Below, in pieces: positions 1 through 64,000 of a DNA stretch of 64,000 nt (positions within the stretch are counted from its first letter, which is position 1; each line of letters opens with the position of its first letter). The notes under the pieces are model-generated. The model was not told the origin of the DNA, searched no databases, and was given only the letters and a program-made list of their open reading frames with translations. The stretch lies in NCBI RefSeq assembly GCF_025989125.1, contig NZ_JAPDNR010000001.1, positions 3,523,953 through 3,587,952 of the forward strand, read 5' to 3'. A program made the position numbers and the translations under genes. This stretch comes from Chitinophaga nivalis (GTDB taxonomy: Bacteria; Bacteroidota; Bacteroidia; Chitinophagales; Chitinophagaceae).

Positions 1-1
1 G

Positions 2-829
2 GAAATATTTGCCCGTTATACAGACCTGATAGAACCACTGTCACTGGATGAAGCTTATCTGGACGTCACCACAGATAAACAACAGATCAGGTCTGCCATC
101 GAAATTGCAAAATTAATTAAACAGGCAATCCGGGATGAACTGCAACTGACGGCATCTGCCGGGGTATCTGTCAATAAATTTGTCGCAAAAATAGCTTCTG
201 ATCTGAACAAGCCGGATGGCCTTACTTTTATAGGTCCTTCTGCTATTGAAGCTTTTATGGAGCAGCTGCCGGTGGAAAAATTTCATGGGGTAGGAAAAGT
301 CACAGCAGATAAGATGAAGCGGATGGGATTGTTTACAGGAAAGGATCTGAAGCAATTATCAGAACAGGAACTGAAATCCCATTTCGGTAAAACAGGCGCT
401 TTTTATTATCGTATTGTAAGAGGAATAGATGACCGCGAAGTACAGCCACACCGGGAAACAAAATCGTTGGGAGCAGAAGATACCTTTCCGTATGACCTGA
501 CTGAAACAGGAGAGATGCATGCCGAGCTGGAAAAGATCGCCCGCATTGTATACGAACGTTTACAGCGGTACCAGCTGAAAGGGCGCACAGTGACACTGAA
601 AATAAAGTACAGTGATTTCAGACAGATCACCCGTAATCAATCTTTTGCACAACCGGTAGGCGACCTGGAAACAATTATCAGTACGGCGAAACAATTGCTG
701 GCGGCCACCTGGCCGGAAGATAAGCGTATCCGGCTGTTGGGTATTACTTTATCCAACTTCGGAGAGCTATCGGTTCCGGATAAATACCAGCATCCGGCGC
801 AGTTATCGCTTTTTGATTTTGATGAATAA
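2..829 (+). CDS. dinB: DNA polymerase IV (Y-family), C-terminal part; the 5' end lies upstream of the window
   Basis: Translating from nt 2 gives EIFARYTDLIEPLSLDEAYLDVT..., the canonical DinB motif. It continues in the same frame into ORF 257..829 (little-finger domain: KFHGVGKVTADKM, SDFRQITRN). No in-frame stop occurs before 829. Confidence 0.85.
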   Translation, partial: EIFARYTDLIEPLSLDEAYLDVTTDKQQIRSAIEIAKLIKQAIRDELQLTASAGVSVNKFVAKIASDLNKPDGLTFIGPSAIEAFMEQLPVEKFHGVGKVTADKMKRMGLFTGKDLKQLSEQELKSHFGKTGAFYYRIVRGIDDREVQPHRETKSLGAEDTFPYDLTETGEMHAELEKIARIVYERLQRYQLKGRTVTLKIKYSDFRQITRNQSFAQPVGDLETIISTAKQLLAATWPEDKRIRLLGITLSNFGELSVPDKYQHPAQLSLFDFDE

Positions 830-876
830 TGATTTCTGTTACCTTTGTCCCTGATTTCACAACTTTTACCGAATAG

Positions 877-1440
877 ATGTCCAACCATTATAACGCCGAA
901 ACAGCCGACTGGTTGTCCTTTCAGCAGGGCGACAAACGTGCCCTGTCAGCGTGTTATAACACTTATGCCGATTATCTGTATAACTATGGCTGTAAGTTCA
1001 CTGCAGATACTACCCTGGTAGAAGATACCATACAAGACCTTTTTCTGAAACTCTGGAAAAACCGGGAAAACCTGGGGCAGCCTGCTTCTGTAAAGAATTA
1101 CCTGTTGAAATCACTGCGGGGTTTACTCATCAGAAAAATTACGACGGCACAACGGCATGCACCGGATGAACTGGAAGAAAGCAATTACAGCTTTATGCTG
1201 GAGCTGTCGCCCGAACATATCCGCATGGCGAATGAGCAGGCTGCCCAGCGTTCCCTGCAACTGAAATCAGCCCTGGAAAACCTCACCCCGCGCCAGAAAG
1301 AAGCCGTATTTCTGCGGTTTTATGAAGATATGTCGTACGAGGATATTTCGGAGATCCTCTCTATTACCATTAAGGCTACCTATAAAATTATGGCCAGGGC
1401 CCTGGATGCCCTCCACGAACAGCTCGGACAACCCCTGTAA
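877..1440 (+). CDS. ECF-type RNA polymerase sigma factor (sigma-70 family, sigma-24 subfamily)
   Basis: 187 aa. Region 2 motifs (YNYGCKF...DLFLKLW) and a region 4 HTH (LTPRQKEAVFLRFYEDMSYEDISEIL) are present. It is followed by a FecR anti-sigma gene. Confidence 0.85.
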   Translation: MSNHYNAETADWLSFQQGDKRALSACYNTYADYLYNYGCKFTADTTLVEDTIQDLFLKLWKNRENLGQPASVKNYLLKSLRGLLIRKITTAQRHAPDELEESNYSFMLELSPEHIRMANEQAAQRSLQLKSALENLTPRQKEAVFLRFYEDMSYEDISEILSITIKATYKIMARALDALHEQLGQPL

Positions 1441-1511
1441 CCGGGCTGGTAGCAAGGCATTACAGGCATTTTAAAAAAAAATAAATAAATTTATTGTTCC
1501 CGTGGGGTAAA

Positions 1512-1537
1512 AACTTAATTACCTGCGTAATTAAGTT
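1512..1537 (+). promoter_or_regulatory. 11-bp inverted repeat (AACTTAATTAC / GTAATTAAGTT) between the ECF sigma and anti-sigma genes
   Basis: A perfect palindrome with a 4-nt loop in the 132-bp spacer upstream of the FecR-like gene. Function unknown; it could be an attenuator or a binding site. Confidence 0.3.
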
Positions 1538-1572
1538 AAAGGCATACCTGTAATTGCCGGGAAAAAACGGTT

Positions 1573-2604
1573 ATGGATATACGTAAATACGAAAGTTACG
1601 ATACGGCTGCTATGTTGGCAGATGTGGATTTTCAGCGCTGGGCATTGCGTCCTGGTGCTGAGGAGGAAGCGCTGTGGGAAGCTGTATTCGCCGTATATCC
1701 GGAAAAACGTATCCTGGCAATGAATGCAAAAGCCACCCTGCAGCAGCTGCAGTTCAAAACAACCGTATTCCCGGAACACCGTAAAACGGTTCGCCGGGAA
1801 GCGCTGGAGCAACTGCTGGAAGAGGAAGCAACACCCGTGATAACCCTGCGGCGCCGCAGTTATCGCTGGTTATATCAGGTAGCCGCTGTACTGTTAGTAA
1901 TGCTGCTCGTTGCCGGCTGGTGGCGATTGCAGCAAGCTACCCCCGTACGTGCTAAGTTCTTTACTAAGAATGGGGAAATAAAAACATTAACCCTCCCGGA
2001 TAGTACTATCGTGGTGTTGAATGCCAATTCTTCACTGGAATACCCGACTGACTGGAATAACAGCCAGGACAGAGAGGTGTGGATGAAGGGAGAAGGTTAC
2101 TTTACGGTAGCACATCAGTACAATACCCGGCAGCAACGTACGAAGTTTACCGTGCATACCAACGACCTCGATGTATTGGTATGGGGCACTACCTTTAATG
2201 TAAATACCCGCAGAGGTATTACCAGGGTATCCTTAAACAGCGGTAAAATCAGTATCGGCTTCCCGGATGCCAGGAAAGCACCGGTGATGATGCAGCCCGG
2301 CGATATGATTGAATATACTTCCAGGCAACGTAAGCTGCAGGCCAGCCGGGTAAATCCCGCTGAGTATAGCAGCTGGCAACACCGGGAACTCGTCTTTAAT
2401 AATATGTCCCTCCGTGAAATGGGCAATAAAATAGAAGATATATACGGGTACAAAGTGCGGATAGCCGATAGTACGACCGCTAACCGCACCATCAGTGGAC
2501 GCTTGCTGGCCAAAAGCGACACGATGTTACTGCAAACAATTGCTGCAGTATTTAACCTGGATATCAGCATGAAGGATTCTGTTGTAGTGGTAGCCCCCCG
2601 GTAA
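1573..2604 (+). CDS. FecR-family anti-sigma factor / transmembrane sensor
   Basis: 343 aa. It has a cytoplasmic N-terminus, a single TM segment (VAAVLLVMLLVAGWW) and a periplasmic FecR domain (ITLPDSTIVVLNANSSLEY...GEGYFTV...VHTNDLDVLVWGTTFNV). It sits between an ECF sigma and a SusC with an N-terminal extension. Confidence 0.85.
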   Translation: MDIRKYESYDTAAMLADVDFQRWALRPGAEEEALWEAVFAVYPEKRILAMNAKATLQQLQFKTTVFPEHRKTVRREALEQLLEEEATPVITLRRRSYRWLYQVAAVLLVMLLVAGWWRLQQATPVRAKFFTKNGEIKTLTLPDSTIVVLNANSSLEYPTDWNNSQDREVWMKGEGYFTVAHQYNTRQQRTKFTVHTNDLDVLVWGTTFNVNTRRGITRVSLNSGKISIGFPDARKAPVMMQPGDMIEYTSRQRKLQASRVNPAEYSSWQHRELVFNNMSLREMGNKIEDIYGYKVRIADSTTANRTISGRLLAKSDTMLLQTIAAVFNLDISMKDSVVVVAPR

Positions 2605-2658
2605 ATGTGCGCTTCGCGCCACGATTAACCAGTTTTTTTATTAACCAAAATTCGTAAC

Positions 2659-5600
2659 ATGAAAATGATGTTTTCGTGTAGGCGGCACTGTTTGCAAGTG
2701 CTGTCTGCGGGAATCCTGTTGCTGCATTTTACAGTGGATGCCAGCGCCATCACACAGACAGAACCGGCTAATTCGTTCAACAATGTACAGGCTAAATCAG
2801 GTAAAACATTCCGGCATACACTGGAAGAAATTGCTACGCAGTACAAAGTAAGGCTGGTATATGAAACGAGTATGGCGGATGCAAGACCTTATGTAAAACC
2901 ACCACAACACAAGCCCCGTATTGAAGAAGTACTGAGTAGTATTTTGTCCGCTTCCAATCTGCGGTTTATTAAAGTAGATGACAGCCAGTTTGCCATCATT
3001 GCACAGCCGGCAGCCAAAAACCAACCAGATGATATCATCGCGCCTAACAACGCGCCGGCTGCTGCTTTACCCCTGCAAAAAGCAGGTGGAAACCAACCTT
3101 CACCATTATCGGCGGATACCGTAATAGACCGCCGCCTCATCAGGGGAACCATTACAGAGGAAGATGGTTCCCCTATTCCCGGCGCCACCATTACGCTGCC
3201 GGGTACTTCCATCGGCGCTACAAGCAATGCGTCGGGAGCTTTTACCCTGATGCTGCCGGGGACGCATACAGCGCCTTTACTGATCACCAGCGTAGGATAC
3301 CTGTCGCAGAAGATGGCGGTAAAAGGAGTAGAAGTCCTAACGGTAAAGCTTAAACGAAATGTAAGTCAGATACAGCAGGTAGAAGTGAATGCCGGGGTCT
3401 ATAAACGCCCGACTTCCAGCTATACCGGTGCGGCTACGACCATTACGGCAGAACAGCTGAAACAGGTCAGCAACAAAAACGTACTGGAAGCGCTGAAAGC
3501 ACTGGACCCGTCTTTCAAAATGCCCGATAACCTGCAGTTCGGCTCAGATCCCAACCGCTTGCCGGATATCCAGGTAAGGGGGGCGGCGAGTTTGCCCAAT
3601 ATGAAGGGCGACTACACGTCCAGTCCCAACCTGCCGCTGTTTATCCTGGATGGTTTTGAAGCCTCTCTGCAGCGGGTATTCGACCTGGACATGAACCGCA
3701 TTGCGGCAGTAACCCTGCTCAAAGATGCGGCGGCTACCGCCATCTATGGTTCCAGAGGCGCCAACGGCGTACTGGTCATTGAAACCGTAAGACCGGAAAA
3801 AGGCCGGTTGCGCCTTAGCTATACCAACGACTTTAAAGTAGCAGCGCCCGATCTGAACGTATACAACCTGCTGAATGCAGAAGAAAAACTGCAGCTGGAA
3901 AAAGATGCAGGCCTCTATACCTATATCACCAGCGGTCCCGGTTTTTCTATTCCTTATCCTAAACCGGAAGAGTCTCAACGCCTGAAAGAATTGTATGCGG
4001 CCCGGCAGATTGAAGTACGCCGCGGGGTGAACACCTACTGGCTGTCGCAGCCGGTGCGTACCGGCGTATACGATCGCCATTCCCTGTATGCAGAAGGAGG
4101 AGATGATTATGTAAGATATGGCTTACAACTGGCTGCAGGTAATGAACAAGGGGTAATGAAAGGCTCCGGCAGAAGTAACTATTCGGGAGAAGTATCCCTG
4201 GCTTACCAGTACAAACAACTGCGTTTCCGGAATGCGCTCACTGTTAACTATAACAAAAGTACCAACTCACCTTTCGGCAGCTTCAGCCAGTTCGGCCTGC
4301 TGAATCCTTACTACAGCATCTACGACGACGAAGGCCGTATGAAGCGGAAACTGGACGAAGGCCTGGATAACCCGTTGTACAACGGTACCATGTTTGTGAA
4401 AGACGAAAGTACCTATACGGAGTTTATCAATAACTTCTCCGCAGAATGGCAGATTTCCCAGCCGTTCCGCGTGATCGGTAGTTTCAGTTTGATGAAGCAG
4501 GACAATGGCAGCGAACAATTCCTGCCGGCAGAACATACTGCCTTCTCCGGATATAGTGCAGAAGAAAAAACACGCCGGGGTTCCTATACGATTCAGCATG
4601 GTAAAAGAACCAACTATGAAACCAGCCTGACGCTGAACTATGGCCGTGCGGTAAATGGTTCGTCTCTCTACGCTTCCGGTGGTTTCAATCTGGCAGGCAG
4701 CCGCGATGATAACAACGGCTATAAGGTGGAAGGTTTCCCGAACGACCGGATGGATGCCAGCTGGTTCGCCAAACAATACGAAAAAAATGGCCACCCCACC
4801 GGTAGTGAATCCATTACCCGCAGGGTAGGGGTGCTGGCCAACGTCAACTATGCCTACTATCAGAAATACCTGATCGATCTCTCCTATCGTATCGACGGTT
4901 CTTCTCAGTTTGGCGCCAACAAACGTTTCGGTGAATTCTGGTCTGCCGGTATCGGCTGGAACATGCACAAAGAATCTTTTCTGCAGGGCAGCAAAATCAT
5001 CAACCTGCTGAAACTCCGTGCCAGCTATGGTGCGCGTGGTTCCCTGAATGTACCGGCCTATCAGGCACTGGCTACCTACAACTATTACAATGATGTGTAC
5101 TACTATGACATGCTGGGCGCCTATATGATGTCGCTGGGCAACAAGGAGCTGAGCTGGCAGAATCGCCTCACAGCCAACATCGGGGCAGATATGTCCTTGT
5201 TCAACAGCCGCCTGAACATAGAGGTCAACTACTACCGTGATGTGACCAAAAATGCCATCGCTGACATCAGTACGCCACCTTCCATCGGTTTCGAGATGAA
5301 TAAAACCAACTTCGGTGAACTGAAAGGAAAAGGGTTAGAAGTATACCTGCGTTACATGATCATCCGCGATAATAAAAAGAATCTCTACTGGAATATCAAT
5401 GCCTCTGTGGTGCGTAACCGCACCATTGTATCCAATATCGCTGATCGCTTCCGTAAATTCAACTCCGACCAGAATACCAAACCGCAAACCGGTCCGGTTA
5501 CCCTGCTCGTGGATGGTTATCCGTTAAATACCATCTGGGCAGTGCCTTCCCTGGGTATTGATCCGGGTACCGGCTCCGAAATATTCCGCCGTGCCGACGG

Positions 5601-6105
5601 TACCGTTACCACTGCCTGGAGTGCTACCGACAAACAGGCCGTAGGTAATATGGATCCGCAATACGAAGGTACTTTTGGCACATTTGTAGGATACAAAGGA
5701 TTTAACTTAAACGCGTTGATGCGTTACCGTTACGGCGGACAGATTTTCAATGCTACGCTGCTCGACCGGGTGGAAAACGCCGACGTCAGCAAGAACGTGG
5801 ATCGCCGCGTATACGAACAGCGCTGGCGTAGACCGGGCGACGTTACCTTCTTTAAAAACGTAGCCAGCCGGGAAACGACCAAACCTTCTTCCCGCTTTGT
5901 ACAAAATGAAAATACGCTGTCGCTGGAATCAATATCCTTATCATATGACTTTAACCGCAGACAAATCAGTTTCCTGCGTATGCAGAACCTGCGTTTATCA
6001 CTGTATATGAATGAAGTATTCCGGCTGTCAACAGTAGAGCAGGAGCGGGGACTGGATTATCCGTTCGCCAGATCATTCTCCTTCTCTCTAAAAACTCAGT
6101 TTTAA
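2659..6105 (+). CDS. susC: SusC/RagA-family TonB-linked outer membrane transporter with an N-terminal STN signalling extension
   Basis: 1148 aa. It has a signal peptide, an STN-like N-terminal domain, a carboxypeptidase-regulatory-like domain (IRGTITEEDGSPIPGATITLPGTS), a TonB plug (DGFEASLQRV...LKDAAATAIYGSRGANGVLVIET) and a C-terminal beta-barrel ending in an aromatic residue. Confidence 0.9.
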   Translation: MKMMFSCRRHCLQVLSAGILLLHFTVDASAITQTEPANSFNNVQAKSGKTFRHTLEEIATQYKVRLVYETSMADARPYVKPPQHKPRIEEVLSSILSASNLRFIKVDDSQFAIIAQPAAKNQPDDIIAPNNAPAAALPLQKAGGNQPSPLSADTVIDRRLIRGTITEEDGSPIPGATITLPGTSIGATSNASGAFTLMLPGTHTAPLLITSVGYLSQKMAVKGVEVLTVKLKRNVSQIQQVEVNAGVYKRPTSSYTGAATTITAEQLKQVSNKNVLEALKALDPSFKMPDNLQFGSDPNRLPDIQVRGAASLPNMKGDYTSSPNLPLFILDGFEASLQRVFDLDMNRIAAVTLLKDAAATAIYGSRGANGVLVIETVRPEKGRLRLSYTNDFKVAAPDLNVYNLLNAEEKLQLEKDAGLYTYITSGPGFSIPYPKPEESQRLKELYAARQIEVRRGVNTYWLSQPVRTGVYDRHSLYAEGGDDYVRYGLQLAAGNEQGVMKGSGRSNYSGEVSLAYQYKQLRFRNALTVNYNKSTNSPFGSFSQFGLLNPYYSIYDDEGRMKRKLDEGLDNPLYNGTMFVKDESTYTEFINNFSAEWQISQPFRVIGSFSLMKQDNGSEQFLPAEHTAFSGYSAEEKTRRGSYTIQHGKRTNYETSLTLNYGRAVNGSSLYASGGFNLAGSRDDNNGYKVEGFPNDRMDASWFAKQYEKNGHPTGSESITRRVGVLANVNYAYYQKYLIDLSYRIDGSSQFGANKRFGEFWSAGIGWNMHKESFLQGSKIINLLKLRASYGARGSLNVPAYQALATYNYYNDVYYYDMLGAYMMSLGNKELSWQNRLTANIGADMSLFNSRLNIEVNYYRDVTKNAIADISTPPSIGFEMNKTNFGELKGKGLEVYLRYMIIRDNKKNLYWNINASVVRNRTIVSNIADRFRKFNSDQNTKPQTGPVTLLVDGYPLNTIWAVPSLGIDPGTGSEIFRRADGTVTTAWSATDKQAVGNMDPQYEGTFGTFVGYKGFNLNALMRYRYGGQIFNATLLDRVENADVSKNVDRRVYEQRWRRPGDVTFFKNVASRETTKPSSRFVQNENTLSLESISLSYDFNRRQISFLRMQNLRLSLYMNEVFRLSTVEQERGLDYPFARSFSFSLKTQF

Positions 6106-6123
6106 TCAACCAAACCTGGTGCT

Positions 6124-7545
6124 ATGAAATTTCGTTTAAGCTTAGCCGTTATTTGTATGCTGTTGCTGGGGAGTACAGGCTGTAATAAATGGCTCGACGT
6201 AACACCCCGTTCCCAGATCAGGGAAGACCAGTTCTTTACCAATGAAAGAGGCTTCGAAGATGCCCTGGCCGGCATCTATGTGAAAATGGTAAGTCCGCAG
6301 TTATATGGCGATTACCTGACCATGAGTTTCCTGGACGTACTGGCGCAGCGGTATGCGCCCACCAACTATTATCATTTCTTTAAGGACGATGCGGTATTCC
6401 TGTATAAAAACCAAACCGTAAAAACACATATCGCAGATATCTGGCGCTCTATGTATAGTACGCTGGTAAATAATAACAATATCCTCCGGTATCTCGAAGA
6501 AAACCAAAGTGCGCTGGGGAAATCCCGGTATGGCCTGATCAAGGGAGAAGCCCTGGCGTTAAGGGCATTCATGCACTTCGATCTGTTGCGTATGTTTGGT
6601 AAGAACTACCAGCTGGGCGCCGGTGCGCCTGCTATTCCCTATGTAACAAAAGTTACCCAGGTGCCTACGGAGTTGTCTACAACAGGCGAAGTGGTCACAA
6701 AGGTGCTGGCCGATCTGGAAGAAGCATTGCCGTTGCTGGAAAAGCTGGATCCGCTGAATGGTGGTCCCGACGATGGCAGCCAGTTCCTGAAAAACCGGAA
6801 AGGTCGTATGAACTATCTGGCGGTGAAGGCATTGCTGGCACGGGTATATCTCTTTAAAGGCGATAAGGTGAATGCCTATAAGCGGGCGAAGGAAGTGATT
6901 GATGCCGGTAAACATACGTTTATCACCAGCAATGACATTATTAACCGTACCGACTATACTTTTTCCGGAGAACATATTTTCGCCCTGCAGGTAATGAATA
7001 TCAAAGATATCGTCAACAAGTATTTTAAATACCATGAAGACGAAGCTTATAACAGCGGCCGGACACAATATGAACTGAAAAACGACAGAAGTGTAACGCA
7101 GCGGGTGTTTGAAACCAACAGCGGCGGTAGTACCGATTATCGTTATCTGTATCTGTTTAAAGAACAAACAGGGCAGCAATACCATATCAAATTCTGGCAG
7201 GAAGATGAATCCAACTATAATATTAAGTTCCGCTACCTGATGCCGCTGATCAAGATTTCAGAAATGTATTACATCGCAGCGGAAACGGCGCCGGATCTGA
7301 ATACGGCCATTACTTTACTGAATAAGATCCGTTTCAACCGCGGTATTCCCAGCCTGCCGGAAGACCTGAATCCCGCGCAGCTGCAGGATGAGATCCGTAA
7401 AGAATACCAGAAGGAATTTTACAGCGAAGGGCAATTCTTCTACTACTGCAAACGGCTGAATCTTAATAAAATCAGTGAAGTGCCGGTAAAGCCTGAAAAC
7501 GTATATGTGTTACCGTTACCAGACAACGAGATCGATCTGCGATAA
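6124..7545 (+). CDS. susD: SusD/RagB-family nutrient-binding outer membrane lipoprotein
   Basis: 473 aa. It has a lipobox (LLGSTGC), TPR-like SusD motifs, and lies immediately downstream of susC. Confidence 0.85.
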   Translation: MKFRLSLAVICMLLLGSTGCNKWLDVTPRSQIREDQFFTNERGFEDALAGIYVKMVSPQLYGDYLTMSFLDVLAQRYAPTNYYHFFKDDAVFLYKNQTVKTHIADIWRSMYSTLVNNNNILRYLEENQSALGKSRYGLIKGEALALRAFMHFDLLRMFGKNYQLGAGAPAIPYVTKVTQVPTELSTTGEVVTKVLADLEEALPLLEKLDPLNGGPDDGSQFLKNRKGRMNYLAVKALLARVYLFKGDKVNAYKRAKEVIDAGKHTFITSNDIINRTDYTFSGEHIFALQVMNIKDIVNKYFKYHEDEAYNSGRTQYELKNDRSVTQRVFETNSGGSTDYRYLYLFKEQTGQQYHIKFWQEDESNYNIKFRYLMPLIKISEMYYIAAETAPDLNTAITLLNKIRFNRGIPSLPEDLNPAQLQDEIRKEYQKEFYSEGQFFYYCKRLNLNKISEVPVKPENVYVLPLPDNEIDLR

Positions 7546-7573
7546 CGGATGTAATCAACCAAATCAACTTAGC

Positions 7574-8266
7574 ATGAAGAACTGGAAACTATATCATCTA
7601 TTATTCCTGGCAGCGGCTTTTGCCGGCTGCAGCAAAGAACCGCTGGAAACATACAAGGATGAACCACGCATATATTTTAACGGAGAGGAATCCACTTTTA
7701 CTTTTGCGATCCGTCCGTCCACACAGCTCACAGATACCTTTAAAGTACGTATCAATTATAGCGGGCTGACGTTGCGACAGGCCTTGCCGGTAAAATTCTC
7801 CGTAGCAGATACCTCTACCGCCAAAGCAGGAAAGGATTATGAACTGCCGGCTAATTTTGCAGTACCCGTTGGATATTTCTCCGATACCTTGCGGATTCTC
7901 GTAAAAAGGACGCCGGAAATTGCTACGAAAGCGGCAGTACTGGTATTAAGACTGGAAGACAATGGTAGCTATACGCCTGGTTTTGGCCGCAATGGTAAAG
8001 TCATCCGGCTGGTGATAAATGACATGCTCACCAAACCTTCTTCCTGGGAATCTTACCTGGCATCTTACCTGGGTGTTTACAGCAAAGCTAAATACCGTTT
8101 TATTATCGATACGTTGGGGATGTCTGATTTCCCTTATGATATGGTACGTAACGGGCAGCTGCTGTACTATAAAATAAAACTGGCGGAAGCACTGGCAGCC
8201 TATGAAAAAATACACGGGCCGCTGATCGATGCAGAAACCGGTAACCAGGTGTTTTTCCCTGCGTGA
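7574..8266 (+). CDS. Hypothetical surface lipoprotein (DUF4843-like partner of SusC/SusD pairs)
   Basis: The ATG at 7574 gives MKNWKLYHLLFLAAAFAGCSKEP, a lipoprotein signal. The track ORF begins earlier at 7505 and overlaps susD. Its position and size are typical of the accessory lipoproteins that follow SusD. Confidence 0.5.
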   Translation: MKNWKLYHLLFLAAAFAGCSKEPLETYKDEPRIYFNGEESTFTFAIRPSTQLTDTFKVRINYSGLTLRQALPVKFSVADTSTAKAGKDYELPANFAVPVGYFSDTLRILVKRTPEIATKAAVLVLRLEDNGSYTPGFGRNGKVIRLVINDMLTKPSSWESYLASYLGVYSKAKYRFIIDTLGMSDFPYDMVRNGQLLYYKIKLAEALAAYEKIHGPLIDAETGNQVFFPA

Positions 8267-8295
8267 TGCTCATCTTTTACTTTAACCAGCTAGAT

Positions 8296-9723
8296 ATGAA
8301 AAAATATATATTATTATCCCTGCTGTTCCTGGGGCTGATAGCATGTTATAAAGACAAAGGCAATTACGATTATTTGTCATTGAAAAAAATTACGATCGAC
8401 TCCATCCTGGATGTGAAACGTTACTACATGGATTCCCTGATTATAGAGCCGGTGATTACAGTAGATAAAGGGGACTTCAATGAATTGGATTTTGAATGGA
8501 GTATGATGCCTACGACCGGTGTGTTTGAACCATTGCCATCAGAGCCGGAAGTGATCGCCAACACACGGGTACTGCGGATACAGATTAAGAAAGAATCCAG
8601 GGAGTTCCCGTATATCATGGTGCTGCGGGTCATTGATAAGGCCACCGGCGTAAGTGTTTTCCGCCGGTTTCAGCTCACCATCAGCAGTCCGTATGCCAGC
8701 GGATGGCTGGTACTGAGCGATCGCAATCATGTATCGGATGTAGACATTGTAACACCGGACGGAGATGTGCACAGCCGGATTTATGAGAATGTCAACGGAA
8801 AACCCATGACAGATCATGGGCTGCGGTTAAGCCTCACCGGCTCTTTAAACGGTAAGGATGAATTGTATATCCAGACAGACAACAATATTCTGCAGATACG
8901 TAATCCGGAATTTACTTATCTGCGCGATGCAGCTAGTATGTTCTATAGCATGCCGGGTGTAGTCAAACCACAGGTACTCACCATCAATGATATGGCTACC
9001 CAGCGGTATCTCATCAGCAACGGGCAGATATTTGTAGCGGCTACACTCAACAATGGTAAATATAGCCTGCCGCTGGTAGGTAATTATGAAGCGGCGCCTT
9101 TTGTGGCATCCGGTGGTGCTTATTCAGCGATCTATGATAAAAAGAATGGCCGTTTCCTCAAATTTCCGGCTCGTACCAATGCTGTGACCATGGAGGCTTT
9201 CACGGAATTAAAACCCGATCCGGTATTTGATGTGAATAATGTAAAAGGAACCTTGTTGTTTGTTGAACGGGGCTCCGATTATACGTATCACATCTTCCGC
9301 AATGCCGACGGGAAGCTGCAGCTATACGGATTAAACACGGGTAGTAACGATATACCTGCGGGGATGACGCAAGCCATTGAGCCGGCAGAAATGCAGCAGC
9401 TTTCTGCGGTGGTGATATCCGGTGCCTTGCCTATGGCATATTTCACCAGCGGACATAGTCTTTACATGTATGATATCTATGCCAATACGGCAAAGAAGCT
9501 GTATGATTTTCCGGGTAATGCCACAGTGTCTGTGATCAGGATGTTGAAGGAATGGCGCCATGTGGACGATAATACCTTACTGACAGTAGGGGTGAATGAA
9601 GGGGATGCAGGCTCCGTATACTTTTTTAAACTGCTGGGTACCGGCGATCTGCAGGGAGGTACGTATAAAAATAAATTTACCGGCTTTGGCCGCATTTCAG
9701 ATATCATTTATAAAAGCAAATAA
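8296..9723 (+). CDS. Hypothetical surface lipoprotein (PKD-like/DUF4302-like family)
   Basis: The ATG at 8296 gives MKKYILLSLLFLGLIACYKDKG, a lipobox. The track ORF starts at GTG 8263. It is about 475 aa and beta-rich, with no enzymatic motifs recognised. Confidence 0.5.
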   Translation: MKKYILLSLLFLGLIACYKDKGNYDYLSLKKITIDSILDVKRYYMDSLIIEPVITVDKGDFNELDFEWSMMPTTGVFEPLPSEPEVIANTRVLRIQIKKESREFPYIMVLRVIDKATGVSVFRRFQLTISSPYASGWLVLSDRNHVSDVDIVTPDGDVHSRIYENVNGKPMTDHGLRLSLTGSLNGKDELYIQTDNNILQIRNPEFTYLRDAASMFYSMPGVVKPQVLTINDMATQRYLISNGQIFVAATLNNGKYSLPLVGNYEAAPFVASGGAYSAIYDKKNGRFLKFPARTNAVTMEAFTELKPDPVFDVNNVKGTLLFVERGSDYTYHIFRNADGKLQLYGLNTGSNDIPAGMTQAIEPAEMQQLSAVVISGALPMAYFTSGHSLYMYDIYANTAKKLYDFPGNATVSVIRMLKEWRHVDDNTLLTVGVNEGDAGSVYFFKLLGTGDLQGGTYKNKFTGFGRISDIIYKSK

Positions 9724-9731
9724 ACAGCATT

Positions 9732-10853
9732 ATGAAGAAACAGTTGGCTTTCCTGTGCCTGTTGCCTGCCGCACAACTCTTTGCGCAGTCATCAGACAGC
9801 ACCTTTACCATTACCGGTCGTATTACCGGTAAAACACCGCCGGTAAAAGTTTTCCTGGATATGAACCGGAAAATGGATTCATCGGTAGTAAAAAACGGCA
9901 CGTTCAGCTTTAACGGAAAAATAAAAGAATCACCGGCGATGGCCTATCTTTTATTTGATTATACCGGTAACGACAGCCGTGATTACAGTAAACCAAGAGA
10001 CTTTCAGGGTTTTTATATAGAAAGCGGTAAACTGAATATTGTATCACGTGATTCCGCGAAAAACGCGACCATGACGGGTTCCAAAGCGCAGGCAGACTAT
10101 GCACAGCTGCAGGTAATCACCCGGCCGATAGATGCAAAACTGGAGCAGCTGCGCCGTGAAAACAGCGCTTTGCCGGAAGCACAGCGGGAAGACGGGGCAG
10201 AGCAGGAACGCTTCGTGAAAAAATATATGGCACTGCAGGCAGAAAAAGATGCCGCTTCCATTAAGTTTGTGGCTGCACATCCGGCTACGGGCATCGCTAC
10301 ACGAATTTTGTCAGATGCATTGATGAATGATGCTGATCCCTATATAGTAGAGAAAGCATTCAATGGCCTGTCTGCCCCGCTGAAAGAATCACCGGCAGGT
10401 AAACGACTGGCAAAAAGTATTGAAACAGGCAAGCGTACTGCTGTGGGAGCAATAGCACCTGACTTTGCGCAGGCAGATACCAGCGGCAAAGAAGTCCGTC
10501 TGTCATCACTGCGCGGCAAATACCTGCTGATCGATTTCTGGGCCAGCTGGTGCGGACCTTGTCGCGCGGAAAACCCGAATGTGGTAAAAGCTTTTGAGCA
10601 ATACAAAGACAAAGGGTTCATGATCCTGGGCGTATCCCTGGATTCCAAAAAGGAAAACTGGCTCAGTGCCATTGCTACTGATCAGCTGAACTGGCTACAG
10701 GTATCCGACCTGAAATCATGGGGTAATGAGGTGGCACGGCTTTACGGCGTAAGTGGTATACCTCAGAACTTCCTGCTGGACCCACAGGGAAAGATTGTCG
10801 CAAAAAATCTGCGTGGAGATGCCCTGGTAAACAAACTAAAAGAAATACTGTAA
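9732..10853 (+). CDS. TlpA-family thiol-disulfide oxidoreductase (thioredoxin fold) with an N-terminal DUF4369-like domain
   Basis: 373 aa. It has a signal peptide and the thioredoxin active site WCGPC (DFWASWCGPCRAENP), plus the AhpC/TSA-like tail GFMILGVSLD. Confidence 0.85.
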   Translation: MKKQLAFLCLLPAAQLFAQSSDSTFTITGRITGKTPPVKVFLDMNRKMDSSVVKNGTFSFNGKIKESPAMAYLLFDYTGNDSRDYSKPRDFQGFYIESGKLNIVSRDSAKNATMTGSKAQADYAQLQVITRPIDAKLEQLRRENSALPEAQREDGAEQERFVKKYMALQAEKDAASIKFVAAHPATGIATRILSDALMNDADPYIVEKAFNGLSAPLKESPAGKRLAKSIETGKRTAVGAIAPDFAQADTSGKEVRLSSLRGKYLLIDFWASWCGPCRAENPNVVKAFEQYKDKGFMILGVSLDSKKENWLSAIATDQLNWLQVSDLKSWGNEVARLYGVSGIPQNFLLDPQGKIVAKNLRGDALVNKLKEIL

Positions 10854-10868
10854 GAGCAGACTATTTCC

Positions 10869-10902
10869 GGTCAGGCGGCGTATCGCCGTCTGGCCTTTTT
10901 TT
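10869..10902 (+). terminator. Rho-independent terminator downstream of the TlpA-like gene
   Basis: GGTCAGGCGGCG-TAT-CGCCGTCTGGCC forms a 12-bp stem (two G.U pairs) followed by TTTTTTT. Confidence 0.6.
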
Positions 10903-10909
10903 AGCCAGG

Positions 10910-11308
10910 TTAAGCCCCGCGCCAGTATCCCGGTAAATCAATTTCCGTTTCAATCTCTACGCTTCTTTCCTGCAGCATCACTTTCACATCTTTTTGCAAA
11001 TCCTGGTGTGCTTCCCAGAAAGTAGCCGGTACATCCAATACATTCTTCAACAGATCTCCGGGATAAAGCCCTGCTTCTACCAAAACATCATCCTTTAACT
11101 TTTCGATGGCCAGTGGTACCAGGTAGGTGGGGTTAAATGATTGTCCGATTAAAATCCTTAATTCGCCTGCGGTTAACTTGGCGAGTGGTACTTTACTTAA
11201 GGCAATACATTTTTTAGTCAATCCCGAATCCTCTTCTGTAGCAGTTCCCCAACTTTTGTTCTCTAATTGCTCTAAAGATTTATATCTCCAGATATCTTTC
11301 TTATTCAT
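10910..11308 (-). CDS. Hypothetical protein (132 aa), orphan
   Basis: The ORF has a clean start and is followed upstream by a long AT-rich leader. The protein is acidic and helical (…TAGELRILIGQSFNPTYLVPLAIEKLKDD…) and no family was recognised. Confidence 0.45.
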   Translation of the reverse strand: MNKKDIWRYKSLEQLENKSWGTATEEDSGLTKKCIALSKVPLAKLTAGELRILIGQSFNPTYLVPLAIEKLKDDVLVEAGLYPGDLLKNVLDVPATFWEAHQDLQKDVKVMLQERSVEIETEIDLPGYWRGA

Positions 11309-11838
11309 AATAAAACTATATCTCTTTTAAGCATTACACATTACAAATCAGAAATAACGTATCGTGTAACAGACAAATGCAAAATAACTTCGCAGATATC
11401 TTCTACAAAATTCGTTTGGGTTAATCCGTAAATGGTAAATCGTAATTACTCCGGTTACTTGCTAGCTAAATTAGCCATCTTCCTGCATAGTACTTGTTAA
11501 AAGTCTACTAATTTAAGAAGGTTTACAAAGAAAGCATTAAGAATTAGGTGTTCAGCATTACGCCTGGCGCAGTAGCATTTAACAGATGGTTCTCATGTAT
11601 GTCTTCCTGCCAACGGCAATGCGTTGAAACTTTTAGTGCTGCAAATTTCGCTGCTACCTGATGCAGTAATCCGTTCACTTCTTAACGTCTAACTAATTTA
11701 GGAAGAATAATGAAAGATGGATCACGAATTCATCAGAAAATTTCAGGAGAAGAATTACGGCGGAAAGATAAGCATTATGCAGCATCTTTTTGCAAAAAAA
11801 TTTCTGCTGCATAATGCGCCGTGCTTAAATTTTCTTGT

Positions 11839-12153
11839 TTAGTACTTTACACCGGAGGTTTTGGGCAGTACAAACAACTTTACAATTGTATGGGCTGCCG
11901 CCGACAAAACCAGGGCAATTACCACCAGCAGGGCGGATTTCAGCGGGGTGTCAAATACGTCAATCACACCGGACACAGACTGGCCGGCATAAATAACTGT
12001 AATCAGACAGGCCAGTAAACCAGTTATCCACAAGGTAATGTGAGACCACAGGTACTTGGTTTTCTGAAATCCTTTTTTCCCGAAAGAGGTAAATAAAAGG
12101 TACACATGGGCAACAAAAAATACGACCGCCAAGAGGGTTAATGTCGCAAACAT
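11839..12153 (-). CDS. Small integral membrane protein (104 aa, about 3 TM helices)
   Basis: Strongly hydrophobic segments: LLAVVFFVAHVYLLF, ITLWITGLLACLITVIYA, LLVVIALVLSAAA. Confidence 0.5.
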   Translation of the reverse strand: MFATLTLLAVVFFVAHVYLLFTSFGKKGFQKTKYLWSHITLWITGLLACLITVIYAGQSVSGVIDVFDTPLKSALLVVIALVLSAAAHTIVKLFVLPKTSGVKY

Positions 12154-12370
12154 AATGGTTAATTTAGGTTAGGAAATGGTGTCTTAAACTAAAATACTAT
12201 TTCCTTTTTGCTTAGACAACAATTTTATATGTATAAGCTTACTTTTTGATGAAACTGTCCTGCAGTCTGCCGGATCATAGCACCGCGGGCGGTCGGTACG
12301 GATATAGGCAGTCTGGTGGCGGATCTTCCCAAAAAAGGACAGCCGGGAAACGGGGGGAATAACGGACGGG

Positions 12371-13207
12371 TCATGGCAGATGCCCGGCATTGGCGCGAAT
12401 CCGGGAAATATGCTCTGCAATAAGATGCAGCCGGTAATAATATTTCTCAAAGATGTCGTCGTACATACGGTGCCGGTTTTCCAGAAAAGCATTCAGGGCC
12501 TCATAAATAAATTCTTCAAAGGTGTGCTGCTCATTTACCCGGATCACACATTCAAATACCGGCTCCATACTGGTGGCAAACCGGGGTCTTACCTGTATGT
12601 CGGCCATACAGGTTATCATGATCTTGTACAGGTTGGGGGCTTTGGCAAAAGGTACATAGTGGATGGCCGTAAAACCATCTTCATCATACACATATTTATT
12701 CACTTCTTCGCCCAGCAGAAACTGCACCACTTCGTGGTTGTTGTTATGCCGGGTAGCCAGTAACAACGGGGTATCCAGGCTATCCAGTACAAAATTGAAA
12801 TGAATGTTGTGCTCAATGAGAATCAGCAGCATATCGGTGATGGCCGACAGCCGGTAATGTTTGAAGATATAGGCTACGGCAAAAAGATAGTCGGGGCTGT
12901 CTACCACCAGCCGGGCGCCTTTTGTCAGCGCATACTGTACAGCCTGTGGTTTGTTGGCCCCGATTGCACAAAATATAATCGGAATGATGTCTTCCTTCTT
13001 ATAATGAATATCTGCACCGCCTTCTGTAATCAATAGTTCCGCTGCTTCAAAAAATATTTCCTGGTATTCCAGCAAGTCGCAAAGCAATGCTGATAATTCC
13101 AGCTGCGTAAAAAAGGCCAGGTTAAATCTCAGATAAGTGATGATTTCGTCCGGATCTTGGCTGGTTCTTAGTTTGCGCCGCAGGTCGTACAGAGAAATTT
13201 TTTGCAT
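12371..13207 (-). CDS. Ankyrin-repeat-like protein (278 aa)
   Basis: ANK-like repeats are present: ...DTPLLLATRHNNNHEVVQFLLGEEVN..., ...AIGANKPQAVQYALTKGARL.... It sits directly downstream of the ABC exporter on the same strand. Confidence 0.45.
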   Translation of the reverse strand: MQKISLYDLRRKLRTSQDPDEIITYLRFNLAFFTQLELSALLCDLLEYQEIFFEAAELLITEGGADIHYKKEDIIPIIFCAIGANKPQAVQYALTKGARLVVDSPDYLFAVAYIFKHYRLSAITDMLLILIEHNIHFNFVLDSLDTPLLLATRHNNNHEVVQFLLGEEVNKYVYDEDGFTAIHYVPFAKAPNLYKIMITCMADIQVRPRFATSMEPVFECVIRVNEQHTFEEFIYEALNAFLENRHRMYDDIFEKYYYRLHLIAEHISRIRANAGHLP

Positions 13208-13300
13208 ATAGCGTCCTGTGTGATTGTATTAAATGGGAGGGAACCATTCCATCGGATGAAAAACGCGGCTGCAATGATACATAAATATTAGTTAAAAAAA

Positions 13301-15061
13301 TTATTTGTTTTCCTGGTGTTTCCACAACTCCTGAAATACCGAACTATGGGCACGCAGCTCCGTAAAGGTACCGGCAGCGGCTATACGTCCCTGGTGCAAT
13401 ACGTAGATATAATCGAACTGCGGTAACAGGTGTAGCCGGTGCATCGAGGATATAATGGCTTTGTCGTGGAACGTCCGGAACATCTTATCATAGATCATGG
13501 CTTCTGTTTTAGGATCTACGCTGCTGGTAGGTTCATCCAGCAGAATGATCTGGCTGTCGCGGGCTGCCAGTATACCGCGAGCCAGTGCCAGCCGCTGTTT
13601 CTGACCGCCGGACAGGTTCACGCCTTTCTCCCGGATATCGGATTCCAGCCCCTGCGGCAACATGTCGATCACCTCTGTAAAGTGTGCGCTGTTACATACC
13701 TCCAGGATCTCTTCATCCGGGAAAGGTAGCCCCAGCGTTACATTGTAGGCGATGGTATTTTCAAAGATCTCCGGTTCCTGCGGAAACAGGGTGACGGTTT
13801 CGTTGAGTGTTGCCAGCGACAACGGCGCCCCGTCTACCGTAAGCTGTACCTGTTCCTCTGGTTCATACAACCCACGCAGAATAGCCAGCAGGGTACTTTT
13901 ACCACTACCGCTTTCCCCAATCAGCGCAATCTTTTTTCCTTTACCAATGTCAATGGCCAACTGATGCAGACTTTGCGGCGCATGCGTATTATCATAGGTA
14001 GGCAGATGAGAAAAGTTGAGGTCCTGTATCCGGACCGTCTGCCAGGAAACCGGCAGGTTTTCTGTGGTGTCTGCACGGTGATGCTCCGTATAGGCTTCCC
14101 CGATATTACGGGCGGTTTCTATAGATGTATTGTATTGTACGATGTCGGTATACTGCCACGCGATATCGTGAAACACGCTGGTGAACTGGTTTACATAGCC
14201 CAGCAGGGTGATGAGGCCGGCCACATAAAATACAGCGCCGGGCTCCCAGTGCTGAAAAACATACCCCACGGCAATCACGCAATAAATCAGCGCTACCAGC
14301 ATATCTGCCACAAACCATTTCCACTCATTGATCAGGGTATTCTGCCGGAACGGTCGCCAGATACGTTGTACCTTGGCCATCAAACCGTTTTCCATACTTC
14401 TTTCCAGCCGAAGGGTGATCACAGTCATGATATTGGACAGACTGTCAAATAAGGTCGCAGATACCACGTGTTCGCGTTCATTGATCTCATCCAGCGTACG
14501 AATAAAAGGCTTGTCGAAACGGAGAATGATCCAGATGCAGAAAATGCCCAGCAGGATACCGATACCGCCATACAAAGGAGAGAAATACAACATGGCAATT
14601 ACGGAAAAAAATAATTTGGTAAAGGCATAGAGGTACATGAATCCATGTTCAAAAAAATTCTTTAACGCCTCATAAGCCTTCCGGATACGGTTAATCACTG
14701 CGCCACTGTGATTATCCTGGTGCCATTTCACCGGCAGGTGCAGGGCCTGGTGATATTTTTCCTGCAGGAAATTACGACTGAGGTTAAATGCCAGGTGTCT
14801 TTCCATCACCCGGGCAGGGCCATGAAAGCACCATTCCACTAAGCGTAGCCCCACGTAGGCTGCTGCAAACCATAGGGTATAGCGGGGGATGTGCGCAGGA
14901 TCCTGCTGGATCTTGCCAACAAACCAGCCAAATAACACGGGGTTGAGCGAAAAGGCGATATTGGCAATGAAAAACAGGATGTATACCAGCAGGTATTTTT
15001 TTCGTTCCCGGTGCGCGTAGTGCCAGGCTGTCTTGAGTAAGGATAGATACGGATTAGACAT
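13301..15061 (-). CDS. ABC transporter, fused permease/ATP-binding protein (type I exporter, MsbA-like)
   Basis: 586 aa. The N-terminal half is a 6-TM domain. The C-terminal NBD has Walker A GESGSGKST, the signature LSGGQKQRLALAR and Walker B ILLDEPTS. Confidence 0.9.
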   Translation of the reverse strand: MSNPYLSLLKTAWHYAHRERKKYLLVYILFFIANIAFSLNPVLFGWFVGKIQQDPAHIPRYTLWFAAAYVGLRLVEWCFHGPARVMERHLAFNLSRNFLQEKYHQALHLPVKWHQDNHSGAVINRIRKAYEALKNFFEHGFMYLYAFTKLFFSVIAMLYFSPLYGGIGILLGIFCIWIILRFDKPFIRTLDEINEREHVVSATLFDSLSNIMTVITLRLERSMENGLMAKVQRIWRPFRQNTLINEWKWFVADMLVALIYCVIAVGYVFQHWEPGAVFYVAGLITLLGYVNQFTSVFHDIAWQYTDIVQYNTSIETARNIGEAYTEHHRADTTENLPVSWQTVRIQDLNFSHLPTYDNTHAPQSLHQLAIDIGKGKKIALIGESGSGKSTLLAILRGLYEPEEQVQLTVDGAPLSLATLNETVTLFPQEPEIFENTIAYNVTLGLPFPDEEILEVCNSAHFTEVIDMLPQGLESDIREKGVNLSGGQKQRLALARGILAARDSQIILLDEPTSSVDPKTEAMIYDKMFRTFHDKAIISSMHRLHLLPQFDYIYVLHQGRIAAAGTFTELRAHSSVFQELWKHQENK

Positions 15062-15224
15062 GATTTCCGGGTTTAAAATATGGGTGAAATATACATTATA
15101 TATCAGGAAGCCGAAATAAAGAATTATATATGGTAAAGCAATTGACCCTGATCAATGCGCGGTATTTTGGCCGGCTGAACAAAATACTGTAACTTCTGTC
15201 GTTCTCCGGATAAAATTGTGTATT

Positions 15225-15752
15225 ATGAAAAGTTCCTTTGCATTCGCCATCGTGTGTTGCTTTTTAGCAGCTACAGTATCACCTGCCGGGCTGGTTGCCC
15301 AGGACACAAAGGTAGCAAAAAGAGCGGCCCAAACCGCCCGGGTGAAGTCGCTCATAGATGCCCGCAGCTACGTTTTTGTAGCGCAGACGGCCTTGCCGAT
15401 GAACGGGCGTTCCCGTCAGATAACACCCGATTATGGCATCACGGTTACCACGGACTCCATCGTCAGCTACCTGCCTTATTTCGGACGTGCCTTTGTGGCT
15501 ACGATCGGGGAAACAAAATCACCGCTGGATTTTAAAACGAAAGATTTTGTTTACACCGCAACGCCCGGCAAAAAAGACGGCTGGGAGATTACGGTAAAAC
15601 CAAAAGATCAGCGGGAAATCCAGTCACTGAGCCTCTCTGTAACCAGCAGCGGATATGCGTCTTTACAGGTCATCAGCACCAATCGCACACCGATCAGCTT
15701 CAACGGATACGTCACGGAAACACCACCTGAGAAAAAGAAAAACGGACGTTGA
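15225..15752 (+). CDS. Secreted protein of unknown function (DUF4251-like)
   Basis: MKSSFAFAIVCCFLAATVSPAGLVAQ is a signal peptide. The protein is about 175 aa. The ATG at 15225 lies 3 codons inside the track ORF. Confidence 0.5.
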   Translation: MKSSFAFAIVCCFLAATVSPAGLVAQDTKVAKRAAQTARVKSLIDARSYVFVAQTALPMNGRSRQITPDYGITVTTDSIVSYLPYFGRAFVATIGETKSPLDFKTKDFVYTATPGKKDGWEITVKPKDQREIQSLSLSVTSSGYASLQVISTNRTPISFNGYVTETPPEKKKNGR

Positions 15753-15772
15753 TGATGACTAATATCGTACAG

Positions 15773-16204
15773 TCATGACCGTTTCATTTCATACGTATTC
15801 CAGGTAACGTCGTTGATGGTGACAGGGTATAGCTCTACTACGGTAAAACCTCTTTTTTCAAAGAAAGGCCGGGCGGTAATACTGGCATAGGTGACGAGTT
15901 CGGATAATCCCAGTTCGGTGGCCTGATCGAGGAGACGTTGCAGTAACCGGGAAGCCACGCCGCAGCCCTGAAAGTCTTTGTGAACATACAGCATATCTAT
16001 TTCGCCATCCGATGTGAGAGAAGCAAACCCGATGATTTGCCTGGCGTCATTTTCGGCTACATAAAAATACTGGTCCTCTATCCTTTGGCGGAGAGCATCT
16101 ACACGTTCAGCAGTACTGGCCCAGGCGGCAATCTGCGCTGCATTGTAATCGCGGACATTGATAGGTGTAATGGTATTATAATAAAGGTCTTTTAACCAGG
16201 GCAT
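15773..16204 (-). CDS. GNAT-family N-acetyltransferase
   Basis: 143 aa with the acetyl-CoA binding motif QGCGVASRLLQRLLDQATELG (the Q/RxxGxG/A type). Confidence 0.8.
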   Translation of the reverse strand: MPWLKDLYYNTITPINVRDYNAAQIAAWASTAERVDALRQRIEDQYFYVAENDARQIIGFASLTSDGEIDMLYVHKDFQGCGVASRLLQRLLDQATELGLSELVTYASITARPFFEKRGFTVVELYPVTINDVTWNTYEMKRS

Positions 16205-16295
16205 ATCATCAGGAGTAGCTATTCATATCTGCATGAAGGATAAGGAATGATAGGTGGATATACTTACATACAGTAAAATAATTAATTTTTGGGAG

Positions 16296-16913
16296 ATGAA
16301 TACACAAACTGCTATCACGACGTTGTTCCTGGATATAGGCGGCGTATTGCTGACAAATGGCTGGGACAGAGCGGCCCGCAAGCTGGCCGTGCAAACATTT
16401 AATCTGGATGCTGCCGAAACAGACGAACGGCATCACCTTACCTTCGACACCTATGAAGTAGGTAAACTTACATTGGATGAATACCTGAGCCGGGTGGTTT
16501 TTTACACAGAAAGATCCTTTACCCGCGAAACCTTCAAGGAGTTTATGTTTGCGCAGTCAGCGCCCTACCCGGAAATGCTGGAGCTGGTAAGCCGCCTGAA
16601 AACGACCTATCAGCTGAAAATCGCGATCGTAAATAATGAAGGGCGCGAGTTGAATGAACACCGGATACGACAGTTTGGAATCAACCGGTTTGTAGATTTT
16701 TACATCTCTTCCTGCTTTGTACATTTCCGGAAACCAGACGCCGATATTTACCGGATAGCGCTGGACATTGCGCAGGTGGCGCCGGAAGAAGTCGTATACC
16801 TGGAAGACCGCTCCATGTTTGTGGATGTGGCTAACGGGCTTGGTATCAATGGTATTTGTCATGTAGACTACCCCACTACGTTAAAAGCACTGGCAGCCTT
16901 TGGCCTGAAATAA
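16296..16913 (+). CDS. HAD-superfamily hydrolase
   Basis: The N-terminal motif LFLDIGGVLL matches HAD motif I, and there is a downstream VNNEG...D motif. The ATG at 16296 (MNTQTAI) lies inside the track ORF that starts at 16254. Confidence 0.7.
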   Translation: MNTQTAITTLFLDIGGVLLTNGWDRAARKLAVQTFNLDAAETDERHHLTFDTYEVGKLTLDEYLSRVVFYTERSFTRETFKEFMFAQSAPYPEMLELVSRLKTTYQLKIAIVNNEGRELNEHRIRQFGINRFVDFYISSCFVHFRKPDADIYRIALDIAQVAPEEVVYLEDRSMFVDVANGLGINGICHVDYPTTLKALAAFGLK

Positions 16914-16985
16914 AACAACACTTTCCGGGCAACAGGGAGAGGGGCCCGTTGCCGGAAAGTGGGTGACAGTATATCGGGTAATTTG

Positions 16986-18248
16986 TTAACGACCTTGCAT
17001 CAGGTCTTCTATTTCTTCGATCTCTATCGGCATGGTAGCCATCAGGTCTTCATAGCCGGTAGTAGTAACCAGCAGATCGTTTTCTATCCGGATGCCGATG
17101 CCTTCTTCGGCATTGTAAATACCCGGTTCGTTGGTCAGTACAGCGCCCGCTGGCAGCGGTTCCCGGAAATCGCCGGTATCATGTACATCGAGTCCCAGGA
17201 AATGGGATACATTGTGGTAGCTGTATTTGTTCAGGTAGTATGCCTCTCCGTTTTCACGGATGTCGGCAGTACTGCAAATACCCAGTCCTACCAGTTCTTC
17301 CAGGATAAACTGATTGGAAGCAGCCCACAGATCTTGCATATAGATGCCGGCGCGAACTTGTTGCCTTACTTTTTTATGTACCCGCAATACCGCTGCATAG
17401 TATGCTTTCTGCCGGGGTGTATAGCGGCCATTGGCAGGAATGGTACGGGTACAATCCGCATTGTAGTATTGCCAGCCCGCGGCGGCATCAATTAATAGCA
17501 GGTCTCCGTCTTTGCATGTCTTTTCATTGGCCCGGTAATGTAGTATACAGGTATCGGCGCCGGCGGCTACAATCGCCTCGTAGCCGGCCCAGGTGGCATT
17601 GTGCTGCAGGTATTCATGAATCATTTCTGCCGCAATCTGGTGGCCGGTCTGGCCGGGTTTTACAAAGGAGAGTACCCGGCGGAAACCAGCCTCCGTAATG
17701 TCGCAGGCCTTTTTGAGCAGGGCAATTTCTGCTGGTGTTTTGGCATTGCGCAGCCGGGCGATGATAGGATACAGGCGGCCGTATTGATGCAGGGGATACA
17801 GGCGCTGGAGATCCAGTATCAGCCGGTCTTCCCGTGTTTGTGTTTCACTTTCTGAGCGGGCATGCTCATTGGTATGCAGCATGATTTCCCGGCAACGGGG
17901 GATGACTTTTTTCATCGTGCTCCAGAATTCATCCACATATAACACAGTGGCAATGCCGGAGATAGTGGCCGCTTCTGCTTTGGTATGGCGGTTTCCCAGC
18001 CATTTAACAAACAGTTGGTCTACCCGTTTGATAAAAAGTATTTCCCGCAGTGTTTCGTCCGGATGGTCGGGGCAAAGCACCAGCATGGCATCTTCTTCTT
18101 TGATACCGGTCAGGTAATAGATATTGACATTGGGAACATAACGCATGGTACCATCTGCGTTGGTAGGCATAAGATCGTTGGCGGTAAGGATCGCCACGGA
18201 GTTGGCTGGCAGCTGGCTGCACAGATTTTTACGATGATCGGAAAACAT
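16986..18248 (-). CDS. pepP: Xaa-Pro aminopeptidase (M24B family)
   Basis: 420 aa. It has the M24 pita-bread fold with metal ligands DGDLLLIDAAAGWQYYNADCTRT, HFLGLDVHD and NEPGIY...IRIEND. Confidence 0.85.
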   Translation of the reverse strand: MFSDHRKNLCSQLPANSVAILTANDLMPTNADGTMRYVPNVNIYYLTGIKEEDAMLVLCPDHPDETLREILFIKRVDQLFVKWLGNRHTKAEAATISGIATVLYVDEFWSTMKKVIPRCREIMLHTNEHARSESETQTREDRLILDLQRLYPLHQYGRLYPIIARLRNAKTPAEIALLKKACDITEAGFRRVLSFVKPGQTGHQIAAEMIHEYLQHNATWAGYEAIVAAGADTCILHYRANEKTCKDGDLLLIDAAAGWQYYNADCTRTIPANGRYTPRQKAYYAAVLRVHKKVRQQVRAGIYMQDLWAASNQFILEELVGLGICSTADIRENGEAYYLNKYSYHNVSHFLGLDVHDTGDFREPLPAGAVLTNEPGIYNAEEGIGIRIENDLLVTTTGYEDLMATMPIEIEEIEDLMQGR

Positions 18249-18322
18249 AGTACGACGTGTTTTTATTGCCTTACAAACTTAGGAGGCACACGCCGGAAAA
18301 GTGGTGTAAAAACGCGACAGTT

Positions 18323-19120
18323 TTAGCCGGTAAACCGGCGCCATTCCTTGCGGAAGTGAGAGAAATCATAATAGCCCAGTTCTTCCCAGTCGGCTTTGTG
18401 GCCAAATCGGGCGTAGTGCTCCAGTGCCTGCCGGAAACGGAGGATAGAGAGGCATTTTTTGGGAGAGATGTCCAGCGAATCTGCAAAGTAGCGTTCCAGC
18501 GTACGGGGGGAGAGGTACAGCAGTCCGGCCAGTTTTTTGAGCTGATAGCCGGACTCCAGTAAGGCCGGACTATTCAGTGATTGCCGTACATACCGGAAAT
18601 GCCTGGCCGCTCCGGGTAGTGGGGCTTGTTCCCGCAGAAACGTTTCCAGTAATGTTTTAATGGCTTCCAGGTTGCGGGATTCATAGATGGCCGATTCCAG
18701 CCGGTCTATACGGGGCAGTACATCCCGGGCATTCAATGTTTGCCGGTTAATATCCGCGCCTTTGATCTGAAACAGATAATTCAGGGAAGCAGGTTTGAAC
18801 TTGATGCCCACCAGAAAATTGTTGAAGCCATGGCGATACGTTACGGGGGCGGCATGATAGCCGATTAATTCACTGGTATGGCAGGTATGCACCCAGGTAT
18901 CTGTCTGGTCATGAATGGCAAAAGGGGCGCCCAGGTTCAGTACCAGGGAAGAATACATATTGGCCAGCAGTATTTCTTCAAAAGTGCAGTCCTGCCGCTG
19001 GGGGCTGCGCAGATCCAGCAGCCAGTAGAACAATACATGTTCTGCCAGGTCAGGCGAAGGCGCCATGAACTGGTATTCCCGGGAGAAATGTTGCTGATCT
19101 ATTAATTCGATGGCCTGCAT
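18323..19120 (-). CDS. AraC-family transcriptional regulator
   Basis: 265 aa. The C-terminal AraC HTH pair reads QLKKLAGLLYLSPRTLERYFADSLDISPKKCLSILRFRQALEHYA. Confidence 0.8.
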   Translation of the reverse strand: MQAIELIDQQHFSREYQFMAPSPDLAEHVLFYWLLDLRSPQRQDCTFEEILLANMYSSLVLNLGAPFAIHDQTDTWVHTCHTSELIGYHAAPVTYRHGFNNFLVGIKFKPASLNYLFQIKGADINRQTLNARDVLPRIDRLESAIYESRNLEAIKTLLETFLREQAPLPGAARHFRYVRQSLNSPALLESGYQLKKLAGLLYLSPRTLERYFADSLDISPKKCLSILRFRQALEHYARFGHKADWEELGYYDFSHFRKEWRRFTG

Positions 19121-19363
19121 ACAACAGTGAGTAAACAGCTACAATGTACGAATAAGAAATGAGGTATCGTTTTTCCTGTGGGGTGATTAAACTTTTTGCA
19201 GTCGCACCTGTTAATATGATAGTAACACCATGAAAACCCGGATGAAGAATGATGGCAGTAATGGCTGTAGACTCCTTTCTTTTTCCCGGAGATTCCTACC
19301 TATACATACTTTAAGATACGGTTGATAAACAGGTTGAACATCCTGTAATGGTTCAGGATGTGC

Positions 19364-19403
19364 AAGGGCGGGCCTTAGCACTTGTAGCGCCCGCCCTTTT
19401 TTT
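19364..19403 (+). terminator. Orphan Rho-independent terminator (plus-strand orientation) in a divergent intergenic region
   Basis: AAGGGCGGGC-(15-nt loop)-GCCCGCCCTT followed by TTTTTTT. A second hairpin lies 5' of it at 19336..19363 (GAACATCCTG/CAGGATGTGC). There is no plus-strand CDS upstream. Confidence 0.55.
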
Positions 19404-19751
19404 ATATGATAACGTGAAAGGATATACGAAATTAATCCGATCCCTGCGCCGCTTTTTTTCTTCGCTGCTTTTCCTGATAATGATTTGTTGAAACAACATG
19501 GACGTTGATAACGTACATGCCTGCACGAAAATGGCAGGAGGGTAGGTATATTGCCTGCAAGGTATAAAGTATGCCGGCTGTTGCCAACGGGATTCTCTAT
19601 CTATTTAAGGAGCGCTGCCAGGCGTAAAAAGCCCCTTTTTCTGTTAACGTTTCATTAACAAATATTAAAAAATCATTAAAATAAATTGATAAATTATTGA
19701 TTATAAGTGAATTAGGGAAATTTTAAAATTAAATTTAAACAAGGTTGCGAA

Positions 19752-19788
19752 TAAACGTTTGTTTAAATTAAACGTTTGTTTAACTTTG
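19752..19788 (+). promoter_or_regulatory. Candidate TetR operator (tandem 15-bp repeats) overlapping a Bacteroidetes-type -7 promoter box
   Basis: TAAACGTTTGTTTAA occurs at 19752..19766 and 19769..19783, each containing the palindrome AAACGTTT. TAACTTTG (19781..19788) matches the Bacteroidetes sigmaA -7 consensus TAnnTTTG and lies 23 nt upstream of the tetR ATG. Confidence 0.45.
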
Positions 19789-19810
19789 CTTCGTCAAATT
19801 AAAAAGGAAC

Positions 19811-20443
19811 ATGGAAGACTATAGTGAGAAACAACTCTCGATTATAATGGTAGCGGAACGGTTGTTTGCCGACCATGGCTTTCATGGCACTTCAGTAAGA
19901 GACATAGCGCAGGAAGCGGATGTAAACATTGCCATGATATCCTATTATTTCGGTTCAAAAGATAAACTACTGGAAGCGGTATTCAGATTCAGAATGGAAG
20001 CCTCCCGGAAATTTATCAATGAACTGGTGGAGAACGAAGTCATGTCGCCCCTGGACAAGATATACAGCCTGATAGACCGTTTTGTGAACAAGATGATGGC
20101 AGAACAGTACTTCCAGTGCATTATGAGCCGGGAGCAGCTGAACAAGGATAAAAGTCCGGTACGTGACCTGATATGGCAGTTGAAAAGAGAAATGCTGGGG
20201 TTGATGGAACCTATTATTACCAATGCCCAGAAAACGGGTGCTTTTCATAAAGATGTGGATGTAATGATGATGATGACAACATTGTTCGGGACCATTCATC
20301 AGGTTATACCAGCTCAGTTTATACTCAGAACCGATCCCGCTTATCAAAACATGAGCGATGTTGATTTCCGGGAATACCTGAGAGAAAGATTAAGTAAACA
20401 TTTAAAAAAATTGTTCAAAGCAATCCTTACACATGAATTCTAA
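19811..20443 (+). CDS. TetR/AcrR-family transcriptional repressor
   Basis: 210 aa. The N-terminal HTH is LFADHGFHGTSVRDIAQEADVNIAMISYYFGSKDKL. It is the first gene of the efflux operon. Confidence 0.85.
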   Translation: MEDYSEKQLSIIMVAERLFADHGFHGTSVRDIAQEADVNIAMISYYFGSKDKLLEAVFRFRMEASRKFINELVENEVMSPLDKIYSLIDRFVNKMMAEQYFQCIMSREQLNKDKSPVRDLIWQLKREMLGLMEPIITNAQKTGAFHKDVDVMMMMTTLFGTIHQVIPAQFILRTDPAYQNMSDVDFREYLRERLSKHLKKLFKAILTHEF

Positions 20444-21791
20444 AAGCATATACACACGATTATATGCGCTTGCATCGGGAGTCATGCTGACGCTGTTTTT
20501 TCTGACAGCCTCCGCACAGCAGCAGGAAAAACCACTTTCGCTCAATGAAGCCATATCGCTGAGTATACAAAACAGCAAACAGTTAAAGGTTAGTCAGGCC
20601 AAAGTTGCAGCCGCTAACGCATCCCTGAAAGAAGCCAACGAAAAACAATTGCCGGATGTAAAAGTATCAGGTTCCTACCTGCGCCTCACACAACCCAATA
20701 TTGATCTGAAACTGGGCAAGAGTGAAGGAGAAGGCGGTGGAAAAGGCGCCGGACCGGAAGTAAATTCCGCTGCTTATGGCATCGCCAGCGTATCCGTACC
20801 CATCTTTGCAGGTATGATGATACAAAGCGGCAAAGAAGCTGCCCGTTACCTCGAGCAGGCCGCCAAACTGGATGTAGACAAAGACCGGGAAGACATCATG
20901 CAGAATACTATTGCCGCCTACAGTAACCTGTACAAGGCCCAGGCAGCAGTGGTACTGATGAAAGAAAACCTGAAACAATCTACCCAGCGCGTATTCGATT
21001 TCACCAACCTGGAAAAGAATGGTTTACTCGCCCGCAACGACCTGTTAAAAGCAGAACTACAGCAGTCCAACTACGAACTGGCCCTCATGGATGCAGAAAA
21101 CAGCCTGAAGGTAGCCTCCCTGAACATGAACATCATGCTCGGATTACCGGACAACACCCCGCTGGCCCTGGACACCACAGTATTTGCTACAGATAACAAT
21201 GTCGATGCCCGTTCTGCCGCTGATTTCGAACAGCTGGCTTACCACAACCGGAAAGATATTGCTGCCGTAAATGCCCGCGAAAGAGCTGCCAATGCAGGTG
21301 TAAAAGGAGCCAAAGGAGAATATTACCCTGCTGTAGCCTTTACCGGTGGTTATGTGGCCGCTTACATACCCAATGTAGTGACCATCACCAACGCCGTGAA
21401 TGCCGGACTGGGACTCAAATACAACCTGTCGTCCCTGTGGAAAACAGGTTCTAAGGTAGCCGGCGCCAAAGCACAGCTGGCACAGGTACAGGCGAGTGAA
21501 GCACAGCTCACAGATGCCATTCACCTCGATGTATACCAATCTTACGAAAACTATCTCCTGAGCCATAAGAAAATGGATACTTACGTAAAGGCGATAGAAC
21601 AATCAGAAGAAAATTACCGTATCACTAAAAACAAACAGGTCAATAACCTGGCTACTACGACCGACTTACTGGACGCAGACGTAGCCAACCTGCAGTCGCA
21701 CCTGAACTACGCTTTCGCGAAAGCAGATGCACTGGTAGCTTACAAGAAACTGTTGAAAGCTGCAGGCGTCCTGGATACGAACAATAAATAA
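20433..21791 (+). CDS. TolC-family outer membrane efflux protein
   Basis: 452 aa. It has a signal peptide and the duplicated OEP repeat structure. Its start overlaps the tetR stop by 11 nt. Confidence 0.85.
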   Translation: MNSKSIYTRLYALASGVMLTLFFLTASAQQQEKPLSLNEAISLSIQNSKQLKVSQAKVAAANASLKEANEKQLPDVKVSGSYLRLTQPNIDLKLGKSEGEGGGKGAGPEVNSAAYGIASVSVPIFAGMMIQSGKEAARYLEQAAKLDVDKDREDIMQNTIAAYSNLYKAQAAVVLMKENLKQSTQRVFDFTNLEKNGLLARNDLLKAELQQSNYELALMDAENSLKVASLNMNIMLGLPDNTPLALDTTVFATDNNVDARSAADFEQLAYHNRKDIAAVNARERAANAGVKGAKGEYYPAVAFTGGYVAAYIPNVVTITNAVNAGLGLKYNLSSLWKTGSKVAGAKAQLAQVQASEAQLTDAIHLDVYQSYENYLLSHKKMDTYVKAIEQSEENYRITKNKQVNNLATTTDLLDADVANLQSHLNYAFAKADALVAYKKLLKAAGVLDTNNK

Positions 21792-21817
21792 ATACCAAAC
21801 CAATAAATAGCAAAGCT

Positions 21818-22948
21818 GTGGAAACGCAAACACAAACAAAACCTACTAACAATATAACCATGCAGGAAACATCCGCGCCTAAAAAGCGCAGCAAAGGGTT
21901 CGTCATCGTACTGGCGGTACTGGTACTGGGAGGCGGTGCTTTCGGTATCTCTAAATATATCCATAGCCAGGGCCACGAGGAAACAGATAACGCGCAGATC
22001 GATGCAAATGTAAGCCCCGTAATACCCCGCGTATCCGGTTATGTAAAAGAAGTACGGGTAAAAGATAACCAGTTCGTGAAAAAAGGAGACACCCTGGTGA
22101 TCCTGGACGACCGCGACCTGGCCATTAAAGTACAACAGGCAGAAAATGGTCTCTATGCTGCCCAGGCTAATCTGGGTTCTGCAGAAGCAACCACCCTCGC
22201 TGCAGAAGCAGGTATCAGCACGGCGCAGGCCAACATCGGTACCATCGATGCGCAGATTGAAGCCGCTAAAGTAAATCTGTGGAGAGCATCTCAGGACTAT
22301 GAGCGTTACAATAACCTCATTAAAGATCACTCTATCACACAACAACAATACGAACAGGCACTGGCTGCAAAACAATCTGCAGAACGTCAGCTGGATGTAT
22401 TGGCCCGTCAGAAAGCTGCGGCCAGCCGCCAGACTTCTGTAGTGACTTCCCAGAGCAGCGCTACTTCCAAGCAGATCAACCTGGCTAACGCCGGTATCAA
22501 ACAAAGAGAAACAGATGTGGCAGATGCTAAACTGAACCTCTCTTATACCGTGATTACCGCTCCGGAAAATGGCGTACTGTCTAAAATCTTTGTACAGCCA
22601 GGACAGTTTGTAGCTGCCGGTCAGTCACTCTTCAGCGTGGTACTGGACAACACCCCATGGGTAGTCGCCAACTTCAAGGAAACACAGCTGGACAGAATGA
22701 AACTGGGACAGAAAGTAACCGTGCACATTGATGCTTACCCGGGTAAAGCCCTGGAAGCAAAAGTAACGTCCTTTTCTCCTGCTACCGGTTCCAAATTCGC
22801 ACTGCTGCCGCCGGATAACGCTTCCGGTAACTTCGTAAAAGTAGTACAGCGCTTACCGGTAAAAATCGAGTTCACAGATCCGGCTAATGAATTGGTAAAA
22901 CAACTGCGCCCGGGTATGAACGTACTGGTAGACGTGCATCTCAACTAA
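21818..22948 (+). CDS. HlyD/EmrA-family membrane fusion protein
   Basis: 376 aa. It has a single N-terminal TM helix, a coiled-coil hairpin, a biotinyl/lipoyl-like fold and a C-terminal beta-barrel (VQRLPVKIEF). Confidence 0.85.
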   Translation: METQTQTKPTNNITMQETSAPKKRSKGFVIVLAVLVLGGGAFGISKYIHSQGHEETDNAQIDANVSPVIPRVSGYVKEVRVKDNQFVKKGDTLVILDDRDLAIKVQQAENGLYAAQANLGSAEATTLAAEAGISTAQANIGTIDAQIEAAKVNLWRASQDYERYNNLIKDHSITQQQYEQALAAKQSAERQLDVLARQKAAASRQTSVVTSQSSATSKQINLANAGIKQRETDVADAKLNLSYTVITAPENGVLSKIFVQPGQFVAAGQSLFSVVLDNTPWVVANFKETQLDRMKLGQKVTVHIDAYPGKALEAKVTSFSPATGSKFALLPPDNASGNFVKVVQRLPVKIEFTDPANELVKQLRPGMNVLVDVHLN

Positions 22949-22973
22949 TCATACATGAACAGCTTCACTGCCC

Positions 22974-23083
22974 GGAGTTAATAATTAATGGGAACCATGC
23001 AGGATCGTCAGGCGGAAACCATTAGTATCAGGCAACTTGAAATAAGTAAGGAATTTATTAACCCGGCATTAATTATTAACTCC
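22974..23083 (+). repeat. 17-bp perfect inverted repeat with a 76-nt spacer in the emrA-emrB intergenic region
   Basis: GGAGTTAATAATTAATG (22974..22990) and CATTAATTATTAACTCC (23067..23083) are exact reverse complements. They lie inside the 172-bp spacer of an apparent operon. Confidence 0.5.
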
Positions 23084-23120
23084 AGGTGATGAGGCTTTCA
23101 TTCAAAATATAAAGTGCTGC

Positions 23121-24701
23121 ATGCAACAAGAATCATTGATAGAATACGGCTCGCGCAGGGTGATCATCACGATCACCGCTATCTTCTGCGCCTTGCTGGA
23201 AATCGTGGATACCACGATCGTGAATGTGGCGTTGAATGACATGCGTGGTAATATGGGCGCTACCCTCAGCGAAATCGGCTGGGTGATCACGGCCTACGCG
23301 ATCGGTAACGTAATCATTGTACCGATGACCAGCTGGTTATCCCAGCAGTTCGGCCGTCGTAACTATTTTGCGGCTTCTATTATCATATTTACGGTGTCGT
23401 CTTTCCTTTGTGGTAATGCCACCGTGATGTGGGAACTGATCATATTCCGTTTTATCCAGGGCCTCGGAGGCGGTGCATTGCTGGTAACTTCCCAAACCAT
23501 TATTACAGAAAGCTATCCACCTGAAAAACGGGGTATTGCACAGGCAATCTATGGACTGGGGGTAATCATCGGCCCGACACTGGGTCCGCCATTAGGAGGT
23601 TTTATCACAGATAACTACTCCTGGCCGTATATCTTCTACATTAATATACCCATTGGCGTTGTCGCTACGCTGCTCACCCTGCAATATGTGCGCAGCCCTA
23701 AATACGGAGAAAAAAGATCCATCAGTGAAGTCGACTTCCTGGGTATTGGTCTCCTGGCCATCACAGTAGGCTGCTTACAGTTTGTATTGGAACGCGGACA
23801 GGAAGATGACTGGTTTAATGATACCACCATCACGGCATTAACCGTAACCAGTGTACTGGCGCTCTTTTTCTTTGTATGGCGTGAACTGACATATAAAAAC
23901 CCGATTGTGGAGCTGCGGGTACTCAAAAACGGGAACCTGCGGGTAGGAACCATCCTCTCCTTTATCATGGGATTTGGTTTATATGGCTCTACATTTATCA
24001 TTCCGCTGTACACCCAGGGTTCATTGGGCTGGACCGCTACCCAATCCGGGATGCTGATGATTCCGGCGGCGCTGACCACAGCGTTTATGATGCCGATCAT
24101 CGGTAAACTATTGGAGAAAGGGGTACCTCAGCAATACCTGGTAGCTGCCGGTATGTTATTGTTCTTTGGTTTCTGCTTCTGGGGATATCTGATCATCACC
24201 CCGGCAGATACCGGCTCCGATGCTTTCTTCTGGATGCTGATCGTACGTGGTATTGGTATGGGTTTACTCTTCATCCCGATTACAACATTGTCGCTTTCTT
24301 CCCTGAAAGGACAGCAGATCGGGCAGGGAGCTGCATTTACCGGTATGATGCGGCAGTTGGGTGGATCTTTTGGGGTGGCGTTGATCACCACCTTTATGTC
24401 GCGCCAGAACATGCTGCACCGCAACGACCTGGTATCCAAACTCGATACCAACAACCCGGATGTCATCAACAGGGTACATGGCCTGCAACGCAGTTTTGTG
24501 GCCAAAGGTATGGACCCGCACACCGCGTTGAATTCAGGCTATAAAATGCTGGATTACAGTGTGAGCAAACAGGCGGCAGTACTGTCCTATATGGACGTAT
24601 TCCTCTACCTCGGTATCCTGTTCCTCATCTGTGTGCCCTTTGTATTGATGGTAAAAGGTAATAAACAACAAGGTAAGCTGGATGCTTCTGCCATGCACTA
24701 A
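23121..24701 (+). CDS. MFS transporter, DHA2 family (EmrB/QacA-like, 14 TM) drug efflux pump
   Basis: 526 aa with motif A GRRNYF, 14 predicted TM segments, and motif C in TM5 (GPTLGPPLGGF). Confidence 0.9.
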   Translation: MQQESLIEYGSRRVIITITAIFCALLEIVDTTIVNVALNDMRGNMGATLSEIGWVITAYAIGNVIIVPMTSWLSQQFGRRNYFAASIIIFTVSSFLCGNATVMWELIIFRFIQGLGGGALLVTSQTIITESYPPEKRGIAQAIYGLGVIIGPTLGPPLGGFITDNYSWPYIFYINIPIGVVATLLTLQYVRSPKYGEKRSISEVDFLGIGLLAITVGCLQFVLERGQEDDWFNDTTITALTVTSVLALFFFVWRELTYKNPIVELRVLKNGNLRVGTILSFIMGFGLYGSTFIIPLYTQGSLGWTATQSGMLMIPAALTTAFMMPIIGKLLEKGVPQQYLVAAGMLLFFGFCFWGYLIITPADTGSDAFFWMLIVRGIGMGLLFIPITTLSLSSLKGQQIGQGAAFTGMMRQLGGSFGVALITTFMSRQNMLHRNDLVSKLDTNNPDVINRVHGLQRSFVAKGMDPHTALNSGYKMLDYSVSKQAAVLSYMDVFLYLGILFLICVPFVLMVKGNKQQGKLDASAMH

Positions 24702-24765
24702 CATCCGGTGTCAACATAAAAATATTGTTGCAATAACAGTGTAACAGTTGTAGGTTTAGGTAAAT

Positions 24766-24799
24766 AAGCCCCGATATTCATCGGGGCTTTAATTTTTTT
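24766..24799. terminator. Bidirectional Rho-independent terminator between convergent genes
   Basis: AAGCCCCGAT-ATTC-ATCGGGGCTT followed by TAATTTTTTT on the plus strand and preceded by an A/T-rich stretch. It lies between the emrB stop (24701) and the minus-strand GNAT stop (24808). Confidence 0.6.
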
Positions 24800-24807
24800 A
24801 CAACGGT

Positions 24808-25284
24808 TTAGTTTTCGGGAGAGATACTTGGTGCGATTGTTTTTTGCATACAAATGCTGTTGTCGACCCCAACATATTGCCCGTAGTTGGGAATACGGGT
24901 ATAACCGGCTTTCTCATACAGGGCAACGGCTTCCGGCAATACAACGCCGGTTTCCAGTACACAGGTGTGATACCCCAGGGAAGCTGCCCATTGCTCCAGT
25001 TCTGCCAATACCCGAAAGGCCACCCCCTGGCCCCGGAAAGCCGGATCGGTAAACATTCTTTTGATTTCTGCCACGCCTGCTGCAAAGGGCTTGAAGGCGC
25101 CACACCCGGCTGGTACACCTGCTACATACGCCACCACTACCTGTTTAATCTGATCTAACTGATTGAAGGGAGCGTAAAAGGTATGTAATTCTTCTCCGTC
25201 GCGGATGCGTATAAAACTATTTAATGCGGCCACCAGCTGATGAAAGTCGGGATGCCCGGCATCGGTTCTGATTAACTGTATCAT
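24808..25284 (-). CDS. GNAT-family N-acetyltransferase
   Basis: The start is chosen at MIQLIRTD (25284), which is inside the track ORF that extends to 25374. The motif is VAYVAGVPAGCGAFKP...RGQGVAFRVLAELEQWAASLG. Confidence 0.75.
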   Translation of the reverse strand: MIQLIRTDAGHPDFHQLVAALNSFIRIRDGEELHTFYAPFNQLDQIKQVVVAYVAGVPAGCGAFKPFAAGVAEIKRMFTDPAFRGQGVAFRVLAELEQWAASLGYHTCVLETGVVLPEAVALYEKAGYTRIPNYGQYVGVDNSICMQKTIAPSISPEN

Positions 25285-25404
25285 CTTACCAGGATATTTG
25301 CAGGATCTGAAAATTAGTTGGTGGGTAAAGCTACTAAAGCAGGGCAAACTACCCAAAAACAGGAGCAAAAGCAAACGCTTTTGCTCCTGTTGGTAAGGAG
25401 ATGA

Positions 25405-28272
25405 TCAGAAGGTCAGCGATACTTTGGTAAACAGACGGATGCCGTTGAAGCCCATTTGCACGGCATCCCAGGGGCCACCGGTTTCACCGTCGTAGGCCGA
25501 TAATTTGGCGCCCGGCACATAACCCAGATCCGGGTGTACATTAAAGATATTATCCGCTCCCAGGAACCAGCTGATTTGCGGGGTAATACGATAGCTGGTA
25601 TACAGATCCGTTACTACCTTTCCCCGGTAGTTGAAAGCTTCCGGTACCAGCGTACCATCGCTATCCAGGGCTACCAACGGGCTGATACCCGTACCGGCCA
25701 GATTGGGATCGCCGGGAAGACCGCTGCCGGTTTTCGCCGGATCGCCGGTAAAACCGTATCCCAGTAATTTTATCTTACCATAGTAACTCAGGCGGGTACC
25801 TACCGTGAAGGAGCGCACACCATATTCCAGGTTTAAGCCCATCTTCACCGGAGGAGCAGAAGCGAGTACAAAATGTTGTTCCCGTTCGCTGAAAAATTCA
25901 CCCCTGTGCAGGTAGCTGTCATTCAGCTTATCCGGCACATTGATCTGGTCGAGGTTCATGTGTTGCACATTGCCGGTAAACAACACCCGGACGCGTTGTT
26001 GCTGCCATTTATGCTGGTAGTCAATCACGAGGTCAATACCGGTGTTGGTGGTGTTCACGGCATTGGCAAAGAACTGGGCATTGTCGATGTGCAAGGCTTT
26101 GAGTTTGGCCAGGAAAGCGGCATCCAGTGTGGTGTCGCCGGCATTGAACTGACCGGATAATACAATCCTGTCTTTCACTTTCACCATATAACCGTCTACT
26201 GTTATAGTAAGTCCGGATACCGGTTTCCAGGAAAAGCCCAGGCTGGCATTCAGGGATTTTTCCTGTTTCAGGGCCGGAATACCGGCAGCCTGGGTGATTT
26301 CGTTACTGTTGGGGGCGATCTTCACCTCAGTGATGCGGCCGCCCTGTACGTTGGTAAACTGGGAGCTGTAGTTGATCTGCTGCAGGGAAGGTGCCCGGTA
26401 ACCGCTACTAACGGAACCGCGTATATTAAAAGTAGGTGCCACCTTAAAACGGGCTGCCAGTTTATAGTTGCTGGTGAAGCCAAAGTCGCTGTAATTCTCT
26501 ACACGCACCGCGCCGCCCAGCAGGAAGCGGGTGGTAATATCCCATTCTGCATCTACATACCCGGCGATATTGGAACGATTGGCTTTTACGGCATCCGTAG
26601 GGCGGTAGCCGGGAAATCCCTGCGCACCGGTAGCTTTGAAGAAAGTAGGGTCATAGTTGGTGTAGGAACTTTCATCGCCGGCATAGATGCGGTAGTTTTC
26701 ATACCGGTATTCTGCGCCCAGTGCCAGGTTGAAGCCGGCGCCGATGCCGGGAATCTCTTTGGAGAAGGTCAGATTGGTGGTATTCTGTGCAAAGGAGAAG
26801 CCGCCATTGTCAAAGTGGGTGGGCGTTGCAGCGCCCATGGAAGCATTGAAGGTTTTATCGCCGTAGAAATGAAAATCATTTCTGCCGAAAGTATTACTGA
26901 GGTCCCATTTCCAGTTGTTGTTGGTGCTGCCTTTTATACCGGCTGCCACAGACAGGTCGCTGATACGGGTTTGTATGTGCGGATCAAAAATGGTATCTGC
27001 GCGTCCGCCACCAGGCGTAGGCACACTTTTCATAATATCCGGATAAAAGATCAGGCTACCGTCGGGGCGGGTAGGGAAGCGGTCCGGGTGCGCGCTGGAT
27101 GATGGATTGAAGCCGTGGAAGGTTCTCGTATAGGCGTAGGCGTCAGACGATTTATAGTTGTAGCCGCCAAAAGCATAAACGGTGGTGCGGCTGCTGCCAA
27201 TGGGGATTTCCAGGTTTACCATACCGCCGCCGCTGGTAACGGAGCCGTCGCCGTGGGCCCGGCGACCGGTATTGATAGGCATGCCGCCTGCATGTAGCAG
27301 GTTGGTGTCTGTTACCTGCCGGAATGTTTTGCCTTGCGTGAGGAAGTTACCGGCGAAATTAATGAAGCCGTTGTGTTTCCCGATCGGTACCCCATAGCTG
27401 GCGCCGATGGAGAGGGCATTCCCATCGATGCCGCCGCCATGTTCATATTGCTGCAGGTCTTTGTTGTAGTAGGGGTTGTACTTGCGGTCATAGTAGCCGG
27501 CATATCCGGCGGTGATGTTTAGTTTATGTACTTCTTTTTTCAGGATCAGGTTGATGACCCCTGCGATCGCATCTGAACCGTATTGTGCGGAAGCGCCGTC
27601 GCGGAGAATTTCCACACGATCGATGGCCGCTTCGGGGATGGCATTGAGGTCGGTGCCGGAATTGCCCCGGCCACGGGTTCCGAATACAGATACGAAGGCG
27701 GTCTGATGGCGGCGTTTCCCATTGACGAGTACCAGGGTCTGGTCGGGGCCGAGGCCTCTCAGGGTAGCGAGGTCAATCTGATCGGCGCCATCGCTGCCGC
27801 TTTGTTTGTTGTAGTTGAAGGAAGGGGCGGCGGCATTGAGCAGGGAAGTCAGCTCCATTTTAGCGCTGGGAAGCCCGGCCTGGTTGACGCTGATGACGTC
27901 TACCGGCACCGGTGTTTCTGTTTTGGCGCGTCCGCCGCTGCGGCTGCCTACCAGCACAATCTGGGTGAGTTCCGCTACCATGGGCTGCAGTTGTATATCT
28001 ATCCGGGTACGCCCGTTGATATGCACCTGCTGGGTTTTATAGCCAATGGCACTGATTTCAAGTACATCGCTGGCGGTTGCTGTTAAAGCGTAAATACCAT
28101 CTTTGGTAGTTTGGGTGCCTTTAGGGGCCGATACCACCCGGATGGTGATGCCTTCCAAAGGCGCGCCGGTAGTCTGGTCGGTGACCTTACCGCTAATGGG
28201 CTGGGTTTGTGCAAACGTGAAAGCGTAGCATAGCAGCATACATACTATGCAGGGTAGAAGTTTGAGGTACAT
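25405..28272 (-). CDS. TonB-dependent outer membrane receptor (non-SusC type) with an N-terminal carboxypeptidase-regulatory-like domain
   Basis: The plug region is DQTLVLVNGKRRH...; the protein has a 22-strand barrel, a C-terminal ...TKVSLTF, and a signal peptide MYLKLLPCIVCMLLCYAFTFAQ. An alternative upstream ATG exists at 28317. Confidence 0.85.
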   Translation of the reverse strand: MYLKLLPCIVCMLLCYAFTFAQTQPISGKVTDQTTGAPLEGITIRVVSAPKGTQTTKDGIYALTATASDVLEISAIGYKTQQVHINGRTRIDIQLQPMVAELTQIVLVGSRSGGRAKTETPVPVDVISVNQAGLPSAKMELTSLLNAAAPSFNYNKQSGSDGADQIDLATLRGLGPDQTLVLVNGKRRHQTAFVSVFGTRGRGNSGTDLNAIPEAAIDRVEILRDGASAQYGSDAIAGVINLILKKEVHKLNITAGYAGYYDRKYNPYYNKDLQQYEHGGGIDGNALSIGASYGVPIGKHNGFINFAGNFLTQGKTFRQVTDTNLLHAGGMPINTGRRAHGDGSVTSGGGMVNLEIPIGSSRTTVYAFGGYNYKSSDAYAYTRTFHGFNPSSSAHPDRFPTRPDGSLIFYPDIMKSVPTPGGGRADTIFDPHIQTRISDLSVAAGIKGSTNNNWKWDLSNTFGRNDFHFYGDKTFNASMGAATPTHFDNGGFSFAQNTTNLTFSKEIPGIGAGFNLALGAEYRYENYRIYAGDESSYTNYDPTFFKATGAQGFPGYRPTDAVKANRSNIAGYVDAEWDITTRFLLGGAVRVENYSDFGFTSNYKLAARFKVAPTFNIRGSVSSGYRAPSLQQINYSSQFTNVQGGRITEVKIAPNSNEITQAAGIPALKQEKSLNASLGFSWKPVSGLTITVDGYMVKVKDRIVLSGQFNAGDTTLDAAFLAKLKALHIDNAQFFANAVNTTNTGIDLVIDYQHKWQQQRVRVLFTGNVQHMNLDQINVPDKLNDSYLHRGEFFSEREQHFVLASAPPVKMGLNLEYGVRSFTVGTRLSYYGKIKLLGYGFTGDPAKTGSGLPGDPNLAGTGISPLVALDSDGTLVPEAFNYRGKVVTDLYTSYRITPQISWFLGADNIFNVHPDLGYVPGAKLSAYDGETGGPWDAVQMGFNGIRLFTKVSLTF

Positions 28273-28380
28273 ACGCAGGTATTTATGTGAGTAATAGATG
28301 AAGATAACAGCAGACATACCCGTGTGGTGCGGGATATCTGCGGGTTGTTTGCCCGAGGGGCGCCTGTTTCCGGGGTGGAC

Positions 28381-28842
28381 TTACAGGGGAATACCTGCTT
28401 TCCTGTAAATAAAACTCATCAGCCATGCAGGACCTATCAGCAGGAATTGCAGGTCCTTGAAGAAGGAGGGTTTGGCGCCTTCTATTTTATGCCCGATGAA
28501 TTGTCCGATCCATGCCAGCACAAAAATAACCAGGGCTGTCTGCCAGATGACGAGGCCGGCAACGGAAATCAGGTGCCAGCACCAAAGGCACAGGACTCCA
28601 ATAATCAGCATACCTCCGGATAGGGAGGCCGAAAGACGGGCATAGTAAATAATCAGCAGCAGTAACGCGATATGTGCTGCGGTGAGTACTACGGGTAATC
28701 CATTGATCGGTAGTACAATGGCATACAGGAAACCAACAATGCTGAAGAAGATAGCGGGCACACAGATCCAGTGAATCAATTTGTTGGTATGGTTACGGTG
28801 GCTGCTGCCATATTCATCCAGCCATTGATGTATTGTTTTCAT
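28381..28842 (-). CDS. DUF962/Mpo1-like membrane protein
   Basis: MKTIHQWLDEYGSSHRNHTNKLIHWICVPAIFFSIVGFL... is the conserved DUF962 N-terminus. The internal ATG at 28842 was chosen; the track ORF extends to 29049. Confidence 0.6.
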   Translation of the reverse strand: MKTIHQWLDEYGSSHRNHTNKLIHWICVPAIFFSIVGFLYAIVLPINGLPVVLTAAHIALLLLIIYYARLSASLSGGMLIIGVLCLWCWHLISVAGLVIWQTALVIFVLAWIGQFIGHKIEGAKPSFFKDLQFLLIGPAWLMSFIYRKAGIPL

Positions 28843-29103
28843 CGTGGACGCGGTTTTTCGTGTATTTAAATATAACTTATTTGTTGTGAATAACCATGTT
28901 TCTTTATGGAGATGATATAAGCAACTGGAAATGACGGGCTTGTTGCCGGCTTCGCACCGGTGGTGGTAAAGTTGCAGAAAAGCGTTGCTGCTGCCGGCTG
29001 GCAGCTTCGTGTAGGCTACAGCGTGAGTACTGTTATCTCCCGGCACCAACGGTGGGTGTAAAGTAATACCTTTGTGCCATTATTCACATATATCTGTTCG
29101 AAA

Positions 29104-29985
29104 ATGGAAACCATTGGATTTATTGGAACCGGGCATCTCGGTTATCCTATTGCAGCTAACCTGATTGCTGCCGGTTACACCGTAAAAATTTACAACCGTA
29201 CGCGCGACAAGGCACTGCCGCTGGAAGCACAGGGCGCTATACTGGTGAATACGCCGGAAGAAACGGCCACACCGGGCGGCATTGTATTTTCACTGGTGTC
29301 TGATGACAAGGCGGTGGAAGCGGTGGCTACAGCAGCATTGTTGCAGGCATTAGGTAAAGATGGTATTCACGTGTCTATGAGCACCATTTCGCCGGATACG
29401 TCCCGGACACTGGCAGCGCAGCACCTGGAACAAGGAGTACATTATGTAACAGCCCCCATCTTTGCCCGGCCGGAAGCGGCAGCTGCTAAAGTAGGTACAG
29501 CGGTGATCTCCGGTCATGCAGCGGCCAAAGAGCGCATCAAACCGATGCTGTCTGCAGGTTTTGCCAAAAACATCTTCGACCTGGGTGAAGATGCAGGCAG
29601 TGCGAATGTATTAAAGCTGATGGGCAACTTCATGATTGCCGGCGCTATTGAAATGATGGCAGAAGCGTTTACGCTGGGAGAGAAAAATAATGTAGATCCG
29701 CGGCTGGCTTATGAGATGCTGACAACCACGTTGTTTGCAGCGCCTATTTTCCGGAATTATGGCGGTATTATCCTCGACCGGCAGTTTACAGAGAACCCGT
29801 CTTTCAGCGCAACACTGGGATTAAAGGATATGGACCTGGTATTACAAACCGGCCGGAAGTCACATACCCCGCTGCCATTGGCAAACCTGGTACAGTCCCG
29901 GTTAACAACGGTGATCGCTAAAGGATTGAAAGAGGCTGACTGGACGGCATTGTCTGGCGGAGCCAGAGAAGACGCAGGATTATAG
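29104..29985 (+). CDS. NAD(P)-dependent oxidoreductase, 3-hydroxyisobutyrate/6-phosphogluconate dehydrogenase-like
   Basis: The Rossmann motif is METIGFIGTGHLGYPIAANL, and a conserved catalytic-Lys region lies downstream (…LKLMGNFMIAGAIEMMAEAF…). Confidence 0.8.
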   Translation: METIGFIGTGHLGYPIAANLIAAGYTVKIYNRTRDKALPLEAQGAILVNTPEETATPGGIVFSLVSDDKAVEAVATAALLQALGKDGIHVSMSTISPDTSRTLAAQHLEQGVHYVTAPIFARPEAAAAKVGTAVISGHAAAKERIKPMLSAGFAKNIFDLGEDAGSANVLKLMGNFMIAGAIEMMAEAFTLGEKNNVDPRLAYEMLTTTLFAAPIFRNYGGIILDRQFTENPSFSATLGLKDMDLVLQTGRKSHTPLPLANLVQSRLTTVIAKGLKEADWTALSGGAREDAGL

Positions 29986-29990
29986 GAGCT

Positions 29991-30040
29991 GTTTCCCGGA
30001 TAGAGATCAGGTGCGCTGTACCCGCCTTTATCCGGGAAAC
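29991..30040. terminator. Hairpin between convergent genes (12-bp stem, 26-nt loop)
   Basis: GTTTCCCGGATA ... TATCCGGGAAAC are perfect reverse complements, between the plus-strand stop at 29985 and the minus-strand stop at 30042. There is no strong U-tract. Confidence 0.4.
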
Positions 30041-30041
30041 A

Positions 30042-30491
30042 TTAACCTTTATAGGCCGGCGCCAGACGCCGTGTCTTTCTTTCCCTGGCCGGTGGCAGGG
30101 AAGGGGCATCCGGTGTAGCAGCCGTTTCAGCAGGGGCGCTGGTATCGGCGTGCATGTGGGTGTATCCCCAATCCGCTATATGCTGCAGCAACGCCTCCAT
30201 CGAAAATCCCAGGGGCGTCAGCTCATATTCTACCCGTGGCGGCACTTCCGGATATATAATTCTTTTGATCAGGTTATCTTTCTCCAGTTCACGCAGCTGC
30301 AATACCAATACGCGCTCAGAGATACCGCTGATGCTTTTCTTTAATTCATTGTAACGTAGTTTGCCATCCAGCAAACGCCATAATATGGTGGGTTTCCAGC
30401 GCCCCCCTATCAGTTGCAGCGTATAGGCGGTACCGCAGTCGCCCCGCAGTTTTCGCTCATTGATGGCATTGGTGGAGTTCTCTTTTCGCAT
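30042..30491 (-). CDS. HxlR-family winged-helix transcriptional regulator
   Basis: CGTAYTLQLIGGRWKPTILWRLLDGKLRYNELKKSISGISERVLVLQLRELEKDNLIKR is the HxlR signature. Confidence 0.8.
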   Translation of the reverse strand: MRKENSTNAINERKLRGDCGTAYTLQLIGGRWKPTILWRLLDGKLRYNELKKSISGISERVLVLQLRELEKDNLIKRIIYPEVPPRVEYELTPLGFSMEALLQHIADWGYTHMHADTSAPAETAATPDAPSLPPARERKTRRLAPAYKG

Positions 30492-30608
30492 ACCCTCAGT
30501 TTTTACTTTGCTATGTAAAGATAGCGAATGCGTTGCTTTCTGTACCGCCTGTTTCCCGCAACATAAAGGGGGAAATAATTGTTCTAGGTAAAATTAAAGT
30601 TATCGGCT

Positions 30609-30998
30609 ATGAAAATTTTTGCATTACTGGGCCGTATTTTCTTCGCGCTCATCTTCGTGCTTTCCGGTTTTCATCATTTAACGGGCGATGGGGTGGCCTA
30701 TGCTGCCGCTGCCGGGGTGCCGTCTCCTGCATTCCTGGTGCCTTTTGCCGGGTTATTGTCCCTGGTGGGAGGGCTAAGTGTGCTGCTGGGATATAAAACG
30801 AAATGGGGGGCCTGGCTGCTGGTTATTTTCCTGGTGCCGGTCAGTTATTACCTGCATCCGTTTTGGACGGAGAAAGATCCGGGAGCTGCACAGATGCAGA
30901 TGGCAATGTTTATGAAAAATGTATCGATGCTGGGTGGCGCCTTATTGCTGACCTATTTCGGCGCTGGTCCCTACAGTATAGACAACAAAGGAAAATAA
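30609..30998 (+). CDS. DoxX-family membrane protein
   Basis: 129 aa with 4 TM segments, a typical DoxX partner of HxlR/MarR regulators. Confidence 0.8.
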   Translation: MKIFALLGRIFFALIFVLSGFHHLTGDGVAYAAAAGVPSPAFLVPFAGLLSLVGGLSVLLGYKTKWGAWLLVIFLVPVSYYLHPFWTEKDPGAAQMQMAMFMKNVSMLGGALLLTYFGAGPYSIDNKGK

Positions 30999-31003
30999 AG
31001 TAT

Positions 31004-31030
31004 AAGGCCCCCGCATCCTGCGAGGGCCTT
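31004..31030. terminator. Hairpin terminator between convergent DoxX and flotillin genes
   Basis: AAGGCCCCCGCA-TCC-TGCGAGGGCCTT forms a 12-bp stem with one mismatch, followed by TTT on the plus strand. Confidence 0.45.
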
Positions 31031-31051
31031 TGCACGCGTAACCATCAGCAG

Positions 31052-32950
31052 TTATGCTTCTTTTTTCTTCGCTAGTTCTTCCAGCATCTTTAAGCCCAGC
31101 AGCCCGCTGATAGGGCCGTTCGGGCCATCAGTTCCACCGCCGATCAGGATGTCCGGCATGATACGTACCTGCTGGGCGCCGATGGATTCCATGATTTTCA
31201 GTTGGGTGAAGTTGTTGCCACCCATTGCTTCCACGGCCAGTTTATACGACGCTGCACTGGATTCACCAATCGCCAGGATCTTTTCCGCTTCTGCCTTACC
31301 GGTGAGGGATATTTTTTCCGCATCTGCTTTGGCAATCCATTCGGTTTTTTCTGCTTCTGCTTTGGCCAGTAACCGTACCTTTTCTGCTTCACCACCTGCC
31401 AGCAATTTCATTCTTTCACTTTCTGCGTTGGCTTGTAACCGTACGCTGTTGGCATCACCGGTTGCTTTTTTAACTGCCGCATCGGCAATTCTCTCGGCAA
31501 TCAGTACACCTTGATCGGCTTTCACGATTTCCCGTTGCATTTCTGCAATAGCGGTTTCTTTTTCCAGCGTTTGCCGGGTTTCCTGCGCCAGCCTTTCGGT
31601 ATCGTAGGTGATCTTTTGCTCTTCCGCAATCTTACGGTCGGTGAGGGTTTTCATCAGACTGTCCGGCGGCACAATGTCCCCGATCAGGGTATCTACGCCA
31701 AATACATTGTACTGATCCAGTACGTGGCCGATGTGTTCCTTGGCAGAGTTCTGTCTTTCCTTACGGCTGGTCAGGAAGCTGATCACATCTGAGCCCTGGG
31801 CGGAGTTACGGAAATAGTTACCGATGGTAGGTTCCAGCACCTGCGTAACCAGGTTGCTCATGTTACCGAAACGCGCAATCACTTTGGGTGCTTCCGTGGT
31901 CGGGATGTGGATGATCTGGGCCACATCCAGGTTAAAGGTAAAACCGTCGCGGCTTCTCACGGTAATGGTCGACAGGTTTTTATCCAGCTGGTGGGCTTCA
32001 CTTCTGGCAGAGGCCCAGTTCAGTACCAGGTTGGTGGTAGGTACCAGTTCTACTTTCATGATATAGGGATTCACCGGATATTTACCTGGGCCTAATGGTT
32101 CTGCCCACACGCCCTTGGTGCCTTTGGCTACAATGTTACCATGTTTGAATTCTGCACCGCTGAGGTCTACGCCGTCGTTACCTACGAAGGAGATGACTAC
32201 GCCTACATGGCCGATGGCGATTTCGGTCATGCGTACCATTTCCAGTTTGGCAAACCAGGGGTTGATAAAGTAGGAGCCGGCCAGGATAACCTGTTCCTGC
32301 AAGCCTTTATAGCCGCCTTTCTGCAGGAAGGCATCCACATCCTGGAAGTTGTTGTGCTGATCAATGATTTTACCGGCAATGGAGCCGGCTTCGATGGCCT
32401 TACCTTCCAAAGTGGTAACAATACCTACTGCATTTTCCGGGATGGACAGCATGTCGGTAATTTCTATTTCAAACAGGAAGGTGTTGATACGATAAGACCC
32501 GGGCGTGATGATGCCTGTCTGCCGGCCTTTTCTGCCGCCATTTTGCAGGAATGCGGCCGCGTCCTGGAAGGAGTCGCAAGGTACTTTCCGGGCCAGGATG
32601 GCGCCGGTTTCCAGTTCCGCACCGTCTTTCGCCAGTACCAGTCCGATTTTACCGGTAGGGATGATGGTGAACGGCTGGAAGGTAATGCTGTATTGCCACA
32701 TCCATTTCCAGAAATAAACGCCTGGCGCCAGGGTCTGGCCCTGGAATCCGGCTTCTCCGCCGGTAGCAATGATACGGCCTTCCGGCAGTTCCTGTTTGCC
32801 CATCAGGACAAACTTTTTGGTAACCAGACCAATACGGTCTTCAGGAACAATGACTACGCCGAAGCATATACGAAGAATAACCTTGTACAGGACGAGGCAT
32901 AGCAGGGGCACGCCAATGAGCAATGCCCATCTTAAAACTGTGTTTTCCAT
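31052..32950 (-). CDS. SPFH/band-7 domain protein, flotillin-like (YqiK family)
   Basis: 632 aa. It has an N-terminal TM segment, an SPFH domain, and a long C-terminal coiled-coil rich in EA/AK repeats (KAEAEK...). Confidence 0.8.
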   Translation of the reverse strand: MENTVLRWALLIGVPLLCLVLYKVILRICFGVVIVPEDRIGLVTKKFVLMGKQELPEGRIIATGGEAGFQGQTLAPGVYFWKWMWQYSITFQPFTIIPTGKIGLVLAKDGAELETGAILARKVPCDSFQDAAAFLQNGGRKGRQTGIITPGSYRINTFLFEIEITDMLSIPENAVGIVTTLEGKAIEAGSIAGKIIDQHNNFQDVDAFLQKGGYKGLQEQVILAGSYFINPWFAKLEMVRMTEIAIGHVGVVISFVGNDGVDLSGAEFKHGNIVAKGTKGVWAEPLGPGKYPVNPYIMKVELVPTTNLVLNWASARSEAHQLDKNLSTITVRSRDGFTFNLDVAQIIHIPTTEAPKVIARFGNMSNLVTQVLEPTIGNYFRNSAQGSDVISFLTSRKERQNSAKEHIGHVLDQYNVFGVDTLIGDIVPPDSLMKTLTDRKIAEEQKITYDTERLAQETRQTLEKETAIAEMQREIVKADQGVLIAERIADAAVKKATGDANSVRLQANAESERMKLLAGGEAEKVRLLAKAEAEKTEWIAKADAEKISLTGKAEAEKILAIGESSAASYKLAVEAMGGNNFTQLKIMESIGAQQVRIMPDILIGGGTDGPNGPISGLLGLKMLEELAKKKEA

Positions 32951-33387
32951 TTGGGTGTTGTTGTTTATGTGAGTGGTTTAGGTGGCCGACAGCCAGGTAC
33001 AGGCACAGCAAGGCATGCTGATAAGTTCCGCGATGTCAGGCAAAAAGATTACATGTCTGTATTCAGGCAGTGGGGGGAGAAGTATTGTAGTTGGTAGCGA
33101 TAAAAGTAGTAAGTTGGTTGCCGGAGCAATGATCTGAGTCCATTTGATGTAATGAATTACGGTGTAAAAGTGATAATAATTTTTTATCTGTCAAAATATA
33201 TTTAGGAAGATAATTATACAGGAAAAGTTGCCGGCGTCATTTTGATTTTTGGAAAAACATGTTATATTGAGGCAGTTTTATCTGCATTTTTAGCGCTAAA
33301 TCGATTTAATTATGCTGTAATCAACCAAACAATCTTTATATTTGTCGAGGCTAAAACGATTTAGCGTAAGCACTTTTTAATCTATTT

Positions 33388-34266
33388 ATGAGAAGTTCCA
33401 TGGCATTAGGAATTGATATAGGAGGATCGCATATCACCGCGGCGCTGGTAGATCTGGAAACAAGAGCTATCAAAGAAGGTTCGTGGAACCGTAAACGTAT
33501 TAACTCGCAGGGGAGTGCTGCAGACATCATCGACGAATGGGCAGCTGTTATCAATGAGGTATTTGCCGCCACCAACACCGACTCCCGGTATATGGGCATC
33601 GGTATGCCCGGTCCCTTTGATTATGAGCAGGGTATCAGTCTCATGAAAGACCAGCACAAATATGATGCGTTATATGGCCTGAACGTAAAAGCGTTGCTGG
33701 CTGCCAAACTGGGTATGGATGCCACCCATATCCGCTTTATCAATGATGCAGGTTGTTTCCTGCAAGGGGAAACCTTCAGTGGCGCAGCGGCCGGCCGTCA
33801 GCATGTAATAGGCCTCACACTGGGTACCGGCCTGGGATCTGCCGTATATCACGGTGGGTTGGCCAAAGACGCAGACCTCTGGTGTACGCCTTTCCTGGAT
33901 GGCATGGCAGAAGATTATTTGTCTACCCGGTGGTTTGTGAAACGTTACCACGAAATCAGTGGTGAAACAGTAGCCGATGTAAAGGCGCTGGTAGAACGTA
34001 TAGCCGTTGACGATAGGGTTACAAAAATATTCCATGAATTCGCCGTGAATCTGGCTGCTTTCCTGGAAGATTTTGTAGCAGCGGAATCACCGGAAGTAGT
34101 AGTGCTGGGGGGCAACATTGCCAATGCAGCAGCACTGTTTCTGCCGGAAGTAACGGCACAACTGGCTGCTAAACAGATGCAGGTACCGGTAGTAACCGCC
34201 GTACTGGGCGAAAAAGCAGCCATACTGGGCGCTGCCAGCATCTGGCACGAACAGGAAGCTTATTAA
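33388..34266 (+). CDS. ROK-family sugar kinase (glucokinase / N-acetylglucosamine kinase-like)
   Basis: The N-terminal ATP motif is LGIDIGGSHITAALVD, and the protein has the ROK fold. Confidence 0.8.
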   Translation: MRSSMALGIDIGGSHITAALVDLETRAIKEGSWNRKRINSQGSAADIIDEWAAVINEVFAATNTDSRYMGIGMPGPFDYEQGISLMKDQHKYDALYGLNVKALLAAKLGMDATHIRFINDAGCFLQGETFSGAAAGRQHVIGLTLGTGLGSAVYHGGLAKDADLWCTPFLDGMAEDYLSTRWFVKRYHEISGETVADVKALVERIAVDDRVTKIFHEFAVNLAAFLEDFVAAESPEVVVLGGNIANAAALFLPEVTAQLAAKQMQVPVVTAVLGEKAAILGAASIWHEQEAY

Positions 34267-34294
34267 TTATCTTTTCAGCAGACGATAAAAAAAA

Positions 34295-34329
34295 GACAGC
34301 AGCGGTATCATATCGCTGCTGTCTTTTTT
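34295..34329. terminator. Bidirectional Rho-independent terminator
   Basis: AAAAAAAA-GACAGCAGCG-GTATCATAT-CGCTGCTGTC-TTTTTT, with A-tract and T-tract flanks, between the convergent ROK kinase and M90 peptidase genes. Confidence 0.65.
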
Positions 34330-34359
34330 AGTTATATTGTTGCCGGATGCATCGCTGTC

Positions 34360-35130
34360 TCATATCGGCTTTTGCCGGAATATCTTAGTGAGCATCTCAT
34401 ACAATTCCGGATGATTTTCTGCCAGCAGATCGGGCCGCTCAAAGAAGTATTCTGAGATGACGGCAAAGAACTCCGCCTGGCTGGTAGCCCCGTAGGGATT
34501 AATATCCGTATGTCCTTCATACATCTGCTGAATGGTTTTGTGTACGAGCTGCATCCATGGAATACTGTAACTGTGCTCCATCAGTTTGGTAGGCATACCG
34601 TCAATAACACCATCGGTTTTGTCCAGCAGGTGTACAAATTCATGAATGGCCGTATTGCTTTTATCGGTTACATTGGCAAAACCTTCCCGCAGTGCATTGC
34701 GGGAAAGAATCATCTGCCCGTGCAAAGCACCACTGCCTACCATCCCCAGGATGTTGCGCTGATTACCTTCAAACTGGTATGTTTCGTTGAACGTATCCGG
34801 ATACAGGATCACATTGGTGAGATTAAAGTACTCCCAGTCTTTGAATCCAAAGATGGGAATGATAGCACTGGCGGCTACCAATGTACGGTCCAGCGGTTCT
34901 ACCAGCGTACCTACGCCTTCAATATGTGTTCTTTTCAAAAAACGTTGTACCATTTGCTGAAAGCGCAGCTTGTCGGTATCGCTCAGCTGCTGGTAATAAC
35001 GTACATGTGTCTGCAACAGCTCCCGGTATTCTTCCGGCACAGCTGACCGCTTCAGCCGGCGGCGGATATACAGGTTTTTAAAATATAAAAACAGAATCAA
35101 TCCGATCGCTATCAATCCAAATAAAACCAT
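34360..35130 (-). CDS. Zinc-dependent peptidase, M90 (MtfA-like) family, N-terminally membrane-anchored
   Basis: The N-terminal TM helix is MVLFGLIAIGLILFLYF. The HExxH-like motif AIHEFVHLLD is typical of M90/MtfA. Confidence 0.7.
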   Translation of the reverse strand: MVLFGLIAIGLILFLYFKNLYIRRRLKRSAVPEEYRELLQTHVRYYQQLSDTDKLRFQQMVQRFLKRTHIEGVGTLVEPLDRTLVAASAIIPIFGFKDWEYFNLTNVILYPDTFNETYQFEGNQRNILGMVGSGALHGQMILSRNALREGFANVTDKSNTAIHEFVHLLDKTDGVIDGMPTKLMEHSYSIPWMQLVHKTIQQMYEGHTDINPYGATSQAEFFAVISEYFFERPDLLAENHPELYEMLTKIFRQKPI

Positions 35131-35141
35131 CTTACAAAAAA

Positions 35142-36761
35142 TTATTTCCGGTAAATTTTAAACTCTGAACCAGGTTTCCATTTGGGAAAACTTTGTTCAT
35201 TGCTTAACCGGTAGCCTACTTCAAATAATAAACGTACATCTTCTACCATACCATCCATCACCCAGGTAGCCGGATCGAATTCGTCTTTAGGGGAGTGGTA
35301 ACGTAAACGGTTATACGTGGCAATCTGTTCTTTTCCCCAGCCGGCAGCTTTACCGGTAACCTGGGTACCCGGGCCGATATACAGGCCAGGCACGCCTTTT
35401 TTGGCAAAGTTAAAATGGTCGGAGCGGAAGAACCAGCCACCTTCCGGATTGGCCTCCGGTACAACGATCCTGTTTTGTTTGGCCGCTGCCTGTTGCGCAT
35501 AGGCGTCCAGTTCAGACTGGCCATAGCCGATAACGGTAATGTCTTTGGTCCGGCCAAAAGTATTCATCACATCCAGGTTAATATCTGCTACCGTTTTTTC
35601 ATGACGGAATACCGGATGCGCAGCATAATATTCGGACCCCAGCAAGCCTTGTTCTTCCCCGGTGACAGAGAGGAACAGTACGGAACGGGCGGGCTTTTGC
35701 GGCAGCCGGGTGAAAGCAGTGGCCAGTTCCAGTAAACCGGCAGTGCCACTGGCATTGTCTACGGCGCCGTTGTAAATAGAGTCGCCATTAACGGGCTCGC
35801 CTATCCCAAAGTGATCCCAATGTGCTGAATATACAACGCATTCCTGCGGACGGAGTGCACCTGGTAAAATGGCCAGCACGTTGTGGGAGGTCGATTTTTT
35901 AATGGTATTGTTCAGCACCACGGAGGTTTGCAGGTGCAGGTCTACCGGCCGGAAACCTTTGGTCCGGGCCTTTTCCATGATGTCTGGCGACACCCCGGCC
36001 AGTTGAAAGATTTTGTTGGCCGCATCCCGGGTAATCCAGCCTTCCAGGGCGGTACGATGCTGGTTGTTGTCTGGTGTCTGCAGGTGCAGTTTGGAATTAG
36101 ACCAGCCGCTGCGTACTACTTTCCAGGGATAGCTGGCAGGCGCTGTTTCGTGGATGATGATCACGCCGGTAGCGCCCTGGCGGGAAGCTTCTTCAAATTT
36201 ATAGGTCCACCGGCCGTAATAGGTCATGGTGCGGCCTTTGAACAGGGTACTGTCGGAAAAACCAGGATCATTGATGAGTACCACCACCGTTTTACCTTTT
36301 ACATCCAGTCCGGCATAGTCGTTCCAGTTATATTCCGGCGCCACAATGCCGTAGCCGGCAAATACCAGTGGCGACTGATCAATGCGCACCTGTTCCTGTA
36401 CCCGGCGGGTCGCCGCTACAAAATCATCCAGGTATTGCAGCGATACTTCCCCGCCTGCACCTTTGATAACCAGGTTGCCGGCAGGCCGGGAACCGATGGA
36501 TACCATGGGTACCTGCTGAAAATAACTATTGCCGTTGCCGGGTTTTAATCCCAGTTGTTTAAACTGAGCAGCCAGGTATTGGATGGTGCTGTCTTCTCCT
36601 CTTGTAAAGGGTTTTCTGCCTTCAAAGGCATCAGACGCCAGCACCCGGATACGGGCGGCAAAGCTCTCCGCATGGATGGCTTTTATAGCCGTGGAGTCCT
36701 GGGCTTGTAATCCCTGCAGCAGGAGAGAGCCTAGAAAAGTGAGTATACTGATTCGTTTCAA
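35142..36761 (-). CDS. M28-family secreted aminopeptidase with a PA domain
   Basis: It has a signal peptide and M28 zinc ligands (…HWDHFG…, …DNASG…, …GEEQGLLGS…, …H…). Confidence 0.85.
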   Translation of the reverse strand: MKRISILTFLGSLLLQGLQAQDSTAIKAIHAESFAARIRVLASDAFEGRKPFTRGEDSTIQYLAAQFKQLGLKPGNGNSYFQQVPMVSIGSRPAGNLVIKGAGGEVSLQYLDDFVAATRRVQEQVRIDQSPLVFAGYGIVAPEYNWNDYAGLDVKGKTVVVLINDPGFSDSTLFKGRTMTYYGRWTYKFEEASRQGATGVIIIHETAPASYPWKVVRSGWSNSKLHLQTPDNNQHRTALEGWITRDAANKIFQLAGVSPDIMEKARTKGFRPVDLHLQTSVVLNNTIKKSTSHNVLAILPGALRPQECVVYSAHWDHFGIGEPVNGDSIYNGAVDNASGTAGLLELATAFTRLPQKPARSVLFLSVTGEEQGLLGSEYYAAHPVFRHEKTVADINLDVMNTFGRTKDITVIGYGQSELDAYAQQAAAKQNRIVVPEANPEGGWFFRSDHFNFAKKGVPGLYIGPGTQVTGKAAGWGKEQIATYNRLRYHSPKDEFDPATWVMDGMVEDVRLLFEVGYRLSNEQSFPKWKPGSEFKIYRK

Positions 36762-36983
36762 TTTGACTTAGGTTTAGATTCAAACTAAAATTACAGAAAG
36801 AATTAAGAATTCCACGGGATAAAGCCGGCGTACCTGCTACCGGCACTTATTGCTTAATTATTAATACACCTGGACCCCAAAAAGGGTACCTATAGGTTAA
36901 AATCCGTGCATAATTGATTAATTCCAGTAGCATGGCATAGGGGAGGGCCGCCTATTTTTGTTGACATAAAAACAGAGAGGAAA

Positions 36984-37907
36984 ATGGTACAATTCAGCTG
37001 GCAAGGCGTATTTCCCGCATTGCTGACGCCTTTTACAGGCGATGATCATATTGATTATGATATGTTTGACAGGAACCTGGCTGCACAGGTATCCGCTGGT
37101 GCAAGTGGTATTATCCTGGGCGGTACGCTGGGAGAAGCCAGCAGTTTGTTAAATGAAGAAAAGTACGCGCTGGTAAGACATAGTGTGGCCCGCCTGGAAG
37201 GTAAGCTGCCGGTGATCATGAACATTGCGGAACAAACTACTGCCGCGGCCATCGCCAACGCTAAAGAAGCGGAGAAAGCCGGTGCTTCCGGTCTGATGTT
37301 ATTACCCCCCATGCGCTATAAGGCAGATGATGCCGAAACCGTTGCCTATTTTCTGGCTGTAGCCAATAATACTTCCCTGCCGATAATGATCTACAATAAT
37401 CCGGTAGACTATAAAATACTGGTGACCCTCGATATGTTCGAAGCACTGGCAGCAGCGCCGAATATACAGGCAGTGAAAGAATCCACCCGCGATATTACCA
37501 ACGTTACCCGTATGATTAACCGCTTCGGGGATCGCTTCCATATTTTAACCGGCGTAGATACGCTGGCGTTGGAAAGCCTGCTGATGGGCGCCCAGGGTTG
37601 GGTAGCTGGTCTGGTAGATGCTTTCCCCCGCGAAACAGTAGCTATTTTCCGGTTGGCCAAAGCGGGCCGTGTTGCGGAAGCAGTAGCCATCTACCGTTGG
37701 TTTATGCCATTACTCGAACTGGATATCGACGCTAAACTGGTACAGTATATCAAACTGGCTGCTACCGCTACCGGTATCGGCAGTGCTACGGTGAGAGCAC
37801 CTCGTCTGGAACTGGCAGGAGCAGAACTGGACAGGGTAACTAAAATCATACAGGATGCACTGGCTAAACGCCCGGCATTACCCGAATACTTAAATCTGCC
37901 AGGATGA
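36984..37907 (+). CDS. Dihydrodipicolinate synthase-family lyase, probable 1-pyrroline-4-hydroxy-2-carboxylate deaminase
   Basis: DHDPS/NAL fold (GVFPALLTPF, GASGIILGGTLGEASSL, the Lys-containing IMIYNNP region). Its neighbours are an ALDH, a 4-Hyp epimerase and an FAD D-amino-acid oxidase-type enzyme. Confidence 0.75.
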   Translation: MVQFSWQGVFPALLTPFTGDDHIDYDMFDRNLAAQVSAGASGIILGGTLGEASSLLNEEKYALVRHSVARLEGKLPVIMNIAEQTTAAAIANAKEAEKAGASGLMLLPPMRYKADDAETVAYFLAVANNTSLPIMIYNNPVDYKILVTLDMFEALAAAPNIQAVKESTRDITNVTRMINRFGDRFHILTGVDTLALESLLMGAQGWVAGLVDAFPRETVAIFRLAKAGRVAEAVAIYRWFMPLLELDIDAKLVQYIKLAATATGIGSATVRAPRLELAGAELDRVTKIIQDALAKRPALPEYLNLPG

Positions 37908-39493
37908 AAATAACAGGAGAAAATATTATAGGTTATACTACCTCCGCTACGGGGCTGGAAGTATTACGTGCATACGATCCCGTGAGTAATACCCAGCTGG
38001 CGGAAACATTTACCATTGCAACCGCCACGGAAGTAAACAGGGCGGTGGAAAAAGCGGCTACCGCTTTCCGCACCTACCGGCATACCACGCCGGCAGACCG
38101 GGCCACCTTTCTGGAAGCTATTGCAACGGAGATCATGAATATGGGGGATCTGCTGCCAGCGAGAGCGGTAGCTGAATCCGGCCTGCCGCTGGCACGTATT
38201 ACCGGCGAACGTGGTCGTACTATCGCTCAGTTGCAGCTGTTTGCCACCGTGCTGCGCGAAGGTTCGTGGGTGCAGGCGGTTATCGATCCGGCGCAGGCAA
38301 CAACACCTGTGCCCAAAGCAGATATCCGTAAAATGCTGGTGCCCCTGGGGCCCGTACTGGTATTCCCGGCCAGCAATTTCCCGCTCGCCTTCTCTACCGC
38401 AGGTGGAGATACCGCCGCTGCCCTGGCAGCCGGCAACCCGGTGATTGTAAAGGCGCACGCCTCTCACCTGGGTACCAACGAACTCATTGCCCGAGCCATA
38501 CAAAAAGCCGCGCAGCAGTGCGGTATGCCGGATGGTGTGTTTTCCAGTCTGACAGGTTCCGGTGCCGCACTGGGCCAGCAGCTGGTGAAACACCCCGGTA
38601 TTAAAGCCATTGGCTTTACCGGCTCCTATAAAGCCGGTATGGCCATTTTCGATGCCGTGAACCAACGTCCGGAGCCTGTTCCCGTGTATGCGGAAATGGG
38701 GAGCATCAATCCGGTGCTGCTGTTGCCAGGTAAGCTGGCGGCCGAAGCCACAACGGTGGCGCAGCAATATGCGGCGTCCATTACCCAGGGAGTAGGTCAG
38801 TTTTGTACCAGTCCCGGACTATTGCTGGCGCTGGAAGGTCCTGGCACCGAAGCATTTGCCGATAGACTGCAACAAGAACTGGCAACAGTGCCGGCAGCTA
38901 CCATGCTGAATCAGGGCATCTGTTATCACTATTACGAAAACCGGGAACAGCTGGCCCGCGGAGAAGGGGTAGAAACCCTGTTCGCCGGTGATTCAGGACT
39001 GGAGGCTACCAAAGGTTCACCGGCCTTGTACCGTGTCAGCGGCAGCCGGTTCTTGCAACAGGCAGCCTTGCAACAGGAAGTATTCGGCCCTGCCTCCTTA
39101 TTGGTGGTATGTAAGGATACAGCAGAACTGGTGGAGGTACTGACCTCCTTGCACGGCCAGCTCACAGGCTCGGTGATGGGATTGCAGGAAGACCTGGATA
39201 CCTACAGCCAGTTGATACCGCTGCTGGCGGAAAAAGCCGGCAGAATCATTTTCAACCAGGTGCCTACCGGGGTGGAAGTAGGCTATGCCATGCATCATGG
39301 CGGCCCATTCCCGGCAACAACCGATATCCGCAGCACCTCCGTAGGGGCGTCGGCGATAGATCGTTTTGCCAGACCCCTGTGTTTCCAGAACTGGCCGCAG
39401 AACCTGTTGCCGGATGCATTGAAAGATCACAACCCTTTAGGTATCTGGCGGCGTATTAAAGGAACACTTACTCAGGACGCAGTTCATCCATAA
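37904..39493 (+). CDS. Aldehyde dehydrogenase, probable alpha-ketoglutarate semialdehyde dehydrogenase
   Basis: 529 aa of the ALDH superfamily (GNPVIVKAHASH...; the catalytic Cys region FCTSPGLLL). Its start overlaps the upstream stop in an ATGA arrangement. Confidence 0.8.
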   Translation: MKITGENIIGYTTSATGLEVLRAYDPVSNTQLAETFTIATATEVNRAVEKAATAFRTYRHTTPADRATFLEAIATEIMNMGDLLPARAVAESGLPLARITGERGRTIAQLQLFATVLREGSWVQAVIDPAQATTPVPKADIRKMLVPLGPVLVFPASNFPLAFSTAGGDTAAALAAGNPVIVKAHASHLGTNELIARAIQKAAQQCGMPDGVFSSLTGSGAALGQQLVKHPGIKAIGFTGSYKAGMAIFDAVNQRPEPVPVYAEMGSINPVLLLPGKLAAEATTVAQQYAASITQGVGQFCTSPGLLLALEGPGTEAFADRLQQELATVPAATMLNQGICYHYYENREQLARGEGVETLFAGDSGLEATKGSPALYRVSGSRFLQQAALQQEVFGPASLLVVCKDTAELVEVLTSLHGQLTGSVMGLQEDLDTYSQLIPLLAEKAGRIIFNQVPTGVEVGYAMHHGGPFPATTDIRSTSVGASAIDRFARPLCFQNWPQNLLPDALKDHNPLGIWRRIKGTLTQDAVHP

Positions 39494-39518
39494 GGTTTTA
39501 CTATTTATTTTTTAGCAG

Positions 39519-40520
39519 ATGTCCACCAAAACTTTTTTTTGTATAGATGCCCACACCTGTGGTAATCCGGTAAGGCTGGTCGCCGGCGGCGGTCCTGTGC
39601 TGAAAGGAAACAGCATGATGGAAAGACGCCTGCACTTTCTGGCAGAATATGACTGGATCAGAAAAGGGTTGATGTTTGAACCCAGAGGACACGATATGAT
39701 GAGTGGCAGTATCCTCTATCCACCCGTTGATGAAGCCAATGACACAGGTGTATTATATATCGAAACCAGTGGTTGCCTGCCGATGTGCGGACATGGTACC
39801 ATCGGCACCGTCACTATTGCAATTGAACAAGGGCTTATTACCCCCAAAATACCAGGTCAGTTAAGGTTGGAAACACCGGCTGGCCTGGTGCTTATAAATT
39901 ACGTACAGGAAGGTAAGAAAGTGAAATCAGTAAAACTGACAAACGTAAAATCCTTCCTGGCAGCAGAAAATCTATCTGTAGAATGCCCGGACCTGGGTAC
40001 GCTGCAGGTAGATGTTTCCTATGGCGGCAATTTTTACGCCATCGTAGATCCGCAGGAAAATTTTCCTGGCCTGGAACACTATACTGCCGGGCAACTGGTA
40101 ACCTGGAGCCGGGAATTACGTAAACGGCTAAACGAAAATTACACCTTCGTACATCCGGAAAATGAACATATCAAAGGACTGAGCCATATTTTATGGACCG
40201 GTACCCCGCTGAATCCGGAGGCAACGGCCCGCAACGCCGTGTTTTACGGCGATAAGGCCATCGACCGCTCTCCCTGTGGTACCGGCACTTCCGCCAGGAT
40301 GGCGCAGTGGTATGCGAAAGGTAAACTGAAAGCCGGCGATCGTTTTATTCATGAAAGTATCATTGGCTCTGCCTTTACCGGCACGATAGAAGCAACGGCT
40401 ACTGTCGCCGGCAAACCCGCTATTGTACCGGGTATCGAAGGTTGGGCAATGGTAACAGGATACAATACGATTCTGCTGGACGATGCCGATCCATATGTAC
40501 ACGGGTTTCAGGTAATATAA
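39519..40520 (+). CDS. 4-hydroxyproline 2-epimerase (proline racemase family)
   Basis: 333 aa with both catalytic Cys motifs (…SGCLPMCGHGTIG… and …DRSPCGTGTSARMA…) characteristic of proline racemase/4-Hyp epimerase. Confidence 0.85.
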   Translation: MSTKTFFCIDAHTCGNPVRLVAGGGPVLKGNSMMERRLHFLAEYDWIRKGLMFEPRGHDMMSGSILYPPVDEANDTGVLYIETSGCLPMCGHGTIGTVTIAIEQGLITPKIPGQLRLETPAGLVLINYVQEGKKVKSVKLTNVKSFLAAENLSVECPDLGTLQVDVSYGGNFYAIVDPQENFPGLEHYTAGQLVTWSRELRKRLNENYTFVHPENEHIKGLSHILWTGTPLNPEATARNAVFYGDKAIDRSPCGTGTSARMAQWYAKGKLKAGDRFIHESIIGSAFTGTIEATATVAGKPAIVPGIEGWAMVTGYNTILLDDADPYVHGFQVI

Positions 40521-40566
40521 ATCAACGGAAACTATTTCCGTACTATTCATCATTCGTAATTGTAAA

Positions 40567-41811
40567 ATGAATACAACCATTATAGGAGGCGGTATTATTG
40601 GTCTTTGTGCAGCCTACTACCTGCAGGAAAGCGGGTGGAAGGTAACGGTTATGGATACCGGTGATTTCCGGCAGAACTGTTCCTATGGCAACATGGGCAT
40701 GATTGTGCCCAGTCATTTTGTGCCGCTGGCTGCGCCGGGTATTATTTCACAGGGCATTCGCTGGATGTTCAACGGCAGGAGTCCTTTTTATGTAAAACCA
40801 GCATTGAACAGACAGCTAATAAGCTGGGGCCTGCAGTTTATCAAAAATGCCAATGCTGCACACGTGGCCGCATCAGCGGTGCCCTTGCGGGATCTCAACC
40901 TCCTCAGCCGCCATCTGTATGAACAGCTGGCGAAACAGCCGGGCTTTGGTTTCGGATTGGAACGTAAGGGCATTATCATGTATTACAAAACAGCTGCCGT
41001 TGGGGAAGAAGAGGCCCATCTTGCGGAAAAGGCCGCCGCTATGGGGCTGGATGCTGCGGTATTGAACCGGGCAGACTTACAGGCACTGGAACCACAAATA
41101 GAGATGGATGTACTGGGCGGTGTGCATTACCGATGTGACGCTCACCTGAGCCCGCATGAACTGATGCCGCAACTGATTACACACCTGCAAAGAAAAGGCG
41201 TACAGTTTCTGCCAAATACAAAAGTAACAGGTATTAAAACGGCACAGGGAAAAATAAAAACCGTGATGGCCGGTACAACAGCCTATGAGTCGGATCTCTT
41301 TGTGCTGGCAGCAGGTTCCTGGACACCGGAAGTAGCGCAGCTGGCCGGCATCCGTATTCCTATGATGCCAGGGAAAGGATATTCTGTAACGCTGGATGCA
41401 CCGAAATTAAATTTAAATATTCCGGCCATTTTATGTGAAGCCAGGGTAGCCCTTACACCTATGCGGCAGCAGCTGCGTTATGGTGGTACCATGGAAGTGG
41501 CCGCCGTCAATGATCGCATCAATATGAACCGGGTAGCGGGTATCGTTGATTCTGTACAGCAATATTTTCCGAACCTGCCGGTAACCATGCCGGAAAAGGA
41601 AGCAGTATGGAGTGGATGCAGACCTTGCTCTCCCGACGGATTACCTTTTATCGGATATTCGCAACAATATAGTAATTTGCTGCTCGCCGGAGGACATGCA
41701 ATGATGGGATTAAGTCTGGGACCTGCTACCGGAAAGTTGCTGGCGCAACTGGCCGGTCAACAGCCTACCAGCGTGAGTTTGAAAGCTTTCTCCCCGGCAC
41801 GGTTTCGTTGA
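40567..41811 (+). CDS. FAD-dependent oxidoreductase (DadA/D-hydroxyproline dehydrogenase-like)
   Basis: The N-terminal FAD Rossmann motif is MNTTIIGGGIIGLCAAYYL, and the protein has the DAO fold. Its context is the Hyp catabolic cluster. Confidence 0.8.
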   Translation: MNTTIIGGGIIGLCAAYYLQESGWKVTVMDTGDFRQNCSYGNMGMIVPSHFVPLAAPGIISQGIRWMFNGRSPFYVKPALNRQLISWGLQFIKNANAAHVAASAVPLRDLNLLSRHLYEQLAKQPGFGFGLERKGIIMYYKTAAVGEEEAHLAEKAAAMGLDAAVLNRADLQALEPQIEMDVLGGVHYRCDAHLSPHELMPQLITHLQRKGVQFLPNTKVTGIKTAQGKIKTVMAGTTAYESDLFVLAAGSWTPEVAQLAGIRIPMMPGKGYSVTLDAPKLNLNIPAILCEARVALTPMRQQLRYGGTMEVAAVNDRINMNRVAGIVDSVQQYFPNLPVTMPEKEAVWSGCRPCSPDGLPFIGYSQQYSNLLLAGGHAMMGLSLGPATGKLLAQLAGQQPTSVSLKAFSPARFR

Positions 41812-41935
41812 GGTTATTAGCTGTTGGTATTGGGCTACTAGCCGTTTCTTATAAGTGACTACACCTATGAATTCACCTGTGCATGTATAAGAAATAATGA
41901 TGTAAATCAACCAATCACTGATAACAGTAAGCCAG

Positions 41936-42571
41936 ATGCTAAAAGCAAAATGTTCCGCAGAATATGGTGCCCGTGAAGAAAAAGACTATGCCGTTTTCTG
42001 GCACGAGATGCAACAGGATAATGAACAGGGTTTGTATAAAATATACCACGAGGTGTATGATAACCTGTACCATTACGGTGTGTCGGTAGTGCTGGATAAG
42101 GCTATGGTCAAAGAAGCCATCAACGATGTGTTTGTGGAGATCTGGCGGAAAAGACAGCAGCTGGAAATGCCGGATAACATCAACGGATATCTTTTTATCT
42201 GTTTTAAACGCCGGTTGTATAAAATTCTCAGTAAACACAACAAGACAGCCAGCCAGGAAGACAGCCTGCTCTTTATAGAGCCGGAGGAGCGGCCGTACGA
42301 GGAAATACTGATCCGGCAGGAAACGGATCAGCAGGTGAAGCAAAAGCTGGAACGTATGCTGGACCTGCTCACCTGGCGACAGAAAGAATTTATCCGCCTG
42401 CGGTTTTATGATAATTTAAGTATAGAAGAGATAGCCGCTAAAACAGCGGCTACTCCGCGTACTATTTACAATACCATTCACAATGCCCTGGTACGTATCC
42501 GGGAAGTATATACAGATGCCTCTTTCATTGCGCTGCTACTGCTTTTGGTAGATATGGAAAAAAATTCCTGA
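41936..42571 (+). CDS. ECF-type RNA polymerase sigma factor
   Basis: 211 aa with region 2 (…YHYGVSVV…FVEIW) and region 4 (LTWRQKEFIRLRFYDNLSIEEIAAKTAATPRTIYNTIHNAL). Confidence 0.8.
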   Translation: MLKAKCSAEYGAREEKDYAVFWHEMQQDNEQGLYKIYHEVYDNLYHYGVSVVLDKAMVKEAINDVFVEIWRKRQQLEMPDNINGYLFICFKRRLYKILSKHNKTASQEDSLLFIEPEERPYEEILIRQETDQQVKQKLERMLDLLTWRQKEFIRLRFYDNLSIEEIAAKTAATPRTIYNTIHNALVRIREVYTDASFIALLLLLVDMEKNS

Positions 42572-42614
42572 AAAATTTGGTAAAAGAACAGACACCCCGG
42601 CCTCTTTATTAAAA

Positions 42615-43646
42615 ATGGCCGGTATGGACTTACAGCAGTATAAGGCAGAAGATTTTATTTTAAACGATTCCTTTGTGCGTTATTGTTTACGCACGAACGA
42701 TGCTGATGTACAGTTCTGGGAAAGCTGGCTGAATAAACATCCGCATAAACAGGCCGAAGCAGCCAAAGCACAAAGCTGGTTGTTTAAGCTGAATCTCCGT
42801 CTTACACCCGAAGAAAAAACAGCCGCTTTCCTCGAATTACAAACGGCTATTGCCACCGAAAACAATCTTACTCCCATTATCCCTATACCACGTACCCGCA
42901 ACCGGAAACGATTATTGCGTATAGCCGCTGCGGTTACCCTGCTGCTGGGCGCGGCGGCAGGTAGTTTTTTCCTGCGTCATGCTCCCCGTCCCATAGCTGC
43001 TGCCTATACCATATACCAGGCAGGCGACAGCATGCGCCGGCACATTCAGCTGCCGGATGGTTCAGCCGTTTTACTGAACGCCCGCAGCACCCTGAAAGTT
43101 CCTGCTACTTATAATGCCGGACAACGTCAGCTGGAACTGAATGGGGAAGCACTGTTTGAGGTAGCCGCGGCCGCAGGCCAGCCATTTATTGTATCCTCCG
43201 GTAACCTGCATATACAGGCACTGGGAACGGCCTTTAAAGTCCGGGCTTACACCTTTGATACCACGATGGCCGTATCGCTGCTGAATGGCCGCGTACAGGT
43301 GGCACAGGCGGGCGACAGTATGTTATTATTGCCGGGCGAACAGATAACGACCCGTAAAGAAGGCGCTGCATTTGATAAACACACTTTTGATATAAACAGG
43401 GAAACAGCCTGGCGTAGCGGCCGGTTGTCTTTTGATAAAGCTACGCTGGCCGAAGTAGCACATACACTGGAGTACTGGTATGGCGTAAAAGTAGTGGTGC
43501 AACCGGGGAAATATAAGCCCATACGGTTTAACGGCACCTTCACCAACAAAACACTGCAGGAAGTATTAACAGCCATCTGTTTTGTAAACGGACTTTCAAC
43601 CACGGAAAAAAATGACACACTGTATATACAATCAACCAAACATTAG
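42615..43646 (+). CDS. FecR-family anti-sigma factor / transmembrane sensor
   Basis: 343 aa with a TM segment (LLRIAAAVTLLLGAAAGSFFL) and a FecR domain (IQLPDGSAVLLNARSTL...GEALFEV...). Confidence 0.8.
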   Translation: MAGMDLQQYKAEDFILNDSFVRYCLRTNDADVQFWESWLNKHPHKQAEAAKAQSWLFKLNLRLTPEEKTAAFLELQTAIATENNLTPIIPIPRTRNRKRLLRIAAAVTLLLGAAAGSFFLRHAPRPIAAAYTIYQAGDSMRRHIQLPDGSAVLLNARSTLKVPATYNAGQRQLELNGEALFEVAAAAGQPFIVSSGNLHIQALGTAFKVRAYTFDTTMAVSLLNGRVQVAQAGDSMLLLPGEQITTRKEGAAFDKHTFDINRETAWRSGRLSFDKATLAEVAHTLEYWYGVKVVVQPGKYKPIRFNGTFTNKTLQEVLTAICFVNGLSTTEKNDTLYIQSTKH

Positions 43647-43666
43647 GTAAAGTTAAATCAACCGTT

Positions 43667-46600
43667 ATGAAAAGAATATCCCTTATGGGGGCATGCTTCG
43701 CCGTGCTCTTATCATTCCTTTTGTTAAGCTGGGTGCAGGTGGCAGAAGGGTTGAAAGATAAAATCGACGTAGGTTTCAGACAAACCAAAGTATTGCAGGT
43801 ATTACAATACCTGGAAAAAAATACCCGGCTGAAATTTTCTTACAACCTGGATGACCTGGAACAATTAAAACCACTCACCATCGACAAAAAAGAACGTACC
43901 GTGGAAACCCTGTTACAGGAAATCAGCCACATTACTACGTTACAGTTTAAAATTACAGATGAAATCATCCTGGTAAAGGTACCATCGGCCATCGTTACAA
44001 CACAGCAGCCGGCAGCACCACAACAGGAAAAACCGGTAACCGGTGTGATACAATCTGCCACCGGTGAAAAATTGCCAGGTGTAAGCGTGAAAGTAAAAGG
44101 TAGCACCAAAGGCGTACTTACAGATGCCTCCGGTGCTTTCCGGTTTACAGACCTGCCGAAAGATGCCATACTCGAAATCTCCTTCATTGGCTTCAATAGC
44201 CAGGAAGTAGCCGTGAACGGACAATCCGTGTTGTCTGTTACGCTGGAAACATCTACCAAAGTACTGGATCAGGTAGTGGTAGTAGGTTATGGCACACAAA
44301 GCAAACGGAATGTCAGCAGTGCCATTACCTCTGTAAAAGGTAGTGAAATTGCGAATGTACCCAGCAACAACCCGGTAAATGCCCTGCAAGGTAGGGTAGC
44401 GGGTTTAACAGTCGTAAACTCAGGTGGCGCACCAGGTGCGATGGCAGATATCAAATTAAGAGGTGTCAGCACTTTTGGAGAACATCAGCCTTTGTTTGTG
44501 ATAGACGGGGTACCGGGTGATCCTTATTACCTGAATAATAATGACATTGCTTCCATTGAAGTGCTGAAAGATGGGGCGGCAGCTTCTATCTACGGTTCCC
44601 AGAGTGCCAACGGTGTTATCCTGGTTACTACCAAAAAAGGGAAAAAAGGCGCACCTAAAATGGAGTTCAACAGCTATTACAGCGTGGTGAATCCCGTAGG
44701 CAAAATGCACCTGCTCGATGGAGAAGGATACCTGAAAGTACACCGCATGATGTACGATAATGCACCAGACATAGATCCTTCTGAAAAACCGGCTTATTTA
44801 ACGCAACCGGTTACAGCCAACACCAACTGGCGCGACGAGGTAACACAGCAGGGAAGTGCAGAAAACTACAGCCTGAACGTAACTGGCGGCGGCGAGTATT
44901 TTAACTATGGCCTGAGTGGTAATATCACCAAAGAAATAGGTACCATGATCGGTACTGATTTCCGCAAGAAATCATTACGTGCCCGGAACGAATATAAAAA
45001 AGGCCGCCTCACGATAGAAACCAACCTGGTATATGCAGAAACACAGCTCCGCGAAATGCGTTTCAGCCTGAAAGATGCTTATTTCCAATCACCTTTGTTA
45101 CCGGTGTATGATAGCAAAGAGAAGTACGGATACGCCCTGCAGATCAATGAATTGCCTAAGTTTCAGAATCCGGTAGGCGCTAGTTTTTATAACGACAACT
45201 ACAACAAAACACAGTATTTCAGCGGGAATGCCCGGATGTCGGTACAGCTGATCAAAGGCATGAAGTTCGTGACCAACCTGAGTCTGGCCAACAGCAACAG
45301 CTTTGATTACGCTTATCATCCGCCATACCGTGCCAATCAGAATGATCCGGTACAACCTTTCGCCCGTTTAACAGACGGCCGTACCAACAGACGTGAACGC
45401 CTGATGGAAAACCTGTTGTACTACGACCGGAGTTTTGGTAAACATAGCCTCAACCTGCTGGCGGGTTATACTGCACAGGAAATTATCCGTAACCGGGTAA
45501 TTACCATTGCAGACGGAAAATCCAATGTATACACAGTAAAGAACGGACAAGTAGATATTTCCGAAGTACCGGGTGGTTTCCTGGATCCTAATTTTACCAC
45601 CATGGACGGTGCTAAAGGAGGTTTGTTCAATGCTACCGGCTCCCGGCCGCAATACAACCGCCTGTCTACACTGGGCCGTGTTAACTATTCCTACGATAAC
45701 AAATACCTGGTGCAATTGTCGGTACGCCGCGACGGTTCTTCCAAATTCGGTGAAAACCGCCGCTATGGTGTATTCCCTTCTGCATCCGTAGGCTGGAATA
45801 TGCACAGCGAAAGCTTTATGCAGCGCTTTACCTGGCTGGATTTACTGAAAGTACGTGCCAGCTATGGTGAGTTAGGTAATGAAATTTCCCTGAAAGAGTA
45901 CGATCACCAGGCATTGATTGATATCTATAACTATATGGGTGGTGGCTCCGTACAGGGCGGTGGTACCGTATGGCCCGGTGGTGCTGCATGGGAACTGAAA
46001 AATAAAGACCTGCGCTGGGAAACAAGTGTATCTAAAAATATCGGGATCGACTTTGGTGTGTTGAAAAACCTCACCGGTTCCTTTAACTATTTTAACAACG
46101 TAACCAATGATCTGCTGATCCGGAAAGAACTGGCGCCAAGTGCCGGATTAAATAATCCGGTGATGAACGTAGGCCGTATCAGTAATAAAGGCTGGGAACT
46201 GGAATTAACCTATAGCGATCATCATAAAGATTTTAATTATAGTGTAACCGGTACCGTTAGTCAGGTGAAAAATAAGGTGCTGGCACTGGCCAACGAAGGA
46301 CAAAAAATAAACGGTGTTGGATTGAAATACGGCAGCGGCCCCATTCCTAATACCACCATGGTAGGTACAGAAATAGGTGCTTTCTATCTCTATACAGCAG
46401 ATGGCATTTTCCAGTCTGACGAAGAAGCTGCCAACTATAAAAATGCGAATGGTGTTGCTTACCAGCCGGATGCCAAAGCAGGAGATATCCGTTTTATAGA
46501 CAGCAATGGAGATGGTATTATCAATGCTAAGGATAAAACCTATAAAGGCAGCGGGTTCCCTAAACTCGAATATGGCCTGAATATGAATTTCAGCTACAAA

Positions 46601-47053
46601 GGTTTCGACCTCCAGTTATTCTGGCAAGGTGTTGCCGGCAACAAAATCTATAATGGTAATAAATACGAACAACAGGGCATGGATGCAGGCCGCAACTTTG
46701 ATGTAAGTACCCTGCGTGCCTGGACACCAGACAATCGCAATACAGACGTACCACGTGCGGTATTGGGTGATCCGAATGGTAATACCCGCGAATCTACCCG
46801 CTTCCTGGAAAAAGGCGATTACCTGCGCCTGAAAACCCTGCAGCTGGGCTATGCCTTTGCGCCACATTTACTGCAAAGAGCCAGCATCAACCGGTTGAGG
46901 ATCTACGCCAGCGCACAGAACCTGCTCACCTTCACAAAGTATTCCGGTATGGATCCGGAAGTAGGTCGCGCGGAAGTATTGAACACCGGCCTGGACTTAT
47001 GGATGTATCCACAGAATAAAGTGTTTATGGCCGGCCTGCAGCTGGAATTCTAA
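43667..47053 (+). CDS. susC: SusC/RagA-family TonB-linked outer membrane transporter with an N-terminal STN signalling domain
   Basis: 1128 aa. It has an STN-like domain (…KVLQVLQYLEKNTRLKFSYN…ETLLQEISHITTLQFKITDEIILV), a plug (DGVPGDP…LKDGAAASIYGSQSANGVILVTT) and a barrel ending ...AGLQLEF. Confidence 0.9.
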   Translation: MKRISLMGACFAVLLSFLLLSWVQVAEGLKDKIDVGFRQTKVLQVLQYLEKNTRLKFSYNLDDLEQLKPLTIDKKERTVETLLQEISHITTLQFKITDEIILVKVPSAIVTTQQPAAPQQEKPVTGVIQSATGEKLPGVSVKVKGSTKGVLTDASGAFRFTDLPKDAILEISFIGFNSQEVAVNGQSVLSVTLETSTKVLDQVVVVGYGTQSKRNVSSAITSVKGSEIANVPSNNPVNALQGRVAGLTVVNSGGAPGAMADIKLRGVSTFGEHQPLFVIDGVPGDPYYLNNNDIASIEVLKDGAAASIYGSQSANGVILVTTKKGKKGAPKMEFNSYYSVVNPVGKMHLLDGEGYLKVHRMMYDNAPDIDPSEKPAYLTQPVTANTNWRDEVTQQGSAENYSLNVTGGGEYFNYGLSGNITKEIGTMIGTDFRKKSLRARNEYKKGRLTIETNLVYAETQLREMRFSLKDAYFQSPLLPVYDSKEKYGYALQINELPKFQNPVGASFYNDNYNKTQYFSGNARMSVQLIKGMKFVTNLSLANSNSFDYAYHPPYRANQNDPVQPFARLTDGRTNRRERLMENLLYYDRSFGKHSLNLLAGYTAQEIIRNRVITIADGKSNVYTVKNGQVDISEVPGGFLDPNFTTMDGAKGGLFNATGSRPQYNRLSTLGRVNYSYDNKYLVQLSVRRDGSSKFGENRRYGVFPSASVGWNMHSESFMQRFTWLDLLKVRASYGELGNEISLKEYDHQALIDIYNYMGGGSVQGGGTVWPGGAAWELKNKDLRWETSVSKNIGIDFGVLKNLTGSFNYFNNVTNDLLIRKELAPSAGLNNPVMNVGRISNKGWELELTYSDHHKDFNYSVTGTVSQVKNKVLALANEGQKINGVGLKYGSGPIPNTTMVGTEIGAFYLYTADGIFQSDEEAANYKNANGVAYQPDAKAGDIRFIDSNGDGIINAKDKTYKGSGFPKLEYGLNMNFSYKGFDLQLFWQGVAGNKIYNGNKYEQQGMDAGRNFDVSTLRAWTPDNRNTDVPRAVLGDPNGNTRESTRFLEKGDYLRLKTLQLGYAFAPHLLQRASINRLRIYASAQNLLTFTKYSGMDPEVGRAEVLNTGLDLWMYPQNKVFMAGLQLEF

Positions 47054-47074
47054 GCGTATTTACTATTCAAAAAA

Positions 47075-48610
47075 ATGGTTATGAAAAAATCTTGGTTATA
47101 TACTTCGTTTTTATTTTTCTCGTTATGTGCCGGCACCGGCTGTAAAAAGGAATTACTGGAACAGAATTCGCCGGACAAACTGACGTCCGATAACTTCTGG
47201 ACCAATAAGGAGCGTGCATTGACAGGTCTTGCCGCCGCCTATTCCCAGCTGGAAAGTTTCGTAGACTGGGACAACTATGTGGAAGCCCGTTCCTGCCGGG
47301 ATTTTTACCGCGAAGACTTTGCACAGCCAGGCACCGATGCCTATAACTATGCCTGGTGGATGCAGATTTACAATTTCAACTACGACGCCAGCAATTATGC
47401 CATTGAGCTATTATGGCGTGATAATTACCGGGGGATTAACTTCAGTAATCAGGTGTTGGAAAATGTAAGCATCATGACACCGGCGCAGATTGATGACTCC
47501 AGCAAAAACGCCATCCTGGCGGAAGCTCATTTTCTGCGTGCCTATTACAACTTTAAGCTGCTGACCAACTTTGAAAAGGTAATCATCCGCGATAAAGTAC
47601 CCCAGCAGGAAACAGACCTGCCTAAAGCACCCGCTACCCGTGCGGAAGTATGGGACTTTATCCTGGCAGATCTGCGCGCAGCAGAACCGGTATTACCATT
47701 GCGCAGTAAAAGACCGGCATCAGAATTGGGACGTATCACCAAAGGCGCAGCGCAGGCTTACCTGGGTAAAGCCCTGATGTATCGTGCCGGAGAAGAAAAA
47801 GCGAATAGCAAGGCGTTGTTTACCGAAGCAGCGGCCTGGCTCGAAAAAGTAATCCTGTCCAATGAATACGGCCTGGTAGAAAACTACCTCGGTTTGTTCG
47901 ACGGTTCTACGAGTAATTCGAAAGAGTCGGTATTTGAACTGCAGCAAACCATGGATCAGTCCAACGGCGCCTACTTCAAATCGCAGTTGAGCGACTGGGT
48001 AGCAGCCTACGAACTGGGTGGTTACGGAGAAATCTATGGTACGCCGCGCCTGGTGACGGAAATGAAGAAAGAAGGAGAAGTGGCTACGGACAAGCGTTAC
48101 GACCACCGCTTGTATAATACCATCTTTTTTAAAGATCCTTATTTCAATGAAGCTACTAATCCGCGTGTATACGGAAAGGTGTTCGATAGCGTATTCAAGA
48201 ACAATAAGAACGCCATCGCTTTCCGCAAATGGATACCTGCTAAGTTAAATCAGCTGGGTAATGCCGTAGCCATCAACGTACCGTTGATGCGTTTGGCAGA
48301 TGTGAAACTGTTGTATGCAGAAGCACAGAATGAAGCAGGAGAACCAGGTAAGGCCGTGACTCAGATCAACGAGGTACGGGCCCGCGCTGGTATGCCGGCA
48401 TTGGCGTTAAGTGGCAAACAAGCCATCTTCGATCAGCTGATACATGAACGCGTAATGGAGTTTACCCTCGAAGGCAGCCGGTTTTATGACCTGCGTCGCT
48501 GGGGATTGCTGGTGCAGCAGATGCAGGCAGCCAAACGCCAGTTCTCGGCAGATAAGAGCTTCTATCCTTTGCCACAAAAGGAAACACTGAACAACCCATT
48601 GGCACAATAA
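47075..48610 (+). CDS. susD: SusD/RagB-family nutrient-binding outer membrane lipoprotein
   Basis: 511 aa with the lipobox LCAGTGC, the SusD-like TPR fold, and a C-terminal region RFYDLRRWG. Confidence 0.85.
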   Translation: MVMKKSWLYTSFLFFSLCAGTGCKKELLEQNSPDKLTSDNFWTNKERALTGLAAAYSQLESFVDWDNYVEARSCRDFYREDFAQPGTDAYNYAWWMQIYNFNYDASNYAIELLWRDNYRGINFSNQVLENVSIMTPAQIDDSSKNAILAEAHFLRAYYNFKLLTNFEKVIIRDKVPQQETDLPKAPATRAEVWDFILADLRAAEPVLPLRSKRPASELGRITKGAAQAYLGKALMYRAGEEKANSKALFTEAAAWLEKVILSNEYGLVENYLGLFDGSTSNSKESVFELQQTMDQSNGAYFKSQLSDWVAAYELGGYGEIYGTPRLVTEMKKEGEVATDKRYDHRLYNTIFFKDPYFNEATNPRVYGKVFDSVFKNNKNAIAFRKWIPAKLNQLGNAVAINVPLMRLADVKLLYAEAQNEAGEPGKAVTQINEVRARAGMPALALSGKQAIFDQLIHERVMEFTLEGSRFYDLRRWGLLVQQMQAAKRQFSADKSFYPLPQKETLNNPLAQ

Positions 48611-48616
48611 TCATTT

Positions 48617-48655
48617 ATCCTGCCGGTAAGCACGGCTGCCGGCAGGATGTTTTAT
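48617..48655 (+). terminator. Hairpin (10-bp stem) with a short U-tract between susD and the GH2 gene; a possible intra-operon attenuator
   Basis: ATCCTGCCGG-(11 nt)-CCGGCAGGAT followed by GTTTTA. It lies in the 55-bp spacer. Confidence 0.45.
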
Positions 48656-48665
48656 ACAGGCAACC

Positions 48666-58512: not shown

Positions 58513-59118
58513 TTCATTTTTTTAAAGCAGTACAGGTAGGCCTGTCTCAAAAAGTGAGCGGAATGCCTGTTGGTCATCTTTGTAAAAATCTTTTCAAAAG
58601 AGGAAGAAAGGCTGTTGGATAAAAGTATTCCCGGAAAAACCACCCGCGTGATATCTTCAAAAAACAGCTGTAAACCCTGTTCATCATCCCGGTAAATAAT
58701 TGTCTGCTATTTATCTCTCTCTCCGGGAAAATTATTGGGTAATCATGATGGCGAAAAGAAGTCGTGCTATCTGAAGCAAGCCTGCAAAACTATCTATATA
58801 CGTGGTAAGGATGGCCCATGTAAAGCACAGAAATAGCGCAGGAATGATAGGATATTACCAGTAATGCTTACTACTACCTTACTAAAACGAATGATCCACC
58901 TTAACACCAGGAATGCCTTCGGATTTTTTGGGTAAAATAATATCATCAGATGGGTGTCGGGAGGAAAAATGTGCTGTGACGAGAGGCTATGAAATTAAAC
59001 ATTTTTTATTCCAAAACAGCAAATAAGGAAGGCCGGATCAAAGATAGCCATATGGCTTACATCCCCCGAATAAATCAATAGGTGGGCATCTTCCGAAAAA
59101 TTAATGATATACAGTCAT

Positions 59119-59178
59119 CTTCCTGAAAATATCCTGTACACATCGTACCCGATGGAACAGGATATTTTCAGGAAGATA
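59119..59178. repeat. 20-bp-arm inverted repeat with a 20-nt loop, immediately 3' of the minus-strand C-N hydrolase gene
   Basis: TCTTCCTGAAAATATCCTGT ... ACAGGATATTTTCAGGAAGA are perfect reverse complements. No U-tract follows on either strand. Confidence 0.4.
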
Positions 59179-59196
59179 TTTAACAACACAGATTGA

Positions 59197-60153
59197 TTAC
59201 TGTTCTTTTTCCTGGAGCCATACTACTTTCTGCACGGCTTCGTGGGGCGCCGCAATAATATTACCATATAAATCAGGGCGTCTGGCTTCCCGGTAACGGT
59301 GACCACCGGCCTTTTCCAGTTTATCGCGGGTGAGGGTAGCAGTAACCACCTGGTTGTCCAGTTGCCGGCATTCTGCAATCACATCTCCAAACGGATCTAC
59401 AATCATAGAACAACCGTTTTTCAGCTGATCATCGTCCATGCCGATCGGGTTGGAAAACACGGCATAAATACCGTTGTCATACGCCCGTGCAGGCAACCAT
59501 TTCATGAGCCAGGAACGTCCTTTCATGCCATCAAATTCCAGGCGCAGCGGCGTGGGATCTTCCTGGCGGTTTTGCCACAGCTGCGGATCTACAAATCCTG
59601 CACCGGGCCGGGGAGAAGGCGTGCACATGGTAACGTGTGGCATGAAGATAATTTCCGCTCCCAGTAAAGCAGTGGCTCTTACATTTTCAATCACATTATT
59701 ATCATAACAGATTAAGATGCCGCATTTCCATTTCCCCAGATTAAATACCACATATTCAGTACCTGGTTTTAAATGCGGATTGATGAAAGGATGCAGCTTC
59801 CGGTATTTCGCCACCAATCCGTTTTTATCTACACATACATACGCTTTGAACAGCTGATTGTCGGCATCTTTCTCAAATAATCCGGCGAGGACGGCGATGT
59901 CATATTCCGCTGCAATCTCTTGTAATGCTTTTATGGAAGGCCCGTCCGGAATAGGTTCCGCCAGCGCCAGCATGTCTGCTTCCGATAAATGACGGGCAAA
60001 GGTGTAACCGGTTATAGAACATTCATGAAAGGCAACTGCCTGTGCGCCCTGTGCAGCTGCCTGTGCAGTTAACTGCCGGATCACGGCAAGATTATGTGCC
60101 TTGTCGCCACTCTTGTTTTCAAATTGCGCCGTGGCAATTCTGATGTTTTCCAT
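59197..60153 (-). CDS. Carbon-nitrogen hydrolase (nitrilase/amidase superfamily)
   Basis: 318 aa with the catalytic triad context: E in ...AVAFHECS..., K in ...KYRKLHP..., and C in ...GILICYDN.... Confidence 0.8.
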   Translation of the reverse strand: MENIRIATAQFENKSGDKAHNLAVIRQLTAQAAAQGAQAVAFHECSITGYTFARHLSEADMLALAEPIPDGPSIKALQEIAAEYDIAVLAGLFEKDADNQLFKAYVCVDKNGLVAKYRKLHPFINPHLKPGTEYVVFNLGKWKCGILICYDNNVIENVRATALLGAEIIFMPHVTMCTPSPRPGAGFVDPQLWQNRQEDPTPLRLEFDGMKGRSWLMKWLPARAYDNGIYAVFSNPIGMDDDQLKNGCSMIVDPFGDVIAECRQLDNQVVTATLTRDKLEKAGGHRYREARRPDLYGNIIAAPHEAVQKVVWLQEKEQ

Positions 60154-60270
60154 ATCTCAAGTTTTTTATTTCACTGTTGAAAACGAAGATACGTGGCATT
60201 TGTCATTACTCGCTGGAAGACTATGGTTTCGCCGGTTTTCTGTATATTCGCCATTTCAATTTACATTAAA

Positions 60271-62505
60271 ATGCCCCAACCGGATAATACAAATATCATC
60301 TTTCACCTGGCGGCAGATTTCATTAACCAGACACACCGCCACATCTTCCTGACAGGTAAGGCGGGAACAGGGAAAACTACGTTCCTGAAATATATCAAGG
60401 AACATACCCGTAAAAATACGGTAGTAGTAGCACCTACAGGTGTAGCGGCGATCAATGCAGGTGGTGTAACCATGCACTCTTTTTTTCAGCTGCCTTTTGG
60501 TCCCTTTATTCCCGGGAGCAAACGGGGATTTGGAATGGATGAAATCAGTACTACAGATAAACATACCTTGTTTCGCAACATTCGTTTTACGAACGACAAA
60601 AAAGTATTGTTGCAGGAAATGGAATTGCTGATCATCGATGAGGTGAGTATGGTACGCTGCGATATGCTGGATGCCATCGATACCATCCTGCGTCACTTCC
60701 GTAACAAACCTTTGTTGCCTTTTGGTGGCGTACAGGTACTTTTTATCGGTGATCTTTTTCAGTTGCCGCCAGTAGTACCCGATGCAGAATGGCAGATGCT
60801 GCAGGAGTATTACAACAGTAATTTTTTCTTCGATGCAAAAGTGATTGAACAGGCGCCTCCTTTATACATCGAGCTGAAAAAAATATACCGGCAAAATGAA
60901 CAGACTTTCATTGATGTGCTCAACCGGGTACGTAATAATGAAGTCACCCACAATGACCTGCAGTTACTCAATGACCACTATCAGCCGGAGTTTACCGGAG
61001 CAGATGAAGAATATATCGTACTGACCACCCACAACCGGAAAGCAGACGAAATCAATACCCGCCGCCTGGCGGCCATGCCCGGAAAAGTATATCGCTTTGA
61101 AGGCAAGATAGAAGGCGATTTCAGTGATAAGGCCTTGCCGACGGAGTTGCTGCTGCAACTGAAAATCGGCGCACAGGTGATGTTCCTGAAAAATGACCTC
61201 GCGCAACCCCGCCGTTATTATAATGGTAAGATTGCGACCGTAAAAGAAATCGACGACGAAGAAATTACCCTCGTGCTGGCCGGCTCACATGAAGAGCTGA
61301 AACTGGGCAAGGAAACCTGGCGTAATATCCGCTATTCCTTCAATGCAGAAGAAAACAGTATTGAAGAAGAAGAAATCGGCAGCTTTACCCAGTTTCCGAT
61401 CCGGCTGGCCTGGGCCATCACCATCCATAAAAGCCAGGGGCTTACTTTTGAACGGGCTATTATTGATGCTGGTTACGCTTTTGCACCTGGTCAGGTATAT
61501 GTAGCCCTCAGCCGCTGTACTTCCCTGGAAGGGCTGGTGCTGCACTCCCGCATCGGGTATGGCAGCATTAAAACAGACCGGCAGGTGATTGAGTTTGCTC
61601 AAAAGGAAAATGAAGCTAACGAACTGGTGGTATTGCTGGAAATAGAACGGAAAAAATTCCAGGCGTCTTCTTTGCTGCAACTGTTCGACTGGTACCGCAT
61701 GCAGGCCATGATGCGCAGTCATGCCGTATGGATACAGGATAAAAAAGTACCCGACTTCGATGCCACCCTGCAGCTAAGCCGTACCCTGGTGCTGAAAACA
61801 GAACAGCAACAGGAAGTCGCCAATAAATTTGTCAGTCAGCTGAATCAGATACTGGATACTGTGGTGCAAACCGGAGAAACAGCCCAGCTGGTGGAGCGCA
61901 TGAATAAAGCGATCGGTTATTTTACCCAGAGTATTTATGAAGACCTGATCAAACCTTTACAGGCGCATATAGAAGATGTGAAAAAATCCCGCTCCAAGAA
62001 ATACCACCTGCAGTTGATGGCCATCGAGTCTGACTGCTGGAATAAGTTACGGCAGGTATGGGAAGTGTCGTATGGCGACGTGGTATTTACCAGCGGGTTA
62101 AAAGATTATCTGCAACTGCGGCATACCGATACCGCCACCGCTGCGGCCACACCAGCCGTGAAAGCGCCGGCCAAAGGAAAAGTGGAAAAGGGGAGTAGTC
62201 GCCGGGGCACCCTCGAGCTGTACCTGGGCGGTAAAACCATTCAAGACATCGCCAAAGAAAGGCAACTGGCCATCGGTACCGTGGAAAGCCACCTGGCGCA
62301 ATGTATTGAAGCCGGTGAAATGGATATGTCCCGCTTTATTTCTGACGCAAAAGTAAAACTGATCACAGATCATATCCGGGCATTGGGTGCTACTGCTGCC
62401 GGACCTATCAAGGAAAGGGTAGGAGATGCCGCCAGCTTTGCGGAAATCAGGATTGTACAGTGGTACCTGAAAAAGCAGCAGGAAGCACAGATTATGAACG
62501 ACTAA
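60271..62505 (+). CDS. PIF1/RecD-like SF1B ATP-dependent DNA helicase with a C-terminal helix-turn-helix domain
   Basis: Walker A is LTGKAGTGKTT, Walker B is LLIIDEVSMV, and the C-terminal SF1B motif is WAITIHKSQGLTFERAIID. The tail has an HTH (TIQDIAKERQLAIGTVESHLAQCIE). The ATG at 60271 (MPQPDN) is inside the track ORF that starts at 60193. Confidence 0.8.
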   Translation: MPQPDNTNIIFHLAADFINQTHRHIFLTGKAGTGKTTFLKYIKEHTRKNTVVVAPTGVAAINAGGVTMHSFFQLPFGPFIPGSKRGFGMDEISTTDKHTLFRNIRFTNDKKVLLQEMELLIIDEVSMVRCDMLDAIDTILRHFRNKPLLPFGGVQVLFIGDLFQLPPVVPDAEWQMLQEYYNSNFFFDAKVIEQAPPLYIELKKIYRQNEQTFIDVLNRVRNNEVTHNDLQLLNDHYQPEFTGADEEYIVLTTHNRKADEINTRRLAAMPGKVYRFEGKIEGDFSDKALPTELLLQLKIGAQVMFLKNDLAQPRRYYNGKIATVKEIDDEEITLVLAGSHEELKLGKETWRNIRYSFNAEENSIEEEEIGSFTQFPIRLAWAITIHKSQGLTFERAIIDAGYAFAPGQVYVALSRCTSLEGLVLHSRIGYGSIKTDRQVIEFAQKENEANELVVLLEIERKKFQASSLLQLFDWYRMQAMMRSHAVWIQDKKVPDFDATLQLSRTLVLKTEQQQEVANKFVSQLNQILDTVVQTGETAQLVERMNKAIGYFTQSIYEDLIKPLQAHIEDVKKSRSKKYHLQLMAIESDCWNKLRQVWEVSYGDVVFTSGLKDYLQLRHTDTATAAATPAVKAPAKGKVEKGSSRRGTLELYLGGKTIQDIAKERQLAIGTVESHLAQCIEAGEMDMSRFISDAKVKLITDHIRALGATAAGPIKERVGDAASFAEIRIVQWYLKKQQEAQIMND

Positions 62506-62528
62506 CACATCACCAGCCAATAGGAAAG

Positions 62529-62576
62529 GAACGCATGAGGTATCGGGTAGCACCGTATCTCATGCGTTCTTTTTTT
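62529..62576 (+). terminator. Rho-independent terminator downstream of the helicase gene
   Basis: GAACGCATGAG-(19 nt)-CTCATGCGTTC followed by TTTTTTT. Confidence 0.7.
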
Positions 62577-62676
62577 CAGTGAAGAATCATCCAGGAACCG
62601 GTAAAAAAGAGGAAGGAATACTGTCGGGCGTGCCGCTACCTTTGCAGGTTAGCATCACTGTATAAATACTTAACCC

Positions 62677-63432
62677 GTGAGAGTAGGATTATTTATTCCT
62701 TGTTATATTGATCAGTTTTATCCGCAGGTGGGTATTGCCACCCTGGAACTGCTGCAGAAGCTGGGCTGCGAGGTCGTGTATCCGCAGGGGCAGACCTGTT
62801 GCGGCCAGCCGATGGCCAACTCCGGATATGAACACCTGACACACGATTGCAACCAGCTGTTTACCAAAAACTTTGCGGACTTTGATTATATCGTAGGGCC
62901 ATCCGGCAGCTGTGTACTGCATATCCGGGAGCATTTACACGATCCGGCTGCGGCTACCGCCGCTGCCGGTATACGGTCGCGGATATACGAATTAACGGAG
63001 TTCCTGACGGATGTACTGAAAGTAACCTCCCTGCCGGCCCGCTTTCCCTGTAAGGTAGGGTTGCACCAGAGTTGCCACGGCCAGCGGGGCCTGGGCCTGG
63101 CGCAGATGAGTGAGCTGGTGGCGCCGCCGTTTTCCAAGCCGGAACAGCTGCTGCAAATGGTGGAAGGAGTAGAGCTGGTAGCACTGGACCGGAAAGATGA
63201 ATGCTGCGGTTTTGGCGGTACTTTCTGTGTGACAGAGGAAGCCGTTTCCGTGAAGATGGGAAAAGATCGTGTAGCCGATCACGTTAAACACGGTGCTACA
63301 GTAATAACCGGTACGGATGTCAGTTGCCTCATGCACCTCGAAGGTATACTGCGGCGGCAGCAGCAACCGGTTAAAGTAATGCACATTGCAGAAATCCTCA
63401 ATCAAAACTTGCATGAACAGGCAAACAGCTGA
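62677..63432 (+). CDS. lutA: Lactate utilization protein A (Fe-S oxidoreductase, CCG-domain)
   Basis: MRVGLFIPCYIDQFYPQVGIATLELLQKLGCEVVYPQGQTCCGQP is the LutA/YkgE N-terminus. There are two CCG cysteine-rich domains. Confidence 0.8.
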   Translation: MRVGLFIPCYIDQFYPQVGIATLELLQKLGCEVVYPQGQTCCGQPMANSGYEHLTHDCNQLFTKNFADFDYIVGPSGSCVLHIREHLHDPAAATAAAGIRSRIYELTEFLTDVLKVTSLPARFPCKVGLHQSCHGQRGLGLAQMSELVAPPFSKPEQLLQMVEGVELVALDRKDECCGFGGTFCVTEEAVSVKMGKDRVADHVKHGATVITGTDVSCLMHLEGILRRQQQPVKVMHIAEILNQNLHEQANS

Positions 63433-64000
63433 TCACGCCACCCTGGCGGAAAAGTTCAATGAAAATGAACCGCGGGTAAACTGGCACGATGAAACGTTAT
63501 GGTGGGTAAGGGCGAAACGCGACCGCATGGCATGGACCCTGCCGGAGTGGGAACAGTTGCGTGCAGCCGCTTCGCAGATAAAATTAAATGTACTGGGTAA
63601 TCTCCACAACTACCTGTTACAATTTGAGGAACAGGCCATACAAAATGGGGCTATCGTGCACTGGGCGGCCGATGCAGCGGAACATAACCGCATCGTAAAT
63701 GACATATTACAGCAGCATGGGGTGAAGAAGATCGTGAAGAGTAAATCCATGCTTACGGAAGAATGTCACCTGAACCCTTACCTGGAAGCCAATGGTATTG
63801 AAGTAATAGATACAGACCTGGGAGAACGTATTGTACAACTGGCCAAAGAGCCACCCAGTCATATCGTATTGCCTTGTATTCATAAGAAGAAGGAAGAAAT
63901 CGGAGCATTGTTCCATGAGCACCTGGGCACGCCAGCCGGTAACGCGGATCCGCAGTTGCTGACGCATGCCGCACGGCTGCATCTCCGGACGGCCTTCCTG
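63413..64000 (+). CDS. lutB: Lactate utilization protein B (iron-sulfur cluster-binding), N-terminal part; continues beyond the window
   Basis: The ATG at 63413 translates as MNRQTADHATLAEKFNENEPRVNWHDETLWWVRAKRD…, the LutB N-terminus. It overlaps the lutA stop and has no stop before the window end. It is not in the ORF track because it is open-ended. Confidence 0.7.
   Translation, partial: MNRQTADHATLAEKFNENEPRVNWHDETLWWVRAKRDRMAWTLPEWEQLRAAASQIKLNVLGNLHNYLLQFEEQAIQNGAIVHWAADAAEHNRIVNDILQQHGVKKIVKSKSMLTEECHLNPYLEANGIEVIDTDLGERIVQLAKEPPSHIVLPCIHKKKEEIGALFHEHLGTPAGNADPQLLTHAARLHLRTAFL

What the first reader, a model, noticed from the sequence alone, without database searches (positions are those of the whole stretch)
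19150..19403. Orphan intrinsic terminator and tandem hairpins in the 690-bp AraC/TetR divergent intergenic region: candidate small RNA
A strong plus-strand terminator lies at 19364..19403 (a 10-bp GC-rich stem plus U7). A second hairpin sits immediately upstream at 19336..19363. Yet the nearest upstream gene is on the minus strand (AraC, start 19120), and the downstream tetR starts 400 bp later behind its own promoter. Two stem-loops followed by a U-tract is the typical 3' architecture of Hfq-independent Bacteroidetes sRNAs. The region has no ORF of 60 aa or longer.
Basis: seen in the sequence. Interest (0 to 1): 0.5.

Follow-up and report, generated by a model that had tools for sequence, protein, structure and literature searches.

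The report
Conserved candidate small RNA in Chitinophaga
The "orphan" terminator is the 3' end of a single-copy, non-coding RNA gene candidate of about 180 nt that is conserved in more than 25 Chitinophaga genomes, is absent from Rfam, and has not yet been shown to be transcribed.

Summary
There is an 8-bp hairpin (19338-19361), a perfect 10-bp GC-rich terminator stem (19364-19398) and a T7 tract (19397-19403). They lie on the + strand of the araC/tetR spacer of Chitinophaga nivalis, with no ORF of 60 aa or more.

Comparative data turn this into a defined element. The roughly 95-nt core (19310-19404) recurs once per genome in 28 other Chitinophaga genomes, MAGs and metagenome contigs. All copies share the invariant 16-mer ACGGTTGATAAACAGG (19318-19333; one copy carries two extra A).

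Both hairpins are kept: 97.5% of cells pair, and two pairs show compensatory changes. There are 52 G·U cells and no A·C cells, and every copy has a T-tract. Both facts place the RNA on the + strand.

All copies carry an upstream two-block motif, (G/A)AAC-N16/17-TGTTAA (19189-19214). Its spacer varies freely, and it is not the Bacteroidetes sigma-A box. ORFs starting at a shared ATG differ in frame and length, so the element is non-coding.

Relatives have a convergent response-regulator or DUF1440-like gene ending at the terminator. C. nivalis has lost these genes, which is why the terminator looks orphan.

Most likely this is a trans-acting sRNA of about 184 nt from a new family. Transcription, the start site and the targets are untested.

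The parts
19189..19197 (+). -35-like block AAACTTTTT of the conserved two-block upstream motif (consensus tGAAC(t/a)TTTT)
   Evidence: The motif is present in 28 of 29 homologues as (G/A)AAC-N16/17-TGTTAA, and in the 29th (L057) with one mismatch (TGTTAG). The spacer sequence varies freely. No other occurrence was found in 0.53 Mb of related loci, against about 2 expected.
19207..19215 (+). -10-like block CCTGTTAAT (consensus cCTGTTAAyTA)
   Evidence: This is the most conserved stretch upstream of the RNA. It does not match TAnnTTTG, nor the CGT box reported for a Flavobacterium ECF-type motif.
19220..19312 (+). Predicted 5' region of the RNA. The start at about 19220 is inferred from the motif. 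The sequence is variable and no consensus structure was found.
   Evidence: Only 44-57% identical to relatives. RNAalifold predicts no conserved pairs here. ORFs from the shared ATG (19230) are 7-32 aa long, fall in three frames over the same nucleotides, and the ATG is absent in 10 of 29 copies.
19313..19333 (+). Invariant segment AAGAT-ACGGTTGATAAACAGG. The 16-mer at 19318-19333 is the proposed target-recognition (seed) region.
   Evidence: The 16-mer is identical in all 27 distinct aligned copies apart from a 2-A insertion in L057. It was also found in all 5 metagenome copies retrieved with a pattern that did not require it. The 20 genome copies were retrieved with a pattern that contains it.
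19338..19361 (+). Hairpin 1 (8 bp, 8-nt loop)
   Evidence: 98.6% of cells pair. Pair 36-50 alternates U-A, C-G and U-G. Pair 37-49 is U-G in 15 copies and U-A in 11. Loop length varies from 4 to 9 nt.
19364..19403 (+). Intrinsic terminator: 10-bp stem, 15-nt loop, T7 tract
   Evidence: 96.7% of cells pair, with a compensatory C-G to U-A change in L022 and L034. Six to nine T among the 10 nt after the stem in all 29 copies, and no matching A-run on the other side.

Best explanation
Window ~19220-19403 (+) is a stand-alone gene for a non-coding small RNA of about 184 nt. It belongs to a previously undescribed family restricted to a clade of the genus Chitinophaga.

Proposed mechanism:
1. Transcription starts a few bases after a conserved two-block motif (AAACTTTTT at 19189-19197 and CCTGTTAAT at 19207-19215). 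The motif is not the housekeeping sigma-A promoter, so it is probably read by an alternative sigma factor or a dedicated activator. This step is inferred.
2. The RNA has a fast-evolving 5' part, an invariant segment (19313-19333), a conserved 8-bp hairpin, and a strong intrinsic terminator that ends the transcript at about 19403. The structure, the strand and the conservation are shown.
3. The invariant 16-mer most likely base-pairs with one or more mRNAs in trans, as characterised Bacteroides sRNAs do. This step is inferred, and no target was found.

In other Chitinophaga the terminator lies from overlapping the stop codon to about 85 nt from the end of a convergent response-regulator or DUF1440-like gene (one locus, L022, has a gap of ~860 nt). 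C. nivalis lacks these genes, probably through loss, but has kept the RNA gene intact. That is why the terminator looks orphan here.
For: - Conservation: the core is 71-87% identical to relatives, equal to or above the flanking araC (67-72%) and tetR (73-78%) coding sequences, while the DNA between the blocks is barely alignable.
- Distribution: 20 of 20 genome hits to the 16-mer pattern are Chitinophaga, one per genome. Five more copies came from a metagenome scan that did not require the 16-mer, and all five carry it.
- Copy number: the covariance model finds a single copy in the 64-kb window (103 bits).
- Structure: 97.5% of 484 pair cells are paired. No shuffle reached the observed covariation score or the observed number of double changes (0 of 500), and slid partners pair in only 37-66% of cells.
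- Strand: 52 G·U cells against 0 A·C cells, giving 97.5% paired on the + strand and 86.8% on the minus strand. The T-tract is on the + side only in all 29 copies.
- Promoter-like motif: present in 29 of 29 copies (one with one mismatch), with a variable spacer, and not found elsewhere in 0.53 Mb.
- Non-coding: ORFs differ in frame and length, and 1-nt indels lie inside conserved nucleotide blocks.
- Independent of neighbours: the upstream gene is araC, a 650-aa protein or a HAD hydrolase. The downstream gene is the response regulator, the DUF1440-like gene or, in C. nivalis, neither.
- Not a known family: nothing in Rfam reaches a gathering score.
- Precedent: intergenic Bacteroides sRNAs with their own start site and an intrinsic terminator, and GibS with a conserved single-stranded seed and a non-canonical promoter motif (PMC7366714).
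Against: - There are no expression data, so the start site and the transcript are predictions.
- The upstream motif matches neither the sigma-A consensus nor the CGT -10 box reported for a Flavobacterium ECF-type motif. It could be a transcription-factor site rather than a core promoter.
- Covariation is modest: only 2 of 18 pairs show double changes, because the sequences are close relatives.
- The 16-mer is not predicted to be preferentially unpaired (mean unpaired probability 0.47, against 0.46 for the 5' region).
- No convincing complementary target was found in the window or at the starts of the neighbouring genes.
- Part of the 16-mer (GTTGATAAAC) is a near-palindrome, which is also compatible with a DNA-binding site.
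Confidence: 0.65

Rival explanations
1. The element is the terminator and 3'-UTR module of the convergent DUF1440-like/HK-RR operon and acts on the minus strand. On this view the C. nivalis copy is a relic left after those genes were deleted.
For: In most other genomes a convergent gene ends from overlapping the T-tract to about 85 nt from it (L022 is the exception at ~860 nt). The response-regulator stop codon overlaps the T-tract.
Against: - The 52 G·U cells would become A·C mismatches on the minus strand.
- No T-tract follows the hairpin on that strand in any of the 29 copies.
- The element is the same whether the convergent gene is the response regulator, the DUF1440-like gene or absent.
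- The C. nivalis copy is intact and scores 103 bits, within the family range of 89-115.
- This view does not explain the conserved two-block motif and the 5' block on the far side.
Confidence: 0.1
2. The RNA is real, but it acts by binding or sequestering a protein, or as a cis-antisense partner of the convergent mRNA's 3' end, rather than by pairing with mRNAs in trans.
For: No target complementarity was found. The invariant segment is long (16-21 nt) and not clearly single-stranded. The RNA overlaps the stop codon of the convergent gene in many genomes.
Against: Antisense action cannot apply in C. nivalis, where the partner gene is absent and the RNA is still conserved. Only 64 kb of this genome could be searched for targets, so the lack of a target is weak evidence.
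Confidence: 0.15
3. The conserved blocks work as DNA. They would be binding sites for a regulator or sigma factor, or a target site of an RNA-guided factor, that controls neighbouring genes. The hairpins would then be only a terminator.
For: GTTGATAAAC is a near-palindrome. GAAC...GTT in the upstream motif is partly palindromic, and in one subgroup it is a perfect palindrome, GAACAT-N-ATGTTC.
Against: - Hairpin 1 is not needed for a terminator, yet it keeps pairing through wobble and compensatory changes.
- The neighbouring genes differ among genomes.
- The 16-mer sits at a fixed distance from the hairpins but a variable distance (80-181 nt) from the upstream motif.
Confidence: 0.06
4. The element is a small-protein gene (the 31-aa ORF at 19230-19325), or a type I toxin-like hydrophobic peptide gene, followed by its terminator.
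For: An ATG followed by AAAAAC is conserved in 19 of 29 copies. Several relatives encode 22-aa hydrophobic peptides ending in LLLK or ILLK.
Against: - Peptide lengths range from 7 to 32 aa.
- The same conserved nucleotides are read in three frames (PPVFVF, SSCICF, LLYLFF).
- The ATG is absent in 10 of 29 copies.
- The most conserved part of the element (16-mer and hairpins) lies outside or across the stop codons.
Confidence: 0.03
5. The element is a cis-acting leader or attenuator of the downstream tetR-efflux operon, or a chance hairpin or degraded gene tail.
For: In C. nivalis alone, tetR follows on the same strand 408 nt downstream.
Against: - In every relative where the downstream neighbour is known, it is convergent.
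- tetR has its own -7 box and operator repeats.
- tblastn with the DUF1440-like protein, RR, HK, AraC, TetR and the M24 peptidase finds no remnant.
- Chance is excluded by the shuffles and by the conservation.
Confidence: 0.01

Closest known systems
GibS and other canonical intergenic sRNAs of Bacteroides thetaiotaomicron (PMC7366714; PMC11697453)
   Same: - Stand-alone intergenic gene with its own start and an intrinsic terminator.
- Conserved within one genus.
- A highly conserved stretch proposed or shown to be the seed.
- GibS is driven by a promoter motif (PM2, boxes near -10 and -30, near-palindromic) that is not the sigma-A box.
- The host phylum lacks Hfq and ProQ.
   Different: - No detectable sequence relationship.
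- The GibS seed is in its unstructured 5' 30-50 nt, whereas here the invariant segment lies directly 5' of the two 3' hairpins and the 5' part is the variable one.
- GibS is experimentally validated and this element is not.
- The PM2 sequence is given only in a figure, so it could not be compared with GAAC-N16/17-TGTTAA.
Sigma-E-dependent sRNAs of enterobacteria (MicA, RybB, MicL) (from general knowledge)
   Same: An sRNA gene behind an alternative-sigma-type promoter with an AAC-containing -35 block and a spacer of about 16-17 nt, ending in an intrinsic terminator.
   Different: - Different phylum.
- Those sRNAs depend on Hfq and have 5'-terminal seeds.
- Here the -10 block (CTGTTAA) is not a known ECF -10 box, and no cognate sigma factor has been identified.
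Rfp sRNA candidates of Flavobacterium psychrophilum (PMC9723704)
   Same: Intergenic, structured, genus-level conserved sRNA candidates in a non-Bacteroides member of the phylum, with targets predicted only in silico.
   Different: Those have transcriptome support. No sequence or structure match could be tested, because they are not Rfam families that hit this element.
Best sub-threshold Rfam matches: Xoo2 (RF02241), sbrA (RF01489), STnc320 (RF02066)
   Same: The generic shape of two hairpins followed by a U-tract.
   Different: Scores are 19-20 bits against gathering scores of 45-50, with E-values of 0.4-0.9. The matches rest on the GC stem and the U-tract only.

Membership tests
Intrinsic (Rho-independent) terminator | GC-rich stem directly followed by a U-tract on the transcribed strand | tested here: met
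   10-bp stem with 8 G-C pairs, followed by T7. The T-tract is present in all 29 homologues on the + side only.
Intrinsic (Rho-independent) terminator | Short loop (3-8 nt in the consensus scan) | tested here: not met
   The loop is 15 nt here and 15-19 nt in homologues, so the scan did not report it. RNAalifold adds two inner pairs that shorten the loop.
Canonical intergenic trans-acting sRNA (own start site plus intrinsic terminator, as defined in PMC7366714) | Own promoter and transcription start | tested here: inconclusive
   A conserved two-block motif with a variable spacer lies 80-181 nt upstream of the 16-mer. There is no sigma-A box. There are no transcript data.
Canonical intergenic trans-acting sRNA (own start site plus intrinsic terminator, as defined in PMC7366714) | Non-coding | tested here: met
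   No conserved frame: ORFs of 7-32 aa in three frames, and the ATG is missing in 10 of 29 copies. No spacer ORF reaches 60 aa.
Canonical intergenic trans-acting sRNA (own start site plus intrinsic terminator, as defined in PMC7366714) | Conserved seed with complementary mRNA targets | tested here: inconclusive
   An invariant 16-mer is present. No target stands out in the 64-kb window or at the starts of the neighbouring genes. A whole-genome search was not possible.
Canonical intergenic trans-acting sRNA (own start site plus intrinsic terminator, as defined in PMC7366714) | Detectable stable transcript | not testable with these tools
   No RNA-seq or Northern data are available.
Any Rfam 15 family | Score at or above the family's gathering threshold | tested here: not met
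   No hits at the gathering threshold in the window or in five related loci. The best sub-threshold score is 19.5 bits against 45.
Bacteroidetes sigma-A promoter | TAnnTTTG -7 box upstream of the transcript | tested here: not met
   No TAnnTTTG or TAnnTTT on the + strand in 19100-19420. The homologues have no conserved box of this type.
ECF-sigma-type promoter | AAC-containing -35 block and a spacer of about 16-17 nt | tested here: met
   (G/A)AAC-N16/17-TGTTAA in 28 of 29 copies, plus one near-match.
ECF-sigma-type promoter | CGT-type -10 box (as reported for the F. psychrophilum SM6 motif, PMC9723704) | tested here: not met
   The -10-like block is cCTGTTAAy and contains no CGT.
ECF-sigma-type promoter | Cognate sigma/anti-sigma pair, and the same motif at other genes | tested here: inconclusive
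   The full motif, with the T-rich extension after AAC, is not found elsewhere in the window; two bare (G/A)AAC-N-TGTTAA matches on the minus strand were judged chance. It is not found in 0.53 Mb of loci. The rest of the genome could not be searched.
Small-protein or type I toxin gene | Reading frame and peptide conserved among homologues | tested here: not met

The most novel reading that the evidence does not exclude
The RNA may not be an mRNA-pairing sRNA. It could be a guide-type RNA, with a variable 5' scaffold, an invariant 16-21-nt guide and a terminator, that directs a protein to one conserved nucleic-acid site. This would resemble the RNA-guided transcription recently described for dCas12f-sigma-E in Bacteroidetes (PMC13472631). 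The odd promoter-like motif and the lack of mRNA targets nearby do not contradict this. However, no partner protein gene lies next to the element in any of the 29 loci, and the 5' part shows no conserved structure.
Probability: 0.03. Interest if true: 0.85.

Novelty: new member of a known kind. Interest (0 to 1): 0.42.

Why it matters
Post-transcriptional regulation in Bacteroidota outside the gut Bacteroides is almost uncharted. I found no described sRNA for Chitinophaga, a large genus of soil and rhizosphere bacteria.

This element is ready to test:
- It is a single-copy gene with predicted boundaries.
- It has a perfectly invariant 16-nt candidate seed.
- It has a specific upstream motif that is not the sigma-A box and could identify an unknown sigma factor or activator.
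- It lies close to a TetR-controlled efflux operon in the 15 loci that extend that far, and usually to a two-component system as well.

It also gives a practical lesson: strong terminators with long loops are missed by standard scans.

Tried and rejected
- Degraded-gene hypothesis. tblastn with the DUF1440-like protein, RR, HK, AraC, TetR and the M24 peptidase of relatives against 19000-19900 gave only noise (E >= 0.003, scattered hits). An apparent ~80-nt tail of the response-regulator gene suggested by nhmmer was not confirmed by blastn or tblastn.\n- Small-protein hypothesis. Rejected from the frames.\n- Known RNA family. Nothing was found. There are no tRNA or tmRNA genes.\n- Repeat or mobile element. 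There is a single copy in the window and one per genome.\n- Link to araC. Rejected. araC and the M24 peptidase travel as a pair without the element in C. pendula and more distant relatives, and half of the element loci lack araC.\n- First genome scan with AraC peptide patterns. It found nothing.\n- Target search. RNAduplex over the whole window, over the start regions of six neighbouring gene families in up to 14 genomes each, and 9-mer complement searches all stayed within background. The recurrent GGTTTATCAA inside tetR is explained by homology and is absent in C. nivalis.\n- Seed accessibility. It is not distinctive.\n- Consensus structure for the 5' region. None was found.\n- Comparison with Bacteroides promoter motif PM2. 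Not possible, because the motif is given only as a figure.

Full report
**Source and observation**

The window comes from Chitinophaga nivalis (GCA_025989205.1, contig JAPDNS010000002.1). The 690-bp spacer lies between araC (a DUF6597/HTH_18 regulator, 18323-19120, minus strand) and tetR (19811-20443, plus strand).

- An 8-bp hairpin: 19338-19345 pairs with 19354-19361.
- A perfect 10-bp GC-rich stem: 19364-19373 pairs with 19389-19398, with a 15-nt loop.
- A run of seven T at 19397-19403.

The 76-nt segment folds far better than shuffled sequence (z = -4.17; 0 of 200 shuffles as good). The stem pattern is unique in the window. The generic terminator scan missed it only because its loop limit is 8 nt. 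No spacer ORF reaches 60 aa. tetR has its own TAACTTTG -7 box. The + strand between 19100 and 19420 has no sigma-A-type box. Rfam gives nothing near a gathering score, and there are no tRNA genes.

**Conservation**

The AraC proteins of the closest relatives are only 63-75% identical to the C. nivalis protein. Even so, a block of about 100 nt that coincides with the hairpins (window ~19304-19409) aligns at 80-87% with loci from four other Chitinophaga.

- A genome-collection scan for the invariant 16-mer plus four bases of hairpin 1 returned 20 hits. All were Chitinophaga, with one hit per genome.
- A metagenome scan used a pattern from hairpin 1 and the terminator that did not include the 16-mer. 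It returned 5 true copies among 37 hits, and all 5 carry the 16-mer. One of them has two extra A.
- A covariance model built from 27 distinct copies finds exactly one copy in the 64-kb window (103 bits). It finds none in araC loci of more distant species.
- The core is as conserved at the nucleotide level (71-87%) as the neighbouring araC (67-72%) and tetR (73-78%) coding sequences. Most of its variation falls in the loops.

**Structure and strand**

On the 27-sequence alignment, 97.5% of 484 pair cells form standard pairs, against 37-66% when the 3' partners are slid by 1-3 columns.

- Two pairs show changes on both sides: U-A to C-G in hairpin 1, and C-G to U-A in the terminator.
- No shuffle out of 500 reaches the observed covariation score or the observed number of double-change cells.
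- The covariation is modest because the sequences are close relatives. Many pairs never vary and so say nothing either way.

The strand is clear. There are 52 G·U cells and no A·C cells, so pairing would fall to 86.8% if the RNA were read from the minus strand. All 29 copies have 6-9 T among the 10 nt after the stem on the + side, and none has an equivalent run on the other side. The loop of hairpin 1 varies from 4 to 9 nt while the stem is kept.

**Upstream motif and extent**

Every copy has the motif (G/A)AAC-N16/17-TGTTAA upstream (L057 has TGTTAG). Its last base lies 80-181 nt before the 16-mer.

- Aligned on TGTTAA, conservation is confined to two blocks, tGAAC(t/a)TTTT and cCTGTTAAyTA. 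About 11 unconstrained positions lie between them, which is the pattern expected of a two-block promoter.
- The full motif, with the T-rich extension after AAC, was not found elsewhere in the window. Two bare matches to (G/A)AAC-N-TGTTAA on the minus strand were judged chance. It was not found in 0.53 Mb of related loci either.
- It does not match the TAnnTTTG consensus of Bacteroidetes sigma-A.
- The AAC-containing -35 block and the spacing resemble ECF-type promoters, which is an inference from general knowledge. The -10 block lacks the CGT box reported for the Flavobacterium ECF-type motif. The factor that reads the motif is therefore unassigned.
- In one subgroup the -35 block is part of a perfect palindrome, so a transcription-factor site remains possible.
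- If the motif is a promoter, the C. nivalis RNA runs from about 19220 to 19403, or about 184 nt. Homologues would be about 155-255 nt.

The 5' part is poorly conserved (44-57% identity) and has no consensus structure.

**Non-coding nature**

An ATG shortly after the motif is shared by 19 of 29 copies. The ORFs that start there are 7-32 aa long. Single-nucleotide indels put the same conserved nucleotides into three different frames. The best-conserved part of the element lies beyond or across the stop codons.

**Genomic context**

With the element on the + strand, the downstream neighbour in most other genomes is a convergent gene. It is either an OmpR-type response regulator, the last gene of a DUF1440-like/HK/RR cluster, or the DUF1440-like gene itself.

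- The end of that gene lies from overlapping the T-tract to about 85 nt from it; in one locus (L022) the gap is ~860 nt. The response-regulator stop codon overlaps the T-tract.
- Beyond that cluster lies the tetR-OEP-MFP-MFS efflux operon, seen in 15 of the 27 other loci; the remaining loci end before that point.
- The upstream neighbour is araC in about half of the loci. In the others it is a co-directional 650-aa protein gene or a HAD hydrolase gene.
- The araC/M24-peptidase pair also occurs elsewhere without the element.

C. nivalis is the only genome in which both the DUF1440-like gene and the two-component pair are missing. No remnant of them is detectable. The RNA element is nevertheless complete and scores within the family range. 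This explains the "orphan" look of the terminator. It also argues that the element is maintained for its own sake and not as an appendage of the convergent genes.

**Mechanism**

The best-supported reading is a stand-alone regulatory small RNA. An invariant stretch next to two 3' hairpins is what a target-recognition region looks like. Characterised intergenic Bacteroides sRNAs have their own start site and an intrinsic terminator. GibS combines a conserved seed with a non-canonical promoter motif (PMC7366714).

Several steps are inferred and not shown. These are transcription itself, the start site, the identity of the sigma factor or activator, and base-pairing with targets.

The searches for targets were negative or uninformative. 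They covered the window, the start regions of six neighbouring gene families across genomes, and 9-mer complements. The 16-mer is not predicted to be especially accessible. A protein-binding or antisense mode therefore remains a real alternative. A purely DNA-level role is less likely because of the wobble-specific conservation of hairpin 1.

**Comparison with known systems and verdict**

The element behaves like a canonical intergenic sRNA. It is not a member of any Rfam family. I found no paper describing an sRNA in Chitinophaga.

I classify it as a new member of a known kind, namely a new genus-level sRNA family candidate. I give about 0.65 confidence that it is an independently transcribed non-coding RNA gene that acts as a regulator. 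Interest is moderate: it is a clean, testable candidate in an understudied lineage, but it is not surprising in kind.

Noticed in passing
window 19752-19788: Tandem 17-nt direct repeats TAAACGTTTGTTTAA(A/C)T, each containing the palindrome AAACGTTT. They lie directly upstream of, and overlap, the tetR -7 box TAACTTTG (19781-19788), so they are a likely TetR operator. The ~150 nt upstream of tetR are about 77% conserved in relatives.
   Followed up: partly
window 19141-19148 (minus strand): TACATTGT (TAAATTGC in relatives) matches the TAnnTTGY variant -7 box described for Flavobacterium (PMC9723704). It lies about 20 nt upstream of the araC start codon and is the probable araC promoter, back to back with the RNA's upstream motif.
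   Followed up: partly
window 19404-19650: About 250 nt between the terminator and the conserved tetR upstream region have no detectable homologue in relatives. They occupy the place where other Chitinophaga carry a DUF1440-like gene with or without a histidine kinase/response regulator pair. The stretch contains a weak 25-nt direct repeat (19407-19431 and 19506-19530, 72% identity).
   Followed up: partly
L066, L067, L068 and window 16986-19120: The DUF6597-type araC gene and the M24 Xaa-Pro aminopeptidase gene stay adjacent across distant Chitinophaga and other Bacteroidota, while everything around them changes. They behave as a two-gene unit.
   Followed up: partly
window 20433-20443: The tetR stop overlaps the start of the outer-membrane efflux protein gene by 11 nt. 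tetR therefore appears to be the first gene of a tetR-OEP-MFP-MFS operon.
   Followed up: no
L003 8422, L006 6249, L008 6197, L016 5816, L023 5786 (tetR coding sequence, about +270): A 9-10-nt complement of the invariant 16-mer (GGTTTATCAA) recurs inside tetR in five relatives but not in C. nivalis. I judged it to be chance carried along by homology, but it is the only recurrent complementarity seen.
   Followed up: partly
L006, L008, L009, L010, L020, L023 (upstream motif): In the subgroup where the DUF1440-like gene is the convergent neighbour, the -35-like block is part of a perfect palindrome (GAACAT-N9-ATGTTC, or GAACATT-N5-AATGTTC in L010). This hints at a dimeric DNA-binding protein acting at the promoter.
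   Followed up: no
L013, L017, L025, L026, L033 (5' region of the element): Several relatives encode 22-aa hydrophobic peptides ending in LLLK or ILLK from the shared ATG. They are read in two different frames of the same nucleotides. This is probably a by-product of the T-rich sequence.
   Followed up: partly
window 51197-51274: A weak covariance-model hit (16.5 bits, E = 0.13) to the element model. I judged it a chance hairpin match.
   Followed up: no

What the first reader, a model, noticed from the sequence alone, without database searches (positions are those of the whole stretch)
34360..41811. Complete four-gene hydroxyproline degradation cluster preceded by two peptidases and sharing a boundary with the candidate hydroxylysine-glycoside locus
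The four genes are a DHDPS-family deaminase (36984..37907), an alpha-ketoglutarate-semialdehyde-type ALDH (37904..39493, ATGA-coupled to the deaminase), a 4-hydroxyproline 2-epimerase (39519..40520) and an FAD D-amino-acid dehydrogenase-like enzyme (40567..41811). Together they form the established trans-4-hydroxy-L-proline to alpha-ketoglutarate route. Divergently transcribed from them are an M28 aminopeptidase and an M90 peptidase. A KgtP-like alpha-ketoglutarate-type permease (56722..58005) lies at the far side. Hydroxyproline and glycosylated hydroxylysine are both hallmark components of collagen and plant/algal hydroxyproline-rich glycoproteins. Their juxtaposition supports a dedicated collagen or HRGP peptide-scavenging region.
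Basis: partly seen in the sequence, partly recalled or inferred. Interest (0 to 1): 0.55.

Follow-up and report, generated by a model that had tools for sequence, protein, structure and literature searches.

The report
Ordinary hydroxyproline-degradation operon in Chitinophaga
This is a standard four-gene operon that lets a soil Chitinophaga turn hydroxyproline (from collagen or plant cell-wall proteins) into 2-oxoglutarate; it is widespread in its phylum, and its position next to a possible collagen-sugar locus varies between close relatives.

Summary
All six ORFs lie exactly where stated, the family assignments are right and the ATGA overlap is real. The window comes from Chitinophaga nivalis.

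- **Epimerase:** it passes NCBI's 4-hydroxyproline epimerase model. It has both catalytic Cys plus the Ser and His that distinguish Hyp epimerases from proline racemases. It is 67% identical to S. meliloti HypRE.
- **ALDH:** 46% identical to S. meliloti HypH.
- **DHDPS homologue:** it keeps the Schiff-base Lys but lacks DapA's Tyr107 and Arg138.
- **Synteny:** the same gene order occurs in 51 of 65 informative Bacteroidota loci.

The wider claims are only partly supported. The M28/M90 pair is adjacent only in one Chitinophaga subclade. The neighbouring SusCD/GH2/GH63/kinase-lyase block is a 14 kb indel in the DAO–rpiA spacer. It is there in four Chitinophaga species, missing there in three, and elsewhere in the genome in C. 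eiseniae. No Hyp transporter or regulator is linked here.

Verdict: a new member of a known kind, of low interest in itself. The neighbouring locus is the more interesting object.

The parts
34289..34329 (.). Long G+C-rich hairpin (19-bp stem) with T/A runs on both sides. It is a bidirectional terminator-like site between the ROK gene (+) and the M90 gene (-), and marks the left end of the M28-M90 unit.
   Evidence: Only sub-threshold chance Rfam hits fall on it.
34360..35130 (-). M90 (MtfA-like) zinc metallopeptidase, 256 aa. It has an N-terminal hydrophobic anchor (MVLFGLIAIGLILFLYF) followed by a basic stretch, and an HEFVH motif at residue 163.
   Evidence: Pfam PF06167, E 7e-68. PDB 3DL1 and MtfA 9SRW. 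Motif position.
35142..36761 (-). M28 aminopeptidase with a weak PA-domain match, 539 aa. It has a signal-peptide-like N-terminus (MKRISILTFLGSLLLQGLQAQ) and the metal-ligand motifs HWDH (314), DNASG (335) and GEEQG (368).
   Evidence: Pfam PF04389, E 2e-46; PA domain below cutoff. Nearest structures are Vibrio/Aeromonas leucyl aminopeptidases, E 1e-11. Motif positions.
36762..36983 (.). Divergent 222-bp intergenic region. A Bacteroidetes-type -7 box (TAnnTTTG; here TATTTTTG) lies at 36953-36960, 24 nt before the DHDPS ATG.
   Evidence: Sequence read. The motif list shows no further + strand copy inside the operon after 37061. The motif is not enriched window-wide (42 found, 46 expected), so this is positional evidence only.
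36984..37907 (+). DHDPS-family enzyme, 307 aa. Inferred to be delta1-pyrroline-4-hydroxy-2-carboxylate (Pyr4H2C) deaminase, the LhpC/HypD role. Thr48, Tyr137 and the Schiff-base Lys165 are conserved. DapA Tyr107 is Arg111 here and DapA Arg138 is Asp142.
   Evidence: Pfam. Scores 165 bits against TIGR00674 dapA, cutoff 206. Alignment A1 with E. coli DapA and S. meliloti HypD. 71-73% homologues are named Pyr4H2C deaminase by JGI. Found next to the epimerase in 66 of 80 loci.
37904..39493 (+). ALDH, 529 aa. Inferred to be 2-oxoglutarate semialdehyde dehydrogenase, the LhpD/HypH role. Catalytic Glu264 and Cys301 are present. The start overlaps the DHDPS stop (ATGA).
   Evidence: Pfam. PDB 3V4C (identical over the printed stretch to the ALDH ORF of the S. 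meliloti pSymB hyp cluster), E 1e-126, and 1EYY. 46% identity to that gene by tblastn. Overlap read. Residue positions.
39519..40520 (+). 4-hydroxyproline 2-epimerase, 333 aa, proline racemase superfamily, Cys/Cys type. Key residues are Cys90, Cys253, Ser62 (in place of the ProR Phe) and His223 (in place of the ProR Cys/Leu).
   Evidence: NF010578 equivalog 602 bits, cutoff 376. Alignment to T. cruzi ProR. Discriminating residues defined in PMC1964878. 67% identity to S. meliloti HypRE. Residue positions.
40567..41811 (+). FAD-dependent DAO/DadA-like oxidoreductase, 414 aa. Inferred to be cis-4-hydroxy-D-proline dehydrogenase/oxidase, the LhpB/HypO role. It has an N-terminal GGGIIG dinucleotide-binding motif.
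   Evidence: Pfam PF01266, E 1e-69. DadA subfamily model 250 bits, below cutoff 383. 26% identity to S. meliloti HypO. Follows the epimerase in most related loci.
41812..56042 (+). 14.2-kb indel block. It is a neighbouring locus, not part of the Hyp operon. It holds an ECF sigma, FecR, SusC, SusD, a GH2 beta-galactosidase, a GH63 YgjK-like alpha-glucosidase and an APH-kinase::phospho-lyase fusion. It occupies the DAO-rpiA spacer.
   Evidence: Homology to C. hostae and sp. RAB17 stops at 41754-41759 and resumes at 56042. Families. No repeats at the junctions.
56055..58005 (.). rpiA (56055..56756, +) and the convergent KgtP-like MFS gene (56722..58005, -). These are the ancestral right-hand neighbours of the Hyp operon.
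   Evidence: In L002, L003 and L086 the order is DAO-rpiA-MFS with no block in between. NCBIfam hit.

Best explanation
Genes 36984..41811 form one operon of Chitinophaga nivalis for the aerobic catabolism of trans-4-hydroxy-L-proline.

**Proposed steps**
1. The Cys/Cys epimerase (39519..40520) converts t4-L-Hyp to cis-4-hydroxy-D-proline.
2. The DadA-like flavoenzyme (40567..41811) oxidises that to delta1-pyrroline-4-hydroxy-2-carboxylate.
3. The DHDPS-family enzyme (36984..37907) deaminates and dehydrates it, through a Lys165 Schiff base, to 2-oxoglutarate semialdehyde.
4. The ALDH (37904..39493) oxidises that to 2-oxoglutarate.

**What is shown**
- The family memberships and catalytic residues.
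- The closeness of two enzymes to the genetically defined S. meliloti hyp genes.
- The phylum-wide conservation of the gene order.

**What is inferred**
- The substrates of the DHDPS and DAO members (from context only).
- Single-transcript organisation (from the 4-bp overlap, the 25- and 46-bp gaps, and one -7 box upstream).
- The source of the Hyp.

**The flanks**
The M28 and M90 peptidases and the adjacent SusCD locus are lineage-specific neighbours. They may supply Hyp-containing peptides, but they are not parts of the conserved unit.
For: **ORFs and families:**

**Epimerase**
- NF010578 '4-hydroxyproline epimerase' scores 602 bits against a cutoff of 376. The proline racemase model (309 vs 556) and the t3Hyp dehydratase models (270 vs 540; 213 vs 550) all fail their cutoffs.
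- The MCGH and DRSPCGTG motifs are both present. Ser replaces TcPRAC Phe102 and His replaces Cys270 (alignment; criteria from PMC1964878 and PMC4364671; positions).
- It is 67% identical to the pSymB gene next to hypO. That gene is called HypRE in PMC6608401.

**ALDH**
- 46% identity, E 4e-120, to the pSymB hyp-cluster ALDH. That protein is identical over the printed stretch to PDB 3V4C.
- Catalytic Glu264 and Cys301 are present.

**DHDPS member**
- Lys165, Tyr137 and Thr48 are kept, while DapA Tyr107 and Arg138 are lost.
- It scores below the dapA cutoff.
- Homologues at 71-73% identity are named Pyr4H2C deaminase by JGI.

**Synteny**
- 51 of 65 loci with enough flank have DHDPS-ALDH-epimerase-DAO in this order, and 47 of them within 6.5 kb. 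They span Chitinophaga, Dyadobacter, Mucilaginibacter, Chryseobacterium, Pontibacter and Saprospiraceae.
- This is the same logic that was validated experimentally in PMC4113996.

**Operon signals:**
Against: - The DHDPS member is only 28-31% identical to S. meliloti HypD, hardly more than to E. coli DapA at 25%.
- The DAO member is only 26% identical to HypO. Both roles therefore rest on context.
- The third Goytia discriminator (an 'XLA' block after the DRSPCGTG motif) is not met. This protein has QWY, which resembles ProR's TLY.
- No transporter or regulator is linked, so uptake and induction are unexplained.
- No terminator-like site follows the DAO gene, so read-through into the ECF sigma gene cannot be excluded.
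- There are no experimental data for any Bacteroidota member in the papers I could search.
Confidence: 0.85

Rival explanations
1. The whole stretch is one dedicated collagen-glycopeptide utilisation island. It would comprise the M90 and M28 peptidases, the Hyp operon, and the ECF/FecR/SusCD/GH2/GH63/hydroxylysine-kinase-lyase block. SusCD would import glycosylated collagen peptides, GH63 and GH2 would strip Glc-Gal from hydroxylysine, the peptidases would release Hyp and Hyl, and both amino acids would be burnt to 2-oxoglutarate. The parts would be co-regulated.
For: - The block directly follows the DAO gene in C. nivalis, C. vietnamensis and C. niastensis, where the ECF gene starts 5 nt after the DAO stop. 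In C. flava it sits before rpiA-MFS as in the window; that locus did not reach back to the Hyp operon.
- The window has no terminator-like site after DAO, whereas relatives without the block carry a long palindrome there.
- This clade lacks the AraC regulator that usually flanks the operon.
- The block's aminotransferase domain matches human ethanolamine-phosphate phospho-lyase at E 3e-143.
- In Flavobacterium anhuiense the fusion sits with GH63, GH42, an ALDH, HglS and a D-2-hydroxyglutarate-dehydrogenase-like gene. That fits hydroxylysine degradation.
- A comparable collagen cluster with Hyp genes, peptidases and an MFS gene is described in Colwellia.
Against: - The block is absent from the same site in C. 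hostae, sp. RAB17 and C. eiseniae.
- It lies on another contig in C. eiseniae and next to ribosomal protein genes in Solitalea. The two modules therefore work apart.
- M28 and M90 are not Pro/Hyp-specific families and are separated from the operon by another gene in four species.
- In other Bacteroidota the Hyp operon sits with GH127 beta-L-arabinofuranosidases and Xaa-Pro peptidases. That points to plant HRGPs rather than collagen as the common source.
Confidence: 0.3
2. The racemase-family gene is a proline racemase or a trans-3-hydroxyproline dehydratase. The cluster would then serve D-proline or 3-hydroxyproline catabolism rather than 4-hydroxyproline.
For: - The closest solved structures are proline racemases (7PB3 at E 3e-79; T. 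cruzi 1W61).
- The R3 block after the DRSPCGTG motif is ProR-like.
- Some superfamily members are promiscuous (PMC4113996).
Against: - The ProR model (309 vs 556) and the t3Hyp dehydratase models (270 vs 540; 213 vs 550) fail their NCBIfam cutoffs, while the 4-Hyp epimerase model passes.
- The second catalytic residue is Cys253, not Thr.
- Ser62 and His223 replace the ProR-specific Phe and Cys/Leu.
- No Pyr2C reductase (OCD or malate/lactate dehydrogenase-2 family) and no D-proline reductase is nearby.
- A DHDPS and KGSA-dehydrogenase pair is needed only for the 4-Hyp branch.
Confidence: 0.05
3. The DHDPS-ALDH pair is a sugar-acid module, such as a KdgD-type dehydratase with 2-oxoglutarate semialdehyde dehydrogenase for glucarate, galactarate or pentonate catabolism. 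It would only happen to lie beside an epimerase and a D-amino-acid dehydrogenase.
For: - The DHDPS member gives weak hits to 5-dehydro-4-deoxyglucarate dehydratase models (125 and 100 bits).
- The ALDH gives weak hits to GucD and 2,5-dioxovalerate dehydrogenase models.
- KGSA dehydrogenases are shared between these pathways (general knowledge of the Watanabe KGSADH types).
Against: - All of those hits are far below cutoff: 125 vs 278, 100 vs 374, 106 vs 770.
- The four genes stay together in 51 of 65 loci across many families.
- No sugar-acid dehydratase or transporter gene is adjacent.
Confidence: 0.04

Closest known systems
Sinorhizobium meliloti pSymB hyp cluster (hypR, hypD, hypH, hypMNPQ, hypO, hypRE; White et al. 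2012, Chen et al. 2016, cited through PMC6608401 and PMC5144071)
   Same: The same four enzyme families do the same four steps. The epimerase is 67% identical and the ALDH 46% identical to the pSymB genes. Hyp is the growth substrate there.
   Different: - The DHDPS member (28-31%) and the DAO member (26%) belong to other subfamilies.
- The window has no GntR repressor, no ABC transporter, no AcnX (LhpI), no second racemase-family paralogue and no Pyr2C reductase.
- The gene order differs.
Pseudomonas / Azospirillum lhp cluster (LhpA-D; Watanabe et al. 2012 JBC, cited through PMC4113996, PMC5144071 and PMC6608401)
   Same: The pathway logic is the same: epimerase, D-Hyp dehydrogenase, Pyr4H2C deaminase of the DHDPS family, then KGSA dehydrogenase. 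AraC-type control (LhpR) is paralleled by the AraC gene that flanks the operon in 34 of 80 Bacteroidota loci.
   Different: - The Pseudomonas epimerase belongs to a distant branch. PDB 2AZP and 4J9W score only 156-169 bits against this protein, against 270 bits for ProR structures.
- P. aeruginosa uses a three-subunit dehydrogenase.
- The window has no AraC gene.
Proline-racemase-superfamily genome-neighbourhood study (Zhao et al. 2014 eLife, PMC4113996), including the Bacillus cereus-type 4HypE cluster
   Same: That study showed that a racemase-family member with DAAO, DHDPS and ALDH neighbours predicts 4-Hyp epimerase and t4Hyp catabolism. It confirmed this by growth and transcript data. The present locus fits that rule.
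   Different: I could not see the paper's tables, so I cannot say whether any Bacteroidota protein was assayed. Membership of a specific cluster in that paper's network was not determined.
Colwellia collagen-utilisation gene cluster (Borchert et al., bioRxiv 10.1101/2020.05.13.093005)
   Same: Hyp catabolic genes are grouped with peptidases, an MFS transporter and a TonB-dependent receptor, and are read as a collagen-scavenging unit.
   Different: That cluster is built round a secreted M9 collagenase, a prolidase and a PutR regulator. The window has no M9/U32 collagenase and no prolidase adjacent. Only a distant M24 gene at 16986..18248 is present.

Membership tests
4-hydroxyproline 2-epimerase (proline racemase superfamily) | Full-length Pro_racemase fold and a score above the curated equivalog cutoff | tested here: met
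   PF05544 E 6e-133 over residues 8-331. NF010578 scores 602 bits against a cutoff of 376. The ProR and t3Hyp dehydratase models are below their cutoffs.
4-hydroxyproline 2-epimerase (proline racemase superfamily) | Two catalytic cysteines (MCGH and DRSPCGTG motifs) | tested here: met
   Cys90 and Cys253, aligned with T. cruzi ProR Cys130 and Cys300.
4-hydroxyproline 2-epimerase (proline racemase superfamily) | Small or polar residue in place of the ProR Phe (R1), and His in place of the ProR Cys/Leu (R2) (PMC1964878; PMC4364671) | tested here: met
   Ser62 and His223 (alignment; criteria; positions).
4-hydroxyproline 2-epimerase (proline racemase superfamily) | 'XLA' block just after the DRSPCGTGxxAxxA motif (R3, PMC1964878) | tested here: not met
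   The sequence is ARMA-QWY. S. meliloti HypRE has QLA and T. cruzi ProR has TLY. This criterion was derived from a few proteobacterial enzymes, and all other tests are met, so I keep the assignment but note the deviation.
4-hydroxyproline 2-epimerase (proline racemase superfamily) | Epimerisation of t4-L-Hyp to c4-D-Hyp in vitro | not testable with these tools
   An enzyme assay is needed.
Pyr4H2C deaminase (DHDPS family; LhpC/HypD) | DHDPS/class I aldolase fold with the Schiff-base Lys and the conserved Tyr and Thr | tested here: met
   PF00701 E 3e-54. Lys165, Tyr137 and Thr48 align with DapA Lys161, Tyr133 and Thr44.
Pyr4H2C deaminase (DHDPS family; LhpC/HypD) | Close sequence relationship to a biochemically characterised deaminase | tested here: inconclusive
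   28-31% identity to S. meliloti HypD against 25% to E. coli DapA. JGI names 71-73% homologues as this enzyme, but that is an automatic annotation.
Pyr4H2C deaminase (DHDPS family; LhpC/HypD) | Conserved co-location with a 4-Hyp epimerase, a DAO-family oxidoreductase and an ALDH | tested here: met
   51 of 65 informative loci have all four genes in the same order.
True DapA (4-hydroxy-tetrahydrodipicolinate synthase) | Tyr107 of the catalytic triad, Arg138 that binds aspartate semialdehyde, and a score above the TIGR00674 cutoff | tested here: not met
   Tyr107 is Arg111 and Arg138 is Asp142. 165 bits against a cutoff of 206.
2-oxoglutarate semialdehyde dehydrogenase (LhpD/HypH type ALDH) | ALDH fold with catalytic Cys and Glu, and relationship to the hyp-cluster ALDH | tested here: met
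   PF00171. Glu264 and Cys301. 46% identity, E 4e-120, to the pSymB hyp-cluster ALDH, which matches PDB 3V4C. The NCBIfam KGSADH models of other types (GucD, 2,5-dioxovalerate dehydrogenase) are far below cutoff.
cis-4-hydroxy-D-proline dehydrogenase/oxidase (LhpB/HypO; DAO family) | FAD-dependent DAO fold with an N-terminal GxGxxG motif, and relationship to a characterised D-Hyp dehydrogenase | tested here: inconclusive
   The fold and motif are met. Identity to HypO is only 26%, and the DadA subfamily model scores 250 bits against a cutoff of 383. The role is assigned from position in the conserved operon.
Single Hyp-inducible operon | One transcript from 36984 to 41811, induced by Hyp | not testable with these tools
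   Only indirect signs are available: the 4-bp overlap, gaps of 25 and 46 bp, and a -7 box at 36953.

The most novel reading that the evidence does not exclude
In one Chitinophaga subclade the Hyp operon has lost its usual AraC regulator. A relocatable SusCD/GH2/GH63/hydroxylysine-kinase-lyase module has been placed directly downstream of it, and an M28/M90 peptidase pair sits upstream. Together these would form a single co-regulated island for feeding on glycosylated collagen peptides. It would include what would be the first bacterial route for glucosyl-galactosyl-hydroxylysine.
Probability: 0.3. Interest if true: 0.6.

Novelty: new member of a known kind. Interest (0 to 1): 0.2.

Why it matters
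In itself it matters little. It adds one more, uncharacterised, species to a pathway that is well established in Proteobacteria, Bacillus and Streptomyces, and that automatic pipelines already annotate in Bacteroidota.

Three things have some value.
- **Phylum-wide conservation.** The operon is highly conserved across Bacteroidota, with epimerase identity of 73-89%, yet I found no experimental work on any member.
- **Informative neighbours.** They differ by lineage: Xaa-Pro peptidases, DPP4, an amino-acid permease and GH127 beta-L-arabinofuranosidases in many genera, against M28/M90 and a collagen-type glycoside locus in this Chitinophaga clade. This suggests different natural sources of hydroxyproline, namely plant hydroxyproline-rich glycoproteins versus collagen.
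- **A natural experiment.** The presence/absence polymorphism of the neighbouring 14-kb block could be used to test whether the two modules cooperate.

Tried and rejected
- **Reverse comparison with Pseudomonas LhpA-D.** JBC 2012 (PMC3463351) and J Bacteriol 2016 (PMC4800863) are not held. I used the S. meliloti pSymB cluster instead, fetched as raw DNA because PLSDB holds no annotation for it.
- **eLife 2014 tables and supplements.** I wanted to see whether a Bacteroidota racemase-family member (for example D2QN44) was assayed. They are not held.
- **RNA elements.** An Rfam scan of 33000-43000 gave only sub-threshold chance hits on the terminator hairpin.
- **Repeats at the indel junctions.** None were found, so there is no sign of a mobile-element mechanism.
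- **Sigma-70 promoter scan.** Not above shuffled expectation, and not suited to Bacteroidota. The TAnnTTTG motif is not enriched overall, so only its position is suggestive.
- **AraC regulator or APC permease of the kind linked to the operon elsewhere.** Neither is present in the 64-kb window.
- **The KgtP-like MFS as a Hyp importer.** Considered, but there is no evidence beyond conserved proximity in four Chitinophaga species (C. hostae, sp. RAB17, C. eiseniae, C. flava). It is not linked in other genera.
- **Literature on Hyp catabolism in Bacteroidetes.** The search gave nothing specific.

Full report

Yes. The six ORFs are at exactly the stated coordinates. They coincide with the public gene calls of the source contig, GCA_025989205.1 JAPDNS010000002.1. 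The DHDPS protein is 100% identical to a Chitinophaga nivalis entry.

Pfam gives Peptidase_M90, Peptidase_M28, DHDPS, Aldedh, Pro_racemase and DAO, all with E-values of 2e-46 or better. The DHDPS stop and the ALDH start overlap as ATGA at 37904-37907. The gaps ALDH-epimerase and epimerase-DAO are 25 and 46 bp. M28 and the DHDPS gene are divergent across 222 bp.

**2. The epimerase**

- It scores 602 bits on NCBI's equivalog model NF010578, '4-hydroxyproline epimerase', whose cutoff is 376. The proline racemase model (309 against 556) and the two trans-3-hydroxyproline dehydratase models (270 against 540; 213 against 550) all fail their cutoffs.
- Its nearest solved structures are proline racemases. 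The residue pattern, however, is that of a Hyp epimerase.
  - Both catalytic cysteines are present, Cys90 in MCGH and Cys253 in DRSPCGTG.
  - Ser62 replaces the Phe102 that excludes hydroxylated substrates in T. cruzi ProR.
  - His223 replaces Cys270 (alignment; criteria from PMC1964878 and PMC4364671; positions).
- A third published discriminator, an 'XLA' block after the second motif, is not met. The sequence here is QWY.
- I fetched the S. meliloti pSymB hyp region as raw DNA (L082). The window protein is 67% identical to the Cys/Cys gene that follows hypO there. That gene is named HypRE in PMC6608401. It lies next to SMb20269/LhpI (PMC5144071). Its gene number, SMb20268, I infer from that position.

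**3. The other three enzymes**

*ALDH.* It is 46% identical (E 4e-120) to the pSymB hyp-cluster ALDH. That sequence is identical over the printed stretch to PDB 3V4C. Catalytic Glu264 and Cys301 are present.

*DHDPS homologue.* I aligned it with E. coli DapA, taken from NC_000913.3, and with S. meliloti HypD (alignment A1).
- The Schiff-base Lys (Lys165), Tyr137 and Thr48 are conserved.
- DapA Tyr107 is Arg111 here, and DapA Arg138 is Asp142. Arg138 binds aspartate semialdehyde (known DapA biochemistry).
- It scores 165 bits on the dapA model, below the cutoff of 206.
- However, it is only 28-31% identical to HypD. Its role as Pyr4H2C deaminase rests on context and on automatic annotation: JGI gives that name to 71-73% homologues.

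*DAO-family protein.* It has the GGGIIG motif and resembles DadA, at 250 bits against a cutoff of 383. It is only 26% identical to HypO. Its role too is assigned from context.

**4. Conservation**

A scan of one genome per species found at least 596 relatives of the epimerase. The best 80 are 73-89% identical and all appear to come from Bacteroidota. One MAG is labelled Williamsia, which I take to be a binning error.

I mapped the window's proteins onto these loci and counted. Of 65 loci with enough flanking DNA, 51 carry DHDPS-ALDH-epimerase-DAO in this order, and 47 of them within 6.5 kb.

This is the signature that Zhao et al. validated by growth and transcript analysis as predicting t4Hyp catabolism (PMC4113996). 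I conclude with about 0.85 confidence that 36984..41811 is a Hyp to 2-oxoglutarate operon.

Signs of a single transcript are indirect.
- A Bacteroidetes-type -7 box, TATTTTTG, lies 24 nt before the first ATG.
- No further + strand copy occurs in the operon after 37061.
- The gene junctions are tight.

**5. The peptidases**

M28 has a signal-peptide-like N-terminus and the usual metal ligands. Its nearest structures are generic leucyl aminopeptidases, at E 1e-11. M90 is MtfA-like, with an HEFVH motif and an N-terminal membrane anchor. Neither family is Pro/Hyp-specific.

The pair ends at a strong bidirectional hairpin at 34289-34329.

The pair is adjacent to the Hyp operon only in a Chitinophaga subclade: C. 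nivalis, C. vietnamensis, C. hostae, sp. RAB17, C. niastensis and C. eiseniae. In the last four, a ~900-aa PKD/CHU_C gene lies between M28 and the operon. C. pendula and C. skermanii instead have a divergent AraC gene.

**6. What accompanies the operon elsewhere**

I clustered all ORFs of the 80 loci and checked representatives against Pfam. The recurrent neighbours are:
- an AraC/cupin regulator (34 loci);
- DUF885 (16 loci);
- an amino-acid permease (14 loci);
- an Xaa-Pro aminopeptidase of family M24 (14 loci);
- two GH127 beta-L-arabinofuranosidase families (14 and 9 loci);
- DPP4-type S9 peptidases (12 and 7 loci);
- M61 and M43 peptidases (8 loci each).

The general idea that the Hyp operon sits with enzymes that dismantle Pro/Hyp-rich (glyco)proteins is therefore sound. 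In most genera, however, the partners point to plant hydroxyproline-rich glycoproteins. A Rhizobium pRL10 homologue of the DHDPS gene likewise sits by a Xaa-Pro peptidase and a beta-L-arabinofuranosidase transport locus.

The window itself has no AraC gene of this type and no such permease.

**7. The shared boundary**

DNA homology between the window and C. hostae or sp. RAB17 stops at 41754-41759 and resumes at 56042, 13 nt before the rpiA start. In those two species, DAO is followed by a long palindrome and then by rpiA and the KgtP-like MFS gene.

The ECF/FecR/SusC/SusD/GH2/GH63/APH-aminotransferase block is therefore a 14.2-kb indel in the DAO-rpiA spacer. No repeats mark the junctions.

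| Species | State of the block |
|---|---|
| C. nivalis (window) | Present between DAO and rpiA |
| C. vietnamensis | Follows DAO; locus ends within GH2 |
| C. niastensis | Follows DAO; ECF gene starts 5 nt after the DAO stop; locus ends within SusD |
| C. flava | Present before rpiA-MFS; the locus does not reach the Hyp operon |
| C. hostae, sp. RAB17 | Absent from this site |
| C. eiseniae | Absent from this site; the full module lies on another contig |
| Solitalea canadensis | Module lies next to rplU/rpmA |

The two modules are therefore separable. Their juxtaposition is lineage-specific, though it recurs within this genus.

**8. The neighbour itself (outside my finding)**

- Its aminotransferase domain matches human ethanolamine-phosphate phospho-lyase at E 3e-143.
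- Its GH63 enzyme is YgjK-like.
- The C. niastensis orthologue of the fusion is already named 'hydroxylysine kinase / 5-phosphonooxy-L-lysine phospho-lyase' in its NCBI record.
- In Flavobacterium anhuiense the fusion sits with GH63, a GH42 beta-galactosidase, an ALDH, HglS (PF07063), a D-2-hydroxyglutarate-dehydrogenase-like flavoprotein and SusCD. This reads as removal of glucose and galactose, then hydroxylysine to 2-aminoadipate semialdehyde, then the lower lysine pathway to 2-oxoglutarate.
- I found no paper describing such a bacterial locus.

It belongs to the other finding, though.

**9. Comparison with what is known, and verdict**

The closest systems are:
- the S. meliloti hyp cluster;
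- the Pseudomonas/Azospirillum lhp cluster;
- the neighbourhood rule of the eLife study;
- at region level, the Colwellia collagen-utilisation cluster.

The window's operon is a new, uncharacterised member of this known kind. Its epimerase branch is closer to ProR than to the Pseudomonas enzymes. Its DHDPS and DAO partners belong to subfamilies that, as far as I could see, have not been assayed.

Interest is low, at 0.2. The most novel reading still open is a co-regulated collagen-glycopeptide island in this Chitinophaga clade. I give that about 0.3 probability.

Noticed in passing
window 41936-56036; L089, L090, L091, L092: The neighbouring block (FecR-SusC-SusD-GH2-GH63-APH::aminotransferase) is a conserved, relocatable module. 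It is found in C. eiseniae, Solitalea and C. flava. In Flavobacterium anhuiense the kinase-lyase fusion clusters with GH63, GH42, an ALDH, HglS and a D-2-hydroxyglutarate-dehydrogenase-like gene. That fits a complete route from Glc-Gal-hydroxylysine to 2-oxoglutarate. I found no paper describing it.
   Followed up: partly
L002 12240-12500; L003 12280-12500: In C. hostae and Chitinophaga sp. RAB17 the DAO-rpiA spacer holds a long, near-perfect palindrome (a strong terminator-like hairpin). In the window this exact position is occupied by the 14-kb block.
   Followed up: partly
L007-L081 (for example L037 2888-4933, L054 5450-7819): GH127 beta-L-arabinofuranosidase genes flank the Hyp operon in about 20 Bacteroidota loci, together with Xaa-Pro aminopeptidase, DPP4, DUF885 and an amino-acid permease. 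This suggests plant hydroxyproline-rich glycoproteins as a common Hyp source.
   Followed up: partly
L083 (Rhizobium johnstonii pRL10, 266768-283646): The closest proteobacterial plasmid homologues of the DHDPS gene (about 48% identity) lie beside a GntR regulator, a Xaa-Pro peptidase and a beta-L-arabinofuranosidase/ABC sugar-uptake locus. There is no epimerase nearby.
   Followed up: no
window 16986-19120 (- strand): An Xaa-Pro aminopeptidase (AMP_N + Peptidase_M24) lies next to an AraC-like regulator (DUF6597 + HTH_18), 18 kb upstream of the Hyp operon. It is only 24% identical to the M24 family that flanks Hyp operons elsewhere.
   Followed up: no
L046, L049, L053, L061 (Chitinophaga sp. 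YR627, C. oryziterrae, sp. CF418, a MAG): Some Chitinophaga carry the epimerase with only a DAO-family gene (44-46% identity) and no adjacent DHDPS or ALDH. This is a different arrangement, or a second locus.
   Followed up: no
L029 (JADCRZ010000073.1): A contig labelled 'Williamsia sp.' (Actinomycetota) carries a 78%-identical Bacteroidota-type epimerase with DHDPS and DAO genes. It is probably a binning error in that MAG.
   Followed up: no
window 1573-10853: A second FecR/SusC/SusD-type locus, by size and order of the ORFs, is followed by DUF4843, a PKD-like protein and a thioredoxin/AhpC-TSA lipoprotein gene. This arrangement is typical of peptide- or glycan-uptake loci in Bacteroidota. 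Only the last three genes were checked against Pfam.
   Followed up: no
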